Part shown: positions 1-64,000 of the stretch, piece by piece
Layout of the letters: every line of letters starts with the position of its first letter
Numbering within the stretch: the stretch's first letter is position 1
Origin: Thermoplasmata archaeon
Lineage (GTDB): Archaea > Thermoplasmatota > Thermoplasmata > Lutacidiplasmatales > UBA184
Length of the DNA stretch: 64,000 nucleotides
NCBI GenBank assembly: GCA_022750435.1
Contig: JAKIVS010000001.1
Coordinates: 286,895 to 350,894, forward strand
Direction of reading: 5' to 3'
The notes under the pieces: model-generated
Told to the model about the DNA's origin: nothing
What the model saw: only the letters and a program-made list of their open reading frames with translations
Database searches by the model: none
Program-made: the position numbers and the translations under genes

Positions 1-543
1 GTTCCGTCGTCCGGGACCGCGGCCGTGCTGGGGCTGCTGATCACGGCCGGCCTCGCGTCGCTGGTGGTGCTCGACCTCAGCGCGCTGGCCGTCGGCGAGG
101 ACCTGGCCCTTCGGGCGCACTCTTTGACCTTCGCCCTCCCCCAGTCCCGCGGGAGCGCGTTGGCCGGCCGCCTGCTCGTCGTGCTGGGCGGCTCGGTGGG
201 CGCGTATGCCCTGGGCGCCGTCGCGGTGCTCTCCCTGGCGGGCGCGCTCGTTCCCGCGAATTCCGCGGCCTTCGGCCCGATCCTCGCACCGGGGCATCTG
301 GCCCTGGGAATCTCCGGTCTCCTCGTCTTCCTCGGCGGAGTGACGGCAGCGGCTGCCGTCGTGACGCGGAGCGCCGCCCAGGCGCTCGTGGCGGGTGTGC
401 TCGCCGGTGTCGTGGCGGCGGGAGTCGGGAGCCTCTTCCTCCTCCAGGGTCGCCTCACCGCCGGTTTCCCGGTCGCCCTCGCCGGAGTCGGACTGGTGGC
501 GCTCGCCTACTGCCTCTTCCAGTACTCCCGGCTCGACGGCTGA
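1..543 (+). CDS. Integral membrane protein, 5' end probably outside the window
   Basis: ORF 25..543, and the frame stays open back to base 1. The product is almost entirely Ala/Leu/Gly/Val hydrophobic helices (LLITAGLASLVVL, GLVALAYCLFQY). No family recognised. Confidence 0.45.
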   Translation, partial: VPSSGTAAVLGLLITAGLASLVVLDLSALAVGEDLALRAHSLTFALPQSRGSALAGRLLVVLGGSVGAYALGAVAVLSLAGALVPANSAAFGPILAPGHLALGISGLLVFLGGVTAAAAVVTRSAAQALVAGVLAGVVAAGVGSLFLLQGRLTAGFPVALAGVGLVALAYCLFQYSRLDG

Positions 544-669
544 GCCGCAGCCCCGACGAGATTCTCGACGGAGTCCGAACTTCCCCACCCGTCGGCCCGC
601 CCTCGCCCCGGACCCGTCGACCTGCAAACGGTTATCAGGCTCGAACGGGACGCGGGAATCGGTGGGGAT

Positions 670-3600
670 TTGACGGATTTCGTTGCTCGTTCCGGACGCG
701 CTGGGGCTCGAAGCGGTGTTCGGGCTCCGTCCGCTCGGTTCGCGGTCGTCGCCGCGGTCGGACTCCTCCTCCTCGGCTCCGCGCTCCTCGTCTCGATTCC
801 CGCCACGTCGACCCACCGGTTCGCGTCCCTCTCCCACCTTCTGTACGACCGGCCCCATGACCCGCCGGCCGCGGCGCCGGCGGGAGTGGGGACCGTCGTC
901 GACACGCTCGAGCTGACGACGAACCGGCTCCTGCCCGGGAACCAGCAGCTTCCGGTGCAATCGGACCCCCAGATGGTCCTCTTCGACCCCGCTACAGGGA
1001 ACTTCTACGTCCGGGGGGGCGCGGGGGAGACGCTCACGGTCGTGAACGCCTCCACCGACACGGTGCTGACCGCCCTTACGATCGGGTACGGGGGCAGCGC
1101 GTACATCCCGAACGTCCCGACGATGGCGATCGATTCGACCACGGGGTACCTGTACGAGACGAACCCGTCCGCGAGCACGGTCGGCGTCGTCCAAACCTCG
1201 ACGAACACCCTGGTCGCCAACGTCTCCGTTGGCGGCAGCCCCGGCGGGATCGTGTTCGACCCGTCGAGCGGGAACCTCTACACCAGCAACTGGGTCAACG
1301 GCACGGTCTCGGTCATCTCCGGATCGACGAACACCGTGGTGGCCACGATCCCGGTCGGCGGCGAGGCCGGCGCCATCCTGTACGACTCGGTCGACCAGGA
1401 GGTCTTCGTCTCCAACTTCAACAAGGGAAACGTCTCCGTCATCGACACCTCCACGGAGACGGTCGTCGCGAATCCGGTCACCGGTATCGCCAGCGGGGAG
1501 CCCGTCGCCCTCGCGCTGGACTCCCAGGACGACCTCGTGAGCGTCGTCAATTCGCTCACCGACAACGTGACCGTCATCAACGGAACGACGAACGCGGCGA
1601 TGACCTCGGTTGGAGTCGGGACGGTCCCCACGTCCGCGACGTACGCTCCGAGCACCGACACGCTGCTCGTCGCGAACGGGGCCTCGAACAACATCACCGT
1701 CCTCCAGCAGCCCGCGGAGACGATCCTCGCGACGATTGCCATCGGGCATGGCGCGCAGGGAGCCGCCGAGGATCCCGTCAGCGGCGATATCTACATCGCG
1801 GACTACGGCGCCAACTCCGTCGCCGTCGTCGACCCGGCCAACAACAGCCTGATCGCCACCGTCACGACCAACAACTTCCCCGAAGACCTCGGCGTCGACA
1901 CCTCGTCGGGCAATGTCTACGTCGGCAACGAGGGGACGTCCCAGGTGGACTCGAACCTGACGGTCATTTCCGGATCGAGCGGGACGTCCGTCGCCTCGAT
2001 CCCCCTCGTCGTCTACCCTACGAGCCTGACGGCCGCTCCGAACGGGAAGGTCTACGCCGTCGACCACGGCGGCGTCGGCGCCTTCATCATCCCGGAAACG
2101 ACGAACCGGGAGGGCGGCTACGCTCCCTCGGCGTCCCCGGGCCCCGTCGTCTCGGCGTACGACACTGCCACAGGGGACCTGTGGATCGCCAGCGCGGGCA
2201 CGGGGACCGTCAACGTCGTCACCGCCTCCGGAAGCCCGGTGGCCACCCTGGAACTGGGGTTCGACACCGACGGTCTCGCCTACGACGCCGGGAACGGCCG
2301 GATCTACGTCTCCAACTACTACAGCGGCAACGTCACCATCGTCAACGGGGCGACGGAGACCGTCGTGAGCGTGCTCACGGTCGCCGCGTTCAACAGCCTC
2401 GGCGCCGAGATCTACGACCCCGTGGACCACGCCGTGTACGTGGCGGACTACTCGTACCACAACGTCACCGTGGTGAACGGGGCGTCGACGAACGGCTCCA
2501 TCCAAGTCGGGAGCGATCCGACGTCGTTCGCCTACGACCCGGAGAACGGCACGATCTTCGTCGCCAACTACGGCTCGAACAACATCAGCGTCATCAACGC
2601 GTTGACGAACCAGGTCACCGGCAGCATCGGGGGCTACTTCCCCGAGTATCTGGCGTACGACGCCGCGACCAACGCGTTGTACGTCTCCACGAGCGAGAAC
2701 GGCGAGGTGGACGCCGTCAACGCGACGACGTACGCCTCGCTCGGAACCCCTCTGCTCATCCAGGACTCGATCGACTCCGGCGGGATCGCGTACGGCGCGA
2801 CCTCCCAGGAGATCTACGTCGCCAACACCTACGACAGCTCGATCTCGATCCTCTCGAGCTCGGCGGCCCCGACGAACGCCACCTACCCCGTGACCTTCGT
2901 GGAATCCGGGCTCGTTGGCTCGCCGACCTGGGAGGTTACTCTCGGGTCGGTTCCGAACAGCTCCAGCACGAACCAGATCGGATTCGTGGAACCGAACGGG
3001 ACCTACGGCTTCGTGGTCGGGACCGTACCGGGGTACGTCGTGAACGTTTCGTCCGGGGACGTCACGGTCCTCGGCGCCTCGAAGACGGTCGACCTTGGGT
3101 TCACCGCCGCCATGGGCGGAGGCGGCGGCAGCTACCCCGTGCAGTTCAACGAGTCCGGCCTCCTCCAAGGAACCCCGTGGGGCGTCTCGCTGTCGCCGAG
3201 CGGCGCGACGGGAGCGTCCACCGCCGATGCCCCCAGCCCCATCGTCTTCGAGGCACCGAACGCGAGCTACACCTTCACGGTCCACGCCGTCACCGGCTAC
3301 ACCTCGGCTCCGGGGACCGGTACGGTGGCCGTCGCGGGTCAGCCGCGGTACCAAACGATCGACTTCACCGCGGTCCCGTCGCCCCTTACGGCGACGCTCG
3401 CCGTCGCACCGGCCGAGGTGACGCTCGGGGCGACGTCCACCCTCACGACCACCGCCAGCGGCGGGTCGCCGTCCTACTCGTACTCCTACTCCGGCCTACC
3501 GGCGGGCTGCGCCTCGGACAACAGCGCGACCGTCCAATGCACGCCGACCGTGACGGGGACCTTCGCCATCACCGTCAACGTGACCGATTCGGCGAAGCTG

Positions 3601-3831
3601 ACAGTGGAGGCTCATGCGACGTTGCAGGTCATTCCCCCTGTGAGTACGAACATCTCCCCGAGCGGCTCCTCGAATTGGGTGTGGGAGATCGTCGGGGGAC
3701 TCGTGATTCTCTTCGCCCTGCTCCTTCTGTTCGTCTGGTGGCGGCGCCGCAAGAAGGCGGAGCCGGCCCTGCCCCCAACACCGGGCCCGGCGACCTCGAT
3801 TCCGGCACCGCCACCGAGCGGTCCGTCCTAG
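670..3831 (+). CDS. Giant cell-surface protein: about 15 YVTN/YncE-type beta-propeller blades, two YPVTF..W.V.L domains, a PKD-like module and a C-terminal TM anchor
   Basis: TTG-start ORF. N-terminal hydrophobic signal/anchor (RFAVVAAVGLLLLGSALLV). Repeated ~40-aa blades (TIFVANYGSNNISVINALTNQV, RIYVSNYYSGNVTIVNGATETV, DIYIADYGANSVAVVDPANNSL). Two ~90-aa modules start YPVTFVESGLVGSPTWEVTL and YPVQFNESGLLQGTPWGVSL. PKD-like GGSPSYSYSYSGLP. C-terminal helix VGGLVILFALLLLFVWW followed by RRRKK. Many N-x-S/T sequons. Confidence 0.8.
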   Translation: MTDFVARSGRAGARSGVRAPSARFAVVAAVGLLLLGSALLVSIPATSTHRFASLSHLLYDRPHDPPAAAPAGVGTVVDTLELTTNRLLPGNQQLPVQSDPQMVLFDPATGNFYVRGGAGETLTVVNASTDTVLTALTIGYGGSAYIPNVPTMAIDSTTGYLYETNPSASTVGVVQTSTNTLVANVSVGGSPGGIVFDPSSGNLYTSNWVNGTVSVISGSTNTVVATIPVGGEAGAILYDSVDQEVFVSNFNKGNVSVIDTSTETVVANPVTGIASGEPVALALDSQDDLVSVVNSLTDNVTVINGTTNAAMTSVGVGTVPTSATYAPSTDTLLVANGASNNITVLQQPAETILATIAIGHGAQGAAEDPVSGDIYIADYGANSVAVVDPANNSLIATVTTNNFPEDLGVDTSSGNVYVGNEGTSQVDSNLTVISGSSGTSVASIPLVVYPTSLTAAPNGKVYAVDHGGVGAFIIPETTNREGGYAPSASPGPVVSAYDTATGDLWIASAGTGTVNVVTASGSPVATLELGFDTDGLAYDAGNGRIYVSNYYSGNVTIVNGATETVVSVLTVAAFNSLGAEIYDPVDHAVYVADYSYHNVTVVNGASTNGSIQVGSDPTSFAYDPENGTIFVANYGSNNISVINALTNQVTGSIGGYFPEYLAYDAATNALYVSTSENGEVDAVNATTYASLGTPLLIQDSIDSGGIAYGATSQEIYVANTYDSSISILSSSAAPTNATYPVTFVESGLVGSPTWEVTLGSVPNSSSTNQIGFVEPNGTYGFVVGTVPGYVVNVSSGDVTVLGASKTVDLGFTAAMGGGGGSYPVQFNESGLLQGTPWGVSLSPSGATGASTADAPSPIVFEAPNASYTFTVHAVTGYTSAPGTGTVAVAGQPRYQTIDFTAVPSPLTATLAVAPAEVTLGATSTLTTTASGGSPSYSYSYSGLPAGCASDNSATVQCTPTVTGTFAITVNVTDSAKLTVEAHATLQVIPPVSTNISPSGSSNWVWEIVGGLVILFALLLLFVWWRRRKKAEPALPPTPGPATSIPAPPPSGPS

Positions 3832-4387
3832 CGGGCGGGAACAGCCAGCGGCCGTAGTTTGGCGACTCTGCCCAGGCTCGCATCGGTGTTCGTGGTCCCG
3901 GGGAACGGGATCGTCGCCCCGTTGGAAGCGCGACCTTCTCGCAGATCGCCTTCGTGAGCTGGGCTCGCTGGCGAACCCTTCCCCCCGGATCGCCCGCTCG
4001 AAAGGATCCGGGACCGTCCGTCGGCGGCGTCCGGCGCGGAAGCGTCCGTCGGAGTACGCACGGAGACGAACCGACCCGGGTTCGACTCACCGACGGGAGA
4101 TTCGACGCCGCCCAAGCGTCCGGGGTTCGATCGGAGAGTTCGCCCCGGCGGTCTCCCGCCGACGGGCGGTCGGTCATGGCGGCGGAGGAGCGCGACCGCT
4201 GGTTGTTCGTGGAGGCGGGCCACGCTGGGTCGCGCGCGAGCGCCCGACCGCCGGGTCCGACCGCGACGCGAAGTCCCGGCAGCGTCCTCGCTAGGTTCGC
4301 CTCCCGCAGCCGAGGCGCGGATGTCACTGCTCGCCCGCGCCAAGGGGACGTGCCGGGGGAGCGGTCCGGCGGGCCCGGGAGCCGAAC

Positions 4388-4666
4388 TCAGGGCGCCGGA
4401 GTAGAACGGGGCGGGTCGGCCGGGGGCGCGAGCTTCTCTCGCTTCGGAAAATAGACGTACACGAGATACGCGAGGATGGCGACGTACAGGATCACGCCAC
4501 CGATGATGGCGAGCACGACGTTCTCCCACACCCGGGAGGTGCCCACGTCCTGGATGTACCCCAGGAGGGCCGAGACCGCGACGGTGAAGGCCACGCCCAG
4601 TGCCATCTGAAGGCGAGTCGGCCGCCGACGGTACAACACCGCAGCAATCAGCCCGGGAGCGAACAT
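4388..4666 (-). CDS. Small membrane protein (3 predicted helices)
   Basis: 92-aa ORF with hydrophobic helices (GVAFTVAVSALLGYI, VVLAIIGGVILYVAILAYLVYVYF). Lies downstream of the FN3 surface-protein gene on the same strand. No family recognised. Confidence 0.45.
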   Translation of the reverse strand: MFAPGLIAAVLYRRRPTRLQMALGVAFTVAVSALLGYIQDVGTSRVWENVVLAIIGGVILYVAILAYLVYVYFPKREKLAPPADPPRSTPAP

Positions 4667-4895
4667 CCAGGGCCCGAGAGGGCCCGGCTACTTAGGTGGG
4701 CCCACGGGAGCGGCGGATCCCCCCCTCGGAGTTCCGCCCGCCGAAGTCGAGTCGACCGCGCGAGGCTCGTGCGCACTCACGGCCCGAGCGAGCCGAGAGT
4801 TCCCGGCACGATCGCGGACGAAGGAACCGCCCACTCCCCCCGCTCCGACTCCGGCACGCGGAGCCCCCGACGTCCGCCAAAAATGCCCGGCCGTA

Positions 4896-7565
4896 TCACG
4901 GAAGACGTCGGCGTCGCCGCTGGAGGGCCAGGGCCACGACCACGATCAGGGCTCCTGCGATGGCCAGTCCTCCGAGGACGGGCACCGACGTGTCGCAGGG
5001 GGTGCCGCATACCGGTCCGCCTCCGGGGCTCGCATCGTTCCTCTCCGTCGTGCCGTTGACGAACGGAAGGTACCCCGACCCGATCGTCACGTTCCACGTG
5101 GCGACCGTGAACTGATAAGCCGTGTTCGGAAGCAGCGAACCGACGGTGAACGCGGCGGCGCGAGCGCCCAACGAGAACGTGACGTTGGTGGCACCCGCTT
5201 GCTGCACGTGATACTCCAGGCTGACATTGCCGACCCCGGTCGCCGGGAGCGTCCACGCCAGCGAGACGCTCGTCGTCGTGGCGGACGTCACCCGCAATCC
5301 GCTCGGCGGACTCGGCCCGGAGCTCCCGGGGCTCGTCGTCCAAACCGGAATCTCGGCGGAGCGCGAGGACGGCGCGGTCACGTTCCAGTTCCACGCCCCC
5401 ACCGAGACGACGTAGGGCGAGTCCGGCGTGAGGTCGGGGAGGGAGGCTGAGGCCGCGGTACCTTCCGAGATCGTCCAGGTGATGGCGGAGCCGGCCGGCC
5501 CATAGTAGATGGTGATGTTCGTGAAACTTCCCGCGGTCGGATTGGTCCAGGACACCGAGACCGTCGTGCTGGTGTTCCCCGTCTGGTGCAACCCCGTCGG
5601 GGCCGAGGGCGCCGCGAAGAGCGTCGTCCCGCCGGCCCTCGGCGAGGTGAGGCTAGGAACGGTGCCGTTCCACGCCGTGACCTCCACGAAATAGGTCGTG
5701 CCCGAGGACAAACCCGCGATCGTCGCCATCGCGGCCGTTCCCTCCGAGATCACCTCCGTCACCGGCCTCGCCCTCGTTCCGTAGGTCAGCGAGATGTTGT
5801 CGAAGGACGACACCGGAACTGGGTTCGTCCACGTCAAGGAAAGCGAGGTGAGGGTCGCCCCCGTGACCACGAGCGAGGTGGGCGCGGCGGGCGTGCCCGA
5901 GAGCGTGGTGGCCGTGGCGCAGTTGCTCACCGTGCTGTTCCCCGACGCATTCCACGCGACGACGGCCAACGCGTACGCGGTTCCGCCCAACAACCCCGTG
6001 GAGGTGTGACTTGTGATCGGTCCGGCCCCGGAGGTCGTGCCAATCAGGGCGGAGCATGTGGAGCCCGCGTAGAGGAACGTCGTGTCGTTCACGATTCCCG
6101 GGCTCGGGCTCTGAGTCCAGGTCCACTGGAGGGACGAGGAGGTGAGCGCCATGCCGCTCACCGGCCCAACCGGAAGTGGTGGAGTGGGAGAGACCGTAGG
6201 GTTGACCGGGAGCCAGTACACCATCAGCGTGCACACCGTGCCGCACGACTTCGCGGAGGAGCTGCCGTTGTCCATGATGGCATTCTCCCATCCCGACGGG
6301 TTCCCGATGAACTGCCACGAGTTGACCCACGGGCCCCCCCCGAACCCAAAGTTGTAGCTTTGTAGGAACGTGTTGAACCACGTGGCATTGGCTCCGCCGA
6401 GATCGAAGATCCCCGAGTCGTTGAGCGGGTCGATGTAGGGCCCCTGACTCGCGGGGCCGACGGTGGGATTGTAGCCGTTGAAGAAGTACTGCGAGTCGTC
6501 CCAGTACGCGTAGGCGGACGGGTCGGTCGTCCCCAACGTGCCCGTGTCCTTCGTCGTGGGGTCGCCGTCGAGGCTCATGTTGCGGTAGAGTGAGATGACC
6601 ATGTTGCGATTCGGGTCCCCTCCGCCACCGAGACCCCAGAGCGTGGTCCGGGGTCCCGAGACGTTGAAGAAATAGGGCATGTTCTCGAAGTCGGTTCCCG
6701 AGATCGTCCCTCCCCACCGAGTGAGGATGTGGATGGTCGGAGACGAGCCGCTCGCGAAGGTGGCGTTGAACGCCCGCACCTCGAGCGTGTCGTTGGAGGT
6801 CTGATCGACGTCCTCGATGACCTGGTCCGCGCCGGGCACGTAGGTCCCGCTGTTCCAATTCGGCAACGCGGGGGCCGAGGCGGTCGCCAGCACATGCGAA
6901 TAGACGTTGAACAGGTCGACGGTCGATTCCGCGAAGTTCGTGTAGAAGACCCACCCCGAAGCATTGAACGCACCGAGGTTCACATTCGTCGAGCTCGTGC
7001 CTTCGTCGATGGTTGTGTTCGCCCAGGAAAACGTCCCGTTGGCAATGCTGTACCACTCCACGTCGACGTACCCGTGGCTGTTGGAACCCATCTCGTACAG
7101 CGCGGAGAGCGTGCCGCTCCATCCCTGGAATCCCTGGACCATCGCCGGGCTATCGTAGCTCGACAGATTCGTTGGCCACGCGCCGAGGGTGCGGTAGACG
7201 CCCGTCTGCAGGTCGTAGGAGAGGAGATGACCCGAGGCGTTGACGTAGAAGGCGGTCATCTGCGCGCCCGGAATCTGATTGCTCACCACGAGGGAGTCGA
7301 ACATGTTCACCCCCGGGAAAAAGTGACGGGTGCCCGGATAGAACTTCAGGGAGTAGTTCTTCCAGTCAATCGTCTGGTTCCAGTAGGTCCATCCCGGGGG
7401 GAGACCCCCGGCCCGATCCGGGATCGGCGGCGTCGGAGTCTGGACGACCGCGGGGGCGAGGGGTGGCGGCGACGCTGGGGTCCAAGGTGCCGACGAGAAC
7501 GTCGGTGCGGCCGACAGGACGAACGCGACGGCGAAGGCCACGGCGAGCAGGGTTCGGAGGTGCAT
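4896..7565 (-). CDS. Secreted, membrane-anchored surface protein with an unassigned ~450-aa N-terminal domain and four FN3-like modules
   Basis: Signal peptide MHLRTLLAVAFAVAFVLSAAPTFSSA. FN3-like repeats (PTSLVVTGATLTSLSLTWTNP, PTGLHQTGNTSTTVSVSWTNP, PSGLRVTSATTTSVSLAWTLP). C-terminal helix LGGLAIAGALIVVVALAL followed by QRRRRR. Very dense N-x-S/T sequons. Confidence 0.8.
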   Translation of the reverse strand: MHLRTLLAVAFAVAFVLSAAPTFSSAPWTPASPPPLAPAVVQTPTPPIPDRAGGLPPGWTYWNQTIDWKNYSLKFYPGTRHFFPGVNMFDSLVVSNQIPGAQMTAFYVNASGHLLSYDLQTGVYRTLGAWPTNLSSYDSPAMVQGFQGWSGTLSALYEMGSNSHGYVDVEWYSIANGTFSWANTTIDEGTSSTNVNLGAFNASGWVFYTNFAESTVDLFNVYSHVLATASAPALPNWNSGTYVPGADQVIEDVDQTSNDTLEVRAFNATFASGSSPTIHILTRWGGTISGTDFENMPYFFNVSGPRTTLWGLGGGGDPNRNMVISLYRNMSLDGDPTTKDTGTLGTTDPSAYAYWDDSQYFFNGYNPTVGPASQGPYIDPLNDSGIFDLGGANATWFNTFLQSYNFGFGGGPWVNSWQFIGNPSGWENAIMDNGSSSAKSCGTVCTLMVYWLPVNPTVSPTPPLPVGPVSGMALTSSSLQWTWTQSPSPGIVNDTTFLYAGSTCSALIGTTSGAGPITSHTSTGLLGGTAYALAVVAWNASGNSTVSNCATATTLSGTPAAPTSLVVTGATLTSLSLTWTNPVPVSSFDNISLTYGTRARPVTEVISEGTAAMATIAGLSSGTTYFVEVTAWNGTVPSLTSPRAGGTTLFAAPSAPTGLHQTGNTSTTVSVSWTNPTAGSFTNITIYYGPAGSAITWTISEGTAASASLPDLTPDSPYVVSVGAWNWNVTAPSSRSAEIPVWTTSPGSSGPSPPSGLRVTSATTTSVSLAWTLPATGVGNVSLEYHVQQAGATNVTFSLGARAAAFTVGSLLPNTAYQFTVATWNVTIGSGYLPFVNGTTERNDASPGGGPVCGTPCDTSVPVLGGLAIAGALIVVVALALQRRRRRLP

Positions 7566-7739
7566 TTCTGCCGCGAGACGCGGGACGCCGCATCCGCGAT
7601 TTGAGTTGTTCGGTTCGGCTCTCAGTCCCGCCTTCGCGGGTCTCTCATGGGAACGGAAGCGGGACCCCCGGGTCCCTGCGGGATCCGAGGCTACCGAGGC
7701 GGAGGGGTCCGACGTTCCGGATCGGGGGGCGCCGGTCCG

Positions 7740-8966
7740 CTAGCCCAGACCCGGCAACGGTCGGCCGTCGACCTCTACGCGGGCGCCGACGTTGATCGCG
7801 AACCCGAAGAACGGGGACTTGTTCGCCCCCCCGTTGAAGATATTCCCTCCGACCGTCACCATCACCGCGCCTTTCTCGACGTCCTCGACCTGCGGTGTAT
7901 CGTGCAGCGCCGGGTTCAGCCCGATGCTGAACTGGCCGGGTTGGTCCCGCCCTTTGCCCCCGGCCCGGAACCCTTCCTCGAACGCCTCGCCGCCGGACGC
8001 GAAGTGGTGATCGACGAGCCTCCCCTTCCGGAACTCGAACGACCCACCGGTCGCGGTGGCGGTCTCAAAGTAATCGGTCCGGTTTGCGACGAACGTGCCG
8101 TCGGCTACCGCCTCATCGAGCGCGACCCGAATCGAACCGGCCGGTAACCCGCCCATGCTCGCGAAGACGCTCGGTCGGGGTGGGGGCGGGACGCGCCCCG
8201 CGTTGACGGTCGCCTTCCGGCCCCGAAGGCCGAGCGTGAGGTCGGTCCCGGCGTCGTCGCGAATGCGGAGCTTGCGGCCGCGTTCGAGCGCGCGGGCGAT
8301 CGGCGCCGCCGCTCGCTGGAGGGAGTCCGGGTCGACCAGGGTCGCGGCGAGGACCTGATCCATCCACGTCCGCTCGTCGACGCCGTACGCTTCCGCGAGG
8401 TTCGGGTACGGCCGGCCGAGCTCGAGCCGGAACCCTCGGAGACCCGCCTTCTTCGCGGCGGCGTACCAAGCATCGTTGAAGGCGAAGGCTCTTTGCCGCC
8501 GTTTCGCCGGGAGCTTCGCGAGCCGAACCTTGTCGCCGACGCCCCACATGTGCAGGTAGGCGTCGGTCTTTCCGAGCAGGGCCCACTCGTGGGCCGCCGC
8601 GGCCCCAAGAACCGCCTCCTCCTTTCGGTCGAGGGCGTCCCAGTAGGCGTCCTCGTCCTCGAACAGGATCACCGGGAGCGCGCCGAGGTGACGGGCCTCC
8701 CGCGCGAATGCAGTCGCCCAATCGAGGGTGTGGCTGAACCCCTCCACCGTCAGCCGCTCGCCCTTCTTCAGCTGGAGATTCTTCGTCAGCACCGAGCGGG
8801 CGACCTGGGACATCTTCTCCGGGGGAACGGGACTCGCGGACATCGACGGATTGGAGCCGACGCTTGTATTGAACCCGACCCCCTTCTTTGCGGCCGGGAA
8901 CTCCGGGATCGGCGGTGGAGTCCGGGCCGGCCCGTCCGACCTCCCCTCGGAGGGCGAAGTTCGCAC
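7740..8966 (-). CDS. M29 (AmpS/PepS/aminopeptidase T)-like aminopeptidase
   Basis: Motif order resembles thermophilic M29 aminopeptidases: KKGERLTVEGF near the N-terminus, GTDLTLGL, LPAGSIRV, then a C-terminal GAVMVTVGGN..GFAINVGARVEVDG. The true start may be an internal Met (8843 or 8813). Confidence 0.55.
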   Translation of the reverse strand: MRTSPSEGRSDGPARTPPPIPEFPAAKKGVGFNTSVGSNPSMSASPVPPEKMSQVARSVLTKNLQLKKGERLTVEGFSHTLDWATAFAREARHLGALPVILFEDEDAYWDALDRKEEAVLGAAAAHEWALLGKTDAYLHMWGVGDKVRLAKLPAKRRQRAFAFNDAWYAAAKKAGLRGFRLELGRPYPNLAEAYGVDERTWMDQVLAATLVDPDSLQRAAAPIARALERGRKLRIRDDAGTDLTLGLRGRKATVNAGRVPPPPRPSVFASMGGLPAGSIRVALDEAVADGTFVANRTDYFETATATGGSFEFRKGRLVDHHFASGGEAFEEGFRAGGKGRDQPGQFSIGLNPALHDTPQVEDVEKGAVMVTVGGNIFNGGANKSPFFGFAINVGARVEVDGRPLPGLG

Positions 8967-9030
8967 CGGGGGTCTCGTTGTGGACGCCGATTTGACTCGT
9001 CCTCAAAATACCTCCAAATAGCCCGACGCG

Positions 9031-11952
9031 GTGCTGGCGCCGATGCTAGCTCCCGGTGTCGTGCGCAGGTTGGCCTTCGTCGTCGCCGTGGTTCTGGTGG
9101 TCGTGGCCGGCACCGCGCTCGCGGGATTCTCGACGGTTGCCCCGACGCACGTTCGGGGGACTGGAACGTTCCAGTCGCTCCGCTTGTCTCCGACCTCGTT
9201 CTCGAGTTGCAACGGCACCCAATTCGCGAGCGCCGTGCAGGCCGGCGGCACGATCACGTTCGCCGGAAATTGCAACCTGCAGATCAACGCGACTATCGTC
9301 GTGGGAGCCGCGCTCACCGTGACCATCGATGGCAACGGGTTCTCCGTCGTGCTGCTCGGTCACAGCGACCGACTTTTCGAGGTCAACGGGGGCACCCTCA
9401 CCATCAACGCCGTGAGCCTGGAGGACGGTTCCTTCGTCGGCACCAACGGTTTGGCGGGCGGAAGCGGCGGGTCCGGCATGGACGGATTCGCGGGCGGGCC
9501 CGGATCGGGCGGCACGGGCGGCACCGGTCAATCGGGCACGGCCGGGGGCCCAGGGAACCCGGGAACGGCCGGCGGGGTGGGGTATCTCGGCTTTACCGGG
9601 CAGACCGCGGCCGGAGGCGCGCTGTTCATTCATGCGGGGTCTCGGGTGACCCTGAATCACGACCTGTTCGAGTCGAACTCGGTCACCGGCGGAAATGGCG
9701 GCCCGGGGGGCTCCGGAGGTCCCGGTGGCTCAGGCGGGTATGGCGGCCAGGGAGGCGGCGGTGGGTACGGCAGTTCGGGCACCTCGGGCGGTTCGGGAGG
9801 ATCCGGGGGGGACGGAGGCAATGGTGGGGCGGGGGCCCCGGGAGGAAACGCGAGTGCGGGTTCGCCCGGTGGAATCGGCGAGGGCGGCGCGATCGCGAAC
9901 TACGGATTCTTGGTGCTCGGAAACGACACCTTCGATGCGAACACGGCGTACGGAGGCACCGGGGGGTCTGGCGGCACCGGGGGTTTGGGCGGTGCCGGCG
10001 GTTCCTCCGGTGAGGGTGGCTCTGGAGGTTCCGGGGGTCAGGCGACCTCGGGTTCCGGGGGGACCGGCGGAAGTGTTGGGTTCAACGGTGCGAGTGGTGC
10101 CGGCGGGCCCGGCGGTCTTGGCGGGGCGGGGGGCCCGGGAGGCGCCGCCCTCGGAGGCGCGATCTTCAGCACCGGAATCCTGTATTCCAACGATACGAAC
10201 TTCCTTAGCAACCAAGCGAACGGTGGCTCCGGATTCTCCGGCGGCTCGGGCGGCGGCGGCGGGGCCGGCGGGTACGGGAACGGCGGTGCCGAGGGACCTG
10301 GCGTCGGCGGAATTGGAGGTACGCCCCTTGCGAACGGCGGCGGCGGGGGCCCCGGTGGGGGGACGCGAGGAACCCTCGCGGGGGTGCCGGGCGGCGCGGG
10401 CGGGGCGGCCGGTTCCGACGGAGCCGGCGGTACGGGAGGCGGGGCGTTCGGTGGAGCCGTCGACTCCTCGGGGACGGTCGCGCTGGACCAGGACGCTTTC
10501 TCCTACGACCATGTCGTCGGCGGGGGCGGCGGATACGGAGCGTCCGGAGGAAACGCCGGCGCCGGCGGGACCGGAGGGGAGGGCGATACGGGCGGCAGCG
10601 GCGGCCCAGGCGGCTCGGGAACTCAAGGGACCGCGAGCAGCGGCGGACCCGGCGGCTCCGGCGGCGTCGGAACTCGCGGAGGGGCTGGGTCTACCGCGGG
10701 GGCGGCCGGCACGCCGAGCGCGGGCGGCGGAGGCGGCGCCGGCGGTGCGGGGGCCGGCGGAGGTCTCTACCTCTCGTCTCTCAGCACGGCGACCATGGCT
10801 CGGACCAATTTCACGGGCTGCGGCGCGTCCGGCGGGACGGGCGGCCCTGGCTCCACGGGCGGGTCCGGCACCTACGCCGGGAACGCGGGCCCGGGTGGGG
10901 ACGGAGGCGCGAGCGGAACCGCAGGCTCGGGAGGCGCCTCAAATCCAGGTCCGTCAGAAAATGGGGGCCACGTCGCGAACGGCTCCAAGGGCGGTGCGGC
11001 CGGCACCAGCGTCAACGGAACCGCGGGGGGAAGAGGCGGTTCGGGAGGCACCGGCGGCGTCGCCGAAGGTGGCGGGGCGTTCACGGCGGGGACGGCCTCG
11101 GTCACCAGCGTGAATTTCACCACGGACTTCGTCAGCGGCGGACACGGCGGGACCGGAGGATACGGCGGCACCGGTGGCTCGTCCGGATACGGAACGGCGG
11201 GCGGATCCGGGGGCAACGGTGGCTTTGGCGGGAATGGAGATTCTCTCGGGGCCGGTAGCCACGGGGGCAACGGCAGCCTCGGGGGCAACGGCTCGAAGGG
11301 ATTCCGGGGAGGAGCCGGCGGCGCGGGGGGCCCCGGCGGCATCGGCGGCGGGGCGTACGGGGGCGGCCTCTACGCGTCGGGCTCGTGGAGCCTCACGACC
11401 GCCGCGTTCACGGCCGACACGGCCACCGGCGGCAACGGAGCGACCGGGGGCCCCGGCGGAACCGGAGGGGCCGGAGGCTCGGGCGGATCCGGGGGCTCGG
11501 GGGGATCCGGTGGAACGGGAGGCGGTGGCGGTGCTCCGGGCAAGGGCGGACGGGGCGGCAACGGTGGTCCCGGAGGGAGCGGCGGGACGGGTGGCGCCGG
11601 AGGGGCCTCGGCGAATGGAGGCCACGGCGGCAACGCCAACGGCGGAGCCATCTACGCCGCGACGACGGCCACGGTTGAGTCGGGGGTCACCTACACCACG
11701 AACTCGGTCCTCGCGGGGTCGGGTGGGGTCGACAACTGCGTCTCGTTCGAGGCGTGCCCGGGGACCGGAGGCTTGGGCGGTACGGCCGGTCCCGCCGGTG
11801 CGGCGGGTATCGGGGGTTACAACGGCAACGGAGTCGGTCGGGGCCCGAGCGGCAAGGCGGGGACGGCCGGAACGGCGGGCGGGTCCGGAGCGACGGGGGT
11901 CGCGGGGACGAGCGGCGCAGCGGGGACCGGATCTCATCCTAACCAATCGTAA
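9031..11952 (+). CDS. Secreted Pmp-type (GGAI/FxxN) beta-helix repeat protein with long polyglycine GGxGGxGG spacers
   Basis: GTG start with signal/anchor RRLAFVVAVVLVVVAGTALAG. About eight repeats of the chlamydial polymorphic-membrane-protein type (GGAIANYGFLVLGNDTFDAN, GGAIFSTGILYSNDTNFLSN, GGAIYAATTATVESGVTYTTN), separated by runs such as GGPGGSGGPGGSGGYGGQGGGGGYG. No C-terminal anchor. Confidence 0.75.
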   Translation: MLAPMLAPGVVRRLAFVVAVVLVVVAGTALAGFSTVAPTHVRGTGTFQSLRLSPTSFSSCNGTQFASAVQAGGTITFAGNCNLQINATIVVGAALTVTIDGNGFSVVLLGHSDRLFEVNGGTLTINAVSLEDGSFVGTNGLAGGSGGSGMDGFAGGPGSGGTGGTGQSGTAGGPGNPGTAGGVGYLGFTGQTAAGGALFIHAGSRVTLNHDLFESNSVTGGNGGPGGSGGPGGSGGYGGQGGGGGYGSSGTSGGSGGSGGDGGNGGAGAPGGNASAGSPGGIGEGGAIANYGFLVLGNDTFDANTAYGGTGGSGGTGGLGGAGGSSGEGGSGGSGGQATSGSGGTGGSVGFNGASGAGGPGGLGGAGGPGGAALGGAIFSTGILYSNDTNFLSNQANGGSGFSGGSGGGGGAGGYGNGGAEGPGVGGIGGTPLANGGGGGPGGGTRGTLAGVPGGAGGAAGSDGAGGTGGGAFGGAVDSSGTVALDQDAFSYDHVVGGGGGYGASGGNAGAGGTGGEGDTGGSGGPGGSGTQGTASSGGPGGSGGVGTRGGAGSTAGAAGTPSAGGGGGAGGAGAGGGLYLSSLSTATMARTNFTGCGASGGTGGPGSTGGSGTYAGNAGPGGDGGASGTAGSGGASNPGPSENGGHVANGSKGGAAGTSVNGTAGGRGGSGGTGGVAEGGGAFTAGTASVTSVNFTTDFVSGGHGGTGGYGGTGGSSGYGTAGGSGGNGGFGGNGDSLGAGSHGGNGSLGGNGSKGFRGGAGGAGGPGGIGGGAYGGGLYASGSWSLTTAAFTADTATGGNGATGGPGGTGGAGGSGGSGGSGGSGGTGGGGGAPGKGGRGGNGGPGGSGGTGGAGGASANGGHGGNANGGAIYAATTATVESGVTYTTNSVLAGSGGVDNCVSFEACPGTGGLGGTAGPAGAAGIGGYNGNGVGRGPSGKAGTAGTAGGSGATGVAGTSGAAGTGSHPNQS
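9440..11930. repeat. Low-complexity GGN-triplet-rich DNA (coding) with open frames on both strands
   Basis: The track shows long stop-free ORFs in several frames on both strands over this stretch (9695..11113, 9730..10626, 10872..11342, 10954..12123, 11174..12196). That is typical of a GGC/GGA/GGT-rich tract. Confidence 0.7.
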
Positions 11953-12264
11953 TCCTGGACGAGAACTCTTCGCGGCGCGGTCGAGGGTCCCCGGGGGAGC
12001 GTCGTCCCCCGGCGCCGACGGCCCCCGCAAGGCGACCGGCCGCCGCGGGGGCGATTCCCCAATCGACGGCATCGTCCGGGCCCCACTCGGTCGGCGGCCG
12101 GCGGGGGAGAGGACAGGCGTCACGCCCTGCCTGGACCGTCACGCGGTAGAGGTTCCGGAGTCCGGCGGGACCAGGATCCGGCCGCCCCAATCTTAGTGGG
12201 AGGACGAAGCTCCGGCGTCGACTTCGGGCTTGATAACCCCCCTCCCCTTGGCGAGCTGCGCTGA

Positions 12265-14460
12265 GTGTTGTTTTTGGGACGATCATGGACCGACCCACCA
12301 CTTCGAGCGAGCCGAACGAGAAGCGACCTCTGGGCGCTCCTTTCGATTGCGGTCGTCGCCGTCGAGCTGTTGAGCGTCCTCGGAGTCGCGGTGGCGTCGG
12401 ATCCCAGCCGATCCGGCGGGAGTCAGGTCGCCAACGTCGTCTCGGGACCGGAGGGCGTGGGTGTGGCCTCGACCCAGCTCATGTTGGCCGAAGGCTCGCT
12501 GGCCGAAGGAGCGGGACCGGCCCACGGCGCCGCCTGGCACTGTTCGGCCCCCGGCTCCGGCGGTGCGAGCGCGACGTGCAACGCCGCTCCTCCTGCCTCC
12601 TCGGCTCCGGCGCCCCTCGCGTCGACTCCGTCCTGGGCCAAGCTGACCTATCCGGTCCCCATCACCCGAATCGGGGCGAGCATGGTGTACGATGCGAAAG
12701 ACAAGTACGTGCTCCTGTTCGGCGGATACAACACCTCCGCGCTCGGCGACACCTGGAAGTTCAGCGGAGGAGTCTGGACCCATCTCTCCCCCGGGCGGGC
12801 CCCCTCCGCCCGCTACTTCGCCGGCATGACGTACGACGTCACCGACGGCTACGTCCTCCTCTTCGGAGGATACTCCTCGACGTACCTTTCGGACACGTGG
12901 AAATTCGTGACGGGAGTTTGGACGAACCTCTCTCTGAGCACGAACCCCGGCGGCCGGTACGGGGCCGCGATGGCGTACGACGCCGCGGATGGGTACGTCG
13001 TCCTGATCGGCGGAGTCACGAGCACCGGATGGGCCGCGCCCGACACCTGGACGTTTGCCGCGGGGGCCTGGAGCAACAAGAGCGTGCTCACCCCGTCGCC
13101 CTCGCCTCGAACCTACGCCAGCCTCGATTACGACCCGGCCGACGGCTACGTCGTGCTGTTTGGCGGCTTGAACACCACCTACGGAATTCTCGGCGACACG
13201 TGGACGTACGCGGCCGGAAAATGGACCTTGCTCTCCCCGTCTCCCACCCCACCCGCGCGAGCCCAGGCCGCGATGGCCTACAGCGCCCTGGACGGCAAGC
13301 TCGTCCTCTTCGGCGGCGTTGGAACGGGAGTGTACTACTCGGACACCTGGACCTTCGTCGCGGGCACGTGGACGAAGATCGCCACCGCCGTCCACCCGTC
13401 GAAGCGGGTGGAGTTCGCCATGGCCGACGGAACGTCGACCACGAACGTCCTCCTGTTCGGTGGGAGCGGCCCGGTCTACTACCTGAACGACACGTGGACA
13501 CTTCACGGGCTCATCTGGGCCAAGGCGATCCCCCGCGTCCCGGCCGCCGAAACCGGGGCGACGATGACCTACGACGAAAAGGACGGCTACGTCCTCTTGT
13601 TCGGCGGTGAGACGTCGACCGGCTACTCGTTCTTCGGGACCACGTGGAAGTTCCTGCATGGGATCTGGACGCCGCTGTTCCCGGCCGTCTCCCCGAGTGC
13701 GCGAGCCTTCGCCTCGATGGCCTACGATCAGGCCGACGGCTACGTGGTCCTCTTCGGTGGGATGAGCCGATTCGGGGTCGCTCTCGACGACACGTGGAGT
13801 TTTGTCGGGGGCGTTTGGACCGCCCTGCCCGGGGACACCTCCGCCGGGGGGGTCCCGGGCGTCTCGTACCCGATCGGGCGGTTTCAATCGTCGATGACCT
13901 ACGACGCGGCCGACGGGTATCTGCTGCTGTTCGGGGGGACGAACACGAGCTACTACAGCGGCGTGGGATACGTGGGCGACACGTGGTCGTACTCGGCGGG
14001 CGTCTGGACCAACATGACCCCCACGACGCCGACGGCGACGAACACCCCGTCGCAACGCGCGTCGACCGAGATGACCTACGACTCCGAGGACGGCTACGTC
14101 CTCCTGTTCTCGGGGCTCCAGTGGAATTCGATTTCGGGCTACTCCAGCTACGCCGACACGTGGTCGTTCTCGGCCGGGGTCTGGACCAATCTCACATCCT
14201 CGATGTCGGCCAGCCCGCCCGGGGTGGCCAGCGGGGCGCTGGTCGACGACACCTACGACGGGTATCCTATCCTGTGGGGGGGACTCACCGCAGGAGGGGC
14301 CCACATCACCTCCTCGACGTGGGAGTTCACCGGGACCGGGTGGGTGAAGCTGTCGCCCGCCGCGGCCGCCGCGGCCCAGTCCGGGTTCTCGATGGCGTTC
14401 GACCCTTCGGACAATGAGGTCGTTCTCCTCACCGTGACCGGGCCGACCTGGACTTACTGA
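12265..14460 (+). CDS. N-terminally anchored Kelch-repeat protein (11-12 blades, likely two beta-propellers)
   Basis: GTG start and TM/signal LWALLSIAVVAVELLSVLGVAVA. Blade signature repeated about every 50 aa: YVLLFGGY...GDTWKFSGGVWTHLSP, SDTWKFVTGVWTNLS, GDTWTYAAGKWTLLSP, ADTWSFSAGVWTNLTS and others. Confidence 0.85.
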   Translation: MLFLGRSWTDPPLRASRTRSDLWALLSIAVVAVELLSVLGVAVASDPSRSGGSQVANVVSGPEGVGVASTQLMLAEGSLAEGAGPAHGAAWHCSAPGSGGASATCNAAPPASSAPAPLASTPSWAKLTYPVPITRIGASMVYDAKDKYVLLFGGYNTSALGDTWKFSGGVWTHLSPGRAPSARYFAGMTYDVTDGYVLLFGGYSSTYLSDTWKFVTGVWTNLSLSTNPGGRYGAAMAYDAADGYVVLIGGVTSTGWAAPDTWTFAAGAWSNKSVLTPSPSPRTYASLDYDPADGYVVLFGGLNTTYGILGDTWTYAAGKWTLLSPSPTPPARAQAAMAYSALDGKLVLFGGVGTGVYYSDTWTFVAGTWTKIATAVHPSKRVEFAMADGTSTTNVLLFGGSGPVYYLNDTWTLHGLIWAKAIPRVPAAETGATMTYDEKDGYVLLFGGETSTGYSFFGTTWKFLHGIWTPLFPAVSPSARAFASMAYDQADGYVVLFGGMSRFGVALDDTWSFVGGVWTALPGDTSAGGVPGVSYPIGRFQSSMTYDAADGYLLLFGGTNTSYYSGVGYVGDTWSYSAGVWTNMTPTTPTATNTPSQRASTEMTYDSEDGYVLLFSGLQWNSISGYSSYADTWSFSAGVWTNLTSSMSASPPGVASGALVDDTYDGYPILWGGLTAGGAHITSSTWEFTGTGWVKLSPAAAAAAQSGFSMAFDPSDNEVVLLTVTGPTWTY

Positions 14461-14756
14461 CCCGGGGCCGGCGACCTCGAGCCGACGCTCGAGCGCGCGC
14501 GGTCCTCTCTGGGGGCCGGTGAGCGGCCGCTTTCGGGAGGTCGGGTCCCTCAGCACGCCCCGTTCGATGCGATGAACGTCGGCTCCCACCGCAGGGGACG
14601 TCCCGCGGAATCTGCGCCCCGGCCGAGCGGGTCCTCCTCCTGGCCCAAACGGAGCCCCCGGGCGAGGCGAGCCAGATTTCGAGCGGTGCCCAGGTGCTCG
14701 CGTGGGCCGAGCGTCGGCGCACGTAGATAGGCGGCGCCGCCCTATCCCCGTCGGGT

Positions 14757-17120
14757 ATGACGATGGACGAGCCCGCCTCGGGCACTCCCTTCCTCGGCCG
14801 TCCGGAGGTCGTCTCCAAGCTTCACCGTCGACTCGACGGCGCGCTGGCGGGGACCGGCGGGGTGACCCTGCTGGTGGGGGACACGGGGATCGGAAAGTCG
14901 ACCCTCGTCTTGGGAATGGTCCCGGTGCTGCGAGCCCGAGGGATCCGTACCATCGTCGGCCGAGCCCCGGCAACGACCCCGCCGCCCCCGTACTCACTGC
15001 TTCAATCCGCGATCGGAAGCGCTTCGGAGGACCCGGTGCTCCGGGCCGACGAGAATCCCCCGATGGCGGGAAACCTGTTCCTGATCGCCTTCGCGCTCCC
15101 GCTCGGGGACGTCAACTTCCCCACCCCCGTGGGCATCGAGGCCCGCCTGCTCGAGGTCCTCGGGGCGTCCGACCGACGCGAGAAGGTTTCGCCCGAGGCC
15201 GTCGTGGGGGGAATCGCGGAGCGGTTCCTCGAGTTCACCCGCCACGGACCCACGGTGCTCATCCTCGAGGATATCGACCACGCCGATCCCTCGTCACTCG
15301 CCGCGATCGAATTCTTCGCCCGAGAACTTTCAGCGCGGCCCCTCTGGATCCTCGCCACCACCGTGCCGCCGGAATCCCTCTCCGTCGCCGGGCAAGCCCG
15401 GCTCGAGGAGTTCGAACGGTCGACGAGCGCCGTACGGATCGGACTTCCCCCGATGACGTCGGCAGAGACCTCCGAACTGCTGCACTTGCACGGTCGGTCC
15501 GGTGGACGTTCGGCCGAGGAGCTCGAGCGGTGCTTCGCGCAAACGGGCGGGAACCCCCTCCTCGTCCTGCAACTCGACCGCCGGTCCCCCCTCGGTCGTG
15601 AGCTCCGGGCGGAAGGCGCCGACCTCACCCCGCTCGACTCGTTGGCCCAACAGATCCTGGAGGTCGCCGCCGTACTCGGTCGCCAGTTTCCCTTCGACCT
15701 CCTCCAGCGCGTCAGCGGCTTGAGCGAGGAGCGGCTCGCGGAGGGCGTCGAGCGCATCGTGACGCAGGGACTCCTTGTCGAGCGCCCGGACGAAATTCTT
15801 GAATTCCCCGTCGACCGGCTCCGAGAGTCCGCGTACGAGCGAATCCCCGAGATTGGTCGTCGGATCCTCCATCGGACGGCCGGTGAGGCCCTGGAGGAGC
15901 TGCGGGGCGCCGATCCTTCTCGCGTCTACGAACTCGCCCGCCACTTCTATCTCGGTCGAGCGAGCGCGAAGTCCGTCCGGTACAATCGACTCGCCGCCGA
16001 GGTCGCAGATCGAGCCTTGGCGCCCGAGGTTGCGTTGGAGCACCTTCGTCACGCCCTAGACAGCTCCCGAAATCGCCCGGCCGCTGACCGCCATTCCGAA
16101 TGGGAGCTGGTGCTCGAGATGGCGCGCGTCGCCTACGACCTGGGCCGACTCGAGGAAACGGAACGGGCCCTTCGTGGATTCCTGGAACCGGAACCGACCG
16201 GACTCCCCGCACCGGTCCGGGCGACGCTCGAGGTGTGCCTGGCGCAAACGTTGGTCGCCCGCGGGGACGTCTCGGCCGCTCAGGCGATCTCGGAGAGAGT
16301 GCTCGCGGCGCCCGGGCTCGACGACCAGCTTCTCGTCCGGATTGGGGCGCATCACCAGCTCGGCCAGGCGCTCTACTACGAGGGCCACTATCCGGAGGCG
16401 CTGGCCCATCATTCGGAGGAGATTCGGTTGGCGAGATCCGCCGGCAACGAGCGGGTCAGTGCCCACGCGCAGCTCTGGCACGCGGGCGTGCTTGCCATCA
16501 CCGGGGAGTGGACGGCGGCCATCGCGGAAGCACGGGAGGTCGCCGCCGCTCTCGATCGACTCGGGTCGGTGCGAGAATCCGGCCAGGGCCACTTGTTCCT
16601 AGGGAACATTCTCGCCGACTCGAAGTCCCCGGCCTATCGCGAGGAGGCGATTTCGGAACTCGAGGAGGCGATCCGCCTGGGCGAGCGCGCGAACGACCCC
16701 CGCCGCGTCGGCTGGGCGTTTTACCACACCGCCGAGCTCCTCCGAGCCGCGGGGCGCCTCGAGGAGTCGGGGCGGAATGCGCGGCGGGCGTGCGAAACCC
16801 TCGGCCGGGTCGGGGACCGGACCGGGCTCGCCATGTCGCTCAAGGTGCGCGGTCAGGTTGCGATGGAGCAGGGGGCGTACGACGCCGCCGAGCAGGACCT
16901 GACGGAGGCGTACCGCGGGATCCAGGGGCGAAACCAGTCGATGATCGAGGTCGACGTCGTTCTTCGTCTCGCCCAGTTGTCCATCGCCCGAGGCGACCTG
17001 GCGGGCGCGCGTCGCCAGTTCGCCGAGATGGAGCGACAGCACCTCCCAACGATTCGACCGGACCTGAGCGAGGAGTTTGCTCGTCTCCAGCGCGACCTGG
17101 CACCCGAGGCGGGTCACTAG
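14757..17120 (+). CDS. STAND-type P-loop NTPase (AAA_16-like) with a long C-terminal TPR/helical-repeat array
   Basis: N-terminal FLGRPEVVSKLHRRLD..GGVTLLVGDTGIGKSTL (Walker A) and VLILEDIDHAD (Walker B). The C-terminal ~450 aa are helical repeats with TPR-like AxxxxG/YxxA periodicity. No obvious HTH. Confidence 0.7.
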   Translation: MTMDEPASGTPFLGRPEVVSKLHRRLDGALAGTGGVTLLVGDTGIGKSTLVLGMVPVLRARGIRTIVGRAPATTPPPPYSLLQSAIGSASEDPVLRADENPPMAGNLFLIAFALPLGDVNFPTPVGIEARLLEVLGASDRREKVSPEAVVGGIAERFLEFTRHGPTVLILEDIDHADPSSLAAIEFFARELSARPLWILATTVPPESLSVAGQARLEEFERSTSAVRIGLPPMTSAETSELLHLHGRSGGRSAEELERCFAQTGGNPLLVLQLDRRSPLGRELRAEGADLTPLDSLAQQILEVAAVLGRQFPFDLLQRVSGLSEERLAEGVERIVTQGLLVERPDEILEFPVDRLRESAYERIPEIGRRILHRTAGEALEELRGADPSRVYELARHFYLGRASAKSVRYNRLAAEVADRALAPEVALEHLRHALDSSRNRPAADRHSEWELVLEMARVAYDLGRLEETERALRGFLEPEPTGLPAPVRATLEVCLAQTLVARGDVSAAQAISERVLAAPGLDDQLLVRIGAHHQLGQALYYEGHYPEALAHHSEEIRLARSAGNERVSAHAQLWHAGVLAITGEWTAAIAEAREVAAALDRLGSVRESGQGHLFLGNILADSKSPAYREEAISELEEAIRLGERANDPRRVGWAFYHTAELLRAAGRLEESGRNARRACETLGRVGDRTGLAMSLKVRGQVAMEQGAYDAAEQDLTEAYRGIQGRNQSMIEVDVVLRLAQLSIARGDLAGARRQFAEMERQHLPTIRPDLSEEFARLQRDLAPEAGH

Positions 17121-17287
17121 ATCGGTTGCTAGGGCCGGATCGGGCGAATCCCGAGTTCGATTGGCGTCGCGGGTTCTCGTGTTCGGCCGGCGCTTCCGGG
17201 AAATTCTGTCGAAGCTGTGGGAGGTCGCTCGCGAGGCTCGGCGAGGAGCAAGATCGGCTCGGGTCGGTGACGGGGGTGCCCCCCATT

Positions 17288-17337
17288 GTTTAACAAAAAT
17301 GGCAGAAGGCAGATATAGTCGTTAAATTCTGTTAAAC
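17288..17337. promoter_or_regulatory. Operator-like repeats around the RHH-gene promoter
   Basis: GTTTAAC (17288-17294) is the reverse complement of GTTAAAC (17331-17337). A third copy, GTTAAAT, sits at 17321-17327. All lie in the only AT-rich patch upstream of the GTG at 17341. Confidence 0.45.
17311..17318 (+). promoter_or_regulatory. TATA-like box for a leaderless RHH-regulator transcript
   Basis: AGATATAG is centred about 26 nt upstream of the GTG start at 17341. No Shine-Dalgarno-like motif lies in between. Confidence 0.45.
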
Positions 17338-17340
17338 GTC

Positions 17341-17739
17341 GTGCGAACGGCCCGAGAGCTGCCCCGCTCCGACCATTTCCTTGGCGTCCGACTGACGGCC
17401 GAGGAGATCGAGCAGCTCGACCGGTTTCGTCTTCGCTCGGGTTCGTCGACCCGGTCCGATGCGGTGCGCGCTCTGGTGCGCGACTCGGAGAAGGTTGGCG
17501 CCGGAGCGACGGAGTTACCGGTCGGCTTGCTCACGAAGCTGGAGGAACTCGTCGAGGACGGTTGGGTCTCGGATCTGGACGGGGCGGTGTCCCTGCTCCT
17601 GACCCTGGGGCTCAGCGAGTTCTCGCGGCTGCACGCCGAGCGGATCCCGAAGTTGCGCCAAGCGGCGCGCGACGGGGCCGAGCGGCGGCGCAACCGCGGC
17701 CAACTGGACCGGAAGGGACAGGGGCTGCTCGACCGCTAG
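17341..17739 (+). CDS. Tandem ribbon-helix-helix (CopG/Arc-type) DNA-binding protein
   Basis: First RHH: FLGVRLTAEEIEQLDRFRLRSGSSTRSDAVRALVRDS. Second RHH-like unit: ELPVGLLTKLEELVEDGWVSDLDGAVSLLLTLGLSEF. Basic C-terminal tail. Confidence 0.7.
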   Translation: MRTARELPRSDHFLGVRLTAEEIEQLDRFRLRSGSSTRSDAVRALVRDSEKVGAGATELPVGLLTKLEELVEDGWVSDLDGAVSLLLTLGLSEFSRLHAERIPKLRQAARDGAERRRNRGQLDRKGQGLLDR

Positions 17740-17834
17740 TTCGCGCGGGTGGAACGTGGTTGCATGGAGACTTTGGGGATCGCCTGGAGCCAACGGAGCG
17801 GATTCATTTGCCGACTGTGCCGTCAGGACGCCAA

Positions 17835-17865
17835 GCATAATGAGGTGCTGCACATCTCATTCTGC
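17835..17865 (+). other. Imperfect hairpin / TATA-like element upstream of the adenosyltransferase gene
   Basis: GCATAATGAG (17835-17844) pairs with CTCATTCTGC (17856-17865) at 9 of 10 positions, with an 11-nt loop. It sits in a locally AT-richer patch. Confidence 0.3.
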
Positions 17866-17927
17866 CCAGTCCACGGGCTGAGCTCGCCGATCGACGCGCT
17901 CCCCTGGCGACCGGAGGCCAGAATCGT

Positions 17928-18479
17928 ACGCGGCTCTACACCCGTACCGGTGACCGGGGCGAGACCGGCCTCAGTGGCGGTGCCCGCGTAGAGAAGACCT
18001 CTCCGCGCATCCGCGCCTTCGGCACCTACGACGAGCTGGGGGCGGCCCTCGGGGTCGCCGAGGCCGCCCTCCCGTCGTCGGAGTCGGAGGTGCGCGAGCT
18101 CCTGGTCCGCTTGCAGCACCAGCTGTTCGTGGCCATGAGCGAACTCGCCACCCCACCCAGCGCGAAGCCGCCCGCCCATCGGATCGGCGCCCGTCATGTG
18201 ACCGAGCTGGAGGCGGAGATCGACAAGTACGCCGGGACGATCGAACCGGTCCACGCGTTCGTCCTACCTCGCGGAACGCCGGCTGGCGCGACCCTCCATA
18301 TGGCCCGCACCGTCTCGAGACGCGCCGAGCGGGAATTGTGGACCCTGGAGGACGAGGCGGAACAGCGCGACGAACTCCTCCAGTGGGCCAACCGTCTGAG
18401 CGACCTCCTGTTCGCCGTCGCCCTGGTTGTCAATCGCCGCGCGGGATTCGTCGAGGTCTCTCCTAACTACTCCATCTGA
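17928..18479 (+). CDS. PduO-type ATP:cob(I)alamin adenosyltransferase (start codon non-canonical or mutated)
   Basis: In-frame extension of ORF 18090..18479. It reads (T)RLYTRTGDRGETGLSGGARVEKTSPRIRAFGTYDELGAALG...LPRGTPAGATLHMARTVSRRAERE, the family N-terminal and core motifs. The frame opens at 17844 and has no ATG/GTG/TTG before 18090. ACG at 17928 sits where the Met is expected, 10 nt after a GGAGG. Confidence 0.65.
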   Translation, partial: TRLYTRTGDRGETGLSGGARVEKTSPRIRAFGTYDELGAALGVAEAALPSSESEVRELLVRLQHQLFVAMSELATPPSAKPPAHRIGARHVTELEAEIDKYAGTIEPVHAFVLPRGTPAGATLHMARTVSRRAERELWTLEDEAEQRDELLQWANRLSDLLFAVALVVNRRAGFVEVSPNYSI

Positions 18480-18500
18480 CCTCGGGACGGAGGGATCTGC

Positions 18501-19697
18501 GTGGAGGTCGGAGTCGTCGGAAAGGCCAACGTCGGAAAGTCCACGATGTTCAACGCCCTCACCCTGATGGACGTCCCCGTCGCGCCGTACCCGTTCACGA
18601 CCGTCAAGGCGAACCGCGGAGTCGGGGCTGTGCGCGCTCCCTGTCCGCACGTCGGGCGCGGCACGCCGTGCCAGCCGGGAAACTCGAAGTGCGTCGACGG
18701 CACGCGCTGGGTGCCGGTCAGTCTGATCGACGTTCCCGGACTCGTTCCCGGCGCCCACGAAGGGAAGGGCCTCGGCCACGAGTTTCTCGACGAATTGCGC
18801 GGCGCCTCCGGATTCCTCCAAGTCACCGACGGGGCGGGCGCGACGGCGCCGGACGGCGTCCCGGCCACGGTCGGCGCCTTCGACCCGGCGGAAGAGGTCG
18901 AGTGGCTCCACCAGGAACTCGTCGAGTGGATCTCCGAGATCCTCTCCCGCGATTTCGCGAAGCACTCCAAGTCGATCGAGCTGGTCGGGGGCCCGGTCGA
19001 GGAGCTGCTGCAGGCCCGCCTGACCGGCCTTTCGATCTCCCCTGCCCACATTGCGACCGCGCTCCGGGAGGTACCCCTCGACCGGGCCCATCCCGCGCGT
19101 TGGACCACCGCCGAGCGTCGGGAGCTCGCCGTCGCCTTGCTTCGAATCTCCAAGCCGCGCTGGGTGGCGTGGAACAAGTGCGACCGGACGACCCCGGAGA
19201 AGGTCACGGAACTTTCGGAGCGCATCGCCCCCGTCCTGTCCTCGCCCACCTCCGCCGAGGCCGAGCTCACGCTCCGTCGGGCCGCCCGCGCGGGCCTGGT
19301 TCGGTACACTCCCGGCGCCTCCACGTTTGATATCGTCGACCGCGAGAAGTTGTCGGCCGGACAGCTGCGAGCGCTCGAGGAGATCCGCCACATCCTCACG
19401 ACCTGGGGGTCGACGGGAGTCCAGGGCGCCCTCGAGCACCTCGTGTTCGACGGTCTCCACGAGATTGTCGTGTTCCCGGTGGAGGACGAGCATCGGTGGA
19501 CCGACTCGAAGGACCGGGTCCTCCCCGATGCCTTCCTGGTCCCCGCCGGGACGCCGGTCCGAACCTTCGCCTACAAGATCCACACAGAACTCGGCGAGAA
19601 TTTCTTGAAGGCGATCGACGCCCGCACGAACCGGGCGCTCGCCGCCGACCACCCGCTCGAGGCGGGAGCCGTCGTCCGGGTGGTCACGAAGCGCTAG
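18501..19697 (+). CDS. Obg-family (YchF/OLA1-like) GTPase/ATPase with C-terminal TGS domain
   Basis: GTG start. G1 VGKANVGKST, then PYPFTT and G3 IDVPGLVPGAHEGKGLGHEFL. C-terminal TGS-like segment (VFPVEDEH...VRVVTKR). Confidence 0.8.
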   Translation: MEVGVVGKANVGKSTMFNALTLMDVPVAPYPFTTVKANRGVGAVRAPCPHVGRGTPCQPGNSKCVDGTRWVPVSLIDVPGLVPGAHEGKGLGHEFLDELRGASGFLQVTDGAGATAPDGVPATVGAFDPAEEVEWLHQELVEWISEILSRDFAKHSKSIELVGGPVEELLQARLTGLSISPAHIATALREVPLDRAHPARWTTAERRELAVALLRISKPRWVAWNKCDRTTPEKVTELSERIAPVLSSPTSAEAELTLRRAARAGLVRYTPGASTFDIVDREKLSAGQLRALEEIRHILTTWGSTGVQGALEHLVFDGLHEIVVFPVEDEHRWTDSKDRVLPDAFLVPAGTPVRTFAYKIHTELGENFLKAIDARTNRALAADHPLEAGAVVRVVTKR

Positions 19698-20688
19698 GAT
19701 CCCCGCCGGTCTCTTCGACCGGGGCCGCCACCAGGGACGCGCCGTTGGTCTCGGTGCGCACGACGAACGGTAGTCCGCCGGCGCGGGCGATCCGGCGCGC
19801 CGCCTCGAGTTCTCGCCCTGGCATCGGGAGCACAACGACCGACCCGCCGGCGCCGGCCCCGGTGAGCTTTCCGCCGACGACCGCCGGGCGGGCGGCCGCG
19901 AGCAGAGCTTCGAGCCGGGGGTGCGACACCCCCACCTGGGCGAGGAGTCCCTGATTCTCGTCGAGGAGTCGTCCCACCTCCGCCCGGTCCTCGGCGACGA
20001 CGGCGCGAATCCCCGCTTCCGCAAGAGCGTGGAACCGGTCCAGCAACGCTTCCCCGTCGGGGGCCGAGAGCCGCTCGCCCACCGCCCGGACCGCGCTCGC
20101 GGTGCTCCGGGGGATCCCCGAGTACGCCACGACCCACGACCACGAAGGGTCCTTGACCCGACGCACCGTCCAACGTCGTTCCCCGTCGGTGAGCCGGAAC
20201 AGCTCGGACTCTCCTGGCCCGTTCACCGAGACGTAGCCGCCGGCGACCACCGCCGCGGTGTCCCCGGGGCTCCCGACGCCTTGCGCCCCCCGCTCGACGG
20301 AGAACGCCCGCTCGGCGAGGCCGGCACGGTCGACCCCTCCCCGCGCCGCCGAGAACCCGGCGCTGAGCGCGGCGGAGAACGCCGCGCTCGAACCGAGACC
20401 CGCCGCCCTCGGAATCCGGGACGTGACATGGAGCTCCACGGGGGGCCCCCCCGTCCACAGCCGCTCGAGGGCGGCGTGGAAGTACGGGTTCGTGTCGGGC
20501 GCCGCGGAGTCCCGGTTGAGGCTCGACCGGGCGGACGGGGAGATTCCGACCTGGAGGGGGAGGTCGATCGCGAGGAGGAGTTCCGCGCGCCCGTGCACGA
20601 CGGCGTGCTCTCCGAAGAGGATGCACTTGCCCGGCGCCCGCGCGGCGAGCGGCAGGTTGGCCGGTGGGATCGGTTCCGACCCGCTCAT
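19684..20688 (-). CDS. mvk: Mevalonate kinase (GHMP family)
   Basis: 3' 334 codons of ORF 19684..21048, starting at the ATG at 20686-20688. Motifs APGKCILFGEHAVVHG, GLGSSAAFSAAL and GGKLTGAGAGGSVVVL. The start overlaps the upstream stop as ATGA. Confidence 0.85.
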   Translation of the reverse strand: MSGSEPIPPANLPLAARAPGKCILFGEHAVVHGRAELLLAIDLPLQVGISPSARSSLNRDSAAPDTNPYFHAALERLWTGGPPVELHVTSRIPRAAGLGSSAAFSAALSAGFSAARGGVDRAGLAERAFSVERGAQGVGSPGDTAAVVAGGYVSVNGPGESELFRLTDGERRWTVRRVKDPSWSWVVAYSGIPRSTASAVRAVGERLSAPDGEALLDRFHALAEAGIRAVVAEDRAEVGRLLDENQGLLAQVGVSHPRLEALLAAARPAVVGGKLTGAGAGGSVVVLPMPGRELEAARRIARAGGLPFVVRTETNGASLVAAPVEETGGDPSAS

Positions 20689-21233
20689 GAGGCCCCCCGG
20701 AGGGTCCGGACCTTCTTGCCGTGCGCCTGGGGGACGAGCGCGTGGGTGGCGCCCGGCCATGCGCCCGGGCCGGGGACGCCGCGCAGCCGGTCGAGGGTGA
20801 TCGCGAGGGCGGCCACCTCGCTGTGGGGCTGGTGGCCGACCGCGACGTTGTGGGTCGCGACCTGATAGAGGGCGGAGGGGACCTTGGCCCCGCCCACGAC
20901 GAGCAGGACGGCCGATGCCTTTCGCAGCTTCGGGGCGACCAAGTCGATCGGCTGCCCGTACATGGTGAGGTGGACGACGGGTCCGTCGAAGGCGCGGACG
21001 AGCGCCTTCCAATCGACGACCCCTTCGACACGGAAGGTGCCTCCCCATTGCTGGCCGACGCGGGCGACCCGACTGGCGAGTTCCTCGTCGGGCGGGTGGA
21101 GGTATAGGCGTTCGGCGCCGAGCGCGCGCGCCGTCAGTGCCACGTGGGTCGTGAGCCGGGGGTCGCGGCCGGCCCGATGGCCGACGCGGAGGACCGAGAC
21201 GCGCGGCCCGGCCCTACGCGGCCGGGATGGCAT
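20685..21233 (-). CDS. trm56: tRNA (cytidine56-2'-O)-methyltransferase aTrm56 (SPOUT)
   Basis: VLRVGHRAGRDPRLTTHVALTARALGA, followed by VVGGAKVP and HNVAVGHQPHSEVAALAI. Size (182 aa) and motif order match archaeal Trm56. Confidence 0.85.
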   Translation of the reverse strand: MPSRPRRAGPRVSVLRVGHRAGRDPRLTTHVALTARALGAERLYLHPPDEELASRVARVGQQWGGTFRVEGVVDWKALVRAFDGPVVHLTMYGQPIDLVAPKLRKASAVLLVVGGAKVPSALYQVATHNVAVGHQPHSEVAALAITLDRLRGVPGPGAWPGATHALVPQAHGKKVRTLRGAS

Positions 21234-21738
21234 GGAACCGTTCGATCCGGTGCCCGCGGTACTCGAGCTTGTCCGAGCGCTTGACGAGTCCCTTCAGGCG
21301 CGTCGGGGTCATCCCGAGCTCCTCAGCGACGTCGGAGAAGAATCGGCCGGGGTCCCCGACGGCGTCGAAGATCCGCTTCTCGAGCTTCTGGTAGTCCTTC
21401 TCGGGCATCGAGGCGATGGCGAGGATCTCGCTCACCTCAGCGAGCGGAGCGGTCGTGTTGATGTTCACGGTGGAGTAGTAGAAGTGGTAGCTCTTCTCCG
21501 GCTGGCGCCGGCCCTCCCGCGCCACCCAGCGGGTGTCGATCAGTTTCAGCTTCTCGAAGAAGACGAGCGCCTTGGCGCCCTCCTTCCCGAACTCGCGCTC
21601 GACGTCCTCGCCGGTGAGCCAGGCGTCGGCGAGTCGCTGAACGAGCTTCAGCTTCACCTGCGAATCGACGGCGCGCAGGATCGGGACGAGTTCGCTGATG
21701 TCGTTGACGACCTTGATGCGGTGCATGACGGCGGACAT
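21214..21738 (-). CDS. Conserved archaeal protein, probable winged-helix (ArsR-like) DNA-binding protein
   Basis: Internal ATG at 21736-21738 of ORF 21214..21870. The upstream part is Arg-rich junk that overlaps Nop10. The product MSAVMHRIKVVNDISELVPILRAVDSQVKLKLVQRL... has normal composition and a helical wHTH-like C-terminus (FFSDVAEELGMTPTRLKGLVKRS). Confidence 0.4.
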   Translation of the reverse strand: MSAVMHRIKVVNDISELVPILRAVDSQVKLKLVQRLADAWLTGEDVEREFGKEGAKALVFFEKLKLIDTRWVAREGRRQPEKSYHFYYSTVNINTTAPLAEVSEILAIASMPEKDYQKLEKRIFDAVGDPGRFFSDVAEELGMTPTRLKGLVKRSDKLEYRGHRIERFHAIPAA

Positions 21739-21742
21739 GGTT

Positions 21743-21919
21743 CTACGTTCCCTCGGCACGGACCTGGTCGAACAACGCACGGCGGTACTTGCCCCACCGG
21801 TCCTGCGGAGAGTAACGGGCGGGATGCGGGCTGCGCGTCGCGCCGTGGCACTGCGGACAGACGTCCGCAAAGGTGTAGCGCGGGCACGCCCGGCACACCT
21901 TGAGGATCGACTCCGTCAT
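21743..21919 (-). CDS. nop10: H/ACA RNP protein Nop10
   Basis: 58-aa product MTESILKVCRACPRYTFADVCPQCHGATRSPHPARYSPQDRWGKYRRALF. It has the zinc ribbon plus the PxRFSPxDxxxxYRR signature. It is hidden at the 3' end of spurious ORF 21743..22849. ATGA overlap with the aIF2-alpha stop. Confidence 0.85.
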   Translation of the reverse strand: MTESILKVCRACPRYTFADVCPQCHGATRSPHPARYSPQDRWGKYRRALFDQVRAEGT

Positions 21920-22692
21920 GCGCGGGCGAAGCTCCCTTGGCCGCCGGCGGCCTTGATCGAGGCGATCGCCGCCTCGGTGGCGTGCTTCAGCGTCTCTTCG
22001 GCCTGCTTGTACTGCGTCCCGGCGACCTGGATGCGGTAGCGGGGAGCGCCGACGTAGACGACGGTAACCGCCTCGGCGTCGACCGCTTCCGCGACCTCGA
22101 GCGCCTTGCGGACGTTCTCCACCCCGGCCGGGGAGGAGTCGGTGATCTCGAGCGTCCCGCGGATCGCGATGTGCGGCGGGACGATGTTCTCTTGGGCAAT
22201 CTTGAGGAACGCGGTGACCCAGGCGACCTTCCCGCCTTCCTTCTGGAATCGCTTCGGGTCCGCGGCGGCGACCTCGAAGGCGCCGAACAGGCTCCCGTAC
22301 CGCTCGATCAGCGTCTCCGCGAACGTCGAGTGGGTCTCCTCGGGCGTGATCTTGAGGCCGGCCGCGACGAGATTGAGGAGGCGGACCGCCTTCTGCTCGT
22401 TCTTCCAGCTCTGAATCTTCTCGCGGCGCTGGTGGTCGTTGATCCGCTTGAGCGAGAGGTCGATCTGGTTCTTCGCCGGGTCGAGCCGCAGCACGCGCGC
22501 GACGATCTTCTGACCTTCGCGGATGTGGTCGCGGATGTACTTGACCCACCCCGTGGCGACCTCGGACAGGTGGATGAACGCCTCCCGGCTCGCGTACTCG
22601 TCGAGCGTGACGAACGCTCCGAAGTTGCGGATGGAGGTGACGGTACCGACGACGAGCTCCCCTTCCTCGGGGAACTCGGGCCTGAGCGGCAA
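21916..22692 (-). CDS. Translation initiation factor aIF2 alpha subunit
   Basis: S1 domain EEGELVVGTVTSIRNFGAFVTLDEY..EAFIHLSEVATGWVKYIRDHIREGQKIVARVLRLD, plus the helical and alpha-beta C-terminal domains. Confidence 0.9.
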   Translation of the reverse strand: MPLRPEFPEEGELVVGTVTSIRNFGAFVTLDEYASREAFIHLSEVATGWVKYIRDHIREGQKIVARVLRLDPAKNQIDLSLKRINDHQRREKIQSWKNEQKAVRLLNLVAAGLKITPEETHSTFAETLIERYGSLFGAFEVAAADPKRFQKEGGKVAWVTAFLKIAQENIVPPHIAIRGTLEITDSSPAGVENVRKALEVAEAVDAEAVTVVYVGAPRYRIQVAGTQYKQAEETLKHATEAAIASIKAAGGQGSFARA

Positions 22693-22707
22693 GAGTGAGG
22701 TGTCTCC

Positions 22708-22881
22708 CTACGTGACGGTCCGCACGAGTTCGCCGCGCAGCTTCGCGAGGCCACCGGTCGGGGTGGCGAGCGTCGCTCCGCAGACGGAGCAGTTCACGGT
22801 CGTCGCGGGCCGGCTGAACATGGTCTGTTCGCCGGAGCAGTCCGGGCACTTGACGATCCAGAACGGAGAAGGTCCGCGCAT
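22708..22881 (-). CDS. rps27e: 30S ribosomal protein S27e
   Basis: Hand translation gives MRGPSPFWIVKCPDCSGEQTMFSRPATTVNCSVCGATLATPTGGLAKLRGELVRTVT. This is a C4 zinc ribbon (CPDC...CSVC) typical of eS27. It is under 60 aa, so it is absent from the ORF track. Confidence 0.85.
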   Translation of the reverse strand: MRGPSPFWIVKCPDCSGEQTMFSRPATTVNCSVCGATLATPTGGLAKLRGELVRTVT

Positions 22882-22897
22882 GGTTCGATGATCCGTC

Positions 22898-23182
22898 CTA
22901 CTTGTGCTCCACGATCTCGAGCTGGCTCGCGCGCCAGCTCGCGGGTTTCACGATGTACTTGCACTTGCGGCAGCGGAACTTGAGGTTGACGCGCCGAACA
23001 GCCTTCGCACGGCCCTCGGGCTTGGGGCGCGGAAAACCACCGTAGCCGCTGGTCGCCCGGCGGAACCGGCGCTGGCCCCACTTCAGCTCGGATGCGGGGC
23101 GCTTCTTGTCCTTCTCCACCTCGTGCTCGGTGTGCACCTTGCAACGGGGGCAATAGGTCTTCACGACCTTGGGATAGTGCAT
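22898..23182 (-). CDS. rpl44e: 50S ribosomal protein L44e
   Basis: 3' 94 codons of ORF 22898..24004. MHYPKVVKTYCPRCKVHTEHEV...GYGGFPRPKPEGRAKAVRRVNLKFRCRKCKY, the C4 zinc-binding eL42/L44e signature. Confidence 0.9.
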   Translation of the reverse strand: MHYPKVVKTYCPRCKVHTEHEVEKDKKRPASELKWGQRRFRRATSGYGGFPRPKPEGRAKAVRRVNLKFRCRKCKYIVKPASWRASQLEIVEHK

Positions 23183-23359
23183 CGGCGCCGCCGAGCCGGG
23201 GGGTGTATTTATCGTTACGCGCGCGGGCCGACGACGTCGAGCAGCGCGCCCCGGGCGCCTCCGACCGGCCGACTCCGGACCGCTCGCCGAATGCCCGGTC
23301 GGACCCCCGGGGGGCGGCATCCGTAAGGCGTTCGCGCGGCTCCGGTTCCCCGGCGGGGA

Positions 23360-24160
23360 GTGCCCATGACGGACCCGGTGGGCGACAGGATTGAGGTCGT
23401 CGTCCGACCGGCCGAGAGCATCTACCGAGCGTCGGGCGAGATCCAGAACGGCACGTTTCGGGGCCGGTGGCATTTTTCGTTCGACTCGTACTGGGACCCG
23501 CAGCACACCCAATTCGGGAACCTGCGGGTGTTCAACGACGACACCCTCAGTCCCGGGTCGGTCTGGCCCCTCCATCCCCATGTCCTGAACGAAGTCGTGA
23601 CGTACGTGGCGGCCGGCGAGTTTCGCCACGAGGACGAAGGGGGGCTCGGCGGCGTCCTCCACCAGGGCGGCGTCCAGCACACGACGGTTGGGAGTGGGAT
23701 GTACCATTCCGAGATCAACCACCGTGCCGACATCCGACTGCGGTTCGTGCAGCTCTGGTTCTTCCCCGAGGCCCTCGACCTTCCGCCGTCCGTCGAGCAG
23801 CGGGACGTGGAGCGTTCCGAGCGGACCGACCGGTGGCTCCCTCTCGTCTCTCCGCGCCACCCCGGTGCGCTCCCGCTCCGGGCGGACGCCGCGGTCCTCG
23901 CGAGCTCGGTCGGGTTCGGTCGTACGGTGGAGTACAACGTCGAACCCGGGCGAGGGCTGTACCTGTACGTCCTGGAAGGCGGGCCGGTCACCGTCGGCGA
24001 GCAAAGCCTTTCGGCCTTGTCGGCGGCCCAGATCCGAGGCGCGGGGCCCGTACGGACCGTCGCCGAACGCCAGGCCGAGCTCCTTCTCGTCGACGTGAAC
24101 CTGTCGAAAACGACACCGCCCCGCCCGCGGATGCCCCCGACGACGCCCAGTTCCGGGTGA
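23360..24160 (+). CDS. Pirin-family bicupin protein
   Basis: WPLHPHVLNEVVTYVAAGEFRHEDEGG and GVQHTTVGSGMYHSEIN (cupin His/Glu motifs), followed by a second cupin half. Confidence 0.7.
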   Translation: MPMTDPVGDRIEVVVRPAESIYRASGEIQNGTFRGRWHFSFDSYWDPQHTQFGNLRVFNDDTLSPGSVWPLHPHVLNEVVTYVAAGEFRHEDEGGLGGVLHQGGVQHTTVGSGMYHSEINHRADIRLRFVQLWFFPEALDLPPSVEQRDVERSERTDRWLPLVSPRHPGALPLRADAAVLASSVGFGRTVEYNVEPGRGLYLYVLEGGPVTVGEQSLSALSAAQIRGAGPVRTVAERQAELLLVDVNLSKTTPPRPRMPPTTPSSG

Positions 24161-24172
24161 CGGCTGTCCGCG

Positions 24173-24748
24173 CTACGGCCGCGCGGTCACCGAGCCCGAA
24201 CCCGACCCGGAACCGGCGGGAATCCCGGCGGGTCCGAGGGCGGGGACCGGTGTCTCGCGACTCGGGCAACGGGCGGCCCCCACCGGCAAGACGGACCGGC
24301 AATTCTCGCAGAACCGGGCCGGCCCGGGACGGGCAGACCTACCGGCTCCAGTCGGACCGAAGAACTCGGACTGATCGGGATCGGCGAACGGGTCGGGCTG
24401 CTCCTCGTACTCGAACAGGATCGCGAGAATCCCGCCGATCACACCGAGCAACACCCCGAGGAAGAAGCCGCCCCCGGCCAGAAGGCTCGAGAGCGAGAGC
24501 AAGAGGAGGACAATCCCGTAGACGGCGTGGTGCTCGGGGCTTCGATAGAGGAGGGCGGCGAACACGACGACAAGGAGTCCGATCAGCACCCCGAGGGCGG
24601 CCAGCCCTCCCAGGAGGTCGCTCGCCGCCGGCGAGCCGAGGTCCCCGGCGATGCTGCTCGCCAGGGAAAGGACGAACCCTTCGAGAATCATCAGAATGCC
24701 CGCGGCGAGCGAGAGGGCGAACGCCAGCAGAGGGCGGTCTTCGTCCAT
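24173..24748 (-). CDS. Membrane protein with a C-terminal partly degenerate zinc ribbon
   Basis: Internal ATG at 24746-24748 of ORF 24173..24847. Four hydrophobic helices, an acidic linker, then FCENCRSVLPVGAARCPS. Confidence 0.5.
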   Translation of the reverse strand: MDEDRPLLAFALSLAAGILMILEGFVLSLASSIAGDLGSPAASDLLGGLAALGVLIGLLVVVFAALLYRSPEHHAVYGIVLLLLSLSSLLAGGGFFLGVLLGVIGGILAILFEYEEQPDPFADPDQSEFFGPTGAGRSARPGPARFCENCRSVLPVGAARCPSRETPVPALGPAGIPAGSGSGSGSVTARP

Positions 24749-24856
24749 CGGCCGAGACGTTCCGAATTCCCCCCACGGAGTCCCGCGATATGCCCGTTTG
24801 GGCCGTCGGTAAACCCCGACGAGAGCCGCGGGGAAAAACCGCCTCAACGCTTATGT

Positions 24857-24885
24857 AAGGGTGCAAACTCGGCGGCCTCACCCTT
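24857..24885 (+). promoter_or_regulatory. Hairpin in the L1-operon leader, directly before the Shine-Dalgarno
   Basis: AAGGGTG (24857-24863) pairs with CACCCTT (24879-24885), a 7-bp stem with a 15-nt loop. It is followed by GAGGAG (24887-24892) and the ATG at 24895. Confidence 0.4.
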
Positions 24886-24894
24886 CGAGGAGAA

Positions 24895-25533
24895 ATGGCC
24901 GACCGGTCTTCCATCGACGTCGTCACGGAATCGCTCCAAAAGTCGAAGGAGCGAGCGTTTCCGGAGACGGTCGAGGTCGCGATCAACATCAAGGACCTCG
25001 ACCTGTCGATCCCGAAGAACCGCCTCGAGGACGAGGTCCCCCTCCCCAACGGCCGCGGACGCAACGTCCGCATCGCGCTGTTCGGAACGCCCGAAATGTG
25101 CCAGAAGGCGAAGGCGACCGCCGACATCGTGATGGCGCCGGCCCAGCTCGATGAGCTGATGAAGGACAAGAAGGCCGCGAAGAAACTCGTCGACGAGGTC
25201 GACTTCTTCCTCGCCGAGGCCCCCCTCATGCCGACGATCGGTAAGCGGCTCGGCGTCGTCCTCGGCCCGCGCGGCAAGATGCCGCGACCGGTGCCGCCCG
25301 GCGGCGACCCAACGAACATCATCAACGCCATGAAGCGCTCCGTCCGGGTCCGGACGAAGGGCAACCGCACCTTCCACGCCCCGGTCGGCACCCGCGCGAT
25401 GCCGCCGGATCAAATCGCGGCGAACATCGACGCGCTCCTGGCGCGCATCATGGGCAAGCTCGAGCGCGGCCGCAACAACATCGAGTCGGTCTACGTCAAG
25501 ACGTCCATGGGTCCGGCAATCCGTCTCTGGTAG
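24895..25533 (+). CDS. rpl1: 50S ribosomal protein L1
   Basis: ETVEVAINIKDLDLSIPKNRLEDEVPLPNGRG...ADIVMAP..LGPRGKMP. Canonical uL1, in the archaeal L1-L10-L12 order. Confidence 0.95.
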   Translation: MADRSSIDVVTESLQKSKERAFPETVEVAINIKDLDLSIPKNRLEDEVPLPNGRGRNVRIALFGTPEMCQKAKATADIVMAPAQLDELMKDKKAAKKLVDEVDFFLAEAPLMPTIGKRLGVVLGPRGKMPRPVPPGGDPTNIINAMKRSVRVRTKGNRTFHAPVGTRAMPPDQIAANIDALLARIMGKLERGRNNIESVYVKTSMGPAIRLW

Positions 25534-25547
25534 GAACGAGAAGAACG

Positions 25548-26408
25548 ATGCCCGGCCGTGGAAGTGTCCCCCCCGAACGCATCGCCCAAGTGGCGGCGCT
25601 CGCGGAGACGATCCGCTCCCACCCGACGAATGCCATCATCGGCCTTCGCGGGGTCCCGGCCTCCGCCCTGCAGAAGATGCGCCGCTCCCTCCGCGATCGC
25701 GGCCACCCCATCCTCGTCGCGCCCAACTCCGCCCTGCGCCACGCCATCGAACTTGCGGTCAAGGAACGCCCGGCCCTCAAGTCCCTCCTCGAGCAAGTCA
25801 CCGACCAGACGGCCCTCCTCTCGGCGAAGGGGAACCCGTTCTCCCTCTACCACGAACTCGTCCAGACTCGCTCGCCGACACCGGCCCGCGGCGGGGAGAT
25901 CGCCCCCAAGGACATCGTCGTCTCCGCCCAGACCACCAGCTTCAAACCCGGCCCGATCGTCGGTGAGCTCCAGCACGCCGGATTCCCGGCGGCGATCGAG
26001 AAGGGCAAAGTCGTCCTGAAGAAGGACGTCACGATCGTCAAGGCCGGCGGCGTCATCAGCCGCGAGGTCGCGACGCTCCTCACGCGGCTCGACATCCTTC
26101 CCCTCGAGGTGGGCCTGAACCTGCGCGCCGCCGTCGACGGCGACACGTTCTACGCGCCCGACGTCCTCGCGGTGGACCTCGACGCGAAGCGCGCCCAGCT
26201 CGCCCTCGCGCACCAGCGGGCCCTCGCGGTCGCCCTCGAACTCGGGTACGCGACCCCCGTCACCATCCCGCTCCTCCTCACGCGCGCGCACCGCCGTGCG
26301 CTCGCCCTCGCCGTGGCGACCGGCTACACGACGCCGGAGACGCTGCGGCCGATCCTCGGCAAGGCGCTCGCTCAGGCGCGCGCCCTGCAGAACTTGACAG
26401 GACCCTAG
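25548..26408 (+). CDS. rplP0: 50S ribosomal stalk protein P0 (uL10), no C-terminal acidic tail
   Basis: uL10 N-domain ([20 protein letters not shown]). Archaeal insertion domain. Three helical P1-binding spine segments ([50 protein letters not shown]). Confidence 0.9.
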
Positions 26409-26437
26409 TCCACCCAGAATCAATTGGAGGGAGAACG

Positions 26438-26752
26438 ATGGAGTACGTGTATGGTGCCCTGCTGCTCAACGCCGCCGGAAAGCCGATCGATGAGAAGGCC
26501 CTGACCCAGGTCATGACCGCCGCGGGCGTCAGCCCCGACGGGGCCCGGATCAAGGCGCTGCTCGCCAGCCTCGACGGCGTGAACCTCACCGAGGTCCTCG
26601 CCAAGGCCGAGACGTTCGCGGCTCCGGCCGCGGCACCCGCCCACGCGGACAAGAAGGACGACAAGGGCGGAAAGAAGGAAGAAGAGAAGAAGGAAGAGAA
26701 GGGGGTCACCGAAGAGGAGGCCGCCGAGGGACTTTCGGCGTTGTTCGGGTAA
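26438..26752 (+). CDS. rpl12: 50S ribosomal stalk protein P1 (L12)
   Basis: [22 protein letters not shown]..., Lys/Glu-rich hinge, conserved tail [13 protein letters not shown]. Confidence 0.9.
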
Positions 26753-26825
26753 CCGAACGGCGCACCCTTAAGACCCACAACCGGGTGACTCGGGTCGGGA
26801 GCCTCTCCAGGCACCGCCCCGAGTC

Positions 26826-28232
26826 ATGCCGGCCCACGAGTTTTGCGGGGTCGTGGGGGTCTCGCTGACCGGGAAGGGCGCGGCCCCCTACTTGTATCGG
26901 GGGCTCCGCGCCCTGCAACACCGCGGCCAGGAATCGGGCGGGATTGCCACCAGCAGCCACGGCGTCCTCCACCACCGCAAGGGAATGGGCCTCGTCCACG
27001 ACATCTTCACCCAGGAAACACTCGAGTCGCTCCGCGGCTCGGTCGGCATCGGCCACGTCCGGTACTCGACGACCGGGCGTAGTGACCTCGAGAACGCGCA
27101 GCCGCTCGTCGTGAAGCTCGGCGACGAGGACGGCGCGCTCGCCCACAACGGCGACCTCGTCAACTTCGACCGGGTCCGTCGGCGCCTCCAGGCGCAGGGC
27201 GTCGAGTTCCTCGGTTCGGCCGACTCCGAGATCATCGCGCAGATGATCGCGCTCGAATACGGCCGCACGCGCGACCTCGACGCGGCGATCCGCCGCGCCG
27301 CGACCGAACTCATCGGCGGCTACGCCGTCGCGATGGTCGTTGGCCAGCGGCTGGTCGCCTTTCGCGACCCGCTCGGGATCCGGCCGCTCGTTCTCGGGAC
27401 GCTCGAAGGAGGCTACGCGATCGCGAGCGAGTCGGTGGCGCTCGAACTGATGGGCGGACGCCTCGTCCGCGACGTCCTCCCCGGCGAAGTGATCATCATC
27501 GACAAGGGCCAGACCCTTCACTCGAGCCGGATGACCAACGTGGGCGAGCGGGCCCACTGCATGTTCGAGTGGGTGTACTTCTCGCGCCCCGACTCCGTCG
27601 TCGAGGGCCAGATGGTCTACGAGGTCCGGCATCGGATCGGCCAGACGCTCGCCAGGGAGTCGCCGGCGACGGCCGAGCTCGTGATCCCGGTGCCGGACTC
27701 CTCGCGTCCCCAGGCCCTCGGCTACTCCGAGGTCTCGGGGATCCCGTACGCCGAGGGACTGATCAAGAACCGGTACGTCGAGCGGACGTTCATCCTCCCC
27801 GACCAGAAGCGCCGCGAGGACGAGGTACGCGTCAAGCTCCACCCCGTCCCGGGACTGCTCAAGGGAAAGCGGGTCGTCCTCGTCGACGATTCGATCGTCC
27901 GCGGCACCACGCTCCGCGAGATCGTCCACATGGTCCGCCAGGCGGGCGCCGAGAGGATCGATGTCCGGATCGGATGCCCCCCGATCGTTGCCCCGTGCTA
28001 CTTCGGCATCGACATGAAGGAGCGGAAGGAGCTCGTGGCGAGCGGCCGCACCGAGGACGAGGTCGCGAAGGTGATCGGCGCCGAGTCGGTGCACTATCTT
28101 TCCATGGCCGGTCTGGTCAGCTCGATCGGCATTCCGCAGGACGGCCTCTGCCTCGGCTGCTTGACCGGGCGCTACCCCCTCGACGTCCCCGAAGAGCGGC
28201 GCCGGTTCCAGAAGTCGCTCGAGGAGTTCTAG
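26826..28232 (+). CDS. purF: Amidophosphoribosyltransferase
   Basis: N-terminal nucleophile Cys (HEFCGVVGV), LQHRGQESGGIA, PRT motif VVLVDDSIVRGTT, and C-terminal Cys ligands. Confidence 0.9.
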   Translation: MPAHEFCGVVGVSLTGKGAAPYLYRGLRALQHRGQESGGIATSSHGVLHHRKGMGLVHDIFTQETLESLRGSVGIGHVRYSTTGRSDLENAQPLVVKLGDEDGALAHNGDLVNFDRVRRRLQAQGVEFLGSADSEIIAQMIALEYGRTRDLDAAIRRAATELIGGYAVAMVVGQRLVAFRDPLGIRPLVLGTLEGGYAIASESVALELMGGRLVRDVLPGEVIIIDKGQTLHSSRMTNVGERAHCMFEWVYFSRPDSVVEGQMVYEVRHRIGQTLARESPATAELVIPVPDSSRPQALGYSEVSGIPYAEGLIKNRYVERTFILPDQKRREDEVRVKLHPVPGLLKGKRVVLVDDSIVRGTTLREIVHMVRQAGAERIDVRIGCPPIVAPCYFGIDMKERKELVASGRTEDEVAKVIGAESVHYLSMAGLVSSIGIPQDGLCLGCLTGRYPLDVPEERRRFQKSLEEF

Positions 28233-28235
28233 CGC

Positions 28236-29114
28236 GTGGCGCCCGCCGTCCTCCTTCGGGAGGGCCGCCGGTGGCGCGTCGTCGACGCCGACCGGCCGGG
28301 CGAAGGACCGAGCGAGGCGGTCCGGTTTGCCGCGGACGTCCCGGAACCCAGCGCCCTGCGCCGCCTGGTCGGCGCCTCGCCGACGGTACTGGCTGGGGAC
28401 CCGGTGGTCGTGAGCGCGCTCGGCGCGGCCGGCGTCGCGCGACCGCTCGCCGGTCCCACCGAGTTCGCCCGGGCGCGGGACGTCGCCCCCCGTCGGACCA
28501 CCGCCGAGTGGCGCGCCCTCGTCCTTCCGGAAGCACGGGCCGCCCTCGAGCGGGCCCTCGCGAGTCCGGAAGAGACTGTGACCGCCCTCGCCCGGGAGGA
28601 AGACCGGGTCGAGCGGGCCCGCGGTCGGGACGACGGTGCCTGGGAGAGCTTCGTCGGCCCTCCGACCGGCCCGCTCGCCGACTACGCCGCCGTGTGGAGC
28701 GAGTACCGGATCGCCCTCGAGCGTCATCACGCCGACCTGGTTCGCCGGCTAGAGGGCGCGGCCCGGTCGCTGGCGCCGAACCTCTCCCGAGTCGTCGGTT
28801 CCCGAGTCGCTGGCCGCCTCGTCGCCGCCGCCGGGGGCCTCGCTCCCCTCTCCCGCATGCCGTCCTCGCGGCTGCAGATCCTCGGATCACGACGCCGTCC
28901 TGGCGGGGGCCGGGGCCCCCGGTTCGGCCTTCTGTACCGGGCGGAAGGCGTCGACACGCTTCCGCCGGACCGCCAGGGGGCGTACGCGCGCAGTCTGGCG
29001 GCGATGGCGGTCATTGCGGCCCGGGCGGATGCCACGACCCGGGCAGACGTCGCGGCCGGTCTCGTCAGACGCCGCGAGCGCCGCCTACTTCAGCTCGAAC
29101 GGAGGGGACGATGA
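28236..29114 (+). CDS. nop5: C/D box snoRNP protein Nop5 (Nop56/58), short form
   Basis: Nop domain: APNLSRVVGSRVAGRLVAAAGGLAPLSRMPSSRLQILGS...RFGLLY. GTG start. The stop overlaps the fibrillarin ATG (ATGA). Confidence 0.8.
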   Translation: MAPAVLLREGRRWRVVDADRPGEGPSEAVRFAADVPEPSALRRLVGASPTVLAGDPVVVSALGAAGVARPLAGPTEFARARDVAPRRTTAEWRALVLPEARAALERALASPEETVTALAREEDRVERARGRDDGAWESFVGPPTGPLADYAAVWSEYRIALERHHADLVRRLEGAARSLAPNLSRVVGSRVAGRLVAAAGGLAPLSRMPSSRLQILGSRRRPGGGRGPRFGLLYRAEGVDTLPPDRQGAYARSLAAMAVIAARADATTRADVAAGLVRRRERRLLQLERRGR

Positions 29115-29872
29115 GACACGCCGACCGCCCGGTCCTCGTCACGCCCCGGGAGCACCTGTACCGGCGCCGCGAGGGAGACTTTGTGTCCCACTGGTCCGGG
29201 GCCCTCGGTGAGCCGGCGGCCGTTTACGGGGAACGGATCACGTCGATCGACGAGGTAGTGCTCCGCCGGTGGGATCCCACGCGCAGCAAGCTCGGCGCGG
29301 CGCTCGCGAATGGGTGGGAAGGTCCGCTGCCGCGCGACGGCGAGCGGTGGCTCTACCTCGGTGCCTCGACCGGATCGACAGCCTCGCATGTGGCGGACCT
29401 GGTGGGAATGGACGGATTCGTCTTCGCGGTGGAGAAGAGCCTGCGGCCGTTCGCGCGCCTCCTCGCGCTCGCCCAGCGGTACCCGAACCTCGGTCCGCTC
29501 CTCGGCGACGCGCGCGACCCGATGGCGTACCTTCCGATCGTCCCCCGCGTGGACGGCGTGTACCTGGACGTGTCTCAGCCCGACCAGGTCGAGATCGCGC
29601 TGGCCAACGCGCGCTGGTTCCTGCGCCCGGCGGGGGCCGTCGTCCTCGCCCTGAAGACGGCCAGCATGGGCCGCGAACGCTCCGCGCGGGAGCACCTGCT
29701 GGACGCGACCCGGCAATTGGAGACCGCGACCGAGGTAGAGGAGACGCTGTCGCTCGAGCCATACCACAAGCGCCACTTCCTGATCGGCGCGCGGCCGACC
29801 GGTCGATTGTACCGGCCGGAGGACCGCCCGCCTACGACCCGGCCGGCGCGCCCCGCTGGACGACGATCGTAA
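29111..29872 (+). CDS. flpA: Fibrillarin-like rRNA/tRNA 2'-O-methyltransferase
   Basis: 3' 253 codons of ORF 27569..29872 from the ATG at 29111. RRWDPTRSKLGAAL, SAM motif YLGASTGSTASHVADLV, LLGDARDP, DVSQPDQ. Confidence 0.9.
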   Translation: MRHADRPVLVTPREHLYRRREGDFVSHWSGALGEPAAVYGERITSIDEVVLRRWDPTRSKLGAALANGWEGPLPRDGERWLYLGASTGSTASHVADLVGMDGFVFAVEKSLRPFARLLALAQRYPNLGPLLGDARDPMAYLPIVPRVDGVYLDVSQPDQVEIALANARWFLRPAGAVVLALKTASMGRERSAREHLLDATRQLETATEVEETLSLEPYHKRHFLIGARPTGRLYRPEDRPPTTRPARPAGRRS

Positions 29873-30950
29873 CGATGTCCTCGTCGGCGAGCGGGTGGCC
29901 CCGCCCGACGGTCTGACCCGGGAAGCGTGCGCTCTTCCCCCAGACTTGCGCCGCCTTGAACGCGGCGTCGAGCTCTGTCGGGAGACGCTTCAGGAGGTCG
30001 GTGACCTTCTGTCCCTTGCGGAGAATCACCGGTTCGTCCATGTCCGGCTCCCCGCCCGGGGGCTTCACGTAGATCCGGATGAACTGAAGGGCGTGGCCAA
30101 TGGCCTCGACGAGGTCCGGAAGGGCGATCCGCTCCCGGGCCGAGATGAACCGGGGATGGAACTCCGCCAGTCGGACGGCCATCGCCTCGCGCTGGGCGGG
30201 GGAGAGGAGCTCGCACTTGTTGACGGCGAGGATCGCGTGCTCGTACACCCGGTTCCCGGCGAGGATGTCGATGAGCTGGTCGGCCGTCGCGTCTTCCCGG
30301 AAGACGATCTGACCGTTGTGGAGCCCGAACTCCCGCGCGATGTCCGCGGCGAGGCCGCCACCGAGGTGCGTCAACTTGACGGTGCTCGAAACGGTGAGTC
30401 CCCCCCGGTCGGCCTTGGTCACGACGATCTTCGGCGGCCGCGTGTTGATGCGGACGCCGGCCCCCTCGAGTTCGTTCTTGAGCGCGGTGAAGTCGGTGTG
30501 TTCGGGGTCGATCAGGAACAGCACCAGGTCGACGGAGCGGACCACCGACAGGACCTCGCGACCCCGGCCTCGCCCCTTGGCGGCCCCGGGGACGAGCCCG
30601 GGCATGTCGAGGATCTGGATCGACGCTCCGCCCCAACGGAGCATTCCCGGAATGATCGAGACGGTGGTGAAGTCGTAGGCCCCGGTTTCGCTCGCCGCGC
30701 CCGTCAGCCGGGTGAGCAAGGTCGACTTTCCGACGGACGGGTACCCGACGAGTCCGACGGTGGCGTGCCCGGATTTCCGGACCGAGTAGCCGGAGCCGCC
30801 GCCCTTCCCCTTCGCGCGGAAATCGCGCTCGAGCTTGAGGACGGCGATTTTCGCCCGGAGGCGGCCGATGTGCCCCTGGGTGGCCTTGTTGTACTGGGTC
30901 TTGCGGATCTCGTCCTCGACCGCAGTGATCTGCTCCTCGAGCGAGGACAC
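29832..30950 (-). CDS. DRG-type (developmentally regulated) GTP-binding protein with TGS domain
   Basis: GTG at 30948-30950 within ORF 29832..31793. (V)SSLEEQITAVEDEIRKTQYNKATQGHIGRLRAKIA, G1 GYPSVGKSTLL, DFTT, G3 LDMPGLV, and a C-terminal TGS. Confidence 0.85.
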   Translation of the reverse strand: MSSLEEQITAVEDEIRKTQYNKATQGHIGRLRAKIAVLKLERDFRAKGKGGGSGYSVRKSGHATVGLVGYPSVGKSTLLTRLTGAASETGAYDFTTVSIIPGMLRWGGASIQILDMPGLVPGAAKGRGRGREVLSVVRSVDLVLFLIDPEHTDFTALKNELEGAGVRINTRPPKIVVTKADRGGLTVSSTVKLTHLGGGLAADIAREFGLHNGQIVFREDATADQLIDILAGNRVYEHAILAVNKCELLSPAQREAMAVRLAEFHPRFISARERIALPDLVEAIGHALQFIRIYVKPPGGEPDMDEPVILRKGQKVTDLLKRLPTELDAAFKAAQVWGKSARFPGQTVGRGHPLADEDIVTIVVQRGAPAGS

Positions 30951-30994
30951 GACTGACTCCGCCCTCCCGACGGCGCTCGGTACATTACGGTGGC

Positions 30995-33460
30995 GTGCCG
31001 GCGGGCGGTGGGGCACCTTCCATCGTTCGACCGGGACGATGCGGACTTGGTGCGGGAGGCGCACGGGACGCGGTGGCCGGCCCAGCGCGTGCCCCTTCCC
31101 GACTCGAACGGAGCTGGGCGTTCCGCGGCGCTCCCCGACCGGCCCACTCCGACCGGAGGGATCGCTTCCACGGAGCCCTCCTGGCGGCCCTCCGCATCGC
31201 ATCGGGATGGCCTGTCGAAATCGTCCTTCGATGGAGCACGGGCCCACGCGCAGCCTTCCTCCTCGACACGGTCGATGCCCCGTCGACGGCATGGGCGACC
31301 ACGGCCCTGCTCCCGATCTATCCGGCCGGAAGTTGGGGGGCCGGGTCCGCACTCCCGGCCCTTCCGGAGCGTCGGCACGCCGTCGCCGTGGCCCGCCGTG
31401 GAATCGAACGTCCGTTTCGCCGCTCCTCCGAACTCGCCGCTCCCTGGGTCGATTCGGTCGCCGCGGCGCTCTCGCTCTTTCCCCCGGGAGGCGCCGTTGT
31501 TTGGCGACTCCGCCCGCTTGGTGTCGCGTCGACGGCAACTCCCTGGGTCGCTCCACCCTCCCCTCAACCCGTTGGTTGGCGGTCCCCACTCCCCACCGAC
31601 ACCGTGCGGCGTCTCGACGACGCGGCGTCCGCCCGTTCGATCGCTCCGTTCTGGGACCTCCGGGCCGAGCTGGTCGGTCACTCGCTCCCGGCGGCCGATG
31701 CGCTCGGACGTCTGATCGCCTCCGCGGCGCAGGAGGAGGGCGGGAACGGAATCCGCTGGCGTCGGTCGACCCGGTGGTTCGGCCGGACTCCACCCCCGAT
31801 GTGGCTCTCGGTCGAGGAGCTGGCGAACTGGTTCCCGTCGCCGTGGCTGCGGCTACCGGACTCGACTCTCCCGGCCGTCGAGGGCACCCGCGTCCTCCCG
31901 CTGGGCCGCACCCTCACCGGACGGTCGTGCGGACTTTCGGTCGAGCCGGCCCAGGGCCGTCACGCTCTCCTGCTCGGCGAGACCGGGATGGGAAAGAGTT
32001 CCCTCCTCGTCCGGCTGATGGCGCGCGCCGCGGCCCTCGGGGCCGTGGTGTTCTTCGACCCGATCGGCGATACGTCCCGCCGGTTGATCGACCACCTCCC
32101 AGAAGTCGACCTCGGCCGGGTGGTCTGGCTGTCCCCGGCCTGTTCCCCGGTGGGAATCAATGCGCTCGCGCCCGCGGCGCCGGACTCGTTGGCCGGTCAG
32201 CGGGCCCTCGGCGACCTCGTCGAGGCCCTGCGCAGGGTCCGCGCCGGGCGGTACGCCGAGTCGCCGTTCTGGGGTCCGCGCCTCGAGGAGATGCTCACGT
32301 TGGCCCTGCGGGCCGCCTCTCGCTATCCCGGTGGGACCCTCGTCGACGCCGCCACGCTTCTCGGGGGAGGCGGTCGTTCGCCCCGGGGAGTTCCCCCCGG
32401 AGCCGAGTCCGCCGTCCAGGAACTCATCGATCGGATCCGCGACCGGCCCGACGAGATCGACGGTGCGCGCCGAGTGCTCGGCGAAGTCGTCCGTACGCCG
32501 ATCCTCGCTCGGATGCTCCCAACTCGGACGCCGGCGTTCTCGATGGCGGAGGCGATCCGGACCCGTCGCATCGTGCTGGTGAGTGGGGACGCGCCCGAGG
32601 TCGGGGAGGCCGCCGCCCGGACGCTCCTCTCGGTCCACCTTGCCCTCCTATGGCTCGAGATCGTCGCTCGCCCGGCGGCGAAGACGTTCGTCGTCGCCGA
32701 CGAGATCCAGGGGTACTCGAACGATGCCGCAGTGGAGCTGTTCCGAATGGGCCGACGGTTCAACGTCCATCTCTGGGCGGCGACGCAATCGTTGGCCGCC
32801 CTCCCCGAGGTCGTCCGGGAGGCCGCGGTCACGAACGCCGCGGACATTGTGGTCTTCCGAGGATCGCCGGACGACGCCCGCGAGGTGGCTCGCTGGGCCC
32901 CCGAGCTGGCGAGCGAGTCGCTCCTCGGGCTCCGTCGCGGCGAGGCGGCCGTGCTCGCCGGGAAGGGGTCCGACGTGGCCTGGGTCCGGATCCCGTTCGA
33001 GCCCGACCGGCCCCGACCCGACCGGTGGTCGACCCTCTGGGAGCAGTGCCGACCCTTCTGGAGCCCGAATCCCGCTCCGGAACCTCCGACCGAGCCGCAC
33101 GACGGCGCGCCGCCGGACGCCGGAGACAGCGAGGATCCCGTTCGGGAGATTCTCCTCGTCCTTTGGGCCGGCCTTCTTGCGACCTCCGAGGGGGCGGCCC
33201 TCACGGTGTCGCTCGATGCGCTCCGGGAGGCCGTGGACCCATCCGGCGCCGGGGTTCGGACCGTCGGTCAGCGACTCTCGGCCGCCGGCGCGCTCGAGGT
33301 CGGGAGCTCTGCGGCCGGACGTACATGGACGGTCGAGCGCGCGGCCGTGGCGGCCTTGCTCGGGGCGGGGGTGGCGCCGGCGGAGCTGGTCGAAGCCGAC
33401 CGGCGGTGGGCGCGCGTCGCCACATCGTCCGGCGGTTCCGGGGCTCAAAAAGGACTTTAG
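30995..33460 (+). CDS. HerA/FtsK-superfamily (DUF87/VirB4-VirD4-like) P-loop ATPase with unassigned N- and C-terminal regions
   Basis: Walker A LLLGETGMGKSSLL (~31976), FFDPIGD, Walker B FVVADEIQ (~32686), and RRFNVHLWAATQS. The start is uncertain, and GTG 31073 is an alternative. Confidence 0.7.
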   Translation: MPAGGGAPSIVRPGRCGLGAGGARDAVAGPARAPSRLERSWAFRGAPRPAHSDRRDRFHGALLAALRIASGWPVEIVLRWSTGPRAAFLLDTVDAPSTAWATTALLPIYPAGSWGAGSALPALPERRHAVAVARRGIERPFRRSSELAAPWVDSVAAALSLFPPGGAVVWRLRPLGVASTATPWVAPPSPQPVGWRSPLPTDTVRRLDDAASARSIAPFWDLRAELVGHSLPAADALGRLIASAAQEEGGNGIRWRRSTRWFGRTPPPMWLSVEELANWFPSPWLRLPDSTLPAVEGTRVLPLGRTLTGRSCGLSVEPAQGRHALLLGETGMGKSSLLVRLMARAAALGAVVFFDPIGDTSRRLIDHLPEVDLGRVVWLSPACSPVGINALAPAAPDSLAGQRALGDLVEALRRVRAGRYAESPFWGPRLEEMLTLALRAASRYPGGTLVDAATLLGGGGRSPRGVPPGAESAVQELIDRIRDRPDEIDGARRVLGEVVRTPILARMLPTRTPAFSMAEAIRTRRIVLVSGDAPEVGEAAARTLLSVHLALLWLEIVARPAAKTFVVADEIQGYSNDAAVELFRMGRRFNVHLWAATQSLAALPEVVREAAVTNAADIVVFRGSPDDAREVARWAPELASESLLGLRRGEAAVLAGKGSDVAWVRIPFEPDRPRPDRWSTLWEQCRPFWSPNPAPEPPTEPHDGAPPDAGDSEDPVREILLVLWAGLLATSEGAALTVSLDALREAVDPSGAGVRTVGQRLSAAGALEVGSSAAGRTWTVERAAVAALLGAGVAPAELVEADRRWARVATSSGGSGAQKGL

Positions 33461-33485
33461 GGGCGACCCCCCCTTGTTTCCGCCG

Positions 33486-34262
33486 ATGGCGACTGCGGCG
33501 AGACCGGAACCGGCGGATGCCGGCGGGATCCGGGAGCGCTGCGTCACCGGGATCGAGGGGCTCGACAACATCCTCGGAGGTGGCATTCCCCGGGGGAACC
33601 TGGTGCTCGTGGCCGGAAGCGTCGGCACGGGCAAGACCACCCTCTGCCTCGAATTCCTCGTCCGCGGCGCCGAGAAGGGAGAACGCACGCTGTTCCTTTC
33701 GGTCACCGAGGCGTCGGCGAAGCTGATCGAGAATCTCTCCACGTTCGAGTTCTTCCGCCAGGACTTGGTGAGTTCCGGCGCGCTGGTTTTCGTCGACGTA
33801 CCGCAGATCTACGACCGACTGGGCCTCAACCACGAGGAGCTGACCGTCGAGGAGATCGACCTCCTCCTGAAGTCGTTCCTCGACCTGGTCAAGGAGGTCG
33901 GCGCCCAACGCGTCATCGTCGATTCCCTGACCTCCGTCTGCTACCGGATCCGGCGCGACGAGCGGATCCGCGACTTCATGCTGAAGCTCTCGCAGGGGCT
34001 CGCGGCGCTCGGCTGCACCACGCTGCTCGTGTCGGAGATCGGCCAGAGCGCCGGACGCTACTCCCTCCACGGCGTCGAAGAGGCGATCGTCGACGGCGTG
34101 ATCCTCCTCGGGAACGCGCGGCGGCAGGGGGACATCCTGCGGATCCTGCAGGTCGTCAAAATGCGGGGAACTTCGCACTCCCGGGCCCAGTACGTGATGG
34201 AGCTCACGCCGATCGGATTGCTGATGGCGCCCCACCTGAAGGGCGGCCGGCAGGAGACGTAG
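33486..34262 (+). CDS. KaiC/RadA-like single-domain RecA-superfamily ATPase (motifs intact)
   Basis: ATG 33486 inside ORF 32583..34262. TGIEGLDNILGGGIPRGNLVLVAGSVGTGKTTL, Walker B RVIVDSLTS, and ILQVVKMRGTSHS. Confidence 0.8.
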   Translation: MATAARPEPADAGGIRERCVTGIEGLDNILGGGIPRGNLVLVAGSVGTGKTTLCLEFLVRGAEKGERTLFLSVTEASAKLIENLSTFEFFRQDLVSSGALVFVDVPQIYDRLGLNHEELTVEEIDLLLKSFLDLVKEVGAQRVIVDSLTSVCYRIRRDERIRDFMLKLSQGLAALGCTTLLVSEIGQSAGRYSLHGVEEAIVDGVILLGNARRQGDILRILQVVKMRGTSHSRAQYVMELTPIGLLMAPHLKGGRQET

Positions 34263-34849
34263 TGGCTCCCGACGACGAGATCGGCGAGCGTCTCCGGCAG
34301 CTGGCCGGGGGCTCGGCGGTGGCGATCCGCCTCAACCCGCGCGAGTACGCCGACGACTACTTCGCGGTCCTGAACGCCACGCTGCGGGACGTCGGCAGCG
34401 AGACGAACGCCCACACGATCTACGTCTCGGTGACGAACCCCGCCTCGCTGGTGTGGTCCCTGGCTCAAGCGCTCGACGTGGACCCGACGCGCCTCTCGTT
34501 CGTCGACGCGATCAGCCACATCATGATGAACTACCGCGACCCGCTCCCGAACGCGACGTACGTGGAGTCGCCGCGGATGCTGGAGGACATCATGCTCCGC
34601 ATCGAGTACTTGCTCCGCAAGCACCCGAGCCCGCGGCAGATCCTCGTCATCGACTCGGTGAACTCCCTCGCGATCCACAACCCACAGGACCTGTTGTCCG
34701 AGTTCTTCCATATCCTGGTGAACAATCTGAAAAGTCGCCAAGTGCTCACCGTGCTCCTGGTCGTGAGCGAGGACACGGGCTCCGAGCTCAACCAGATGCT
34801 CGGCCTCGTCGTCGACGAATCGATCGAGGTCGTCCGGGGGCGGCAGTAA
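34262..34849 (+). CDS. P-loop-less RecA/KaiC-fold-like protein (DUF835-like pattern)
   Basis: The GTG start overlaps the upstream TAG by 1 nt. It keeps ILVIDSVNSLAIHN (Walker-B-like strand) and VLLVVSED but has no GxxGxGK[ST]. Confidence 0.5.
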   Translation: MAPDDEIGERLRQLAGGSAVAIRLNPREYADDYFAVLNATLRDVGSETNAHTIYVSVTNPASLVWSLAQALDVDPTRLSFVDAISHIMMNYRDPLPNATYVESPRMLEDIMLRIEYLLRKHPSPRQILVIDSVNSLAIHNPQDLLSEFFHILVNNLKSRQVLTVLLVVSEDTGSELNQMLGLVVDESIEVVRGRQ

Positions 34850-34853
34850 CCCG

Positions 34854-35633
34854 ATGGTCGACGACCAGAGCGTTCTCGGCATCCGCGAGCTCGACTCGGA
34901 GCTGTACCCGTACATGCCTCCGGGCTGGCTCGGACTCCTCGTGGGCCACTCGGGCTCGGGCACACCGCTCTTCGCGAAGCAGTTCGCCCAAGCGATGGTC
35001 GGTGCGTCGCCGGTTCTGTACTACACTACCTACGAGCGGACCGAGGACGTCCACCGGGCATTCCGCGACTTTGGCTGGGACCCGGACGGGGTCCAGATCG
35101 TCAACCTCTCCGAGGAGTACTTCCGGAACGTCCTCGTCCACTCCTTGGAGGTCTCCCAGCTCCGGGAGCGCGGTCTGAAGCTCTCGGACCTCGACGGCTC
35201 GAAACCCCGGCCCCCGACGCCGACGACCTACAACATGATCAGTCGGCTGCTCGCCGACCTGGCGGCCCTCGACGGCCGCTTCCGCCTCGTGCTCGACTCC
35301 CTCGACTTCTTCTTCGAGGTGCTCGAACCGACCGAGGTCATGACGGTGGTTCGACAGATCCGCCACCGGGCGCAGGAGCTGGGGGGACAAGCGCTCCTCG
35401 TCGTTCAGGGCGAGTTCCACGAGCGACGGATCTCGGGCCCGTTGGAGGACATGGCGGACCTGGTCGTGGAGTTGAGCGCCCGCCCACGCGGGGAATCGTA
35501 CGAGCACACGCTCGCGGTGCGGAAGATCCGCAACCACCCGGAGCGCACCCGCATCCTCCCCGCCAAGATGACCGGAAGCGGCCTTTCCGTCGTCGCGACG
35601 GAACCGACCGCCAAGCCGGGGCGTCCCGGTTAG
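34854..35633 (+). CDS. KaiC-like paralogue with degenerate Walker A
   Basis: GWLGLLVGHSGSGTPLF, where GK[ST] is replaced by GTP. RLVLDSLDFF. LAVRKIRNHPERTRILPAKMTGSGLSVV corresponds to the KaiC C-terminal motif. Confidence 0.65.
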   Translation: MVDDQSVLGIRELDSELYPYMPPGWLGLLVGHSGSGTPLFAKQFAQAMVGASPVLYYTTYERTEDVHRAFRDFGWDPDGVQIVNLSEEYFRNVLVHSLEVSQLRERGLKLSDLDGSKPRPPTPTTYNMISRLLADLAALDGRFRLVLDSLDFFFEVLEPTEVMTVVRQIRHRAQELGGQALLVVQGEFHERRISGPLEDMADLVVELSARPRGESYEHTLAVRKIRNHPERTRILPAKMTGSGLSVVATEPTAKPGRPG

Positions 35634-35680
35634 CGCAAACTTATCTACGCCGGACTCGGTTCGTCGTCGTTAGGCGTATC

Positions 35681-36457
35681 ATGGACGATGTGCACATCCA
35701 GTGGGCCGAGAAGGTCCAGCTGAAGGACCCGATCCTGGTGGAGGGACTCCCCGGGGTCGGCAACGTCGGCAAGCTCGCGGCCGACTACCTGAAGGAGAAG
35801 CTGGGGGCGAAGCCGCTCGCCACGATCTACTCGAAGTTCTTCCCACCGCAGGTCTACGTGAGCGAGGAGGGAGTGACCCGCCTCGTTTCGCAGGAGCTCT
35901 CCTACCGGAAGGGCACCGGACCCAAGGAACGGGACATCATCATCCTGAGCGGCGATTACCAGGGGATCTCCCCGGAGGGCCAGTACGAGCTGACCGAGCG
36001 GGTCCTCTCCGTCTGCCACGACCTGGGAACGAAGGAACTCTACACGCTCGCGGGGTTCGCCCAGGGCCGGGTCATCGAGGTGCCGCGGGTCCTTGGAGCC
36101 GCGACTTCGCCGGAACGGGTCGAGGCGATGAAGAAGTTCGGCGTGGTCTTTTCGCGCAACGACCCCGGAGGGGGTCTGATCGGGGCGTCCGGTCTGTTCC
36201 TCGGCCTCGGACGGTTGTACGACATGCACGGCGTCTGCCTCATGGGCGAGACGAGCGGGTACTTCGTCGACCCCCGGAGCGCGGAAGCGGTCCTGAAAGT
36301 GCTCGCGAAGATCCTCGCCGTGTCCATCGACTTCTCCGACCTGGAAGGGAAGGCGAAGGAGATCGACCGGATCGCGCAGAAGATCCACGAGGCCGAGCAG
36401 CGACCTCCGGACGCCCCGACGCCGTCGGCCCGCGAGGACCTCGGCTACATCGGCTGA
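35681..36457 (+). CDS. PAC2-family proteasome assembly chaperone-like protein
   Basis: DPILVEGLPGVGNVGKLAADYL, IIILSGDYQG and LMGETSGYFVDPRSAEAVLKVL. This is the archaeal PAC2/PbaB-type pattern. Confidence 0.7.
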   Translation: MDDVHIQWAEKVQLKDPILVEGLPGVGNVGKLAADYLKEKLGAKPLATIYSKFFPPQVYVSEEGVTRLVSQELSYRKGTGPKERDIIILSGDYQGISPEGQYELTERVLSVCHDLGTKELYTLAGFAQGRVIEVPRVLGAATSPERVEAMKKFGVVFSRNDPGGGLIGASGLFLGLGRLYDMHGVCLMGETSGYFVDPRSAEAVLKVLAKILAVSIDFSDLEGKAKEIDRIAQKIHEAEQRPPDAPTPSAREDLGYIG

Positions 36458-36463
36458 GCCCGC

Positions 36464-37549
36464 ATGGCCGCGCCGCCCGGCCCGCCGGAGGTCCAGGCCC
36501 GCCTTCTCGCGGCGGCCGCCGGCGGAATCCTGCGGTTCGACCGGTTCGTGGAGATCGCCCTCTACTCGGAGGGGGGGTTCTACCGCTCCCGCGAGAGCCC
36601 ACTCGGCCGACACGGGTCGTTCTACACGGCCGCCCACGCGTCGCCGCTCTTCGGTGCGGCGCTCGCGCGACGGCTCTGCGCCGAGCGCGAGCGGCTGGGC
36701 GCGAAGCGACCGTTCCGCGTCGTGGAGGTGGGTCCCGGCGACGGGACCCTCGCCCTCGACGTGGCGCGGTCCCTGCCCACGGACGGACCGCGATGGCGGT
36801 GGACCTTCGTCGAGCGCTCGCCCACGCTCCGAGCGCTGCTCGAGGAGCGGATCCGGCGGGAGGCCGTGGGGTCTCCCGTCGCCTTCGACTTCGCCCCGTC
36901 GCTCGGCGGCGAGGGAGCGATCGTCGGCGCCGTCGTGGGAAACGAATTCCTGGACGCCCAGCCGTTTCGCCGGGTGGTCCGTCACCCCGGTGAGTGGCGG
37001 GAGCTGGGCGTACGGTGGAGCGGCTCCTCGTGGGAGTGGGCCGAGGGCGATGGGCCGACCGTCGTTCCGGGCGAACCCCTCCCAGACGCCGAGGGGGGGA
37101 CCCGGTACGAGCTACTCGAGCGGGCCGAGGGATTCGTCCGCGAGGTCGCGGATTCGCTCGCGGAAGGGACTGCCATCTTCCTGGACTATGGCGCGAGCAC
37201 GACGGAGCTCGTTCGCGGCCACCCTGGAGGGACGCTCGCCGCCGTCCGCGGCCACCACCCGGTACCTCCCCTCGAGGCCCCTGGGAGCGCCGACCTCAGT
37301 GCATTCGTCGATTTCTCCCGGCTTCGCGCCGCGGCGGCGCGGGCCGGCCTCCGTGAGCGCGCGTTCCGCTCGCAAGCCGAGGCGCTCGGCGAGTGGGGGA
37401 TTGGCCCGCTCATCGAAGGTGCCGTGGAAAAGGCCGAGAGCGCCGAGGAAGGCGTCCGGATCCGGCTCGCCGCGAAGAATCTCCTGTTCGGGTTCGAGAC
37501 GTTCTCGGTGCTCGAGCTCGAGGCGCCGGGGCCGACCGTTATGTCGTGA
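36464..37549 (+). CDS. MidA/NDUFAF7-family (DUF185) SAM-dependent methyltransferase
   Basis: FDRFVEIALYSEGGFY, FYTAAHASPLFG, VVEVGPGDGTLALDV and GNEFLDAQPF. Confidence 0.8.
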   Translation: MAAPPGPPEVQARLLAAAAGGILRFDRFVEIALYSEGGFYRSRESPLGRHGSFYTAAHASPLFGAALARRLCAERERLGAKRPFRVVEVGPGDGTLALDVARSLPTDGPRWRWTFVERSPTLRALLEERIRREAVGSPVAFDFAPSLGGEGAIVGAVVGNEFLDAQPFRRVVRHPGEWRELGVRWSGSSWEWAEGDGPTVVPGEPLPDAEGGTRYELLERAEGFVREVADSLAEGTAIFLDYGASTTELVRGHPGGTLAAVRGHHPVPPLEAPGSADLSAFVDFSRLRAAAARAGLRERAFRSQAEALGEWGIGPLIEGAVEKAESAEEGVRIRLAAKNLLFGFETFSVLELEAPGPTVMS

Positions 37550-38195
37550 CGGTCCGCTCGTCCCGCTTCACGAGCTCGGCGAGTCCACTCTGGACGAGCA
37601 ATCTCGCGCGCTCCTCGGGCAGCGCGAGCACATCCTCGGCCCGGAGCTCGATCGTCTCCTTCCCGATCTCGACCGCGGGACCGTCCTTCAGCACCCGGAC
37701 ATAGGTGAGACGCGGCGCGGAGGGGGCGGACAGGGCGCTCGCCGGAGCCGGGGGGAGCCCGGGCAAGCTCGGGCCGAGTCCCAACGCGGGGGGTGGAGCC
37801 GTCGACGCACCGCCGACGTCCAGGAACGGCGCGACCGCGGTGCGATGTCCCCGGAGGACGCGAGAGAGCTGGTCGAACAGCTGGCGCTCCTCGGGCAGCG
37901 CGTTGGGGACGTCGCGGGAACCCCCGATGCTCCCCTGGAACGCCACGCTGAGGATCTTCGACATCCGTGCCTCGACGATATCCCGCGCGACCTGGCTCGC
38001 GCGGGCGTGCGTCTGACGGGCCAGGTCCCCCTTCTTCCCGCCGGGATTTTCGCGGAGCTCCGACTCGAACGTGCGACGCACCTCGGCGAGGTACGCCTGG
38101 GTGGACTCGTAGAACTCGAGGGGCAGCTTCGCGAGGCCCCGGGCCGCGCCCTCCGCGCGGCGCCACTCGAGCAGCTGGGTGTACTGGTCGGGCAT
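37539..38195 (-). CDS. GINS complex subunit (Gins51-type)
   Basis: ATG 38193-38195 inside ORF 37539..38639. A-domain LLEWRRAE..LAKLPLEFYESTQAYL...ARMSKIL, a Pro-rich linker, then B-domain TYVRVLKDGPAVEIGKETIELRAEDVLALPEERARLLVQSGLAELV. Confidence 0.7.
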   Translation of the reverse strand: MPDQYTQLLEWRRAEGAARGLAKLPLEFYESTQAYLAEVRRTFESELRENPGGKKGDLARQTHARASQVARDIVEARMSKILSVAFQGSIGGSRDVPNALPEERQLFDQLSRVLRGHRTAVAPFLDVGGASTAPPPALGLGPSLPGLPPAPASALSAPSAPRLTYVRVLKDGPAVEIGKETIELRAEDVLALPEERARLLVQSGLAELVKRDERTVTT

Positions 38196-38276
38196 CGCCG
38201 ACCCTCCGAGGGGGTCGAGCCTAAAGGTCTTGCCGAGTCCCCGGGGGATGACGCCGTTCGGCGTCGCGGGCGCACG

Positions 38277-38726
38277 ATGGCCGAGACGCCGGACCGGGTC
38301 GCGGCGTGGCCCGAGTTCGTCCGGTTGTTCGACCGGTTGAAGGACGAGATGGCTACTGGGAAGGTCGTCGTGCTCGTCGAGGGGATCCGCGACCGCCGCT
38401 CGCTCCGGTCCCTCGGGCTCGAGGGGCCGGTCGAGCTCGTCCACGCCGGCCGGACAATGAGCGAACTCGCCGCCCACCTGTCGCGGGAGGGGCGGAAGGT
38501 CGTCGTCCTCACGGACTGGGACACGGCGGGGGGCCAGCTCGCCCGTACGCTCCGGGAGTTCCTCGGGGCCGAAGCGGTCGGGATCGACCTGGAGTACCGA
38601 CGACGGCTCGCCCGGGTGCTGCGCGGCGAGCTCGTCCACGTCGAGGGACTGTTCGGATGGGCGCGGCGAACGGCCAGCGAGGCCGGGGTTCTATTGGACA
38701 GCGGCGACGTCGACGCCCCGGGGTAA
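38277..38726 (+). CDS. Small stand-alone Toprim-domain protein (primase/RNase M5-like)
   Basis: ATG 38277 inside ORF 36654..38726. VVVLVEGIRDRRSL (Toprim Glu) and VVVLTDWDTAGGQL (DxD). Confidence 0.7.
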   Translation: MAETPDRVAAWPEFVRLFDRLKDEMATGKVVVLVEGIRDRRSLRSLGLEGPVELVHAGRTMSELAAHLSREGRKVVVLTDWDTAGGQLARTLREFLGAEAVGIDLEYRRRLARVLRGELVHVEGLFGWARRTASEAGVLLDSGDVDAPG

Positions 38727-38744
38727 GCCGGACTCCGTCGGGGC

Positions 38745-39359
38745 CTAAGGGATCGCCTTCGTCTGCGTCCGTCGGGTATCGCGGCGGTTCCGCTGGCGCG
38801 AGGGACGCATCCGCTCGGTGCCCTTTCCCTTCCAGCGGAGCCCGCGGCCGTCGCGGCCCGCGCGGGTCAGGCCGCGGTAGGCGCGTCCGGTGTGCGGGGC
38901 GCCGGCGATCCAGCCGACCTGCCGGTCGTGGATGATCTGGGGGTGGGCGGGGTCGACGAGGAGGACCTCGAAGAACTTCTCCTTCCCGTCCTCTCCGACC
39001 CAGTATGAGTTCAGAACTTCGAGATTCGGATAGTGCTTCTGCGCGCGCTCTTCGGCGATGCGTTGCACGCTCTTCGCGAGGGTCATCCGGAGAATTCCCT
39101 TGCGCTTCGGGCGCCGGCCCGCGATGATCGCCCGCTTGCGCTGACCGCCGCGGCGGACGCGGACACGGACGACGATGAACCCTTCCTTCGCCTTCCAACC
39201 GATCGCGCGCGCGCGGTCGAGTCGGGTCGGATGCGCGAGCCGCGTCACGGTGTGCTGCCGGCGCCACGTCAGAAGTCGCTCGTGGCGGAGGGCGGAACCC
39301 TCCTCGCCGAGCGTCTTGCGGAAGGAGAGGGAGATGTACCGGTAGACCGACTGGCTCAT
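38745..39359 (-). CDS. rpl15e: 50S ribosomal protein L15e
   Basis: MSQSVYRYISLSFRK..., RLAHPTRLDRARAIGWKAKEGFIVVRVRVRRGG, YWVGEDGKEKFFEVLLVDPAHP. Confidence 0.95.
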   Translation of the reverse strand: MSQSVYRYISLSFRKTLGEEGSALRHERLLTWRRQHTVTRLAHPTRLDRARAIGWKAKEGFIVVRVRVRRGGQRKRAIIAGRRPKRKGILRMTLAKSVQRIAEERAQKHYPNLEVLNSYWVGEDGKEKFFEVLLVDPAHPQIIHDRQVGWIAGAPHTGRAYRGLTRAGRDGRGLRWKGKGTERMRPSRQRNRRDTRRTQTKAIP

Positions 39360-39386
39360 GGGCGGCGGCGGGGGACTTTCGGCCCC

Positions 39387-39394
39387 ATTATAAG
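39387..39394 (-). promoter_or_regulatory. TATA box for rpl15e
   Basis: ATTATAAG (TTATAA core) centred about 31 nt upstream of the L15e ATG at 39359. Confidence 0.4.
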
Positions 39395-39739
39395 AGTAAG
39401 CCTCGCGCTTGTCGTCGGGCGGCCGCTCTCGGAGCGGTCGGATTCTCGGTCGGAGAACCGACCGTGGAGCGAGCGCCGGGGACTCGCCTCGTCCGCGGGC
39501 CGGGGGTCACTCACGCGGCGGATCGACCGAACGGACCGGCGCCTCGGCTCGGACTCCTTGGGCCGAGCGGTCGTGGTGGACGAACGTAGGACCCTGGGGG
39601 CGTCGGCCGCGCCCGGAGGCTCTCATGCGGTTGCTTCCCACCCTCGGTCGATGAGGATTTCAGTTGCGGCCTACGGATTCTTATACCACTCGACTCGAGC
39701 GATAGGTTGCACCGACAGCCGTCGGCGCGAGGCAGAGAA

Positions 39740-40240
39740 ATGGGACTCAAACTGCGCCGGAGAAGCGTCTATGCAGGCACGATCGTAGCGATGATGGCGT
39801 TGATTGCGGGGCTCGCGATGGCCTCGTTCGTCTCCACCGTCACGACCGGTGGTCAGAACGCGTACAGCGTCACCTCGGCGACCGGTACGTCGTACGCCAC
39901 AGGCATCCCCTCCGTCAACCTGGTCTGGACCACGGCGACCGCCTGTACGACGACGGGAACGGTCTCGTCGGTGGGTCCGACGGTGAATGTGTTCATCGCC
40001 GGTCAGGCCGCGTGTCAAACCGCGACCCCCGACTGGTTTGAGGAACTCTCCTTCCCGGGCACCGCCCTGGTGGCGAACCCGATCGACGCCTTCGCCGTGA
40101 CGGTCGGCGCCAACGCCCCGGTTCTCTTCTCCTCCTCGCTGACGACGACGGCGACGCACGCGATCACGACCAACGTGTACTACGAGGTCGGATCGTCGGC
40201 GACGTCCACGACGTCCGACGTCGGGATCACGGGCGACTAG
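39740..40240 (+). CDS. Small Thr/Ala-rich secreted protein with a basic-then-hydrophobic N-terminus (possible class III/pilin-like signal)
   Basis: MGLKLRRRSVYAGTIVAMMALIAGLAMASFV, followed by a T/S/A/V-rich beta-type sequence. GAGG lies 10 nt upstream of the ATG at 39740. The alternative TTG start at 39707 is about 24 nt after TTCTTATACC. Confidence 0.5.
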   Translation: MGLKLRRRSVYAGTIVAMMALIAGLAMASFVSTVTTGGQNAYSVTSATGTSYATGIPSVNLVWTTATACTTTGTVSSVGPTVNVFIAGQAACQTATPDWFEELSFPGTALVANPIDAFAVTVGANAPVLFSSSLTTTATHAITTNVYYEVGSSATSTTSDVGITGD

Positions 40241-40471
40241 GCGCTACCGCCCCCGGCGGGCGGTCCCACCCAACCCTTTCCCGCGTCCCGCGCGCTCCCA
40301 TCCCCGGCGTTGGTCCCTCCTTCTTCCCCAACGCTCGACGTCGGTGGCGAATCCCTCAGTGTTCGTTCCTGTGGCTCGGCCGAGCGGACGCGATGGCGCC
40401 CGGATCATCGGCCGACCCGCTCGTCTCGGACTCGAGGTGCGGGCGACCCTCACCACGGGGCCGTCGGCGAT

Positions 40472-41542
40472 TCAGGATCGTTCGGTCCCCGAGACGGAGG
40501 CTCCGGCCGCCTTGGGGTGGGACTCGTCGAGGACGGAGCAGAACACGCAGAGGTTGGGTTTGCCTTCGGCGATCGAGCGTCCCCGACACTCCGCGCAGAG
40601 CGGCTCCTCGCAGCCCAGGCACGTGCCGGGCTCCTCCGTTTCCGGGACGGGGGAGCCGCATTCCACGCAGTGGGCGTACGGGCGTCGTCGCGACGCTGCG
40701 GGACGGTGCGGAACCGGACGGCGCTCGACGGGGGAGACGCGCGGTGCCTCGGGAAGGTCGGCGAGCACCGCCTCGATCGAGTCGGCATCGGAATCCAACG
40801 AGGGAGGGGCCACCCCCGCCGGGCCACGCGCGCCGGTCCTCGGTCGGGTGGGGTGAAGGTCGACGTCAATGGAATCGAGTTCGCTCAGCTCGAACTCCGA
40901 GCTGTCCGCCGCCGAATCCGGGGAGGGGAGGCCCGCGAGGTCGTCGAGCTCGTCCGCGAACGAGCTTCCCGGGACCGGTCGCGGCGGAGGAGCGGCCACC
41001 GCCCCGAGGGGAGGCCGGCTCGGCGAAGCGGTCGAAGTTGGCCGGGGGCGGGACTCCGACGGAGGCGTCGATGGGACCCGGGCCGGCTCGGTGTGGTCCG
41101 CTCGAGGGACGGGGACCGGGCGGGGCGACGGGGCGGGGATGGAACTCCGCCGCTCCGTCACCAGCAGCTCGTCCTCGGGCTCGTCGCCCGGGCTCGCGAA
41201 GAACGAGAGCGTGCCGCCGATGAAGGCGATGAACCCGATGGCGATCAACGGGAGCCAGAGCGGGATCCGGTCGATGACCGCGTGGGGATTGTCGACCCGC
41301 ACGAAGAGACCGAACCCGAGACACCCGACACCCACGAGGAACAACGGAAGACTCGCCGCGAGGCTGCTGGCGTCCCCCTCGAACAACGGATACTCCCGAC
41401 GACGGACCCTACGAACCTCCGGGCGTTCGCGTCGGATCGATGGGGGTGGGCGACCGTGCCGCAGCCCCGGGTCGGGCGCTTCCTCCGAGCTCCGCCCTCC
41501 GCGGAGTCGCATCTCGGTGCCGAGGGAGGTATCGTGTTCCAT
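40472..41542 (-). CDS. Membrane protein with a long Pro-rich linker and a C-terminal double zinc ribbon
   Basis: Two helices (SLPLFLVGVGCLGFGLFV, LWLPLIAIGFIAFIGGTLSFF). A low-complexity P/S/A linker. Then HCVECG..x12..CLGCEEPLCAEC..x12..CVFC, four CxxC pairs. Confidence 0.5.
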   Translation of the reverse strand: MEHDTSLGTEMRLRGGRSSEEAPDPGLRHGRPPPSIRRERPEVRRVRRREYPLFEGDASSLAASLPLFLVGVGCLGFGLFVRVDNPHAVIDRIPLWLPLIAIGFIAFIGGTLSFFASPGDEPEDELLVTERRSSIPAPSPRPVPVPRADHTEPARVPSTPPSESRPRPTSTASPSRPPLGAVAAPPPRPVPGSSFADELDDLAGLPSPDSAADSSEFELSELDSIDVDLHPTRPRTGARGPAGVAPPSLDSDADSIEAVLADLPEAPRVSPVERRPVPHRPAASRRRPYAHCVECGSPVPETEEPGTCLGCEEPLCAECRGRSIAEGKPNLCVFCSVLDESHPKAAGASVSGTERS

Positions 41543-41700
41543 GCTACGAGGGCGCTACACCGGACATGCTCGGGAGGAGTATTAGAATCGGGAGCACCAC
41601 TGGCTCCCGCCCGGATGGGGTTCCGCCGACGAGGGACGCCGATCGGGGAGCGTTCCCGAGGACGTGGGCCGGCCCCGCGGGGCGCGGAGGGTGGGGCGAG

Positions 41701-42099
41701 TTACGCCGGCGATTCCCACGGCATCCGGAGGTCCGGCGCCCGACTCACCTTGGCGGTGGCGTGGCTCTCGGTGAGTACGGAGCGCTCCAGGTGCTGGCCG
41801 ATCTCCCGGGCGAGTCGGTCGAGTCGGCTGCGGTCGGCCGGGGGGACCGTCACGGGGGAGCTCCAGACCACCGCGGCGCCGCCGGAGGTCGGGACGATCG
41901 TAAATCGCAGCGTCTTCGCCACGTCGGGGACGGCCGGGTTCATCCGCTTGAGCTCGCCGGAAACGACGGAGACCGACGGCTCGGTCGTGTCGGTCCGTTC
42001 CACCGTGTACCCGAGGGTCCCCAGGTAGTCGGCCAGATGACCGGCGAACCGCTCTCGTCCCATGCCCCGCACCCGTAGCCACTCGTTACCGTCCACCAT
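41701..42099 (-). CDS. Hypothetical protein
   Basis: 132-aa ORF with normal amino-acid composition. Its start overlaps the 3' end of the SpoU-type methyltransferase gene by 14 nt, so it is the last gene of the ftsY operon. No family recognised. Confidence 0.45.
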   Translation of the reverse strand: MVDGNEWLRVRGMGRERFAGHLADYLGTLGYTVERTDTTEPSVSVVSGELKRMNPAVPDVAKTLRFTIVPTSGGAAVVWSSPVTVPPADRSRLDRLAREIGQHLERSVLTESHATAKVSRAPDLRMPWESPA

Positions 42100-42826
42100 G
42101 CGACCTCCCTGCCCAGCGATCGACGCTCTTGAGGAATCCGAGGAGCATCCGGTACTCCGCCTCGGTCGGCGTCGAGCGCCCGAGGGCGCGCCGCCAGAGG
42201 AGTCCGAGGCCGTGCCGCTTGTGGGCGGGGTACCCCGCCTTCGCCGCGAGCTCCTCGACCCGGCGGAGGAGCAGCTCCTTCTCCGAGCCGTTCAATCGCA
42301 GGAGTTCGGGGGCCGGGGTGCTGTCCGGGTCCTCGGGCCGGCGGGCCCGATGGACGGCGTACAGGACGATCGCGGCCGCATGGGAGAGGTTGAGCGTCGG
42401 AAACTCGCGTCGTGCCGGAATGTGGACGAGGAGGTCGCAGTGGGCGAGCTCTTCCCGGCCGAGCCCGTTGTCCTCGGGGCCGAACACCACGGCCACCGAC
42501 CCCTCGATGGGGAGCAGCATCTCGCCGAGCCGCTCGGGGGAGACGGCGCGACGGAGATAGGAGGCCGAGCGACCGGTCGAGAGGTCGGTGGTGCCGACGA
42601 CCAGGTCGACGTCCGCGGTCGCCTCGTCGAGGGTCGCGACAACTTTCGCGTCGCGAAGCAGCGGGATACCGCCCATCGCGCGGCGGCGCGCCTCGGGACC
42701 GAGCGACGCCTTCGGCCGGACAAAGATCAACTGGGCGGCCCCGAAGTTCCGGGCCACCCGGGCAACGGCGCCGACATTCCCGTCCTCCTTGGGCCGGACG
42801 AGCACGACGGAGACGCGGGCGCTCAC
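42086..42826 (-). CDS. SpoU/TrmH-class (TrmJ-like) RNA 2'-O-methyltransferase
   Basis: VVLVRPKEDGNVGAVARVARNFG, VFGPEDNGL and IPARREFPTLNLSHAAAIVLY. GTGA overlap with the ftsY stop. Confidence 0.8.
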   Translation of the reverse strand: MSARVSVVLVRPKEDGNVGAVARVARNFGAAQLIFVRPKASLGPEARRRAMGGIPLLRDAKVVATLDEATADVDLVVGTTDLSTGRSASYLRRAVSPERLGEMLLPIEGSVAVVFGPEDNGLGREELAHCDLLVHIPARREFPTLNLSHAAAIVLYAVHRARRPEDPDSTPAPELLRLNGSEKELLLRRVEELAAKAGYPAHKRHGLGLLWRRALGRSTPTEAEYRMLLGFLKSVDRWAGRSHGGR

Positions 42827-43800
42827 CCGGCGGTCCCCTCCGCGAAGAGGCGGCGGACCATCCAGTCCGGGTCGAACGGCTGGAGGTCCTTGTACCCCTG
42901 GCCGAGCCCCACATAGAGGATCGGGCGGCCGGTGACGAACGTCGCCGACAGGGCGGCGCCGCCCTTCGCGTCGGCGTCGAGCTTCGTGAGGATGAGGCCG
43001 TCGACGCCGAGCGAGCTCTGGAACAGCTTCGCCTGCTCGACCACGTCGTTTCCCGAAAGGGCGTCGCCGACAAAGAGCGTCAGGGTCGGCTTCACGACGC
43101 GCCGGATCTTCTTCGCCTCCTCGATCAGGTTCTCGTTGGTGTGCTGGCGGCCCGCGGTGTCGATGAGGACGACGTCGACCTTCTTCGCGCGCGCATGCTC
43201 GACGGCGTCGAACGCCACCGCGGCCGGGTCGCTCCCTTCCTGCTGTCGGATGACGCGGATCCCCAGGCGTTCGCCGTGGACGAGGAGTTGCTCGATGGCG
43301 CCGGCCCGGAACGTGTCGCCGGCGGCGATGACGACACTAAGGCCGGCGTCGCGGAGCCGGCCTGCGAGCTTCGCGACGGTCGTGGTCTTTCCGGTCCCGT
43401 TGACGCCGACGAACAGGACGATGTACGGCTTGGTGGGCCAGCTCCGCGCCGCCTCCACGAGGTCGATCGGCGGTTTGGCGAGGAGCGAGCGCACCGTCCC
43501 CTCGAGGCTCTGGCGGATGGCGGCCTCCACGTCGGCGCCCCAGCGGAGACGCTTCCCTTCGAGGTTCTTCCGCAGGTCCTTGCGGATCCGCTCGACCACC
43601 GGGAGCGCGACGTCGGATTGGAGCAGCACGATCTCGAGCTCGTCGAGGACGTCGTCGAGTTTCGCGTCGTCGAGGCCGCGGGTGAGGAGACCTTCCCCGA
43701 ACGGGGAGGGCGCCGAGGAGGCAGCAGGACCGTTCCCGTTCGTGGAGGCTGACGGAGCCGCGCTCCGACCGGTCAGCCGCGCCTTAATCGCTGCCCACAT
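42823..43800 (-). CDS. ftsY: Signal recognition particle receptor FtsY
   Basis: LFVGVNGTGKTTTVAKLA, AAGDTFRAGAIEQL, DTAGRQH and LTKLDADAKGGAALS. Confidence 0.95.
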   Translation of the reverse strand: MWAAIKARLTGRSAAPSASTNGNGPAASSAPSPFGEGLLTRGLDDAKLDDVLDELEIVLLQSDVALPVVERIRKDLRKNLEGKRLRWGADVEAAIRQSLEGTVRSLLAKPPIDLVEAARSWPTKPYIVLFVGVNGTGKTTTVAKLAGRLRDAGLSVVIAAGDTFRAGAIEQLLVHGERLGIRVIRQQEGSDPAAVAFDAVEHARAKKVDVVLIDTAGRQHTNENLIEEAKKIRRVVKPTLTLFVGDALSGNDVVEQAKLFQSSLGVDGLILTKLDADAKGGAALSATFVTGRPILYVGLGQGYKDLQPFDPDWMVRRLFAEGTAG

Positions 43801-44251
43801 CGTCGCCGACCGGCGCGCCGCTCGTCGCCCGGGCGAGCGCGTCGAGGCGACGACTCAGCAGCTGGATCCGCTCTTCGAGCGTCTGCATCTGGCCCTCGAG
43901 CTCGCCGGTCGCCTGGTCGATCTTCGAGACCCGCTGGGCGAGGAGTTCGGAGACCTGGGGGCGCTCGAGCTCGGCGACGAAGCCGTCGCCGATGCCGATG
44001 AGGACCTTGCTGCTGGCGGACGGCGTGCCACGCAGGAACGTTTCGCCGCCGACGGGCACCAGGAGCTCGGAGCCCGGGCCGAGACCCTCCAGCCCCTCGA
44101 GCGTGGCGCGGGCGCGCTCGTGGTCGTTGCGCGACGCGGAGAGATACTGGTGCTGTTGGAGCATCGACTGGAGCTGGTTGCGGTACGCCTCGAGCCGCTG
44201 CAGGTCCTCTTGGACCTGGCGCTCCGTGACGGGAGCGCTCGGCGCGCTCAC
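43784..44251 (-). CDS. pfdA: Prefoldin alpha subunit
   Basis: GTG 44249-44251 within ORF 43784..44332. A coiled coil, then beta-hairpins (LLVPVGGETFLRG..VLIGIGDGFVAE), then a second coiled coil. GTGA overlap with the LX stop. Confidence 0.85.
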   Translation of the reverse strand: MSAPSAPVTERQVQEDLQRLEAYRNQLQSMLQQHQYLSASRNDHERARATLEGLEGLGPGSELLVPVGGETFLRGTPSASSKVLIGIGDGFVAELERPQVSELLAQRVSKIDQATGELEGQMQTLEERIQLLSRRLDALARATSGAPVGDDVGSD

Positions 44252-44433
44252 TTCGAGACCTCGGCGACCTTCGTGATCTTGATCCGGGTGCGGGGGACGT
44301 GGTGGCACCCGCCGATCTCGCTCAGCGCCCATTCGCGGGCCTGCTCAGGCGTCGCCGCGTCGGTGCGCTTGGTGAACGACTGCCAGTCGTCCCGCCGGGC
44401 GAGGAAGGTTCCGGTTACTGCAAAGTGGGGCAC
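44248..44433 (-). CDS. rplX: 50S ribosomal protein LX (L18Ae/L20A family)
   Basis: GTG 44431-44433 within ORF 44248..45117. (V)PHFAVTGTFLARRDDWQSFTKRTDAATPEQAREWALSEIGGCHHVPRTRIKITKVAEV. It occupies the conserved position upstream of pfdA-ftsY. Confidence 0.75.
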   Translation of the reverse strand: MPHFAVTGTFLARRDDWQSFTKRTDAATPEQAREWALSEIGGCHHVPRTRIKITKVAEVSK

Positions 44434-44607
44434 AGCCCCTCCGAGGTCGGCGGCGCACCGAGGCTCGTTACATAACCCTTCCGTGACCAACCGTCGGTCC
44501 GGAGCGAAGATTAAGTGCGGGGACGCCGTCGAGAAATCGGCGCCGGACGCCCCGCGGGCCGCCTCCACGCGGTCCGGGGTGTCCCGCCGGGACAACAGCG
44601 GACGAGC

Positions 44608-46725
44608 ATGACGGACCCAACGGGGGGGCAGCCGATGAGCCGGTGGCGGCGGCCGCTCGGCCGTCCGGTCCTCGCCGCCCTCCTGTTCTCTGTCCTCGCG
44701 GTTCTCGGAGCCGTGGCCGTCCTGACGTCGGCCCCCCGCGCCTTGGCCCCGGTCGCGACGGCTCAGCTCGTGGTACCGACGGCCGCGACGACGCCCTCCG
44801 TGGGCTCGGGACAGGGTCCCACCGGTCTCTCGCTGGGAATCTCCGTCACGCCGGGGGTCATCTGCGTCACGAACAACATCGCCTGCCCCGGAGACCAGCG
44901 GAGTGCGCGGGTCACCATGTCGGTCGCCGCTCCTCCGACGGTGACGATCACGTATCCCGCCGTCCAGGTCATTTTCCTGCTCGAAACCACCGCCTACGAC
45001 GGGACGTACGATAGCCAGGGGGGCGTTCCCGGACGGGAGTACTGCGCGGACTCCTCGCTGCGCCAGCCGTGCGAGGAGTCGAACGGTGTTCCATTCTTCG
45101 TCGCCAACGCCGGTCACATCGCCGCGTCCATCGCCTCCTCCAATCCTCGGTCCTCCGTGACGTTCGGACTGGTCGACTTCTTCTCAACGGGGGACGCCTA
45201 CGACAAGGACCAATCGATCACCGCCGAGGGGCTCGAGTCGGTCGCGTACCATGTCGACGTGGGGACCCCGGTCCCGGCGAGCGAGTTCGAGTCGGCCGTG
45301 ACCGGAACGTTCCAGGCGAATGTCCTCGACGGGGGGTGGATCTATCCCACGCTCAACTTTGGCAACAACATCCTCCACTCCGACAGCATCACGGCGCTCT
45401 ACGGGGTCCTGATGGGCCAGGGAATCACCTGGCTCCCGAACGCCCACCACGTGCTCGTCCTCATCGGGTCGACGGCGCCGCGGGATCCCTCCTACATCCA
45501 GAACTACTGTGTCAGCCCGTCGGCGGCCTGGCGCTACGCGTGTTACGGCGCCCAGGGCCCGTACAGCTCGGGATGCGAGCCCTCGTACAACTTCGGGGAC
45601 ATCGCGAGCCCATCCTGTGTCGGCTGGATCTATTCGCAGAACGGCGACCCGAACGGCTCGATCGCCGCGCTGAGCCGGAGCGCCCCCGATTGCGCCGACT
45701 CCCTCGGAGGAAAGTGCACGATCGACACGATCAGCCTTTGGACGACCCCCACCGACCCGTTGTCGATGGGCTGGCCGGGCGCCGTGGACGCCGGGCCGGG
45801 CGGTCAGCTCGTCGTGACGAACGTCGTGAAGGTTCTCTCAGCGGCCTGCGACCTCGCGCTCGCCACCGGGGGCTCGTGGGACGGCCCGTCGTACTTCTCG
45901 TGCGCCGGCGGCGCCATCGGGGACCTCCAGTTCGTGGCCCACGGTCCGGACACCGCGCCGGATACGGCGAACCCGTCCCTTGCCGCCGCCTTCCACGGCA
46001 TCAGCTTCGGTCCGTTGCAGAGCGACGTCATCGCCGTCGGCGGCAACGACTCGATGTTCCGGTTCGTGCCGTTCGCGAACGTGCGGCCGGATCCGAATCT
46101 CCAACCGCAGACGATCTGCGCCACCCCGAACGGACCTCGGGCGGACTGCCCCGGCCCGTTCTACCAGAACGGGAGCACCTACGAGAGCTTGAACTGGAAC
46201 TGGTCGGAGACCCCGGCCCAGAACGTGCTCCTCGGCGGGGACACGTGGACGGCCTCCTTCAACGTCATCGCCGTGGGACCGCCCTACAAGAGCGTCCCCG
46301 TCGACGCGTGCACGGTCACTCTCTGCGCGGCGGCGGGCGGCGGCCCGGTCGCCGGGATGTACACCTCCGCCCGCTACCTGACGCCGTCCAACCTCGATCC
46401 GGTCGTCCAGTCGTTCCCGCTCGCGCTGCTTCGGATCGTCTACGGGCCCGAGGCGTCGGTCCCCTCGACAACGACGCCCGCGGCGCCGGCGAGTTTCCCC
46501 TCCCCGGTCCCGCCCACGCTTCCGCTGGCCCCGAGCCTGCCCCCGACCCCCGTGGCCCCCACGAGCATCGCAGCGCTTTCGGTCCAGGCGCTCGGTGCCG
46601 GGTTCCTCGGGGCCGGGTTCACGCGCGTGGCGATGAAGAACCGACCGATCTCGGTCGGTCAGGCGAACGTCGTCGGTCGGGGGAAGCGCGGTCCCCCGCC
46701 GAGACCGGTCGGTCGATTCGTTTAG
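44608..46725 (+). CDS. Large Cys-rich secreted protein with a Pro/Thr linker and a hydrophobic C-terminus
   Basis: Signal/anchor RWRRPLGRPVLAALLFSVLAVLGAVAVL. About 16 Cys in the ectodomain. VQVIFLLETTAYDG is loosely vWA-like. C-terminal PTLPLAPSLPPTPVAPTS linker, then ALSVQALGAGFLGAGF and a basic tail. The start could be 44515, 44608 or 44635. Confidence 0.6.
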   Translation: MTDPTGGQPMSRWRRPLGRPVLAALLFSVLAVLGAVAVLTSAPRALAPVATAQLVVPTAATTPSVGSGQGPTGLSLGISVTPGVICVTNNIACPGDQRSARVTMSVAAPPTVTITYPAVQVIFLLETTAYDGTYDSQGGVPGREYCADSSLRQPCEESNGVPFFVANAGHIAASIASSNPRSSVTFGLVDFFSTGDAYDKDQSITAEGLESVAYHVDVGTPVPASEFESAVTGTFQANVLDGGWIYPTLNFGNNILHSDSITALYGVLMGQGITWLPNAHHVLVLIGSTAPRDPSYIQNYCVSPSAAWRYACYGAQGPYSSGCEPSYNFGDIASPSCVGWIYSQNGDPNGSIAALSRSAPDCADSLGGKCTIDTISLWTTPTDPLSMGWPGAVDAGPGGQLVVTNVVKVLSAACDLALATGGSWDGPSYFSCAGGAIGDLQFVAHGPDTAPDTANPSLAAAFHGISFGPLQSDVIAVGGNDSMFRFVPFANVRPDPNLQPQTICATPNGPRADCPGPFYQNGSTYESLNWNWSETPAQNVLLGGDTWTASFNVIAVGPPYKSVPVDACTVTLCAAAGGGPVAGMYTSARYLTPSNLDPVVQSFPLALLRIVYGPEASVPSTTTPAAPASFPSPVPPTLPLAPSLPPTPVAPTSIAALSVQALGAGFLGAGFTRVAMKNRPISVGQANVVGRGKRGPPPRPVGRFV

Positions 46726-46930
46726 GTCGGCTCGACCTTCGGGTCCGGCTCGCCGGCCCGGCGCCGTTCGTAGCGGTCCCGTTCGCGGTACCACCGCTCC
46801 TGACGGTCCTCCAACGATTCGCCCGGCACGGCGGGTGCGGCGCTCGGGACGGTCGTCTCCGGTGCGGGCGCCCCGGACGGCCCCACGTCCGCGACACCGT
46901 CCAAGGGGCGCGCGACGCCGCTCGGGTGGG

Positions 46931-47827
46931 TCAGACGGCGAGTTCCGCGACGGCGCGCCACCGCGTCGCCACCTCCTCGTCGGTGAGCCCGACGGTCGGG
47001 GAGAACACCACGACGTCGCCCCAGCGGGTGCGGGCGGCCGCGTAGTCGTCCACCAGGAGCGGGAGGACCACGCCGTCCGCGCGTGTCGACTCCAGGCGCG
47101 ATTGCAGGGCGAGATCCGTCGCCAGTCCGTCGTCCTTCGGAAGGTCCTTCGAGTGCGGGTCGAAGGCGCGGAGCACCGTCGCCACGAGCGGCACGCCCTC
47201 GCCGGCGGCGACCCAGTCGCAGCGGCATCCCCGCTTCATCATGAGATACGCACCGAGGGCGCCGCGTTCCCCATCGACGAGGGCGACGACCCGTCCCGCC
47301 ACGCCGAGCGGAAGGCCGCCGGGTCCGGTCGCCCGACTGTCGTAAAGGTACGTTCGGGGTCCCCGGACCTCGACGAACAACTCGACGTCGGGGTGGTCGA
47401 GGTCCACCGTGACCCCGATCCCCTTGTACTTCTCGAAGATCTCCCCGCCGAGGTCCCGACCGAGCTCTTGGCTCGTGAACGGGTGGGTGCCGGTCCGTCG
47501 AGCGCGCAGCGCGAACGAACAGTCCGGGCGCAGAGCGACTTCCGCGAGCGGGAACAACGCGGCGAGCATGGCCGAGCGTTCCGTGGGCACCTCGACCGCG
47601 ACGCTCACCGAAGTGACGCCGAACGTCCGACGGAGGAGGCGGACCGCCGTGACGCCGTCGTCGGCCTCCACGTACACGTGGCCGTGGTCCGACCGAAGTC
47701 GGCACGGCTGGCCGGCGCGCACGAACTGCGCGAGGATGTTTTGCCGGAGACGATGCTCGAACTCCCGACGGACCGGGGCCGACTTGAGCGCGAGCTCGCC
47801 GTACCGGACGAGCACGAGCGATGCCAC
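46931..47827 (-). CDS. ThiI-like THUMP-domain protein with a degenerate PP-loop
   Basis: GTG 47825-47827 within ORF 46931..48019. LVLVRYGELALKSAPVRREFE (ThiI N-terminal), then a THUMP segment. RVVALVDGERGALGAYLMMKRG then replaces the SGGxDS PP-loop. Confidence 0.7.
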   Translation of the reverse strand: MASLVLVRYGELALKSAPVRREFEHRLRQNILAQFVRAGQPCRLRSDHGHVYVEADDGVTAVRLLRRTFGVTSVSVAVEVPTERSAMLAALFPLAEVALRPDCSFALRARRTGTHPFTSQELGRDLGGEIFEKYKGIGVTVDLDHPDVELFVEVRGPRTYLYDSRATGPGGLPLGVAGRVVALVDGERGALGAYLMMKRGCRCDWVAAGEGVPLVATVLRAFDPHSKDLPKDDGLATDLALQSRLESTRADGVVLPLLVDDYAAARTRWGDVVVFSPTVGLTDEEVATRWRAVAELAV

Positions 47828-47870
47828 GGAGGAACCGTTAAGGCGGCGGCGCCGATTTAGCCGTTGCTTT

Positions 47871-49679
47871 GTGACCGACCCGTCTCCCGCCGAGGGCCGG
47901 AACGGACCGGAGACCGACCCGCTCGCCGGTCTGGTCGGGCCGGTGGTCGACGCGCTCGTGGCCGCGCTCGCGTCCGTTCCGGGCGCCGACCGGGCGGCGG
48001 TCGAACGCCTGCTCGACACCGCCGGCGGCTCCGGGTGGGACCTCGCGATCCCGGTTCATCGATTCGCCGCGGCGGCGAAGCGCCCGCCGCGCGAGCTCGC
48101 CGCCGAGCTGGCCGCCGGACTTCCCGCGACACCGGGCGTCGCGCGACGGTTCGCCGTCGGCGCCTACGTCAACTTCGAGGCCGACCCGACCTGGCTCGCC
48201 GACCGGACGCTCGCGCTCGTCACCGCTCGTGGGGCGACGTACGGGGCCGCCCACCCGACCGGACGGACCGTCTGCGTCGAACACACGAGCGCCAACCCGA
48301 ACTCTCCGTTCCACATCGGACGCGTTCGCAACGCGCTGATCGGCGACACGCTCGCCCGGATCCTCCGGGCAGCCGGCCACACCGTCACCACCCAGTACTA
48401 CGTCGACGACATCGGACGACAGTCCGCGATGGTCACGTGGATCTGGTCGAAACCGCGTTCGAGCTGGCCCCCGGAGATCGCCGCCACGCTGGACGGCGCC
48501 GACGAGACCGAGGAGCGGGCCGACCACTGGCTCGGCCGGCCGTACCCGGCCGTCGCCGCGTACGTGAAGTCCCACCCCGAGGCGGCCGCCGACCTCGGCG
48601 CGCTCTGCGAGCGCCTCGAGCGAGGCGACGCGCCCCCCGAACACCGCCGCTACTGCGACGCCATCCTGGGTGGGATGCTCGACAGCCTCCGGCGCGTGTC
48701 GGTGACGTTCGACGAATTCGTCTGGGAATCGGCCCTGATCCACGACGGCTCGGTGGAGGCCGCGGTGGAGCGGCTCCGCCACGCTCCCCATTTCGTCCGG
48801 GAGGAGAACGGGGCCCTCGCGATCGACACGGCTTCGTACGACCTCCCGAAGGAGGACGAGAGGGCGGTGTTCCTTCGGGGGAACGGGACGAGCCTCTACC
48901 CGACCCGCGACGTCGCCTACCACCTCCAGAAATTCGGTCGGTTCGAGCGCGTCGTCGACGTGCTGGGCCAGGACCATCTGCTGCACGCCAAGACGCTCGG
49001 GGCCCTTCTGGCCGAGATCGGCGAGCCGCGGCGCCCGGAGTTCGTCCTCTACCAGTATATCACCCTCCCCGGCGGCGGCCGCATGTCGACGCGCAAGGGG
49101 ACCGTCGTGTGGCTCGACACGCTCCTCGACGAGGCGATCGACCGGGCGCGCACCGAGGTGCGGACCCGCCATCCGGAGCTCCCCGAAGGGGAGGCGGAAC
49201 AGATCGCGGTCGCGGTCGCCTCGGGCGCGGTTCGCTACCACATCGTCCGCGTCGCGGCGGACAAGGCCGTCGCCTTCCAATGGGAGGAGGCGCTCTCGTT
49301 CGAGGGGCGGAGCGGTCCGTTCGTCCAATACGCCTACGCGCGGGCCACGAGCCTGCTTCGCAAGGCCGAGGAGGACGGGGGCGCCCGGGAAGCCGACGGG
49401 TCGGGCGGGCGCCTGTCGACCCCCTCGGAGCGCGAACTGGTCCGCGTCCTGGCCCGGTTCCCTTCGGTGCTCGCGGCGGCCGCTCGGACGACCCACGTCC
49501 ACGCGATCGCCGGCTACGCCCACGACCTCGCCGAGACGTTCAACCGATTCTACCAATCGACCCCGGTCCTCAAGGCCGAGGCGGAGCGGGCGAGCCGCCT
49601 CGCCCTCGTCGCCGCGTGCCGCCAGGTCCTCGGGAACACGCTCGACCTGCTCGGATTGGAGCGGCTCGAGCGAATGTAG
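47871..49679 (+). CDS. argS: Arginine--tRNA ligase
   Basis: GTG 47871 within ORF 47409..49679. EHTSANPNSPFHIGRVRNALIGD (HIGH), RMSTRKG (KMSKS equivalent), and a C-terminal DALR-type anticodon-binding domain ending in M. Confidence 0.9.
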   Translation: MTDPSPAEGRNGPETDPLAGLVGPVVDALVAALASVPGADRAAVERLLDTAGGSGWDLAIPVHRFAAAAKRPPRELAAELAAGLPATPGVARRFAVGAYVNFEADPTWLADRTLALVTARGATYGAAHPTGRTVCVEHTSANPNSPFHIGRVRNALIGDTLARILRAAGHTVTTQYYVDDIGRQSAMVTWIWSKPRSSWPPEIAATLDGADETEERADHWLGRPYPAVAAYVKSHPEAAADLGALCERLERGDAPPEHRRYCDAILGGMLDSLRRVSVTFDEFVWESALIHDGSVEAAVERLRHAPHFVREENGALAIDTASYDLPKEDERAVFLRGNGTSLYPTRDVAYHLQKFGRFERVVDVLGQDHLLHAKTLGALLAEIGEPRRPEFVLYQYITLPGGGRMSTRKGTVVWLDTLLDEAIDRARTEVRTRHPELPEGEAEQIAVAVASGAVRYHIVRVAADKAVAFQWEEALSFEGRSGPFVQYAYARATSLLRKAEEDGGAREADGSGGRLSTPSERELVRVLARFPSVLAAAARTTHVHAIAGYAHDLAETFNRFYQSTPVLKAEAERASRLALVAACRQVLGNTLDLLGLERLERM

Positions 49680-49733
49680 GTCGACGGGTCGGCCGCCCAA
49701 ACGGCGATATACCGTGACCCGTTCGGCGTCGCA

Positions 49734-50147
49734 ATGGGCTATCTCGACGATTTCAAGAAGTTCGTCGGCAGCGGCGGCCTCATCACGCTCGCCGTAGCGT
49801 TCATCATGGCCACGGCGCTCAACGCCGTCGTCTCCGCGTTGGTGGTCGATTTCATCACGCCACTTATTGGAGTGTTCTTCAAGTTCAACCTCGCCGCGGC
49901 GACGACCCAGGTCAACGGCTCGGTCTTCGCCTACGGCGACTTCCTGAACAAGGTCCTGACGTTCCTCATCGACGCGCTCGTCGTCTTCTTCCTGATCGTC
50001 GAACCGCTCGAGAAGTACCAGGCGAGGAAGGCGGCCAAACTGGCCGCGGCCCCGCCGACGACCCGGGCGTGCCCCGAGTGCCAGAGTCAGGTTCCGATCG
50101 CCGCGAAGCGCTGCGCGTTCTGCACGCAGCCGCTCCCGGCCGCTTGA
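49734..50147 (+). CDS. mscL: Large-conductance mechanosensitive channel MscL fused to a C-terminal zinc ribbon
   Basis: FKKFVGSGGLITLAVAFIMATALNAVVSALVVDFITPLIG (MscL TM1 signature), a second TM helix, then CPECQSQVPIAAKRCAFC. Confidence 0.85.
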   Translation: MGYLDDFKKFVGSGGLITLAVAFIMATALNAVVSALVVDFITPLIGVFFKFNLAAATTQVNGSVFAYGDFLNKVLTFLIDALVVFFLIVEPLEKYQARKAAKLAAAPPTTRACPECQSQVPIAAKRCAFCTQPLPAA

Positions 50148-50166
50148 GCAATCGCGGGGCCGGGGA

Positions 50167-50877
50167 CTACCGTCGCCGTGCGGCGGAGCGTCGGACCATC
50201 GGGTCCACGATGCCGGCTTCTGCGAATCCCTTCGCGCGCAGACGGCAGGAGTCGCACCGCTCGCACGGTCGGGCGCCGCCCTCGTAGCAGCTCCACGTGA
50301 GGGCCCAGGGGACCCCCAGTCGTTCCCCGAGACGAACGATCTCCGCTTTCGACTTCCGGAGGAGCGGGGCCTCCACCCGGAACCGGAGCTCCCCTTCGAC
50401 CCCGGCTTTGGTGGCGAGCCGAGCCAAGCTCTGGAAGGCGCGAAGGTATTCTGGACGGCAGTCCGGGTAACCGGAGTAGTCGATCGCGTTGGCCCCGAGG
50501 TAGATCCGGTCGGCGCCGCGCGATTCCGCGTACCCGAGGGCGAGGGAGAGAAGGATCGTATTCCGGGCCGGGACATAGGTGGACGGAATCGTCCCCGCTC
50601 GGACTCCGGAGTGTGGCAGGGGTCGGGAACGTCGGGTGAGGGCCGATTCGAGGAGGGGACCGATGGGAAGTTGCAGGACCGCATGGTCCGCGACTCGGTA
50701 CCGCCGGGCGAGCGCCCGGGCGCTGCGGAGCTCGCGCACATGGCGCTGTCCGTACCCCACCGTCAGGGCGTAGACCGGGGCGCCCCGCTTCGCGGCGAGG
50801 GCGAGGCAGGTGGCGGAGTCCATCCCTCCGGAGAGGAGGACGACGCTTCCCGCCGGTGGCGGGCGCGTCATCACCAT
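50167..50877 (-). CDS. queC: 7-cyano-7-deazaguanine (preQ0) synthase
   Basis: VVLLSGGMDSATC (PP-loop), YGQRH, and the C-terminal zinc cluster CYEGGARPCERCDSCRLR. Confidence 0.9.
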   Translation of the reverse strand: MVMTRPPPAGSVVLLSGGMDSATCLALAAKRGAPVYALTVGYGQRHVRELRSARALARRYRVADHAVLQLPIGPLLESALTRRSRPLPHSGVRAGTIPSTYVPARNTILLSLALGYAESRGADRIYLGANAIDYSGYPDCRPEYLRAFQSLARLATKAGVEGELRFRVEAPLLRKSKAEIVRLGERLGVPWALTWSCYEGGARPCERCDSCRLRAKGFAEAGIVDPMVRRSAARRR

Positions 50878-51629
50878 ACCCCGAGGGCGAGCAGGAGAGC
50901 CGCGGCGACCCCGACGGCGCTGAGCATGCCGAGGAAGTTCGTGCTTCCCTTGGTGAGATAGCCCCGGTTCTCCAGCGTTTCCCCAAGCACGCTATCGACC
51001 TGGCACCCGACGAACCCCGCGGCCACCACGGCGAGGAGGAACGGCCCGACCGGCACCCGGGAGGTCCCGAAGCCTACGAACAGCGCGAGCGCGACGAGGG
51101 CGGTCGTCAGCGACCCGACCAACGCCCACAGCTCCCCGATCGTCGAAACGCCTCCGTTCGTCCCGGGGGGAACCGCTCCGCCGGTCAGGATCGACCGGGC
51201 CTTCCCGGCGAGGACGCCGAACTCGCTCGCGAACGTGTCGGCAGCCCCAAACGCGAGCGCGGCGGCGTAGAGGACGGCGAGCGGGGCACTGGGGAGCGCG
51301 GAAGGAACGGCGAGCCCGATGAGGACGAGGCCCGTGGGGATCACGATGTGGGCGACGACGTTGGAGATGCCCCGCTCCCCATGGATGCCTTCATGGACGT
51401 TCTTGGTCCGCTTCTCCTCGAACCCGTAGCGGGTGGCGAGCGTGCTCGCCACCACGAACAGGATGAGGAGCGCGAGGAAGGGGAATCCGCCCGCCACCAC
51501 GATGACGGCGCCAAAGAGGAACGCTACCGCCCCCGCGATGCGGGTCAGGGCACCCGAATAGACGGCCGCCAACGCCAAGGCGGCGGTCAGACCGACGCCG
51601 ATGACGGCGTCGAGGAGGGCAAGAACCAA
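50871..51629 (-). CDS. DUF92 (TMEM19/VTE6-like) integral membrane protein
   Basis: TTG start, multi-pass. GERGISNVVAH, FASEFGVL, PGTNGGVSTIGE and DSVLGETLE. Confidence 0.75.
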   Translation of the reverse strand: MVLALLDAVIGVGLTAALALAAVYSGALTRIAGAVAFLFGAVIVVAGGFPFLALLILFVVASTLATRYGFEEKRTKNVHEGIHGERGISNVVAHIVIPTGLVLIGLAVPSALPSAPLAVLYAAALAFGAADTFASEFGVLAGKARSILTGGAVPPGTNGGVSTIGELWALVGSLTTALVALALFVGFGTSRVPVGPFLLAVVAAGFVGCQVDSVLGETLENRGYLTKGSTNFLGMLSAVGVAAALLLALGVW

Positions 51630-51716
51630 GACCGATCTCCGACGAGAGCGGCGCCCCCACTAAGAACGTTTGCGGAGACGCTGGAACGTGCTCCGGCCCC
51701 CTCTGGCCCTCGCGAT

Positions 51717-52304
51717 TCAACCGCGGTGGAGGATGTGGAGCGCGGCGGCCCGGAACGAGGGTGCGACGAAGTCCGGCACGGATTGGCGCTCCCGGAGCTC
51801 GGCGGCGGCCTCCGCCTCATGGCCCGGGGGCGGAACGAGGGCGGTGAGAAGCCCCAGGCGCTCGCCGGCCTCGACGTCCAGGCTCCGGTCGCCCACGATC
51901 GCCGACGCCGCGAACTCGATCCCGAAATCGCGGGCGGCCCGCTCGAACAGCTCCGTCCCGGGTTTCCGGCACCGGCAGTGCGTCTCGGGGGCGTGCGGGC
52001 AGTAGTAGAACCGATCGATGGCCGCTCCGGAGGGCGCGAGCAATCGCTCGATCCGTTCGTGGATGGCCACGACATCGGCGTCGGTGTAGAACCCGCGCTC
52101 GACCCCGGACTGGTTCGTCACGCAGATCACAAGGTAGCCGTGCTCGCGGAGGAGGCGGACCCCCTCCCCCACCCCCCGGAACACCTCGACCCGGGCCGCA
52201 TCGGAGAGGTAGTGGAGGTCGGGGTTGAGCGTCCCGTCCCGGTCGACGAAGACCGCCCGGCGGCCGCCCGGAGCGGCCGGAGCGGGAGCGTCGGTGGACG
52301 TCAC
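51717..52304 (-). CDS. HAD-IIIA phosphatase (GmhB / histidinol-phosphatase-like)
   Basis: VFVDRDGTLN (DxDxT), VTNQSG, the zinc-type motif YYCPHAPE..CRCRKP, and VGDRSLDVEAG. Confidence 0.75.
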   Translation of the reverse strand: MTSTDAPAPAAPGGRRAVFVDRDGTLNPDLHYLSDAARVEVFRGVGEGVRLLREHGYLVICVTNQSGVERGFYTDADVVAIHERIERLLAPSGAAIDRFYYCPHAPETHCRCRKPGTELFERAARDFGIEFAASAIVGDRSLDVEAGERLGLLTALVPPPGHEAEAAAELRERQSVPDFVAPSFRAAALHILHRG

Positions 52305-52369
52305 GGCCAGGGGAAGACACTTCGGCGAAATAAACGTCGGCGGGTGACCTCGGTGGAGAGCGAACCGCG

Positions 52370-53104
52370 TTGGACGATCTCCGGTTCCTCCGGCTCGACC
52401 GGGCGTTCGACCGCGCGTTGGATCGCGCGGCCGTGGCCGCGGGCCCGGTGACCGTGCTCTACAGCGGGGGAGTGGATTCCTCGCTGGTCGCGCAGGGACT
52501 CGCGCTCCGCCGTGCGGTCCAGCTGCGGAGCGTGGGAACCTCCGGCGCGGCGGACCTTCGCGACGCGGAATCCGGCGCGGCGCTTCTGCAGCTTCCCTGG
52601 GGAGGAACGGTCGTCGGCCGGGCCGGGGTGGAGCGGGCGCTCGCCCGTCACGGACTCGCGGGTCGCCGAGAGCCCACCCGGTCGGTTCTCGCCTCCCTCG
52701 CGGTCGCCCTCGAAGCGGCCGGTCCCGGCACAGTGGTGGTCGGAGAGGGCGCCGACGAGCTGTTCGGCGGGTACGGCCACTTCCGGAACCTTCCGGTGGC
52801 CGAGATGGAGGCCCGGAGGCGAGCGGACTGGGCCCGGCTCACGGGGGACGACTGGCCGGCCACGCTCGCGATCGCCGCCTCCGCAGGGTGCGACCTCCGC
52901 GCCCCGTTCCTCAGCCCAGAGTTCGCCCGCGAAGCGCTCTCGATCCCGCTGCGATCCCTGGAAACGTCGGAGCTCACCAAACCTACCCTTCGAGCCTGGG
53001 CGATCCACCGGGGAGTCCCGCCGGAGCTGGCGGCCCGCCCCAAGCGGGCCCTGCAGTTCGGAAGCGGGATTGCGCGGCTGGTTCGAGACGCGACGGAGGG
53101 TTAG
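52370..53104 (+). CDS. Asparagine-synthase-type PP-loop ATP pyrophosphatase domain protein (no glutaminase domain)
   Basis: TTG start. VTVLYSGGVDSSLV (PP-loop) and VVGEGADELFGGYGHF. Confidence 0.7.
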   Translation: MDDLRFLRLDRAFDRALDRAAVAAGPVTVLYSGGVDSSLVAQGLALRRAVQLRSVGTSGAADLRDAESGAALLQLPWGGTVVGRAGVERALARHGLAGRREPTRSVLASLAVALEAAGPGTVVVGEGADELFGGYGHFRNLPVAEMEARRRADWARLTGDDWPATLAIAASAGCDLRAPFLSPEFAREALSIPLRSLETSELTKPTLRAWAIHRGVPPELAARPKRALQFGSGIARLVRDATEG

Positions 53105-54063
53105 CGAGCCGTACGGACCACCCGGGTGCCCGCCTCGCCGCGCAACGCGCGGCGCAGGGACGGGATGTCGGCGATCGTGCCCACATGGCCCCCGTGGTCG
53201 AGGAATCTCAGGACCGCCTCGACCTTCGGACCCATCGAGCCCTCGGCGAACTCGCCGTTCTTCGCATGCTGGGCGAGCTCGTCCGGCGTGACCTCCCCCA
53301 GCCACCGTTCCCAGGTCTTGCCGAAGCCCACGGCCACACCGGGCACGTCGGTGACGATGGCAAGGTCCTCCACCCCCAGGGCTTCCGCAACGACGGCGGC
53401 ACTTCGGTCCTTGTCAATCACAGCCTCCACGCCGTCGAAGCCTCCGGTCCGATTCCGGATCACGGGAACCCCGCCGCCTCCCGCGATCACCGGGACGACC
53501 CGCTCGCCCCACGACCGGCCGAGGAGGCTGCGGACCGCCTCGGCTTCGACCCACCGTGTCGGCTGCGGCGAGGGCACGACGCGGCGCCATCCACCCCGGG
53601 CCCCGTCGTAGACGAGGGTCCATCCCGTGCGCTTCCGCAGGAGGCGGGCCTCTGCGTCCGGGTAGAATCGACCGACGGGCTTCGTGGGCCGCCGGAACGC
53701 CGGGTCGCGCACGGCGACCTCCATCCGGGAGACGAAGACGAGGACCGAGCGAGGAAGGCGGGCGCGCGCGAGGGCCGCCTCGAGCTCCTGGGCGATCAGG
53801 TAGCCGATCTGTCCCTGGCTCTCGGCGCCAAGGGCGTCCAGCGGACGCGGAGGCACCTCGCGCTCGGCGATCTCGTTCTGGCGGAGGAGCTGCCCGACCT
53901 GCGGCCCATTGCCATGGGTCACAGCGAGGGCGCGCCCGTCGCGGACGACCTCGACGAGGGCAGCCGCCGTCGCGCGCATGTGGCGGCGGGCCTCGGCCCA
54001 GTCCCCCGGGCCCCCCGAGCGCTGCAGCGCATTGCCGCCGAGAGCCACGACGACGCCGCGCAT
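53101..54063 (-). CDS. arcC: Carbamate kinase
   Basis: VVALGGNAL, THGNGPQVG, IAGGGGVPV and AVIDKDRSAA. Confidence 0.85.
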   Translation of the reverse strand: MRGVVVALGGNALQRSGGPGDWAEARRHMRATAAALVEVVRDGRALAVTHGNGPQVGQLLRQNEIAEREVPPRPLDALGAESQGQIGYLIAQELEAALARARLPRSVLVFVSRMEVAVRDPAFRRPTKPVGRFYPDAEARLLRKRTGWTLVYDGARGGWRRVVPSPQPTRWVEAEAVRSLLGRSWGERVVPVIAGGGGVPVIRNRTGGFDGVEAVIDKDRSAAVVAEALGVEDLAIVTDVPGVAVGFGKTWERWLGEVTPDELAQHAKNGEFAEGSMGPKVEAVLRFLDHGGHVGTIADIPSLRRALRGEAGTRVVRTAR

Positions 54064-54165
54064 CGTGGCCCGAGTGAGCGCGCGGGCTACATGGTCTCTT
54101 TGCGGGGCCTGTGGCGCCCCAGTTCAGGCCCTATTCCCCGACGAAAAACCGCTCCGGGACGAACG

Positions 54166-54175
54166 CATTAATACC
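54166..54175 (+). promoter_or_regulatory. TATA-like box for leaderless purB
   Basis: CATTAATACC centred about 25 nt upstream of the GTG at 54196. Confidence 0.35.
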
Positions 54176-54195
54176 GCTCGTCGGCTCGCGCCGAC

Positions 54196-55560
54196 GTGAG
54201 CGAATCCTCGGCCTCGGCCATTTGTCCGATCGACTTCCGGTACGGTCGGCCCGAGGTCCGGGCGATCTTCTCGCGCGAGGCCCGGCTCGACCGATGCCTA
54301 CGGGTCGAGGCCGCCCTCGCGAAGGCGCAAGCGAAGGTCGGCGTCGTGCCGCCGGAGGCGGCCCGCGTGATCGACGAGACGGCGCGCTCCGGCGCGGTGA
54401 CGCTCGCCCGAGTCGATGCGCTCGAACGCGAGCTCAAGCACGACATCATGGCCGTCGCCCGCTCGCTCGCCGAGGCGTCGGGGCCCTCCGGTCGGTGGGT
54501 CCACTACGGCGCCACCTCCGGGGACATCACCGACACCGCCCTCGGACTCGAGCTGAAGGAGTCCGCCCACGTCCTGCGTCATGGCCTGACGGACCTCGCC
54601 GAGGCGCTCCTCGACCTCGCCGAGCGCCACGCCGCGACACCCGAGGTGGGCCGGACGCACGGCCAGCACGCCGTGCCGATGAGCTTCGGCTACAAGGCCG
54701 CCGTCGGCGCGGCCGAGGTGATGCGCCACCGGCGCCGCCTCGACGAGATGACGCCGCGGATCGCCGTTGGCAAGATGGCCGGGGCGGTCGGGACCGGCGC
54801 CGGCTTCGGGGTCCATGCGGAGGCGATCGAACGCGAGGTCATGTTCGAGCTCGAGCTGCAGGCGGACGAAGCGCCGACCCAGATCGTGGGCCGCGACCGG
54901 CTCGCGGAGTTCACCTGCCTCCTCGCGATGATCGCGGGAACCGCCGAACGGCTCGCCACCGAGGTGCGGAACCTCCAGCGGACGGAGATCGGCGAAGTCG
55001 CCGAGGCGTTCGACGAGACGAAGCAGGTCGGCAGCTCGACGATGGCGCAGAAGCGGAACCCGATGCTGTCGGAGAACGTCACCAGCCTCGCGCGGTTGGT
55101 GCGGGCGTTCGCCCTTCCGCCCCTGGAGAACATGGTCCTCTGGCACGAGCGCGACCTCGCCAACTCGGCGAACGAGCGCGTGGTCGTGCCGCACTCGGTC
55201 GTCCTCACCGACGACATCGTGACGAAGCTCACCGAGGTGTTCACCCACCTGCGCGTGGACGCCGAGCGGATGCGCGAGCACCTCGACTCCTCGGCGGGAA
55301 TGCCGATGACGGAGAGCGTGATGCTCGCGCTCACGGCGAAGGGTCTACCCCGGGCGGAGGCGCACGAGATGCTCCGTCGGCTCACCCGGGACGTGCCGCC
55401 CGAGGGCCTCGCGGCCCGGGCGAAAGCGGACCCGACGATCGCGAGCCACTTCACCGCCGCCGAGATCGACGAGCTCCTCGACCCCGCATCGTACGTCCGG
55501 GCGGCCGCACGCAAGACCGAGCGGCTCGTCCGCAACCTCCGAGTCGAGGCGGCGTTGTGA
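54196..55560 (+). CDS. purB: Adenylosuccinate lyase
   Basis: Fumarase/lyase-1 family: GATSGDITDTA, GRTHGQHAVPMSFG, and the signature GSSTMAQKRNPMLSEN. Confidence 0.9.
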   Translation: MSESSASAICPIDFRYGRPEVRAIFSREARLDRCLRVEAALAKAQAKVGVVPPEAARVIDETARSGAVTLARVDALERELKHDIMAVARSLAEASGPSGRWVHYGATSGDITDTALGLELKESAHVLRHGLTDLAEALLDLAERHAATPEVGRTHGQHAVPMSFGYKAAVGAAEVMRHRRRLDEMTPRIAVGKMAGAVGTGAGFGVHAEAIEREVMFELELQADEAPTQIVGRDRLAEFTCLLAMIAGTAERLATEVRNLQRTEIGEVAEAFDETKQVGSSTMAQKRNPMLSENVTSLARLVRAFALPPLENMVLWHERDLANSANERVVVPHSVVLTDDIVTKLTEVFTHLRVDAERMREHLDSSAGMPMTESVMLALTAKGLPRAEAHEMLRRLTRDVPPEGLAARAKADPTIASHFTAAEIDELLDPASYVRAAARKTERLVRNLRVEAAL

Positions 55561-55850
55561 ACCGGTCCCGCTGGTCGGCGACCTTCACCGTGCAGCTCGA
55601 CTCCGCCGAGGCCGCTCAACACCTGTTCCGGTCGCTCGGACCCGAAGCGGCGCGCGAGGTCCCGAAGACGAGCGCGACGATTTCGCTCCCGACGCCGACC
55701 TCGCTTTGCCTCGAGGTGCGGGCGTCGGATGCGGGGTCGCTCCGCGCCGCAGCGAACACGTTCCTGGGGTGGGTCGACCTCGCCGGGGCCTCCGAGGCCG
55801 TGGCCCGGGCCGCCGAGCTCCCGCGCGGCCCGAAGCCGTTATCTCGGTAA
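55557..55850 (+). CDS. pcc1: KEOPS subunit Pcc1-like protein
   Basis: GTG 55557 overlaps the purB stop (GTGA). ~97 aa with a beta-beta-beta-alpha pattern: ATFTVQLDSAEAA..LGPE, LCLEVRASDAGSLRAAANTFLGWV. It sits next to pfdB, as in many archaea. Confidence 0.6.
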   Translation: MNRSRWSATFTVQLDSAEAAQHLFRSLGPEAAREVPKTSATISLPTPTSLCLEVRASDAGSLRAAANTFLGWVDLAGASEAVARAAELPRGPKPLSR

Positions 55851-55867
55851 CCCGGCGTCCGACGCTC

Positions 55868-56242
55868 GTGGCCCTACCGGCGAAGCTTCAGAACGACCTG
55901 AAGCAGTTCCAACGCATCCAGCAAGAGCTGTCGAACGTCGCCCAGCAGCGCCTGCAGTTCGACATGAAGTTGCGCGAGGTCGTCCACACCGTCGACGAGC
56001 TCAAGACACTCTCGGAGGAAGCGGCGATCTACCGCCCGATCGGGGGACTCCTCGTGAAGGCGAAGGGGAAGGCCGAGGTGGAGGGCATCCTGACCGAAGA
56101 GAAGGAGACCCTCGAAGTGCGCCTGAAGTCCCTCGAGCGCCAGGAGAGCCATCTGAAGGAGAAGTACACCCAGATGCAGAAGGAGCTCACCGAGGCCCTC
56201 GACAAGGCCGGCGTCGTCGCCGCCGCGGAAGGCAGCGCGTAG
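55868..56242 (+). CDS. pfdB: Prefoldin beta subunit
   Basis: GTG 55868 inside ORF 55706..56242. LQNDLKQFQRIQQEL..., the beta-hairpin AIYRPIGGLLVKA, and a C-terminal coiled coil. Confidence 0.85.
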   Translation: MALPAKLQNDLKQFQRIQQELSNVAQQRLQFDMKLREVVHTVDELKTLSEEAAIYRPIGGLLVKAKGKAEVEGILTEEKETLEVRLKSLERQESHLKEKYTQMQKELTEALDKAGVVAAAEGSA

Positions 56243-56260
56243 CGGCCCCAACGTGCGCCG

Positions 56261-57322
56261 TCAGGCGCTGCGCCGCACCAGTTTGTCGGCGACGTCCTCG
56301 AGCAGGACCCGCCCCGAGGCGTTCAGCGACCGGCTGCGCCGCACCTTGCGAAGCGCGGTCGCCGTGAGCGACGCGATTTGACGTTCGCTGTAGGCGAGGC
56401 TTCCGGAGCTTCGGATGGCATCGCGGGCCCGTTCCAGCTCGGTGGCCGAGGCGTCCGGGTGACCCAGGACCGCCCGGATCGCCGCGCGGTCCGCCTCCGT
56501 CCCGTGGCGCCAGGCGTGGACCACGAGGAGCGTTCGCTTTCCCTCCGGGAGGTCGTTCGCGCTCTTTCCGGAGGCCGAAGCGTCGAACCCGGTCCCGAGC
56601 ACGTCGTCCCGGAGCTGGAAGGCGACCCCGGCGGCGAGGCCGAAGGCGTCGAGGTCCTCGAGGAGGGCGGCGCGACCCCCGCCGAGGATCGCACCGATCC
56701 GCAGCGGCGCGCTGACCGTGTAGACGGCCGACTTCAGCTTGTGGACGAGCAGGACGTCCTCCGGACGGACGTCCGCGACGTCGAGCGCCCCGTTGCGCAC
56801 GTCGAGAAGCTGACCGTAGGCGGTCCAGCGAGTCATGCGGGAGAACTCCTCCAGCGCCGCCAAGCGCCGCAACGCCGGCGCCCGGACCGCGAGGAGCGAC
56901 TCGACCGTGAACGACTCTTCGAGGTCCCCGAGCGTAATGCCGATCCCGATGCCGTAGTCCTCGGGCTTGCCGAGCCCGCCCATCGTCCGATGCTCCTCCG
57001 CGAGGAGTCGGTGCAGGGTCGGCCCACCCCTCCGCGTCTCGGAGTGGTCGATGATGTCGTCGTGGATGAGCATCCAGCTTTGGAAGTGTTCGAGGGCCGC
57101 GGCCGCGGGGACGGCGGCGACCGGGTCGCGGTGGGTGGCGAGGTGGTATCCGGCGAGGACGAGCAGGGCGCGGAACCGCTTCCCGCCCCGGAGGGTGAAC
57201 TCGCGGGATCTCTCGAGGAACGGCCGGAACGGGGGTGGGCTCCGCCGGCGGGCCGCGGCGTACGACTCCGCAATCGCGCGCTCGACCTTGGGCAAGTATT
57301 CGGCGAGCCGAGCGAACTCCAC
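56261..57322 (-). CDS. idsA: Geranylgeranyl diphosphate synthase (trans-polyprenyl synthase)
   Basis: GTG 57320-57322 inside ORF 56261..57508. FARM motif MLIHDDIIDHSETRRG and SARM motif FQLRDDVLG. Confidence 0.85.
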   Translation of the reverse strand: MEFARLAEYLPKVERAIAESYAAARRRSPPPFRPFLERSREFTLRGGKRFRALLVLAGYHLATHRDPVAAVPAAAALEHFQSWMLIHDDIIDHSETRRGGPTLHRLLAEEHRTMGGLGKPEDYGIGIGITLGDLEESFTVESLLAVRAPALRRLAALEEFSRMTRWTAYGQLLDVRNGALDVADVRPEDVLLVHKLKSAVYTVSAPLRIGAILGGGRAALLEDLDAFGLAAGVAFQLRDDVLGTGFDASASGKSANDLPEGKRTLLVVHAWRHGTEADRAAIRAVLGHPDASATELERARDAIRSSGSLAYSERQIASLTATALRKVRRSRSLNASGRVLLEDVADKLVRRSA

Positions 57323-57341
57323 GGCGGTTCGGTTCTCCGAC

Positions 57342-57359
57342 GAATGTACATATTTAACC
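57342..57359. promoter_or_regulatory. Shared AT-rich TATA element for divergent leaderless genes
   Basis: GAATGTACATATTTAACC is the only AT-rich patch in the 59-nt spacer. It is centred about 30 nt from the GTG at 57322 (minus strand) and about 29 nt from the ATG at 57382 (plus strand). Confidence 0.5.
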
Positions 57360-57381
57360 TCGGAGCCGTCATCGGCGGTCG

Positions 57382-58491
57382 ATGGCGCACCCTGGGTTCC
57401 CGGAGTTCGTCGGCCGCCTCGTGGAGGCGATGGGCCAGAGCGTCGCGGCCGTGCGTCCCCGCGAGGAACTCGTGCTGCTCCAAACCTCCGATGGATTCCT
57501 GTACGCATTCGTCGATGACACCACGCGCCTGTCGCTGGATCACGTCCGCCGGCTGTTCGCGGAGGTCCCCGACACCCCGTCGAAGGTCGTCGTGCTCACT
57601 CCCGACCGGCTCCCGCTCGCGCTCGGAACGGAGATCCTGCGCTCGGGAGGAACGCTCGTGGAAGGCGCCCGATTCACGGAGCTCGCCAAGGGTCTCGGCC
57701 TCGGCGAGGAGCTCGGGGAGCCGCCCCGCGGCACCGTCGAACCGCGCCGCGCGCGTCTCCTCCCGTCCGCCCGGCAGCTCGACGAGGTGATCGGCCGCGC
57801 GGAGACTTGGCAGAGCTGGGGCGTCCCGGCGCTGGCGCTGCGATTCTACCGGCACGCGTCGGAGCTCAAGCCCGAATTCCTCCCCGCGAAGCTCGGGGTC
57901 GGACAGACCCTCCTCGCCCTGGGGCTTCCGTTGGAGGCGGACCGGGTGTACGACGAGATTCTCCGCGCCTCTCCCGGCAACGTCGATGCGAGGATCGGGA
58001 AGGCGACCGTCCTGGGCGCGACCGGGAAACCCGAGAAGGAGATCGAGGCATTCCGCGCGCTTCTGGCCGAGAAATCCGCCCGTCCCGAGGTGCGGGCTCA
58101 CCTCCTCGCCGCCCTCCTGGACGCGCACGCATGGACCGAAGCCCGGGCGGAGGTCGAACGAATGCTCGAGGCGATGCCGGACGACCCGCGCCTGCGGTTC
58201 CTGCACGCCGCGACGCTGGAGCGGACGGCCACCGCGACCGAGGCGAACCGGGAGCGGGAGCGTTCCCGGGCGCTCGGACTCCCGTACGAGTCGGAACGCG
58301 CCCTGTGCGAACATCTCGGACTCCCCGTGCCCGCGCCGCCCGCCACCCGCGCCATCGCCGAACTCTCCGCGGCCAAGCCGACGCGCGCCTCGGCCAAGTC
58401 CCAGGCTCGCGCCGGGCCCCCCAAGCGGAAGTCGCCGGCTCCGGAGCCATCGCGAACGAAAGGGAAGGCCGCGCGACGCGCGTCGCGATAG
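57382..58491 (+). CDS. TPR-repeat protein with an unassigned N-terminal domain and a basic tail
   Basis: TPR-like repeats (ALRFYRHASELKPEFLPAKLGVGQTLLALG, ADRVYDEILRASPGNVDARIG). Lys/Arg-rich C-terminus. Confidence 0.6.
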   Translation: MAHPGFPEFVGRLVEAMGQSVAAVRPREELVLLQTSDGFLYAFVDDTTRLSLDHVRRLFAEVPDTPSKVVVLTPDRLPLALGTEILRSGGTLVEGARFTELAKGLGLGEELGEPPRGTVEPRRARLLPSARQLDEVIGRAETWQSWGVPALALRFYRHASELKPEFLPAKLGVGQTLLALGLPLEADRVYDEILRASPGNVDARIGKATVLGATGKPEKEIEAFRALLAEKSARPEVRAHLLAALLDAHAWTEARAEVERMLEAMPDDPRLRFLHAATLERTATATEANRERERSRALGLPYESERALCEHLGLPVPAPPATRAIAELSAAKPTRASAKSQARAGPPKRKSPAPEPSRTKGKAARRASR

Positions 58492-58520
58492 CCCCCCGGT
58501 CCGGAGCCGGAGTCGCCCTC

Positions 58521-59429
58521 GTGCGGATCGTTTCGCTCCTTCCGAGCGCGACCGAGATGGTCGTGGCGCTCGGGCACGGGAAGGAGCTGGTCGGGAGGAG
58601 TGAGGAGTGCGACTGGCCGGAGACCGTCCGCACCCTTCCCGCCGTCATGCGACCGCGTGCCTTGGACGCCGACCGGCCGTCCGCCGAGATCGACGACCGG
58701 GTGCGAACGACCCGGGGTGCGGGGGAGAGCCTCTACGTTCTCGACGTCCCCATGCTCGCGAGGTTGCGACCGGACGTGATCCTCACGCAGGACCTGTGCG
58801 GGGTGTGCTCCGTCACGGAGGCCGAGGTCGAGCGCGCCTGCGCAGCCGCGGGGGTCGCCCCCGACATCGTGAGCCTCACCCCCCGCTCCCTCGCCGACGT
58901 TGGCGCCAACATCCTCGCCGTCGGGAAAGCGATTGGAGCGTCGTCGGCCGCCCGGACCTTGTCGGGGGCGTTGACCGACGGAGCGCGCCAGCCGACCCAG
59001 CGAGGACCGAGAGTGGCGGTGGTCGAATGGCTCGACCCACCGATTCTCGCGGGGCTGTGGACCCCCGAGATGGTGCAACGGGCCGGAGGGAGTCCGATCG
59101 GTCCCGACCCAGGATCCGTCGGACACCGGACCACGTGGTCTGCTATCGCGCAGGAGCGTCCCGAGCTGGTGCTCGTCTCCCCGTGCAGCTTCTCCGTCGC
59201 CCGCACCGCCCGGGAGTTGACCGACTCTCCCATCGGGAGAGCCCTGCTGGAACTCCGGGCACCGAGGGGCGTGTGGTTGGCCGACGAGGCGTACTTCAGC
59301 CGCCCGGGACCGCGGCTTCGGGACGGCATCGACCTCCTGCGGAAGCTGCTGGGCTCGGACCCTCCGGAGGGACCGATGCCGATACAACGGTGGGACCCTC
59401 CCCGTCCCACGCAAGGAGCGGACGCGTGA
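58521..59429 (+). CDS. BtuF/FhuD-type (class III periplasmic-binding-protein fold) cobalamin/siderophore-binding-like protein without a signal peptide
   Basis: GTG 58521 inside ORF 57807..59429. RIVSLLPSATEMVVALGHGKELVGRS and RPDVILTQD. No N-terminal hydrophobic segment. Confidence 0.65.
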   Translation: MRIVSLLPSATEMVVALGHGKELVGRSEECDWPETVRTLPAVMRPRALDADRPSAEIDDRVRTTRGAGESLYVLDVPMLARLRPDVILTQDLCGVCSVTEAEVERACAAAGVAPDIVSLTPRSLADVGANILAVGKAIGASSAARTLSGALTDGARQPTQRGPRVAVVEWLDPPILAGLWTPEMVQRAGGSPIGPDPGSVGHRTTWSAIAQERPELVLVSPCSFSVARTARELTDSPIGRALLELRAPRGVWLADEAYFSRPGPRLRDGIDLLRKLLGSDPPEGPMPIQRWDPPRPTQGADA

Positions 59430-60145
59430 GCAGCTGGACGAGTCCGACGGGGGGCGGCTACTGGGTCGGCGCCCAGCCGATCCCGTCGAGGAAACTCACG
59501 ACCTCCCCGACCGAGATCCTGCACATCGCCATCGCCTTCGTCGTCCTCACGGTCGACATCGCGATCGTCGAATCCGGCCTGGTCGGCTCCGTCCGGTTCG
59601 GGGACTTCAACCCCGGTGCCGTGTTCGCTGGTCTCGCCTTCGGCGCCGCCGCCGCCCTGACGGGATTCCTGGCCCACGAGATGGCCCACAAGGTCACCGC
59701 CCAGCGGCTCGGGTTCTGGGCGGAGTTCCGGATGTCGCCGATCGGCCTCCTCTTCTCGCTCGTGACTGCGATCTACGGATTCCTTCTCGCGGCGCCGGGG
59801 GCGACGGTCGTCGGCGGGATGGGCGGCGTGCGGGACTGGGGGCGCACGAGCCTCGCCGGGCCGGCACTGAACCTCGTGGAGGGCTCGGTGTTTGCGGCGG
59901 CGGGTCTCGCGCTCAACACCCAGTCGGGGTACTCGGGGGGAGTCCTCTTCCTCGTCCTCCTCGCGTTCATCAACGGCTGGTTCGCGACGTTCAACATGAT
60001 CCCGTTCGGCCCGCTCGACGGCCGCAAGGTCCTTCGCTGGGACACGAAGGTCTGGGTGGGATTCTTCGCGCTCGCGGCCGCCTTCACCGCCCTGATGTTC
60101 CTGATCGTCTACTACGGCTGGCCCATCGCCCTCGGAGGAACATGA
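59426..60145 (+). CDS. M50 site-2-protease-family membrane metalloprotease
   Basis: GTG 59426 (GTGA overlap). HEMAHKV (HExxH) in a TM helix and NMIPFGPLDGRKV (NxxPxxxLDG). Confidence 0.8.
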   Translation: MSSWTSPTGGGYWVGAQPIPSRKLTTSPTEILHIAIAFVVLTVDIAIVESGLVGSVRFGDFNPGAVFAGLAFGAAAALTGFLAHEMAHKVTAQRLGFWAEFRMSPIGLLFSLVTAIYGFLLAAPGATVVGGMGGVRDWGRTSLAGPALNLVEGSVFAAAGLALNTQSGYSGGVLFLVLLAFINGWFATFNMIPFGPLDGRKVLRWDTKVWVGFFALAAAFTALMFLIVYYGWPIALGGT

Positions 60146-61083
60146 AGGTCCCCGCCGTCCACGAACTCGGACAGGGCCGCCTCCTCGTGGACGTAGGCTT
60201 CCGTGAGAACGAGGGGTTGATCGCGAGCTTCCTCCTCCCGGGGCCGGACGGCTGGACGATCATCGAGACCGGCCCGACGAGCTGCCTCGAGCGCCTGGTG
60301 GCGGGCGTCCTGCGCGCCGGGGTCGACCCGCGGGAGGTCGTCCGGATCTTCGTCACCCATATCCATCTCGACCACGCCGGAGCGCTCGGGGCCGCCGCGG
60401 AGAAGTTCCCGGAAGCGGAGCTGTTCGCGCACCGCGCGGGCGTCGGTCACCTGGTCGACCCGACGAAGCTCATCGAAAGCGCCCGGCGAGCCTGGGGCGC
60501 CGCCTCCGACGAACTCTGGGGTCCGATCGTCCCGACCCCCGCCCTCCGGCTGGGACCGCTCGACGGCGGCGAAGTGTTCCCCTTGAACGACGGGAACCTC
60601 GAGGTGATCGCGACACCCGGCCACGCGAAGCACCACCTCGCCTTCCTGGACACCGGCCTCTCCGCCGTCTTCACCGGCGACGCGGCCGGGGTCCTGTTGA
60701 CCGATGGGTGGCGGGCGCGACCGGCCGTCCCCCCGCCGGACCTCGACCTCGAGCTCTTGTTCGCGAGCCTGGACCGGATCGCGGCAGCCGAGGCGAAGAC
60801 GCTCCTTCGGACGCACTTCGGGTCGGGGGGAGAGCCGAAGGCGGACCTGGTGGCCTACCGTCGCGCCGTCGAGGAATGGCGGGACGTCGCGCTTGGCGCG
60901 GCCCGCGTCACCCCGGAGATCCCGTACATGGCCCAGGCACTGCGGGAGCACGAGGAGGCCGTGGCGAGAGCCTCCGGGCACGCGCCCACGAGCGAGGACC
61001 GCGGCGCCCTCGTCTCGGGATATGAGATGGCCGCCATGGGCCTCCTCCGGTACTTCCGCACGCACGAGCTCCTGCCGAGGTAA
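60142..61083 (+). CDS. MBL-fold metallo-hydrolase
   Basis: FVTHIHLDHAGALG (HxHxDH) and TPGHAKHH. ATGA overlap with the upstream stop. Confidence 0.85.
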   Translation: MKVPAVHELGQGRLLVDVGFRENEGLIASFLLPGPDGWTIIETGPTSCLERLVAGVLRAGVDPREVVRIFVTHIHLDHAGALGAAAEKFPEAELFAHRAGVGHLVDPTKLIESARRAWGAASDELWGPIVPTPALRLGPLDGGEVFPLNDGNLEVIATPGHAKHHLAFLDTGLSAVFTGDAAGVLLTDGWRARPAVPPPDLDLELLFASLDRIAAAEAKTLLRTHFGSGGEPKADLVAYRRAVEEWRDVALGAARVTPEIPYMAQALREHEEAVARASGHAPTSEDRGALVSGYEMAAMGLLRYFRTHELLPR

Positions 61084-61089
61084 GGACGG

Positions 61090-62298
61090 GTGACCGAGCT
61101 TCCGCCCGGGCGCCGGGGGGTCCCCTCCGGGGCCCTCTTCATCGTGCGGATCGTCTACGCGTTCAACTGGTACAACATCGGGGCCGTCCTGCCCCTCATC
61201 GGGGTCTCCCTGGCCGCGTCCCCCTCCGAGCTCGCCGTCGTCCTCGGGGCCTTCCTCCTCGGCGTCGGCGTCTTCCAGATCCCGGCCGGTCTCGCCGCGG
61301 TCCGTTGGGGTTCCCGACGAGTCTCCCTCGCCGGCGTGGCCGTCTTCGGCCTCGCGGGGATCGCCTCCGCCTTCTCGCCGACGTGGCCGGACCTCGCCGC
61401 GATCCGATTCCTCGGCGGCGTCGGCGCGGCGTTCTTCTTCTCCCCGGCCCTCAGCCTCATCGCGTCGTACTTCCCCCCCGGGGAGCGGGGGCCCGTCATC
61501 GGGTTCTACAACGGCGGGTTTTCGATCGGCGGCGCCATTGGCCTCGTCGGTGGGGTGGGCCTCGGCCTCGCGTACGGCTGGCCCGCTGCCTTGGGATTCG
61601 GGGGCATCGCGTTGCTCCTCACGACGGCAGCGGCCTACTTTGTCCTCCCGAAACAGCCGGCCGAAGGGTCCACGAGCGGTGCGGCCGCGGTCTACGCCGC
61701 CGGTCGCTCGGTCCTGCACAGCCGCTCGATCTGGGGGCTCTCGATTGCCCTGACTGGATTCTGGACGGCGATCTACCTCGTGGCCCAGGACTTCGTCGAC
61801 TACGTCCACACGGTCCACACGGCGTGGGGCGTCGGAGTGGCCGGGATCCTGACGGCCGTGGTCGTGGTCTCGGCGTTCCCCGGGGGACCGTTCGGCGGGT
61901 GGATCGCCGAGCGGGGCGCGGACCGCCGGCTCCTCGTGGGCGGGTTCGGCGCCCTGGTGGGCGTACTCGTCCTGCTGATTCCGTTCGCGAACCTCTGGAC
62001 CATCGGTCCCCTGTTCCTCGCCTTGGGCTTCTTCGACGGCGTCGTCTACGCGATCCTGTACCTGATCCCGACCTATCTCCCCGAGACTCAGGGAGAGGGA
62101 CTTGCCCTCGGAGTCGGCGTCGTCAACTCGATTCAAGTCCTGCTCGGGAGCGGCTTCGTGGTCCTCTTCGGGGTGCTCGTGGAGCGGGTCGGATACAACG
62201 GCGCCTGGCTCTACGCCGGAATCCTCAGCCTCGCGCTGCTCCCCGGGTTGCTCTTGGTCGCGCCGAGCCGCGGCTCGGCGACGTCGACAGCACGGTGA
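61090..62298 (+). CDS. MFS transporter
   Basis: About 12 hydrophobic helices, with the MFS loop motif AAVRWGSRRV between TM2 and TM3. Confidence 0.85.
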   Translation: MTELPPGRRGVPSGALFIVRIVYAFNWYNIGAVLPLIGVSLAASPSELAVVLGAFLLGVGVFQIPAGLAAVRWGSRRVSLAGVAVFGLAGIASAFSPTWPDLAAIRFLGGVGAAFFFSPALSLIASYFPPGERGPVIGFYNGGFSIGGAIGLVGGVGLGLAYGWPAALGFGGIALLLTTAAAYFVLPKQPAEGSTSGAAAVYAAGRSVLHSRSIWGLSIALTGFWTAIYLVAQDFVDYVHTVHTAWGVGVAGILTAVVVVSAFPGGPFGGWIAERGADRRLLVGGFGALVGVLVLLIPFANLWTIGPLFLALGFFDGVVYAILYLIPTYLPETQGEGLALGVGVVNSIQVLLGSGFVVLFGVLVERVGYNGAWLYAGILSLALLPGLLLVAPSRGSATSTAR

Positions 62299-63691
62299 CG
62301 AGGTTCGTGGGGGTCCCCTCGAGGGGATACCCGGCCGTGAGGACGATCCGGCCTCCCCTTCGGCGTCCGGGCCGGTGAGCGACGAGATTCTGCGCAAACC
62401 CCCGCATCGCCTCCAGCGTCATGTTCGCGGGGCACGGAAGCGCTTCGACTCCCCACGTCAGGGCCAACCGTCGTCGGGTCTCGACTCCGGCGCAGAGCGC
62501 AAGGATCGGTGCCGAAGGACGGCTCGCCGCCACGAGCCGGGCCGTCCGACCGGACGAGCTGGGAGTGACGATGGCCTCCGCGTGCACGTCGATCGCGAGG
62601 CGGACGGCCGCGTCCGCCACCGACCGATCCGAAGAGGGGGGGAGAACCGAGGGCCGCGCGATCTGGAACTCTCCGGTCGCCACCCCGGCCTCGGTGCTCC
62701 GGCAGATGCGGTCCAGCCACGCCACGGATTCGAGCGGGTACCGCCCGGTCGCGCTCTCTTCGCTCAACATCACGGTGTCGGCGCCGTCGAGGACGGCGTT
62801 GGCGACGTCCGTCGCCTCGGTCCGGGTCGGCCGCGGCGCGGCGACCATGCTGAGGAGCATTTGCGTGGCCACGATCGCCGGTTTCTGCGCCGCGTTCGCC
62901 GCGCCCACCAGGCGCTTCTGCTCCAACGCCAGCCGCTCGAGCGGCACCTCGATGCCGAGGTCGCCCCGTGCGACCATGATTGCGTCGGCGGCTTCGACGA
63001 TCTCTTCCCGCCGGGCGAGCGCTTCCGCCCGCTCGATCTTGGCGATGATGCCGACCTGGGCGCGACCGGACCGGGCGAGCAAGGTCCGGAGAGCGCGCAC
63101 ATCCGAGGCTGCGCGAACGAACGAGAGCGCGACCCAGTCAACGCCCGCATCGACCGCGATGGCGAGGTCGACGAGGTCCTTCTCGCCCAGAATTTCCGCC
63201 CGCAGTCGCGCCCCTGGGAGGAAGACTCCCGCGTGGGACGAAACCGTCCCCCCCGAACCGACGACCGTCGCAATCTGGCTGAGCCCAACCTTCCGGACGG
63301 CCAGCTCCACCGAGCCGTCGCCGAGCAGGAGCCGGTCTCCGATTCGAACCGAGGTGCCGAGGTGGTCGACCGTGACGGACGCCCGATCCGTGGTTCCGGG
63401 GAGGCCGGACGTGTCGAGCACCCATCGCTGCCCCTCCGAGAGCGTAACGGACCCTCCGGCCATCTCGCCCATTCGAATCTTCGGGCCCTGCAAGTCCGCG
63501 ACGAGGGCAATCTCTCGTCCGCTCCGTTCGCCGGCGGCGCGCAACGAACGAAGGGTCGCACGATGTTCGTTGTCGGTCCCATGGGAGAAGTTGATCCGGA
63601 ACGCGTCCACGCCGAGGGCCACCATCCGGTCGAGCACCGCGGGGGCGGCGCTCGCGGGCCCGACGGTCGCCAGAATCTTCGTTCGGCGCAC
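62225..63691 (-). CDS. pyk: Pyruvate kinase
   Basis: GTG 63689-63691 inside ORF 62225..63805. RRTKILATVGPAS, FRINFSHG, IIAKIERAEA, MVARGDLGIE, and QMLLSM. Confidence 0.9.
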   Translation of the reverse strand: MRRTKILATVGPASAAPAVLDRMVALGVDAFRINFSHGTDNEHRATLRSLRAAGERSGREIALVADLQGPKIRMGEMAGGSVTLSEGQRWVLDTSGLPGTTDRASVTVDHLGTSVRIGDRLLLGDGSVELAVRKVGLSQIATVVGSGGTVSSHAGVFLPGARLRAEILGEKDLVDLAIAVDAGVDWVALSFVRAASDVRALRTLLARSGRAQVGIIAKIERAEALARREEIVEAADAIMVARGDLGIEVPLERLALEQKRLVGAANAAQKPAIVATQMLLSMVAAPRPTRTEATDVANAVLDGADTVMLSEESATGRYPLESVAWLDRICRSTEAGVATGEFQIARPSVLPPSSDRSVADAAVRLAIDVHAEAIVTPSSSGRTARLVAASRPSAPILALCAGVETRRRLALTWGVEALPCPANMTLEAMRGFAQNLVAHRPGRRRGGRIVLTAGYPLEGTPTNLVTVLSTSPSRGSARPRATRGAARG

Positions 63692-63783
63692 GTCCCAACA
63701 AGCCCCTGGGGAAGATAGGGCCGTCGCGACTATCCGGGCACGGCCCAGACTCCTTTTGTAAGGGTGGACGGGTCGGCGACCGC

Positions 63784-63856
63784 AGCCCCGTGGTGTAGTG
63801 GCCAAGCATGCTGGCCTTTGGAGCCGGCGACAGCGGTTCGAATCCGCTCGGGGCTA
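63784..63856 (+). tRNA. tRNA-Gln (anticodon UUG), no encoded CCA
   Basis: Hand-folded cloverleaf. Acceptor stem AGCCCCG/CGGGGCT (7 bp). D-arm GTGT/GCAT. Anticodon stem CTGGC/GCCGG with loop CTTTGGA. T-arm AGCGG-TTCGAAT-CCGCT. Discriminator A. Confidence 0.85.
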
Positions 63857-64000
63857 TGGTGCGAATCCGGACGGGGCTATCCCTCTGTGAAGTTCGCGTC
63901 GCGCTGGACGGCCCGACCTTTCGACATGCTGGCAGACTTCGCCCTCCGTCGAGCCGCAGGCCCAACGCTCTTTCCTCGTCTGGCTCCTGATTGGTGGATG

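Follow-up and report, generated by a model that had tools for sequence, protein, structure and literature searches.

A putatively exported glycine-rich protein of a soil Thermoplasmata archaeon, probably a rigid hybrid of beta-helix coils and polyglycine-II helices

To our knowledge, ordered glycine-rich polyproline-II bundles have been solved in only a handful of cases, namely the springtail antifreeze proteins, Obg, acetophenone carboxylase, phage gp38 and ALK/LTK. In the solved gp38 of phage S16 (6F45), a long-tail-fibre adhesin, polyproline-II helices are interleaved with beta-solenoid layers, and in the solved bundles a helix is richer in glycine the more neighbouring helices it has (bioRxiv 10.1101/2023.11.25.568672). 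For the GGX domains of PGRS proteins, polyglycine-II sandwiches with the glycines facing inward have been predicted, not solved (PMC9436101). Chlamydial Pmp proteins (PF02415, TIGR01376) are secreted surface proteins with GGA(I/L/V) and FxxN tetrapeptides and a predicted parallel beta-helix. The tetrapeptides recur in the archaeal protein described here, which is probably secreted and may have such a fold as well. This protein also has in common with right-handed parallel beta-helix proteins (pectate-lyase fold, Rhombotarget A 9CDU/9CDV, tailspikes) a cap and rungs that are modelled as coils, and with the surface-exposed PE_PGRS proteins their GGX triplet repeats.

The protein, of 973 residues, comes from a soil Thermoplasmata archaeon and is encoded in the window, the 64,000-nucleotide stretch of DNA that was analysed. 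One N-terminal hydrophobic helix is followed by a capping domain and by eight rungs that alternate with long GGX tracts (Table 1), and glycine accounts for 376 residues (38.6%). The reading frame is confirmed because homologues reach E-values of 1e-46 and 2.7e-91, and the gene is archaeal since the same window codes for the P0 insertion domain, the acidic ribosomal protein P1, aIF2-alpha and L15e. The protein is probably exported and rigid, a hybrid that combines a beta-helix with polyglycine-II helices; it is probably of bacterial origin, with a likely role as a surface scaffold or adhesin. A right-handed beta-helix would be begun by the N-terminal capping domain and taken up by eight later single coils (GGAx...FxxN), each followed by a (GGX)n segment of 65-80 residues. 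These segments may form left-handed polyglycine-II/polyproline-II helices, packed on each other and on neighbouring tracts, with two glycines per triplet lining the packed interior, and with the irregular mid-tract loops and each third residue (Ser, Thr, Pro, Ala, Asn) on the solvent side. Folded in this way, the protein would make a stiff rod or blade that varies among paralogues in its exposed residues and loops.

Table 1. Features of the gene and of the encoded protein, in window coordinates
Feature	Position	Strand	Residues and remarks
AT-rich 10-nt direct repeat CCTCAAAATA/CCTCCAAATA	9001..9020	+	11-30 nt 5' of GTG; position only
CDS, complete	9031..11952	+	973 aa + stop; GTG start; frame confirmed by homologues
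N-terminal signal peptide or membrane anchor	9031..9135	+	aa 1-35; core aa ~12-32, then ALA-G; sole hydrophobic window
N-terminal capping domain	9184..9447	+	aa 52-139; conserved Cys60/Cys81 pair and ...LFEVNGGTLTINAVSLEDG motif
Tract T0	9448..9606	+	aa 140-192; mainly G-x-x, one Gly per triplet
Rung 1 GGALFIHAGSRVTLNHDLFESNSVT	9613..9687	+	aa 195-219
GGX tract T1	9688..9882	+	aa 220-284; pLDDT 84-98
Rung 2 GGAIANYGFLVLGNDTFDANTAY	9883..9951	+	aa 285-307
GGX tract T2	9952..10152	+	aa 308-374
Rung 3 GGAIFSTGILYSNDTNFLSNQAN	10153..10221	+	aa 375-397; sole rung with PF02415 signal (9.1 bits)
GGX tract T3	10222..10449	+	aa 398-473; middle loop aa 423-441 low-confidence
Rung 4	10450..10518	+	aa 474-496
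GGX tract T4	10519..10758	+	aa 497-576; loop aa 525-546 low-confidence
Rung 5	10759..10830	+	aa 577-600
GGX tract T5	10831..11070	+	aa 601-680; loop aa 623-655 low-confidence
Rung 6	11071..11136	+	aa 681-702
GGX tract T6	11137..11361	+	aa 703-777; loop aa 722-752 low-confidence
Rung 7	11362..11427	+	aa 778-799
GGX tract T7	11428..11640	+	aa 800-870; loop aa 830-836 low-confidence
Rung 8 GGAIYAATTATVESGVTYTTNSVL	11641..11712	+	aa 871-894
C-terminal cap	11713..11760	+	GGVDNC...ACPG invariant; Cys903/Cys909
C-terminal G-X-Y tail	11761..11949	+	aa 911-973; invariant Gly once per triplet; no hydrophobic anchor

For the rungs, the original prediction of about eight GGA(x)/FxxN-type units was borne out. 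Eight units of the form GG[AG][ILVFY]-x(10-20)-[FY]xx[ND] begin at the residues given in Table 1, with spacings of 90, 90, 99, 103, 104, 97 and 93 residues, and the regular expression finds 9 matches in the protein, while 2000 shuffles of its residues gave 0.36 +/- 0.61, with a maximum of 4. The likeness of these units to the Pmp beta-helix repeat holds at the level of the motif. AlphaFold2 places 3-4 short strands of 3-5 residues in each rung, and right-handed beta-helices are among the Foldseek matches; membership of the chlamydial family is not supported. Searches of Pfam and NCBIfam with the whole protein returned zero matches at E<=10, including none to Pfam Beta_helix, and nothing significant was found with each isolated rung, the N-terminal cap or the C-terminus. 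The PF02415 profile has 0 matches in the whole genome, and only one of the eight isolated rungs scores against it, with 9.1 bits (E=2.4) and hence below the cut-off of 20.6 bits. Remote homologues with a spacing of about 50 residues, searched against Pfam as a bridge to PF02415, gave no match either. The Pfam model of Pmp, 19 positions long, has FxxN directly adjoining the following GGAI, a distance of less than 10 residues, whereas they lie about 70-85 residues apart in the archaeal protein. The latter also lacks a Pfam match to the PMP_M middle domain or the autotransporter beta-barrel of the chlamydial proteins; it ends in the G-X-Y tail, and its host is archaeal.

The protein is not a PE_PGRS protein either. 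It has no Pfam match to the PE domain (PF00934), its N-terminus being a signal sequence followed by a beta-helix cap, and it lacks ESX secretion. PGRS domains are length-polymorphic, tolerate large indels and are devoid of regularly intercalated GGAx/FxxN rungs, whereas the archaeal tracts are conserved in length. The tracts had been described as PGRS-like spacers of almost pure polyglycine, which is correct for their GGX composition and period of 3 but not for their purity, as each is interrupted by an irregular middle loop of 10-30 residues. Between rungs the tracts measure 65-80 residues with a glycine fraction of 0.44-0.61, and the glycine autocorrelation is 0.46, 0.41, 0.32 and 0.28 at lags 3, 6, 9 and 12. 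GGxGG occurs 69 times, x being most commonly S, T, P, A or N. Glycines number about two per triplet in most inner tracts and about one in T0 and in the C-terminal tail, the two edge tracts, a difference that, by analogy with the solved bundles, would be expected of a bundle. For annotation, GGAI/FxxN motifs and glycine richness are thus not enough to claim Pmp or PE_PGRS kinship.

The four archaeal copies of the protein (968-974 residues, 45-56% identical) align nearly without gaps, in 987 columns for the three copies of this genome and 996 for all four. Only 2 of 458 columns in the GGX arms contain gaps, the other internal indels falling in the middle loops and rungs, and an orthologue fragment of 73% identity has no net indel across residues 9-270. 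Past residue 140, glycine columns are invariant in 248 of 358 cases (69%) and non-glycine columns in 37 of 469 (8%), a contrast that is inflated because aligners tend to put glycine on glycine. The near-absence of indels is free of this bias. Judged from these alignments, the behaviour of the tracts is not that of variable linkers, and their conserved length provides independent evolutionary support for such GGX tracts being folded.

AlphaFold2 modelled the full-length monomer with a pLDDT of 78.1 and a pTM of 0.74, and the fragment of residues 50-400 with 96.8 and 0.85 (96.3-96.9 over five models), from alignments of 37-42 sequences whose members are themselves repetitive. The capping domain (pLDDT 95-98) consists of one helix and about four beta-helix coils. 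In the full-length model the GGX tracts reach 90-98, a kind of confidence that has little experimental calibration on periodic low-complexity sequence, and DSSP assigns neither helix nor strand there; five mid-tract loops are of low confidence (Table 1). With Foldseek against the PDB, the top match of both models was 7JJV, a nine-helix polyproline-II bundle antifreeze protein of springtail (E 7e-4 and 2.3e-5, probability 0.80, TM 0.11-0.26). Next came the right-handed beta-helices Jun a 1, RbmB, VexL and Rhombotarget A (probability 0.97), with E-values of 3e-3 to 0.1 and TM of at most 0.26, all TM-scores of the search lying below 0.3. We infer a polyglycine-II geometry of the modelled tracts because they combine high pLDDT, the lack of DSSP structure and this top match. 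A fold search of BFVD found only weak glycine-rich and beta-helix phage proteins (TM below 0.25). PDB sequence searches gave synthetic Gly-Ser linkers only for the single query and, for the family profile, compositional matches of T0 alone to collagen G-X-Y sequences.

The springtail and snow-flea antifreeze proteins (7JJV, 3BOG) resemble the archaeal tracts in their period-3 glycines and small polar third residues, at 25-26% identity. However, they are ice-binding arthropod proteins of 81-126 residues without a beta-helix. The comparison with gp38 is by analogy only: both proteins would have glycine-rich polyproline-II helices that alternate in sequence with beta-solenoid-layer segments, a conserved glycine scaffold with exposed loops that vary, and a role in binding outside the cell. 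A single compact tip domain of gp38 holds ten short helices and about four solenoid layers, whereas the archaeal protein has eight rung-plus-tract units repeated at regular intervals over about 830 residues; the PDB sequence search found no similarity between the two, and 6F45 was absent from the top 50 Foldseek matches. The family would represent a large, regular and apparently non-pathogen case of such helices periodically stitched to beta-helix coils. It may be a tractable system in which to study the construction and stability of polyglycine-II sheets, and a candidate component in the design of proteins.

A more specific version of the hybrid, which we put forward tentatively, is that the iterated beta-solenoid/polyglycine-II arrangement is an unsolved fold class. 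Every 4.8-angstrom coil of the beta-helix would feed a glycine-triplet hairpin into a continuous two-layer polyglycine-II sheet, and a polyglycine-II lattice spacing (about 4.8 angstrom) matching the helix rise would give a rigid blade. The flat face of the blade, lined with Ser, Thr, Ala and Asn, might then bind, together with variable loops at the tips, a regular surface such as polysaccharide, mineral or ice; alternatively, the tip loops might act as gp38-like specificity loops. The glycine-poorer edge tracts, the invariant arm lengths and the low-confidence tips fit such a blade geometry.

Among the rival explanations, the best surviving is an all-beta solenoid in which each GGX tract makes about three glycine-rich coils of 24 residues, adding up to a rod of about 40 coils. 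The tract length is indeed near three times that of a rung (22-25 residues), and many right-handed beta-helices appear among the Foldseek matches. We nevertheless regard it as unlikely, as DSSP strands are almost absent from the tracts despite a pLDDT of 95-98, the strict period of 3 is unlike the in/out alternation of beta strands, the top structural match is a polyproline-II bundle and the beta-helix targets stay below a TM of 0.3. In contrast to the right-handed beta-helix proteins, the archaeal repeat region is non-beta over about two thirds of its length, and there is no catalytic signature.

The original prediction had suggested an extensible fibre or a variable surface coat, that is, Pmp-family rungs joined by flexible polyglycine linkers, elastic or varying by repeat number. 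Its attractions are GGAx/FxxN motifs far above chance, the PGRS-like composition of the tracts and the low-confidence loops in their middle. The absence of a Pmp profile match, the tract lengths and glycine register kept at 45-56% identity, the pLDDT of 95-98 in the tracts and the indel-free orthologue all speak against it. Repeat-number change by slippage would lack a DNA substrate, because the longest exact internal repeat of the gene is 17 nt and TRF detects only a weak periodicity of 9/18 nt. We consider the extensible fibre and variable coat quite improbable.

A collagen-like trimeric fibre, in which G-X-Y triple helices of T0 and the tail would join three beta-helix rods in the manner of phage tailspikes or BclA-type filaments, seems very unlikely. 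An invariant glycine does occur once per triplet over the C-terminal 58 residues of all copies, G-X-Y ends are also present in bacterial homologues, the T0 profile matches PDB collagens and Pfam Collagen matches the tail weakly (15.8 bits, E 0.012). This score, however, falls short of the 27.2 cut-off, the G-X-Y register is broken at residues 932-941, prolines are very few, and lower glycine is equally expected of the edge helices in a polyglycine-II bundle. There is hardly any room for an artefact, either a misassembled GGN-rich repeat or a non-coding stretch kept open by its composition, even though stops are also absent from several alternative frames, the gene is overlapped by long ORFs in different frames and also on the opposite strand, and the contig of a relative ends within its copy. 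The 17-nt internal repeat argues against misassembly, since it and the longest matches elsewhere in the genome (20-21 nt) are shorter than assembler k-mers; moreover, the frame encodes a signal sequence and a conserved non-repetitive cap, and has four independent full-length copies. An RTX-like calcium-binding beta-roll of GGxGxD nonapeptides, once proposed for PE_PGRS sequences (PMC5054227), is rejected on sequence as next to impossible, given a single GGxGx[DN]xUx match per protein, 9-17 Asp in residues 140-900 and a period of 3, not 9.

The family to which the protein belongs comprises 429 clusters and has no Pfam or NCBIfam name, so that some 430 protein clusters with a common, confidently modelled architecture stand outside any such family. 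It is rare in Thermoplasmatota, and its members beyond this archaeal lineage are bacterial where they can be placed. Three copies are found in this genome (973, 968 and 974 residues), the two paralogues being located 12-18 kb upstream of the gene, and a genome of the same genus has a fourth (973 residues); a locus search with the single protein found one relative only, whose contig breaks inside its gene copy. By distribution and tree, the archaeal copies make up a single clade of a mostly bacterial family, and the Thermoplasmata lineage probably acquired the gene by horizontal transfer and then duplicated it. As relatives carry Ig-like, cadherin-like, SLH, dockerin, Calx-beta, GH24 lysozyme and VanY domains, the module is considered extracellular. 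Its biological weight is modest, as a presumed accessory surface protein that is probably from bacteria.

Both the proposed export or N-terminal anchoring of an archaeal protein and the lack of a C-terminal anchor agree with our results. The only hydrophobic segment spans residues ~5-35 (AlphaFold2 helix 12-29), pointing to export by a Sec-type signal or to an N-terminal anchor, and no hydrophobic segment was found in the last 100 residues. Tat export was set aside, since neither the paralogues nor the orthologue keep the RR of the window copy. The three archaeal contexts compared have no operon in common, because their neighbours differ (M29 peptidase/Kelch, GH15-like/ROK and L7Ae/Cas4-like). 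In the window, a divergent intergenic space of 64 bp separates the gene from that of the M29 peptidase, and the AT-rich direct repeat that it holds is, by its position, a candidate archaeal TATA region.

The 973-residue window protein, read from a GTG start, contains 376 glycines (38.6%) and eight short GG[AG][ILVFY]-x(10-20)-[FY]xx[ND] units, here called rungs, which start at residues 195, 285, 375, 474, 577, 681, 778 and 871 and are spaced 90-104 residues apart. The rung pattern matches nine times, compared with 0.36 +/- 0.61 (maximum 4) expected from 2000 shuffles of the same residues. Between the rungs lie glycine tracts of 65-80 residues (glycine fraction 0.44-0.61), each composed of a (GGX)n arm, an irregular loop and a second (GGX)n arm, and the glycines recur with period 3 (autocorrelation 0.46, 0.41, 0.32 and 0.28 at lags 3, 6, 9 and 12). 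The sole hydrophobic segment is at residues ~5-35; a second one was sought near the C-terminus of the protein and none was found. The protein appears to be exported or anchored by its N-terminus. Its surroundings are archaeal, since the window also encodes a P0 insertion domain, the acidic ribosomal protein P1, aIF2-alpha and L15e. Judged by unit count, tract composition, hydrophobicity and archaeal neighbours, the original prediction of about eight GGA/FxxN units, separated by glycine-triplet stretches and preceded by a signal or anchor with no C-terminal counterpart, was an accurate description. Two cysteine pairs are conserved, C60/C81 in the N-terminal cap and C903/C909 near the C-terminus, and 12 N-glycosylation sequons are present. 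The glycines of the C-terminal tail are invariant in all four archaeal copies, and the tail is also found in bacterial homologues; it matches Pfam Collagen weakly (15.8 bits), and could represent either helices at the edge of the glycine assembly or a segment for collagen-like oligomerisation.

Coordinates of the window gene, its C-terminal tail and neighbouring genes (window positions)
Feature	Position	Strand	Remark
NHL/beta-propeller protein	670-3831	+	
FN3-repeat protein	4896-7565	-	
M29 aminopeptidase gene	7740-8966	-	within the island of secreted repeat proteins
Window gene	9031-11952	+	973 aa
C-terminal tail of the window protein	11761-11949	+	aa 911-973; G-X-Y (single-Gly) triplet run
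Kelch-repeat protein	12265-14460	+	

Several other frames are open at this gene because of its GGN composition. Between 9440 and 11930, stop-free reading frames of 472, 340, 389 and 298 aa overlap it in other frames and on the opposite strand; their translations are rich in Arg, Ala and Pro, and most likely they are artefacts of composition. Only the 973-aa frame has a signal sequence, a conserved N-terminal domain free of repeats, and hundreds of homologues. No exact repeat within the gene exceeds 17 nt, exact matches elsewhere in the 1.92-Mb genome reach 20-21 nt at most, and Tandem Repeats Finder detected only weak 9/18/27-nt periodicity, so that neither assembly collapse nor replication slippage has a substrate in this DNA. 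The four full-length archaeal copies, which are independent, span 968-974 aa. On these sequence grounds the window gene is real.

It was originally proposed that the tracts serve as long spacers in an extensible fibre or a variable surface coat. Despite identities of only 45-56%, the alignment of this genome's three copies has 987 columns and that of all four archaeal copies 996, and the GGX arms of the four (the tracts minus their middle loops) contain gap columns at only 2 of 458 positions. Elsewhere in the mature protein, gap columns number 7 of 115 in the mid-tract loops, 6 of 190 in the rungs, 2 of 90 in the N-terminal cap and 5 of 84 in the C-terminal part, while the signal region (17 of 59) accounts for the majority of all gap columns. 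Of the 358 glycine columns after residue 140, 248 are invariant, versus 37 of 469 others, an excess inflated by the preference of aligners for pairing glycine with glycine, a bias that does not affect the scarcity of indels. The 42-sequence family consensus retains the same layout of rung, (GGx)~9, irregular loop, (GGx)~9 and rung. Conservation of tract length among the archaeal copies speaks against an extensible or hypervariable fibre, and the alignments argue against the tracts being flexible spacers.

The structural models point to a predicted hybrid of beta-helix and putative polyglycine-II helices. Full-length AlphaFold2 modelling with the 42-sequence alignment gave a mean pLDDT of 78.1 and a pTM of 0.74; the tracts reach pLDDT 90-98 with neither helix nor strand assigned by DSSP, the rungs form 3-4 short strands each, and five mid-tract loops have low confidence. 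The fragment of residues 50-400 was modelled with a mean pLDDT of 96.8 and a pTM of 0.85 (five models, pLDDT 96.3-96.9). For both models, the top Foldseek match in the PDB is 7JJV, an antifreeze protein forming a bundle of nine polyproline-II helices (E 7e-4 for the full-length model and 2.3e-5 for the fragment, probability 0.80), followed by the right-handed beta-helices Jun a 1, RbmB, VexL and tailspikes; Rhombotarget A was matched with probability 0.97. All TM-scores are below 0.3, no solved structure in the PDB covers the whole model, and matches in BFVD are weak. Foldseek seems to recognise the two components, polyproline-II bundle and beta-helix, separately. The rungs may stack directly with polyglycine-II hairpins projecting from them, or the helices may pack as short bundles. 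A continuous polyglycine-II assembly would fit the distribution of glycines, with about one per triplet in the outermost parts, namely the first tract and the tail, and about two in most inner tracts, a difference also visible in the family consensus, as helices with more neighbours have higher glycine content in solved bundles (10.1101/2023.11.25.568672). It also fits the low-confidence, indel-bearing segment in the middle of each tract, where hairpin tips would lie.

The original interpretation of the protein is supported in part. The likeness to chlamydial Pmp proteins is confined to the motif level: Pfam and NCBIfam searches with the whole window protein returned no match at E<=10, and the Pmp profile PF02415 had no match in the whole genome. 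When rungs were scanned singly, to guard against masking by the glycine tracts, the best PF02415 score was 9.1 bits (E 2.4; cut-off 20.6) in one of the eight, covering only model positions 11-19, the part ending in GGAI. In the Pfam repeat, FxxN and the next GGAI are contiguous within 19 positions, whereas ~70 residues are inserted between them here, which explains the failure of the profile. Neither an autotransporter barrel nor a PE domain was matched by Pfam, and Pmp and PE_PGRS identities are rejected, as no profile match, barrel or PE domain supports them; for Pmp membership, a missing profile hit is also the outcome that the original prediction had itself named as refuting. No RTX nonapeptide array is present in the protein. 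PGRS domains have been predicted, rather than solved, as polyglycine-II sandwiches with inward glycines (PMC9436101), but are polymorphic in length, unlike the length-conserved tracts described here. The nearest solved precedent is phage S16 gp38 (6F45), in which polyproline-II helices and beta-solenoid layers alternate along the chain.

The family of the window protein repeats the rung-plus-tract unit eight times at regular intervals and has neither a name nor a curated entry; most of its placed members are bacterial. Searched exhaustively with phmmer, 1.84 billion representatives yielded 429 clusters at E<=1e-3, of which 154 reach E<=1e-10 and 13 reach E<=1e-30. The source names seen for close relatives are all 'hypothetical protein', and the few named homologues are labelled by an accessory domain (putative Ig domain, DUF1896, GH24 lysozyme, dockerin). 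Acidimicrobiales, Solirubrobacteraceae and Pirellulales are the organisms named, and two homologues, P0001 and P0005, have bacterial gene contexts with sigma-70, GerE, GGDEF and TetR genes. A quick maximum-likelihood tree groups the archaeal copies with homologue P0003 in one clade (SH-aLRT 97), sister to P0012+(P0001, P0002), a topology that is compatible, under midpoint rooting only, with one acquisition from bacteria followed by duplication.

Two tandem paralogues are located on the same contig at 278060..280966 (968 aa) and 281285..284209 (974 aa), 12-18 kb upstream of the window gene and about 2.7-9 kb before the window start; they share 46-49% identity with the window protein and 56% with each other. 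Their ATG codons are preceded by the AT-rich boxes TAAATACCGGGACTCGG and TATATACCGGGACTCGG. On another contig of this genome (G000:C15, about 62025-62546, minus strand), a truncated member adjoining ribosomal protein genes consists of a signal sequence, the N-terminal cap (CTESALASAVAGGGNGTF...) and ~50 aa of G-X-Y triplets before a stop; it represents a short paralogue or else a remnant. Of 24 other genomes of the genus, a single one carries a copy (973 aa, 47% identical to the window protein), and in 400 further genomes taken from across the phylum no match reached E<=1e-8. A 73%-identical orthologue occurs in 'Thermoplasmata archaeon isolate SMAG_U4422' (DASYOF010000004.1, 2935-3729), whose contig ends 265 codons into the gene, within the second glycine tract. 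As this end falls inside the gene, short-read assemblies lose such genes, failure to find one in a genome does not equal absence, and the family is probably under-counted in short-read MAGs.

The upstream neighbours of that orthologue, L7Ae and a Cas4-like Cys-rich protein, are unlike those of the window gene, and no conserved operon was found across the three archaeal contexts compared. The window gene itself belongs to an island (670-14460) of large secreted repeat proteins, the others of which carry NHL, FN3 and Kelch repeats. Homologues carry additional Ig-like, cadherin-like, SLH, dockerin, Calx-beta, GH24 lysozyme or VanY domains, which place the rung/tract module outside the cell. Between paralogues, the third triplet residues (predicted to face solvent) and the loops change rapidly on a fixed scaffold, as expected of a binding scaffold or adhesin, which suggests such a function. 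In the bacterial members P0016, P0021 and P0026 (GH24 lysozyme) and P0011 (VanY), the module is fused to peptidoglycan hydrolase domains, suggesting a role in targeting cell-wall-degrading enzymes, or a phage origin, in those bacteria.

Follow-up and report, generated by a model that had tools for sequence, protein, structure and literature searches.

Four plus-strand ORFs of a Lutacidiplasmatales chromosome (Thermoplasmata, ~70% GC), here termed g1 to g4, can be read as two separable units: a g2-g3-g4 trio, which encodes a KaiC-family ATPase together with two paralogues that lack a functional P-loop, and g1, which codes for a soluble ATPase with structural similarity to VirB4. With moderate confidence, we favour an explanation in which the trio represents a heteromeric KaiC-like switch that was ancestrally tied to pilins and is now located beside a lineage-specific VirB4-like motor. 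The two units may be coupled to each other. This reading departs from the first-pass annotation, which had proposed that all four genes make up one expression unit and one dedicated system.

Genomic setting and gene boundaries

The ORFs were found by reading the window, i.e. the whole stretch of 64,000 nucleotides that was analysed, and all motifs previously quoted for g1-g4 could be located at computed coordinates (Table 1). The spacings between the genes also agree with the first reading: 25 nt separate the g1 stop codon (TAG, 33458-33460) from the g2 ATG (33486), g2 and g3 overlap by 1 nt (TAGTG, 34260-34264), and 4 nt lie between the g3 stop codon (TAA, 34847-34849) and the g4 ATG (34854). 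The flanking genes are of the housekeeping type (L1-L10-P1-purF-Nop-fibrillarin, DRG, PAC2, Methyltransf_28, Toprim and L15e; a SpoU methylase is also among the neighbours, with Nop and fibrillarin), and the composition of the window is even (GC 0.65-0.75). In line with what had been proposed, the locus is chromosomal and not a mobile element; it is vertically inherited. Because g1 has 137 species-level relatives and the trio is kept in about 76 species, the gene arrangement is not due to chance. The order Lutacidiplasmatales comprises soil archaea.

While g1 is a real gene, its initially assigned length of 821 aa, counted from GTG 30995, is probably an overestimate. The family is conserved only from about residue 40 onwards, and an in-frame GTG at 31073 yields a 795-aa protein with an N-terminus that agrees with those of the nearest full-length homologues (P0002, 797 aa; P0003, 796 aa). 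The latter codon, probably the true start, leaves a divergent intergenic region of 122 nt to the start of the DRG GTPase gene (30950).

Table 1. Features of the g1-g4 locus (positions in the window).
Feature	Position	Strand	Basis or remark
g1, P-loop ATPase of the VirB4/TrwB/HerA class, soluble, 795 aa	31073..33460	+	from the probable GTG start; ORF open from 30995
g1 alpha/beta domain at the N-terminus (residues 1-250 of the model)	31109..31858	+	secondary structure of model, family-invariant residues
g1 ATPase core	31886..32998	+	motif coordinates; invariance over 73 homologues
g1 Walker A GETGMGKSS	31976-32002	+	
g1 motif FFDPIGD	32051-32071	+	
g1 helical insert, like all-alpha domain of coupling proteins	32189-32518	+	
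g1 Walker B VVADEIQ	32690-32710	+	
g1 core motif RRFNVHLWAATQS	32753-32791	+	
g1 C-terminal region	33137..33442	+	predicted only (DSSP on model)
Promoter-like region of g2-g4	33444..33485	+	A-rich stretch and T-rich box
T-rich box CTTTAGG	33455-33461	+	overlaps g1 stop codon, ends 24 nt before g2 ATG
g2, single-domain KaiC-family ATPase, 258 aa	33486..34262	+	Pfam PF06745 5.9e-57
g2 intact Walker A GSVGTGKTT	33615-33641	+	
g2 Walker B RVIVDSLTS	33909-33935	+	
g3, P-loop-less KaiC/RecA-fold protein, 195 aa	34262..34849	+	Pfam, AlphaFold2, Foldseek
g3 family motif FVDAISH	34499-34519	+	
g3 family motif VESPRMLE	34562-34585	+	
g3 Walker-B-like ILVIDSVNSL	34640-34669	+	
g3 family motif LSEFFHIL	34694-34717	+	
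g4, KaiC-fold protein, 259 aa	34854..35633	+	Pfam KaiC 1.1e-15 over full length
g4 degenerate Walker A GHSGSGTP	34944-34967	+	
g4 retained Walker-B-like RLVLDSLDFF	35283-35312	+	

One active and two inactive KaiC-like proteins

The g2 product is a KaiC-family protein of the active type, as first annotated. The GTGKTT of its Walker A motif is invariant in 79 sequences, and the motif VVKMRGTSH is present. Over its full length, and with both Walker motifs intact, g2 resembles the single-domain archaeal KaiC-like ATPases (PF06745; Pyrococcus PH0186 and PH0284) and KaiC CI/CII (E 1e-54 to 1e-32). Its PDB relatives are KaiC (2e-54), PH0186 (2e-36), PH0284 (2e-32) and FlaH (3.5e-7), and NCBIfam KaiC-type models match at 4e-43 to 3e-30, as against 1e-12 for ArlH. 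Whereas KaiC is a CI-CII tandem with a catalytic E-E pair, g2 has a single domain with T-E at that position (within 33699-33716), and KaiA/KaiB genes are not near the trio in the window. Judging from its motifs, g2 should be able to bind and hydrolyse ATP.

Both g3 and g4 share the fold of KaiC CI/CII and lack a functional P-loop, which bears out the earlier assignment. For g3, the Pfam KaiC match is close to the threshold (3.7e-6; 26.9 bits, cut-off 26.6). In its AlphaFold2 model (pLDDT 84.8), a KaiC/RecA fold is predicted over the full length, with KaiC domains as the best Foldseek matches (query TM 0.62-0.69, rmsd 3.3-4.6 Å). There are 819 g3-related clusters at E<=1e-3; the g3-type domain also occurs as the C-terminus of large TPR/CARDB proteins, and distant homologues carry a FlaH annotation in their source records. 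The P-loop-less KaiC-like families DUF7504, DUF7090 and DUF835 are matched by g3 and its relatives at sub-threshold to significant levels. Yet the g3 of the window stays below their cut-offs, and g3 is a stand-alone 190-aa protein whose gene is in every case coupled in translation to that of an active KaiC-like protein. The g4 protein aligns with the g2 family over 222 columns (hhalign E 6.8e-5) and carries the motif AVRKIRNHPE. In place of an intact Walker A, it shows the lysine-less pattern G-x-S-G-S-G-[ATS]-[PSH] in all 75 species examined. Having two obligately co-encoded paralogues that lost the P-loop, the trio differs from the known single-domain KaiC-like ATPases.

The trio is tightly packed. 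In about 76 species the g2-g3 and g3-g4 gaps range from -32 to +10 nt, so that the spacing is always 10 nt or less. Identities across the order amount to 65-93% (g2), 64-99% (g3) and 38-96% (g4), compared with 37-64% for g1 at the same loci; g1 evolves 2-3 times faster than g2 and g3. In 72 of 80 unique upstream regions, a T-rich/TATA-like box equivalent to that in Table 1 has its end 21-25 nt ahead of the in-frame start codon of g2, as against 1 of 82 for a control stretch, the box having been defined from the same sequences in which it was counted. It is kept even where g1 is far off. By these sequence criteria, g2, g3 and g4 appear to make up an operon in which translation is coupled and which would be driven by a TATA-like promoter to itself, the mRNA being probably leaderless. 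As g1 and g2 lie on the same strand and only 25 nt apart in the window, read-through co-transcription from g1 may occur there.

g1 resembles VirB4, TrwB and HerA

According to its AlphaFold2 model (pLDDT 89.3), g1 is an FtsK/HerA-superfamily ATPase that is structurally closest to VirB4, TrwB and HerA, and thus belongs to the class initially read from its motifs. The best structural matches, at full-length as well as domain level, are VirB4/TrwK, VirD4/TrwB and archaeal CedB. In Foldseek searches against the PDB, TrwK/VirB4 was aligned over 792 columns (E 2.4e-14) and TrwB (1e9s) with a target TM of 0.63; HerA (4d2i), TdpA, DndH-C and the C-terminal domain of VirB4 (4ag5) were also found. The sequence matches are below cut-off, as are those to the Pfam families DUF87 (21.9 bits for the window protein, cut-off 23.2), TrwB_AAD_bind and FtsK. 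While the N-terminal domain has no Pfam match even at E<=5, the full-length structural alignment suggests that it is VirB4-NTD-like, and the helical insert resembles the all-alpha domain of the VirD4/TrwB type. The C-terminal region, too, has no Pfam match; DSSP on the model predicts an H-beta-H-H-beta-beta topology (33137-33361), typical of a winged helix, followed by a long helix at the very end (33377-33442). Some R, G and W residues of this region are conserved among homologues, and there is a weak match to the TBPIP/Hop2 winged helix (E 0.23). Unlike VirB4, VirD4 and CedB, g1 thus has an extra predicted winged helix and no N-terminal membrane anchor; no transmembrane segment is predicted. 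Most likely, g1 is a hexameric translocase of nucleic acid or another substrate. Type IV secretion, Ced and relaxase genes are missing within ±8 kb. NurA, Mre11, Rad50, ArlI and ArlJ are likewise absent from the locus, as previously noted.

g1 is separable from the trio

In a model that follows the first-pass annotation, all four genes form one system, and a g2-g3-g4 hetero-hexamer would dock on and gate the hexameric g1 translocase, comparable to ArlH on ArlI. Indeed, 84 of 87 loci from across Lutacidiplasmatales have g1 as the same-strand gene directly preceding g2, an arrangement that was recovered from a search starting with g3, and the KaiC-like ArlH is the partner of ArlI, an FtsK/HerA-superfamily secretion ATPase (PMC4858521). 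However, since the whole neighbourhood is syntenic in the order, the neighbouring position of g1 and the trio lends no independent support to a functional link. In some relatives the separation of g1 and g2 reaches 4.6 kb, at times with DUF1697 or other genes on the opposite strand in between (L027, L039, L047, L055, L029 and L053), and at one locus (L071) g1 is followed by response regulators in place of the trio. Moreover, the adjacency was seen only within Lutacidiplasmatales: among 86 loci (650 kb) with the g2-g3 pair or the trio from other archaeal clades of related Thermoplasmatota-type archaea, no g1-like gene was matched, and in this set the four families do not co-occur. Together with the trio's own promoter-like box and the faster evolution of g1, these observations make a dedicated four-gene system unlikely. 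Rather, g1 is an order-specific, fast-evolving and conserved neighbour, and nothing marks it as a dedicated partner of the trio.

Alternatively, g1 could be a defence-type or mobile-element-derived HerA-like ATPase, akin to mad8, DndH, TdpA and Sir2-HerA, that became fixed beside an unrelated KaiC operon. Its top sequence-profile match is PADLOC mad8 of MADS (2.3e-14), covering nearly the whole profile (23-298 of 314), and its ATPase core is structurally similar not only to TdpA and DndH-C, but also to SIR2-HerA and DUF4297-HerA. Fast divergence and a relaxed composition (GC3 0.82 versus 0.90-0.94; 0.5% lysine) would fit such an origin, as would weak relatives on haloarchaeal and Rhodococcus plasmids and the VirB4-like proteins of large phages. 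Yet the plasmid matches have 24-34% identity over the ATPase core, phage sequence matches were not obtained, and the composition of the window is uniform overall. Considering that g1 holds a fixed chromosomal position among housekeeping genes in 137 species, and that no nuclease (NurA or other), Sir2, methyltransferase or other effector partner adjoins it, we deem this origin quite improbable.

The trio is linked to pilin genes outside the order

In the loci outside Lutacidiplasmatales, g2 is upstream of g3 in 64 of 64 cases; g4 is present in 50 of 80 loci, and the pair stands alone in the other 30, which come from many clades. Type IV pilin genes are located at most 1.5 kb downstream of the pair or trio in 72 of the 74 informative cases, while pilus-assembly ATPase or TadC genes are not found next to these clusters. 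Related clades, few in number, account for most of the 86 loci (their g3 proteins share a median pairwise identity of 71%), and the linkage could in part be inherited synteny. Against this, it is seen with the trio as well as with the pair, and within several outer flanks that differ from each other. In the literature, a strong association with type IV pilus loci of archaea is described for KaiC arCOGs (PMC4858521), and in Haloferax the KaiC-like CirA takes part in regulating motility in a pilin-dependent manner (PMC10983859). Since type IV pilin genes nearly always come after the orthologous pair or trio elsewhere, we infer that the trio most likely served originally to control or assemble a surface or envelope function based on pilins. 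Pilin genes were detected neither in the 64-kb window nor at the 87 Lutacidiplasmatales loci, and archaellum genes are absent from the order (PMC9287336); therefore, a pilin-related role in Lutacidiplasmatales rests on orthology to other clades.

Like ArlH (FlaH) and CirA, the trio would thus combine a KaiC fold with type IV pilus-like machinery or pilin-dependent regulation. Those are single proteins, though, whereas in the pair or trio an active paralogue is accompanied by one or two inactive ones; g2 reaches only 48 bits against the ArlH cut-off of 215. In the favoured scenario of a KaiC-like switch, g2, g3 and g4 would join in a ring of the RecA type with mixed subunits, or in a smaller hetero-oligomer, with g2 alone supplying working ATP sites. 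The fold-keeping g3 and g4, devoid of P-loop nucleotide binding, might serve as fixed interfaces or adaptors. Like ArlH or CirA, such an assembly would work as a switch that depends on ATP, not as a motor; in Lutacidiplasmatales, the trio no longer has pilin genes next to it.

Other RecA-fold hetero-oligomers

In Rad51-paralogue complexes, an active protein is typically joined by inactive paralogues, and the trio could, in principle, be a set of RadA/Rad51-paralogue-like recombination mediators (cf. Rad55-Rad57 and the P-loop-less Shu subunits) forming a DNA-repair module with the HerA-like, putatively winged-helix-bearing g1 as DNA translocase. Although g2 weakly matches RadB, RadA and RecA families (1e-8 to 1e-5), KaiC families match it at least 30 orders of magnitude better than RadA/RadB, and its orthologues are tied to pilins, not to repair genes, in 72 of 74 other loci. 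With NurA, Mre11 and Rad50 missing nearby as well, a repair module is very unlikely.

Elp456, too, is built of three paralogues that have the RecA fold and a lowered ATPase capacity, but a similar hetero-hexameric ring acting on tRNA or translation-related substrates is highly improbable here: despite the rRNA-modification and ribosomal genes nearby, the matches to PAXNEB/Elp4 (g2, 9e-5; weak also for g2 of L088) and Iki1/Elp5 (g3, 0.005; its distant homologue P0244, 0.00095) are all below the Pfam cut-offs, the top 50 Foldseek matches of g3 are KaiC, RecA and F1 without Elp5, many loci have the g2-g3 pair alone, and the neighbours outside the order are pilin rather than translation genes. With both complexes the trio would share the concept of a RecA-fold hetero-oligomer that mixes active and degenerate subunits; the sequence hints are sub-threshold and the genomic context is a different one.

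The KaiC-like genes probably form a transcription unit of their own

The locus comprises four plus-strand genes, g1 to g4, of which g1 encodes an ATPase and g2, g3 and g4 (the trio; g2 and g3 alone are termed the pair) encode KaiC/RecA-type proteins. In the first-pass annotation they had been proposed to constitute one operon and one system. All four ORFs are present, every quoted motif is found in the sequence, and the junctions are exactly as claimed, i.e. 25 nt from the g1 stop to the g2 ATG, a 1-nt overlap (TAGTG) of g2 and g3, and 4 nt between g3 and g4. The g1 frame is open as annotated, but the 821-aa start is probably too far upstream. Since translation from an in-frame GTG at 31073 yields the same N-terminus as in P0002 and P0003, the closest full-length homologues, and family conservation in the homologue alignment begins only near residue 40 of the 821-aa ORF, g1 most likely has 795 aa. 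Between this GTG and the start of the DRG GTPase gene (30950) lie 122 nt of divergent intergenic DNA.

The window has a GC content of about 70% throughout. P0001, a partial NCBI protein from a Thermoplasmata metagenome-assembled genome (MAG), is 100% identical to g1, and all g1 relatives stem from Thermoplasmata MAGs, several of them labelled Lutacidiplasmatales or UBA184. The Lutacidiplasmatales have been described as an uncultured order of acidic soil and peat with about 69% GC and without archaellum genes (PMC9287336).

Across 87 loci of this order, the g2-g3 and g3-g4 spacings never exceed 10 nt, and g1 and g2 are 25 nt to 4.6 kb apart. The identities amount to 65-93% for g2, 64-99% for g3 and 38-96% for g4, and to only 37-64% for g1. 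In one subclade (L027, L039, L047, L055), g1 and g2 are separated by an opposite-strand DUF1697 gene (180 aa), and other minus-strand genes occupy this position in L029 and L053. At L071, g1 is followed by response-regulator genes, with no trio within 6 kb. Upstream of g2 we found a conserved non-coding sequence with the consensus ACAACCCTCTTAGGG...GGCTCGTTTC...ATG, which reads CTCAAAAAGGACTTTAGGGG...CCTTGTTTCCGCCGATG in the window; here, the box and the stop codon of g1 overlap. In 72 of 80 unique regions the 3′ end of a T-rich box lies 21-25 nt 5′ of the in-frame g2 start, versus 1 of 82 control regions inside g1; as the pattern was derived from the same sequences that were counted, the enrichment is inflated, while the tightness of the spacing is unaffected. 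A box at this position is expected of an archaeal TATA box with a leaderless mRNA, and we infer that it serves as such for g2. The conserved promoter-like box and the variable, repeatedly interrupted g1-g2 distance thus indicate, at the sequence level, that g2-g4 is its own transcription unit. Read-through from g1 into g2 is possible in the window genome, but not required.

Considering also L071 and the lack of g1-like matches at 86 pair or trio loci outside the order, the proposed four-gene operon and system is not supported. We therefore regard it as unlikely that g1 and the trio work as one machine, even though the two are adjacent throughout the order and ArlH-ArlI provides a precedent.

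The last codons of g1 (…QKGL-stop, AAA GGA CTT TAG) coincide with the promoter-like box. A …[QR]KGL C-terminus is common to the closest g1 homologues (P0002, P0003, P0005, P0006, P0008), and more distant ones end in QPS; the C-terminal residues of g1 may be constrained by the overlapping promoter and not by protein function. At L177 (contig_19268, 2.18 Mb) the g1-g4 region appears split into many short ORFs, and the near-identical L176 is intact; most likely the breaks reflect frameshift errors in assembling long reads and not pseudogenes.

Coordinates of the genes and other features, in the window or in the named locus
Feature	Sequence	Coordinates	Strand	Basis or remark
g1	window	31073..33460	+	from the likely GTG start
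g1 N-terminal alpha/beta domain	window			AlphaFold2 model
g1 ATPase core with helical insert	window			AlphaFold2 model
g1 disordered linker	window			AlphaFold2 model
g1 C-terminal H-beta-H-H-beta-beta unit, winged-helix topology, then long helix	window			AlphaFold2 model
g1 last codons	window	33440-33460	+	
g2	window	33486..34262	+	
g3	window	34262..34849	+	
g4	window	34854..35633	+	
A/T-rich element before PAC2	window	35634-35680		
Glycine-rich ORF	window	9031-11952	+	973 aa
Repeat ORF	window	12265-14460	+	731 aa
ORF with Thr/Ser-rich body	window	39707-40240	+	177 aa
ORF between Methyltransf_28 and Toprim genes	window	37539-38639	-	longest ORF, 366 aa
DUF1697 insert	L039	9370-9912	-	
DUF1697 insert	L055	9547-10089	-	
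TPR protein	L090	1-4305	-	>1435 aa
Type III-A CRISPR effector locus	L088	11634-16570		Cas10/Csm1, Csm2, Csm3-5 RAMPs

One active and two inactivated KaiC-like proteins

Judged by its sequence, g2 is unambiguously a single-domain KaiC-family protein. Residues 21-246 match Pfam KaiC (PF06745) with E = 5.9e-57 and 193.1 bits against a cut-off of 26.6, the Walker A motif GSVGTGKTT is invariant in 79 sequences, and Walker B (RVIVDSLTS) is present. Profile and PDB sequence comparisons place g2 much nearer to KaiC, PH0186 and PH0284 than to ArlH/FlaH or RadA/RadB. Circadian KaiC proper has tandem CI-CII domains, an E-E catalytic pair (E77-E78) and KaiB or KaiA as partners, whereas g2 is one domain of 258 aa with T-E at the catalytic positions, scores 97 with NCBIfam circ_KaiC (cut-off 546) and has no KaiB-like gene within ±8 kb. 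The ArlH model NF052589 gives 48.3 for g2 and 26.4 for g4 against a cut-off of 215, and arl genes (ArlI, ArlJ) are absent within ±8 kb of the trio.

Because the g3 alignment is low in diversity, hhalign comparisons of the g3 family with g2 and g4 were too weak (E = 0.044 and 0.17), and the fold question was settled by structure prediction instead. The AlphaFold2 model of g3 (pLDDT 84.8) aligns full-length with KaiC domains (Foldseek; query TM 0.62-0.69, rmsd 3.3-4.6 Å, 184-193 columns). With Pfam KaiC, g3 reaches 26.9 bits (cut-off 26.6), and Walker A is absent from every family member. For g4 the Pfam KaiC match covers the full length (1.1e-15), and at the Walker A site all 75 species show G-x-S-G-S-G-[ATS]-[PSH], never with a lysine. 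Both proteins therefore have the RecA fold, so the refuting outcome named in the first-pass annotation, a different fold of g3 and g4, did not materialise; its description, with one live RecA-fold protein and two dead ones, is correct.

Outside the order, the pair and trio accompany pilins

In a search for g3 homologues, the matches listed were all close relatives; other clades came into reach with an exhaustive profile search of representatives. It yielded 819 related clusters (143 with E ≤ 1e-10). Each is either a free-standing protein of about 190 aa or the C-terminal domain of a large TPR/CARDB protein, with the Pfam label DUF7504, DUF7090 or DUF835 in the latter case. From the contexts of distant members and 80 metagenome loci, the latter scanned with a query alignment of 8 sequences, we assembled 86 pair or trio loci outside the order and analysed them with HMMs for g1-g4 and pilins. 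The g2 gene is located directly upstream of g3 in all cases (64/64), g4 is present in 50 of 80, and one or more Pilin_N-type pilin genes follow within 1.5 kb downstream in 72 of 74. There are no g1-like matches in 650 kb. The outer flanks vary (OMPdecase-RraA, XPD helicase, TPR giants, peptidases), and no pilus-assembly ATPase or TadC gene is adjacent to these loci. Within the order, the pilin HMM detected no pilin genes in the window or in the 87 loci. From these counts it appears that the conserved module is the KaiC-like pair or trio, ancestrally located beside pilins, and that g1 is an order-specific neighbour.

P0294, P0308 and P0310 (920-1776 aa) are giant proteins with TPR/SNAP-like plus CARDB/Ig-like parts that end in a g3-type, P-loop-less KaiC domain (DUF7504). 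A divergent TPR protein gene also lies beside the trio of L090. Both arrangements suggest KaiC-like assemblies onto which TPR scaffolds dock. In L088, from a Methanomassiliicoccales MAG, the g2-g3 pair and the pilin are followed, after about 3 kb, by a CRISPR effector locus; this proximity is probably coincidental.

g1 is an order-specific member of the VirB4/HerA class

On the sequence level, the matches of g1 to DUF87/HerA, TrwB, FtsK and CedB are confined to the P-loop neighbourhood and all below cut-off, as are the matches of its profile to PDB sequences confined to the P-loop level. The PADLOC mad8 profile matches the ATPase core more fully than other families do (2.3e-14). An AlphaFold2 model from a 73-sequence alignment (pLDDT 89.3), compared by Foldseek, firmly places the predicted structure in the VirB4/VirD4/HerA clade. 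The best full-length PDB match is TrwK/VirB4 (8rtd_O; E = 2.4e-14, 792 columns, TM only 0.38), and against viral models the VirB4-like proteins from large Bacillus phages match best over the full length (Phage G Gp156, E = 1.5e-26). Individual domains best match TrwB (target TM 0.63, rmsd about 5 Å), the VirB4 C-terminal domain, DndH-C, HerA and TdpA. As the N- and C-terminal regions have no Pfam match even at E ≤ 5, their assignments are structural predictions only. There is no membrane segment; the maximal 19-aa hydropathy (1.79) falls on the strand beside the P-loop. The protein contains almost no lysine, and the GC3 of its gene is below that of the neighbours.

g1 resembles the HerA structure 4d2i (Foldseek, E = 3e-11) and scores 21.9 with DUF87 (cut-off 23.2) and 19.8 with HerA_antiphage (cut-off 800), and NurA, Mre11 and Rad50 are absent within ±8 kb. 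The same neighbourhood holds housekeeping genes only, without type IV secretion, relaxase or pilus genes; TrwB_AAD_bind scores 14.6 against 20.5, and the VirD4-type N-terminal membrane anchor is missing. The FtsK/SpoIIIE profile PF01580 gives 14.1 against 24; this family also has a gamma-domain winged helix, and the C-terminal winged helix of g1 is predicted from topology only, without a sequence match. MADS requires a mad8-like ATPase and other mad genes including a methyltransferase, whereas the g1 locus has the mad8-like ATPase alone: g2-g4 and the neighbours give no further PADLOC match, except for a P-loop cross-match of g2.

The similarity to mad8, TdpA and DndH and the fast evolution of g1 could point to an origin in defence or mobile elements. 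Given its fixed housekeeping locus and the lack of effectors nearby, such an origin is quite improbable. A phage origin was rejected, as there is no tblastn match, and the gene contexts of the plasmid relatives (H1, H2) are uninformative. We regard g1 as a new member of the VirB4/HerA ATPase class that is specific to this order. It would most likely act as a hexameric translocase of VirB4/TrwB/HerA type with a nucleic-acid-binding tail, presumably on DNA.

A putative hetero-oligomeric switch

The trio is a conserved, uncharacterised and presumably heteromeric KaiC-like module, which adds a new form to the known connection of KaiC-like proteins with type IV pili. KaiC-family genes associate with archaeal type IV pilus loci (PMC4858521), and the KaiC-like CirA takes part in pilin-dependent regulation in Haloferax (PMC10983859). 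In the model that we favour, g2, g3 and g4 would assemble into a mixed RecA-type oligomer; g2 alone would contribute P-loops, and g3 and g4 would be non-catalytic interfaces or adaptors. An adaptor role of g3 would fit the occurrence of g3-type domains at the end of large TPR scaffolds. Like ArlH or CirA, the oligomer could then function as an ATP-dependent switch, and a pilin-related role within the order is likewise conceivable.

KaiC-like ATPases are among the most abundant uncharacterised archaeal regulators. Here, strong purifying selection acts on a set in which an active subunit and one or two pseudo-ATPase paralogues are obligately encoded together, and in most clades this set is linked to type IV pilin genes. 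The pair and trio extend the predicted link between KaiC-like proteins and pili, and give the idea of a hetero-oligomeric KaiC-type switch a concrete form that can be tested. A caveat concerns the adjoining VirB4-like g1, whose membership in the machine of the trio should not be taken for granted.

It is a long shot that a KaiC-like hetero-oligomer (one live, two dead subunits), ancestrally associated with pilins, was re-wired in Lutacidiplasmatales to gate a soluble VirB4-like winged-helix translocase. If true, this would be a KaiC-regulated motor for DNA or another substrate, not described before, that parallels ArlH-ArlI in mechanism and is built on a type IV secretion-type ATPase. The logic of the proposed hetero-oligomeric trio is comparable to that of Rad51-paralogue complexes and Elp456. 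All matches that would make the trio a Rad51-paralogue or repair module are sub-threshold, which renders it very improbable, and we give next to no credence to an Elp456-like ring, since its matches, too, are only sub-threshold (PAXNEB 22.1 vs 28; Iki1 16.8 vs 22.5).

Other features of the window

An A/T-rich element AAACTTATCTA in the GC-rich spacer behind g4, about 35-45 nt 5′ of the PAC2 ATG (35681), looks like a separate TATA-type promoter for PAC2, so that g4 and PAC2 are probably not co-transcribed. The gene between Methyltransf_28 and Toprim is conserved; orthologous called genes in relatives are 219-223 aa long and without Pfam match, and the true start is probably well downstream. The ORF with a Thr/Ser-rich body has an N-terminus like a class III (pilin-type) signal KLRRRSVYAGTIVAMMALIAGLAMA; it is pilin-like by eye, matches neither Pfam Pilin_N nor a pilin HMM, and was rejected as evidence.

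Two further ORFs encode repeat proteins. One has an N-terminal membrane-like segment and many 'GYVLLFGG...DTWTF' repeats that look like Kelch or beta-propeller repeats. In the other, an N-terminal hydrophobic, signal-like segment precedes extremely glycine-rich GGxGG repeats; its product is probably a secreted or surface repeat protein, and its glycine-rich sequence accounts for a local GC of 0.754 and a GC skew of +0.20.

Follow-up and report, generated by a model that had tools for sequence, protein, structure and literature searches.

We have characterized a series of three KaiC-type genes from a soil archaeon of the class Thermoplasmata, in which one gene for a canonical KaiC-type ATPase (KaiC1) is followed by two KaiC copies without the ATP-binding signature (P195 and P259). 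The analysis was carried out on a stretch of 64,000 nucleotides of contig JAKIVS010000001.1, hereafter the window. The trio is a well-preserved, uncharacterised example of the iKaiC partners for which a role in building archaeal signalling hubs has already been proposed. In the most likely reading, to which we give about an even chance, the three genes form one operon and the products assemble into a KaiC/iKaiC hetero-complex that acts as a regulatory module; both the complex and its output are what we infer from the data below.

Gene organization of the locus

KaiC1 (258 aa; positions 33486–34262, forward strand) is a single-domain KaiC-like ATPase that matches Pfam KaiC with 193 bits (E 6e-57). 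On the same strand it is followed by P195 (195 aa, 34262–34849), a P-loop-less inactivated KaiC (iKaiC) assigned by its AF2 model, Foldseek and hhalign, and by P259 (259 aa, 34854–35633), a Walker-A-dead KaiC paralogue. Both reading frames, and the series of three KaiC-type genes, are exactly as the initial annotation had described them. The GTG start codon of P195 overlaps the TAG stop codon of KaiC1 (TAGTG), and the ATG of P259 stands 4 nt past the P195 stop.

A TATA-like box, ACTTTAGG (33454–33461, forward strand), has its centre some 28 nt before the ATG of KaiC1; it is preceded by an A-rich BRE-like patch and overlaps the stop codon of the upstream neighbour, a gene for a HerA/FtsK-superfamily ATPase (821 aa; 30995–33460, forward strand), which we treat as context only. 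Over 30 related loci, the distant locus L047 among them, have boxes of the forms cTTTAGG, cTCTTAGG, cTCATAGG and TTATAT with the same spacing, and within the trio a conserved promoter-like box is found upstream of KaiC1 only. Considering that the box is kept at the same distance in these loci, the sequences suggest a separate promoter for the trio and an mRNA with a short leader or none.

The catalytic motifs of KaiC1 are complete. They comprise a Walker A (GSVGTGKTT, 33615–33641), the catalytic Glu within SVTEAS (33696–33716), a Walker B (RVIVDS, 33909–33929) and the Lys/Arg fingers (VKMRG, 34155–34175), and all 22 orthologues sampled are canonical, with G[ST]xG[TSC]GKT[TS], hhhhD and KM[RKA]G.

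P195 is a KaiC fold without a P-loop

P195 had been described as lacking GxxGxGK[ST] altogether, and a regular-expression scan agrees, finding neither [AG]xxxxGK[ST] nor GK[ST] anywhere in the protein. The family never has a P-loop, neither in 121 aligned homologues nor in the 16–22 orthologues sampled across the phylum. The junction of strand 1 and helix 1 lies within AVAIRLNPREYA (34316–34351), where the phosphate loop is absent; in the AF2 model (pLDDT 87.8, pTM 0.87) the strand at residues 19–24 is followed by a helix at 26–47, which leaves hardly any gap between strand 1 and helix 1. A P-loop hidden by an alternative start or a frameshift was considered and rejected: the frame upstream contains no ATG, GTG or TTG, and the homologues start at the same position. 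Since the frame upstream of 34262 is a start-less off-frame of KaiC1, no alternative start can add a P-loop.

The catalytic Glu is replaced by Asn (VSVTNPA, 34424–34444), and this position, N59, varies within the phylum without ever being a conserved Glu. The Walker-B-like strand ILVIDSVNSL is present as claimed (34640–34669) within the segment ILVIDSVNSLAIHN (34640–34681); its D131-S132 pair is invariant in 121 sequences, and of the catalytic motifs P195 keeps only this DS. Two further signatures characterize the family, FVDAISH (within 34496–34531) and YVESPRMLE (34559–34585). P195 ends before the C-terminal KxR hairpin segment, and its hhalign alignment with the KaiC1 family (93.4 %, E 2.6e-7) spans only KaiC1 residues 62–184. 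The match to Pfam KaiC (PF06745) is marginally above the cut-off of 26.6 (26.9 bits, E 4e-6), and the P195 profile found no match at E <= 1 among the sequences of solved structures in the PDB. By Foldseek, the best matches of the model are 2dr3 (PH0284, E 5e-7, TM 0.68), 2w0m (SSO2452) and KaiC. We found 486 P195 homologues, the best 120 of them at 71–92 % identity.

The KaiC/RecA fold that had been proposed for both products is borne out, as P259 reaches 58 bits and P195 26.9 bits on Pfam KaiC and both AF2 models match KaiC-like structures in Foldseek. Neither of the two objections that would have spoken against the proposal applies: the motif scan finds no functional Walker A elsewhere in either protein, and both folds are of the RecA/KaiC type.

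The comparison of P195 with DUF835-type proteins was also apt, since its profile retrieves proteins that carry DUF7504 and DUF835, both of which are inactivated-KaiC domains. DUF835 itself (PF05763, cut-off 33.1 bits) matches neither P195 nor P259 at E <= 1. On DUF7504 (PF24336, cut-off 27) P195 scores 21.2 and P259 17.8 bits, and the proteins retrieved by the P195 profile score 42–50 bits. Judged by these profile comparisons, P195 would be a divergent relative. The iKaiC class, consisting of DUF835 (PF05763), MEDS (PF14417) and DUF7504 (PF24336), was reportedly defined by Makarova, Galperin and Koonin in 2017 (mBio). Its domains have in common with P195 and P259 the KaiC fold, the loss of the ATP-binding loop, and a location beside, or fusion with, KaiC-family or signalling proteins. 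Elsewhere, a P195-type domain may stand next to DUF835 as a tandem or form the C-terminal end of a TPR or membrane protein, which is how iKaiC signalling domains are known to be arranged from the work of Galperin et al. 2018, where the class is used (PMC5847659). On the other hand, P195 differs from the domains of this class in that it stands alone, has its own motifs (FxDxxS, ESPxMLE and DSxNxLxxHN) and keeps a fixed place directly after one specific KaiC orthologue.

Conservation of the gene order

Of the 61 loci examined across the Thermoplasmatota, 60 have KaiC1 immediately before P195 and 47 have P259 next in line. Part of this linkage within a single phylum reflects inherited synteny, and it does not represent many independent observations. 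Since the remaining 14 loci have no P259, this gene is not obligatory. Within the window's order, every locus whose contig extends far enough has all three genes together, as does L047, in which the flanking genes differ throughout. Members of the P195 family are present in 211 of 401 genomes of the phylum, representing 89 of 161 genera. Altiarchaeota have a P195-type domain with precomputed PF24336 that is fused to membrane proteins; its gene comes immediately after that of a KaiC with 42 % identity to KaiC1. The KaiC/P195-type gene pair is conserved across two phyla. In L047, a true DUF835 gene (101 bits) lies upstream of the trio.

The loci without P259 show a further neighbourhood. In 10–11 of these 14 loci, genes whose products begin like an archaeal type IV pilin are located within ±4–5 kb, compared with 5 of the 47 loci with P259, though most of these calls come from a regular expression and the loci are phylogenetically non-independent. 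In about six of the 14, a pilin-type gene follows P195 directly. Four of all the pilin-type genes were verified by a match to Pfam Pilin_N (E 4e-13 to 2e-6). KaiC-family ATPases have been reported in association with archaeal type IV pilus loci (PMC4858521). The module may regulate assembly of a type IV (adhesion) pilus, with KaiC1 and its dead partners modulating a PilB/ArlI-type secretion ATPase as the KaiC-like ArlH does in the archaellum motor; we consider this rather improbable, and it would be a more specific version of the regulatory module and not an exclusive alternative to it. Around the majority of trio loci there is no pilin gene, and in the window's genome no sensor, regulator or pilus gene adjoins the trio, the pilin genes and the sole T2SSE-type ATPase being located on other contigs (C17, C19, C3 and C24). 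ArlH (FlaH) is likewise a small single-domain KaiC-like protein that serves as the regulatory partner of another ATPase and not as the motor. However, it retains its Walker A and binds ATP, whereas the Walker A of P259 is lost. On the ArlH/FlaH profile (NCBIfam NF052589, cut-off 215 bits), P259 reaches only 26.4 bits and P195 gives no match, and no archaellum genes are adjacent to the trio.

Structural relatives and neighbouring genes

The solved structures closest to P195 and P259 include PH0284 (2dr3), PH0186 (2zts) and SSO2452 (2w0m), the last of which is an aRadC/RadA paralogue. For P195, 2dr3 and 2w0m are at the top of the Foldseek list (TM 0.63–0.70), and for P259, KaiC CI leads the list, whose top 20 also contain 2dr3 and 2zts (TM 0.62–0.66). 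These three proteins belong to the same one-domain size class and have the GIxxLD ... hhhhDS ... KxRG layout that is also seen in KaiC1 and P259, but they keep a canonical Walker A and P195 and P259 do not.

With SSO2452 and PH0284 among the closest structures, NCBI labelling P259 homologues as 'RAD55 family ATPase', a HerA/FtsK-superfamily ATPase encoded directly upstream in the window's order, and Rad51 paralogues without Walker motifs or catalysis as an established precedent, the trio could be a recombination-mediator set like Rad55-Rad57, the Shu complex or aRadC that works on DNA with the HerA-like ATPase. We regard this as unlikely. The link to the HerA-like gene is limited to the window's order, as the gene is beside the trio neither in L047 nor in the 60 other loci sampled across the phylum, and even where it is present, the trio's own promoter box apparently separates the two. 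In addition, no Mre11, Rad50, NurA or RadA gene adjoins the trio. Fusion partners of the P195 relatives are membrane, TPR and DUF835 proteins, for which signalling is a better fit than DNA repair.

The HerA-like gene has a weak match to Pfam DUF87 (E 2e-4) and one to AAA_16, and mad8 is its best PADLOC match (E 2e-14). A four-gene operon that includes it was rejected, because the DRG, PAC2 and methyltransferase genes are equally syntenic within the window's order and the conserved promoter-like box sets the trio apart. A role in anti-phage defence was also rejected; PADLOC reports nothing for P195 or P259, and only the mad8 match and a short match to the KaiC1 P-loop were obtained.

P259 has lost Walker A and retains the other motifs

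P259 shows a milder form of degeneration. The sequence GHSGSGTP (34944–34967) occupies the place of the Walker A with both the Lys and the Ser/Thr lost, as had been claimed, and GK[ST] does not occur anywhere in the protein. The other two motifs named in the initial annotation are likewise in place, namely RLVLDSLDF (35283–35309) with the Walker B Asp148, and the KaiC C-terminal K(I/M)R motif as RKIRN (35520–35534). The catalytic Glu61 (35034–35036) is retained in 121 of 121 sequences and D148-S149 is invariant in the same set, while three distant orthologues have N or Y at the Walker B Asp. Regarding the fingers, K224 is invariant in a 20-sequence alignment and kept phylum-wide, and position 226 (Arg226 here) is R or K across the phylum. 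P259 also has a family-specific helical insertion at about residues 85–127.

P259 scores 58.1 bits on Pfam KaiC (E 1e-15, cut-off 26.6), its family profile matches solved KaiC structures in the PDB (E 4e-17), and the family aligns full-length with the KaiC1 family (hhalign 98.7 %, E 3e-16). In Foldseek, the AF2 model (pLDDT 83.9) finds KaiC CI as best match (E 1e-12, TM 0.63–0.66), together with PH0284 and PH0186. P259 shares with cyanobacterial KaiC the fold, the motif order and the KxR trans-acting fingers, the CI domain being closest. On the other hand, cyanobacterial KaiC joins two domains, each with an active site, in one protein and works with KaiA and KaiB, whereas the trio consists of separate single-domain genes, two of them inactive, with scores far below the KaiC equivalog cut-offs.

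Considering that the Walker Lys and Ser/Thr are lost, P259's own site would be dead. There is a small chance that it is not, and that a non-canonical nucleotide site formed by the Gly-rich loop, Glu61, Asp148 and Lys42 binds nucleotide and perhaps hydrolyses it slowly. The family consensus of the loop is Gx[SP]GxG[A/T/M/S/I][P/E]; its glycines G31, G34 and G36 are conserved at 89–100 % in 121 sequences, and the AF2 model keeps a loop of 5–6 residues between strand 1 and helix 1. Lys42 (34977–34979) is family-specific, invariant like Glu61 and Asp148 in these 121 sequences, and found phylum-wide within 'AKQ', and one sampled lineage, L059, retains the Walker Lys as GAGKE. However, Lys42 lies five residues into helix 1, by a geometric argument about 140 degrees round from the Walker-Lys position, and it is therefore unlikely to reach the phosphates. 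The Mg-ligand Ser/Thr is kept in no sampled lineage, Pro or Glu being found there instead, and the conserved Glu and Asp could equally be explained by structural or interface roles.

Selection and rate covariation

P195 (dN/dS 0.009–0.116) and P259 (0.055–0.158) are under strong purifying selection, with an overall range of 0.009–0.16 that is comparable to the DRG GTPase; KaiC1 gives 0.06–0.09 against close relatives. Although catalytic motifs are lost and an intact paralogue adjoins, these values, the existence of hundreds of full-length homologues in which the family-specific motifs are invariant, the occurrence in 89 of 161 genera and the confident AF2 models refute the idea that P195 and P259 are decaying KaiC1 tandem duplicates without a function of their own, which we regard as almost certainly wrong. 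With the shared signal removed, rate covariation amounts to 0.61 for KaiC1-P195, 0.41 for P195-P259 and 0.28 for KaiC1-P259, a measure that is soft, as the unrelated fast-evolving pair of the HerA C-terminal part and MT28 scores 0.66. Covariation with PAC2 is at most 0.13; a link of the trio to this downstream proteasome-chaperone gene, which is syntenic only within the order and does not covary in rate, was rejected.

A proposed KaiC/iKaiC regulatory module

We propose that KaiC1 would be the only subunit that binds and hydrolyses ATP in the canonical manner. P195, a stripped KaiC core, is most likely an obligate non-catalytic partner or adaptor that binds KaiC1. P259 could take a place beside KaiC1 in a ring of the RecA type, where it could complete or modulate the inter-subunit ATP site, to which it would donate its Lys/Arg fingers in trans, with its catalytic Glu and Walker B Asp retained. 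As a whole, the complex would be a regulatory switch that depends on nucleotide, in the manner of the archaeal 'KaiC hub'. The two partners may scaffold KaiC1 in one complex, as suggested by strict gene adjacency, translational coupling, the fingers of P259 and the rate covariation. Considering that the C-terminal segment by which KaiC makes ring contacts is absent from P195, this protein may dock on the KaiC1 ring rather than insert into it.

A bolder arrangement, which we hold to be rather doubtful, is a single RecA-type hetero-hexamer, for example with two copies of each protein, in which KaiC1 alone would bind ATP, P259 would provide the fingers and P195 would act as a non-catalytic spacer or docking face. 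In this case, three-paralogue rings such as Elp456 would have a prokaryotic counterpart in the trio, and the P195 face could be exchanged for the membrane-receptor-fused versions of Altiarchaeota, which would couple surface signals to one ATPase. The eukaryotic Elongator ring Elp4-Elp5-Elp6 and the Rad51-paralogue complexes Rad55-Rad57 and Shu are hetero-oligomers of RecA-fold paralogues, several of them without catalytic motifs, and may be compared with the trio as functional analogues only. Homology to Elongator Elp4/5/6 was rejected: the Pfam matches are sub-threshold (KaiC1 on PAXNEB, PF05625, 22.1 bits with a cut-off of 28; P195 on Elong_Iki1, PF10483, 16.8 bits with a cut-off of 22.5), the top 50 Foldseek matches of P195 and P259 include no Elp4-6 structure, and Elp3 is located on contig C6, unlinked to the trio.

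It has been proposed that the main signalling hubs specific to archaea are proteins of the KaiC family, of which hardly any has been studied biochemically. The public names 'RAD55 family ATPase' and 'ATPase domain-containing protein' overstate the likely activity of the inactive members, and others are named 'hypothetical protein'. Compact and soluble, the trio is highly conserved and widespread, occurring in half of the sampled Thermoplasmatota genomes and, as a pair of KaiC and dead KaiC, in Altiarchaeota. P259 represents a second, far less degenerate kind of dead KaiC within the same operon: P195 has lost all catalytic features, and P259 has lost the Walker A residues only and kept the fingers. 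With these two grades of inactivation, the trio would be a convenient in-vitro system for the control of an active KaiC by dead ones.

Fold and loss of the ATPase site

We regard P195 (34262-34849, plus strand) and P259 (34854-35633, plus strand) as pseudo-ATPases with very high confidence. P259 is clearly homologous to KaiC: it scored 58 bits against Pfam KaiC, its family profile retrieved KaiC crystal structures from the PDB (E 4e-17), and hhalign aligned its family with that of KaiC1 over the full length (98.7 %, E 3e-16). P195 was marginal by sequence (26.9 bits; cut-off 26.6), its profile matched no PDB sequence at E <= 1, and its hhalign alignment with KaiC1 (93 %) spanned residues 46-168. 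AlphaFold2 models of both were confident (P195, pLDDT 87.8 and pTM 0.87; P259, pLDDT 83.9), and their top Foldseek matches in the PDB were the KaiC-like proteins PH0284, SSO2452 and PH0186, together with KaiC. Accordingly, the derivation from the KaiC/RecA fold proposed in the initial annotation was upheld for both. KaiC1 (33486-34262, plus strand) is a textbook KaiC-like ATPase with a single domain (193 bits), and its orthologues carry canonical motifs throughout.

The motifs quoted in that annotation were all present at their positions, and neither [AG]xxxxGK[ST] nor GK[ST] was found anywhere in the full P195 and P259 proteins. A hidden N-terminal P-loop of P195 was ruled out, since the open frame 5' of its start is a start-less off-frame reading of KaiC1. 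This frame (33461-34849, frame 2; 462 codons, the first 267 without ATG, GTG or TTG) is a high-G+C artefact that could mislead gene callers on the P195 start.

The phosphate loop of P-loop NTPases comprises eight residues. In the P195 model this loop is absent, strand 1 (19-24) being followed almost at once by helix 1 (26-47). The catalytic Glu position is Asn59, the C-terminal hairpin bearing the KaiC KxR fingers is missing, and of the motifs only a Walker-B-like hhhhDS is left, its D131 and S132 being invariant. The inactivation of P259 is milder. Among 121 sequences its glycine-rich loop is kept (G31 in 100 %, G34 in 89 %, G36 in 92 %). Glu61, Asp148 and Lys224 do not vary in the family, and either Arg or Lys stands at position 226. 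In place of the Walker Lys there is A, T, M or S; the Mg-ligand Ser/Thr has given way to Pro within the order of the window genome and to Glu in other lineages. One sampled lineage retains the Lys (L059, GAGKE), and none the Ser/Thr. Homologue alignments thus bore out the reading that P259 lost both residues while keeping the Walker B strand and KxR. Lys42 of P259 (34977-34979) lies in helix 1, five residues past the vacated Walker-Lys position. It does not vary in the 121 homologues or across the phylum ('AKQ'); the KaiC1 orthologues show Leu, Met or Val at this site. Replacement of the Walker Lys by Lys42 is geometrically unlikely, and we consider residual nucleotide binding by P259 improbable.

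Selection on the inactivated genes

Database homologues at E <= 0.001 numbered 486 for P195 and 386 for P259. P195 is the better conserved, since identities among the best 120 homologues were 71-92 %, against 52-95 % for P259. In comparisons with five close relatives whose dS was unsaturated (0.46-0.80), dN/dS was 0.009-0.116 for P195, 0.055-0.158 for P259 and 0.057-0.094 for KaiC1, similar to the neighbouring DRG GTPase (0.04-0.16). P195 and P259 are functional genes, and these values rule out decaying duplicates.

Gene arrangement and its conservation

In this Thermoplasmata genome of 70 % G+C, the three plus-strand genes are tightly packed head to tail. The GTG start of P195 (195 aa) and the TAG stop of KaiC1 (258 aa) have one base in common, and the ATG of P259 (259 aa) lies 4 nt past the P195 stop. 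A TATA-like box about 28 nt 5' of the KaiC1 ATG is kept in more than 30 loci, which suggests from sequence that the trio may form its own, probably leaderless, transcription unit rather than belong to an operon of four that includes the HerA-like gene. This last gene (30995-33460) encodes a HerA/FtsK-superfamily ATPase of 821 aa whose top PADLOC match was mad8 (E 2e-14), with weak DUF87. It evolves fast (31-64 % identity inside the order), and its N-terminal region of about 300 aa matched nothing.

Synteny of DRG, HerA-like, KaiC1, P195, P259, PAC2 and methyltransferase genes was seen across 47 loci of related Thermoplasmata; the nearest named relative among the compared loci was Candidatus Lutacidiplasma silvani (P195 identity 94 %). 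The most distant locus, L047 (40 %), retains only KaiC1-P195-P259, with all flanks different. A stand-alone DUF835 protein (L047:4700-5263; 101 bits, inactivated KaiC) is encoded about 1 kb 5' of that trio, giving three different dead-KaiC genes there.

When 401 genomes of the phylum were searched with the P195 profile, 211 were positive, representing 89 of 161 genera; P195 is nearly missing in two large families of the window's class. Over the P195-bearing lineages, KaiC1 lies directly 5' of P195 in 60 of 61 loci and P259 comes next in 47, so that the KaiC1-P195 pair is the conserved core and P259 a frequent third member. At the atypical L093:173-5469, an ORF longer than 1000 aa contains a KaiC1-like domain; two ORFs resembling P195 and a further KaiC-like ORF come after it, and the module may be rearranged or expanded here.

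Possible roles of the module

The pairing, the translational coupling and the way in which the motif losses complement each other suggest a hetero-complex with KaiC1 at its centre, and we give even chances to a physical regulatory complex of KaiC1 with the inactivated proteins. In RecA-type rings, Lys/Arg fingers of an adjacent subunit complete a subunit's ATP site. Considering that P259 has such trans-acting finger residues and no Walker A of its own, it could complete or tune a KaiC1 site while consuming no ATP of its own. P195, having neither site nor fingers, would be a pure binding partner or adaptor, tethered to membrane receptors in other lineages. Partial correlations of evolutionary rate (KaiC1-P195 0.61; P195-P259 0.41; KaiC1-P259 0.28; with PAC2 <= 0.13) agree weakly with this complex, the test being crude, as an unrelated fast-evolving pair also gave 0.66.

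Regulation of a type IV pilus by the module is kept as a secondary lead of low probability. On the one hand, KaiC-family genes are reported to accompany archaeal T4P loci (PMC4858521), and archaeal type IV pilin genes lie nearby in 10-11 of 14 loci without P259 (5 of 47 with it), often directly 3' of P195; four of these genes were confirmed as Pilin_N. On the other hand, the pilins and T2SSE ATPase of the window's own genome are on contigs other than the trio's. In Thermoplasmatota lineages without P259, one or two pilin genes (Pilin_N, 'AVSPVIATILMVAITVVLAA') directly follow P195 at L050:5639-6742, L051:5760-6200, L052:4317-4931, L066:5754-6395, L068:2735-3869 and L069:4902-5390. A Rad55/57-like recombination role, to which SSO2452 similarity, the NCBI name and the HerA-like neighbour would fit, is still less probable, because that neighbour is lineage-specific and repair genes are absent next to the trio. 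Links to defence and to Elongator were tested and rejected.

Relation to iKaiC proteins

Against 1.84 billion representative proteins, the P195 profile gave 1414 matches, 444 of them at E <= 1e-10. In many, the P195-type domain is C-terminal in proteins of 320-1780 residues; these long matches pass the DUF7504 threshold, and some also carry DUF835 or TPR repeats. Several fusions have a signal peptide, an extracellular domain and transmembrane helices N-terminal to the domain. PMC5847659, citing Makarova et al. 2017, describes DUF835 and related domains as 'iKaiC', inactivated KaiC-like ATPase domains in archaeal signalling proteins. Based on the retrieval of DUF7504/DUF835 proteins, which agrees with the DUF835 likeness noted initially, P195 is placed in this class as a putative divergent stand-alone member.

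In Altiarchaeota, the membrane-fused proteins P0404 and P0395 are encoded directly 3' of a 237-aa KaiC that shares 42 % identity with KaiC1 (E 2e-63); between the fused domain and P195, identity is 25 % (E 2e-15). The KaiC/P195-type pairing is therefore conserved across two archaeal phyla. Inactivated KaiC homologues as partners of a KaiC hub are an established concept; as far as the literature searched shows, the new elements are this particular form of three genes, which is very widespread and shows two inactivation grades, the P195 signature motifs and the cross-phylum dyad.

At two Altiarchaeota loci (L108:4282-6182 and L109:4110-8761), the gene of the 237-aa KaiC is directly followed by genes for membrane-anchored proteins, 393-615 aa long, whose cytoplasmic C-terminus is a P195-type dead-KaiC domain; in L109 two of these receptor-like genes stand in tandem. 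The window's own genome has 12 PF06745 matches in all, 9 above the cut-off, and two more KaiC-family clusters of two adjacent matches each (C28:385999-387499 and C26:56063-59189).
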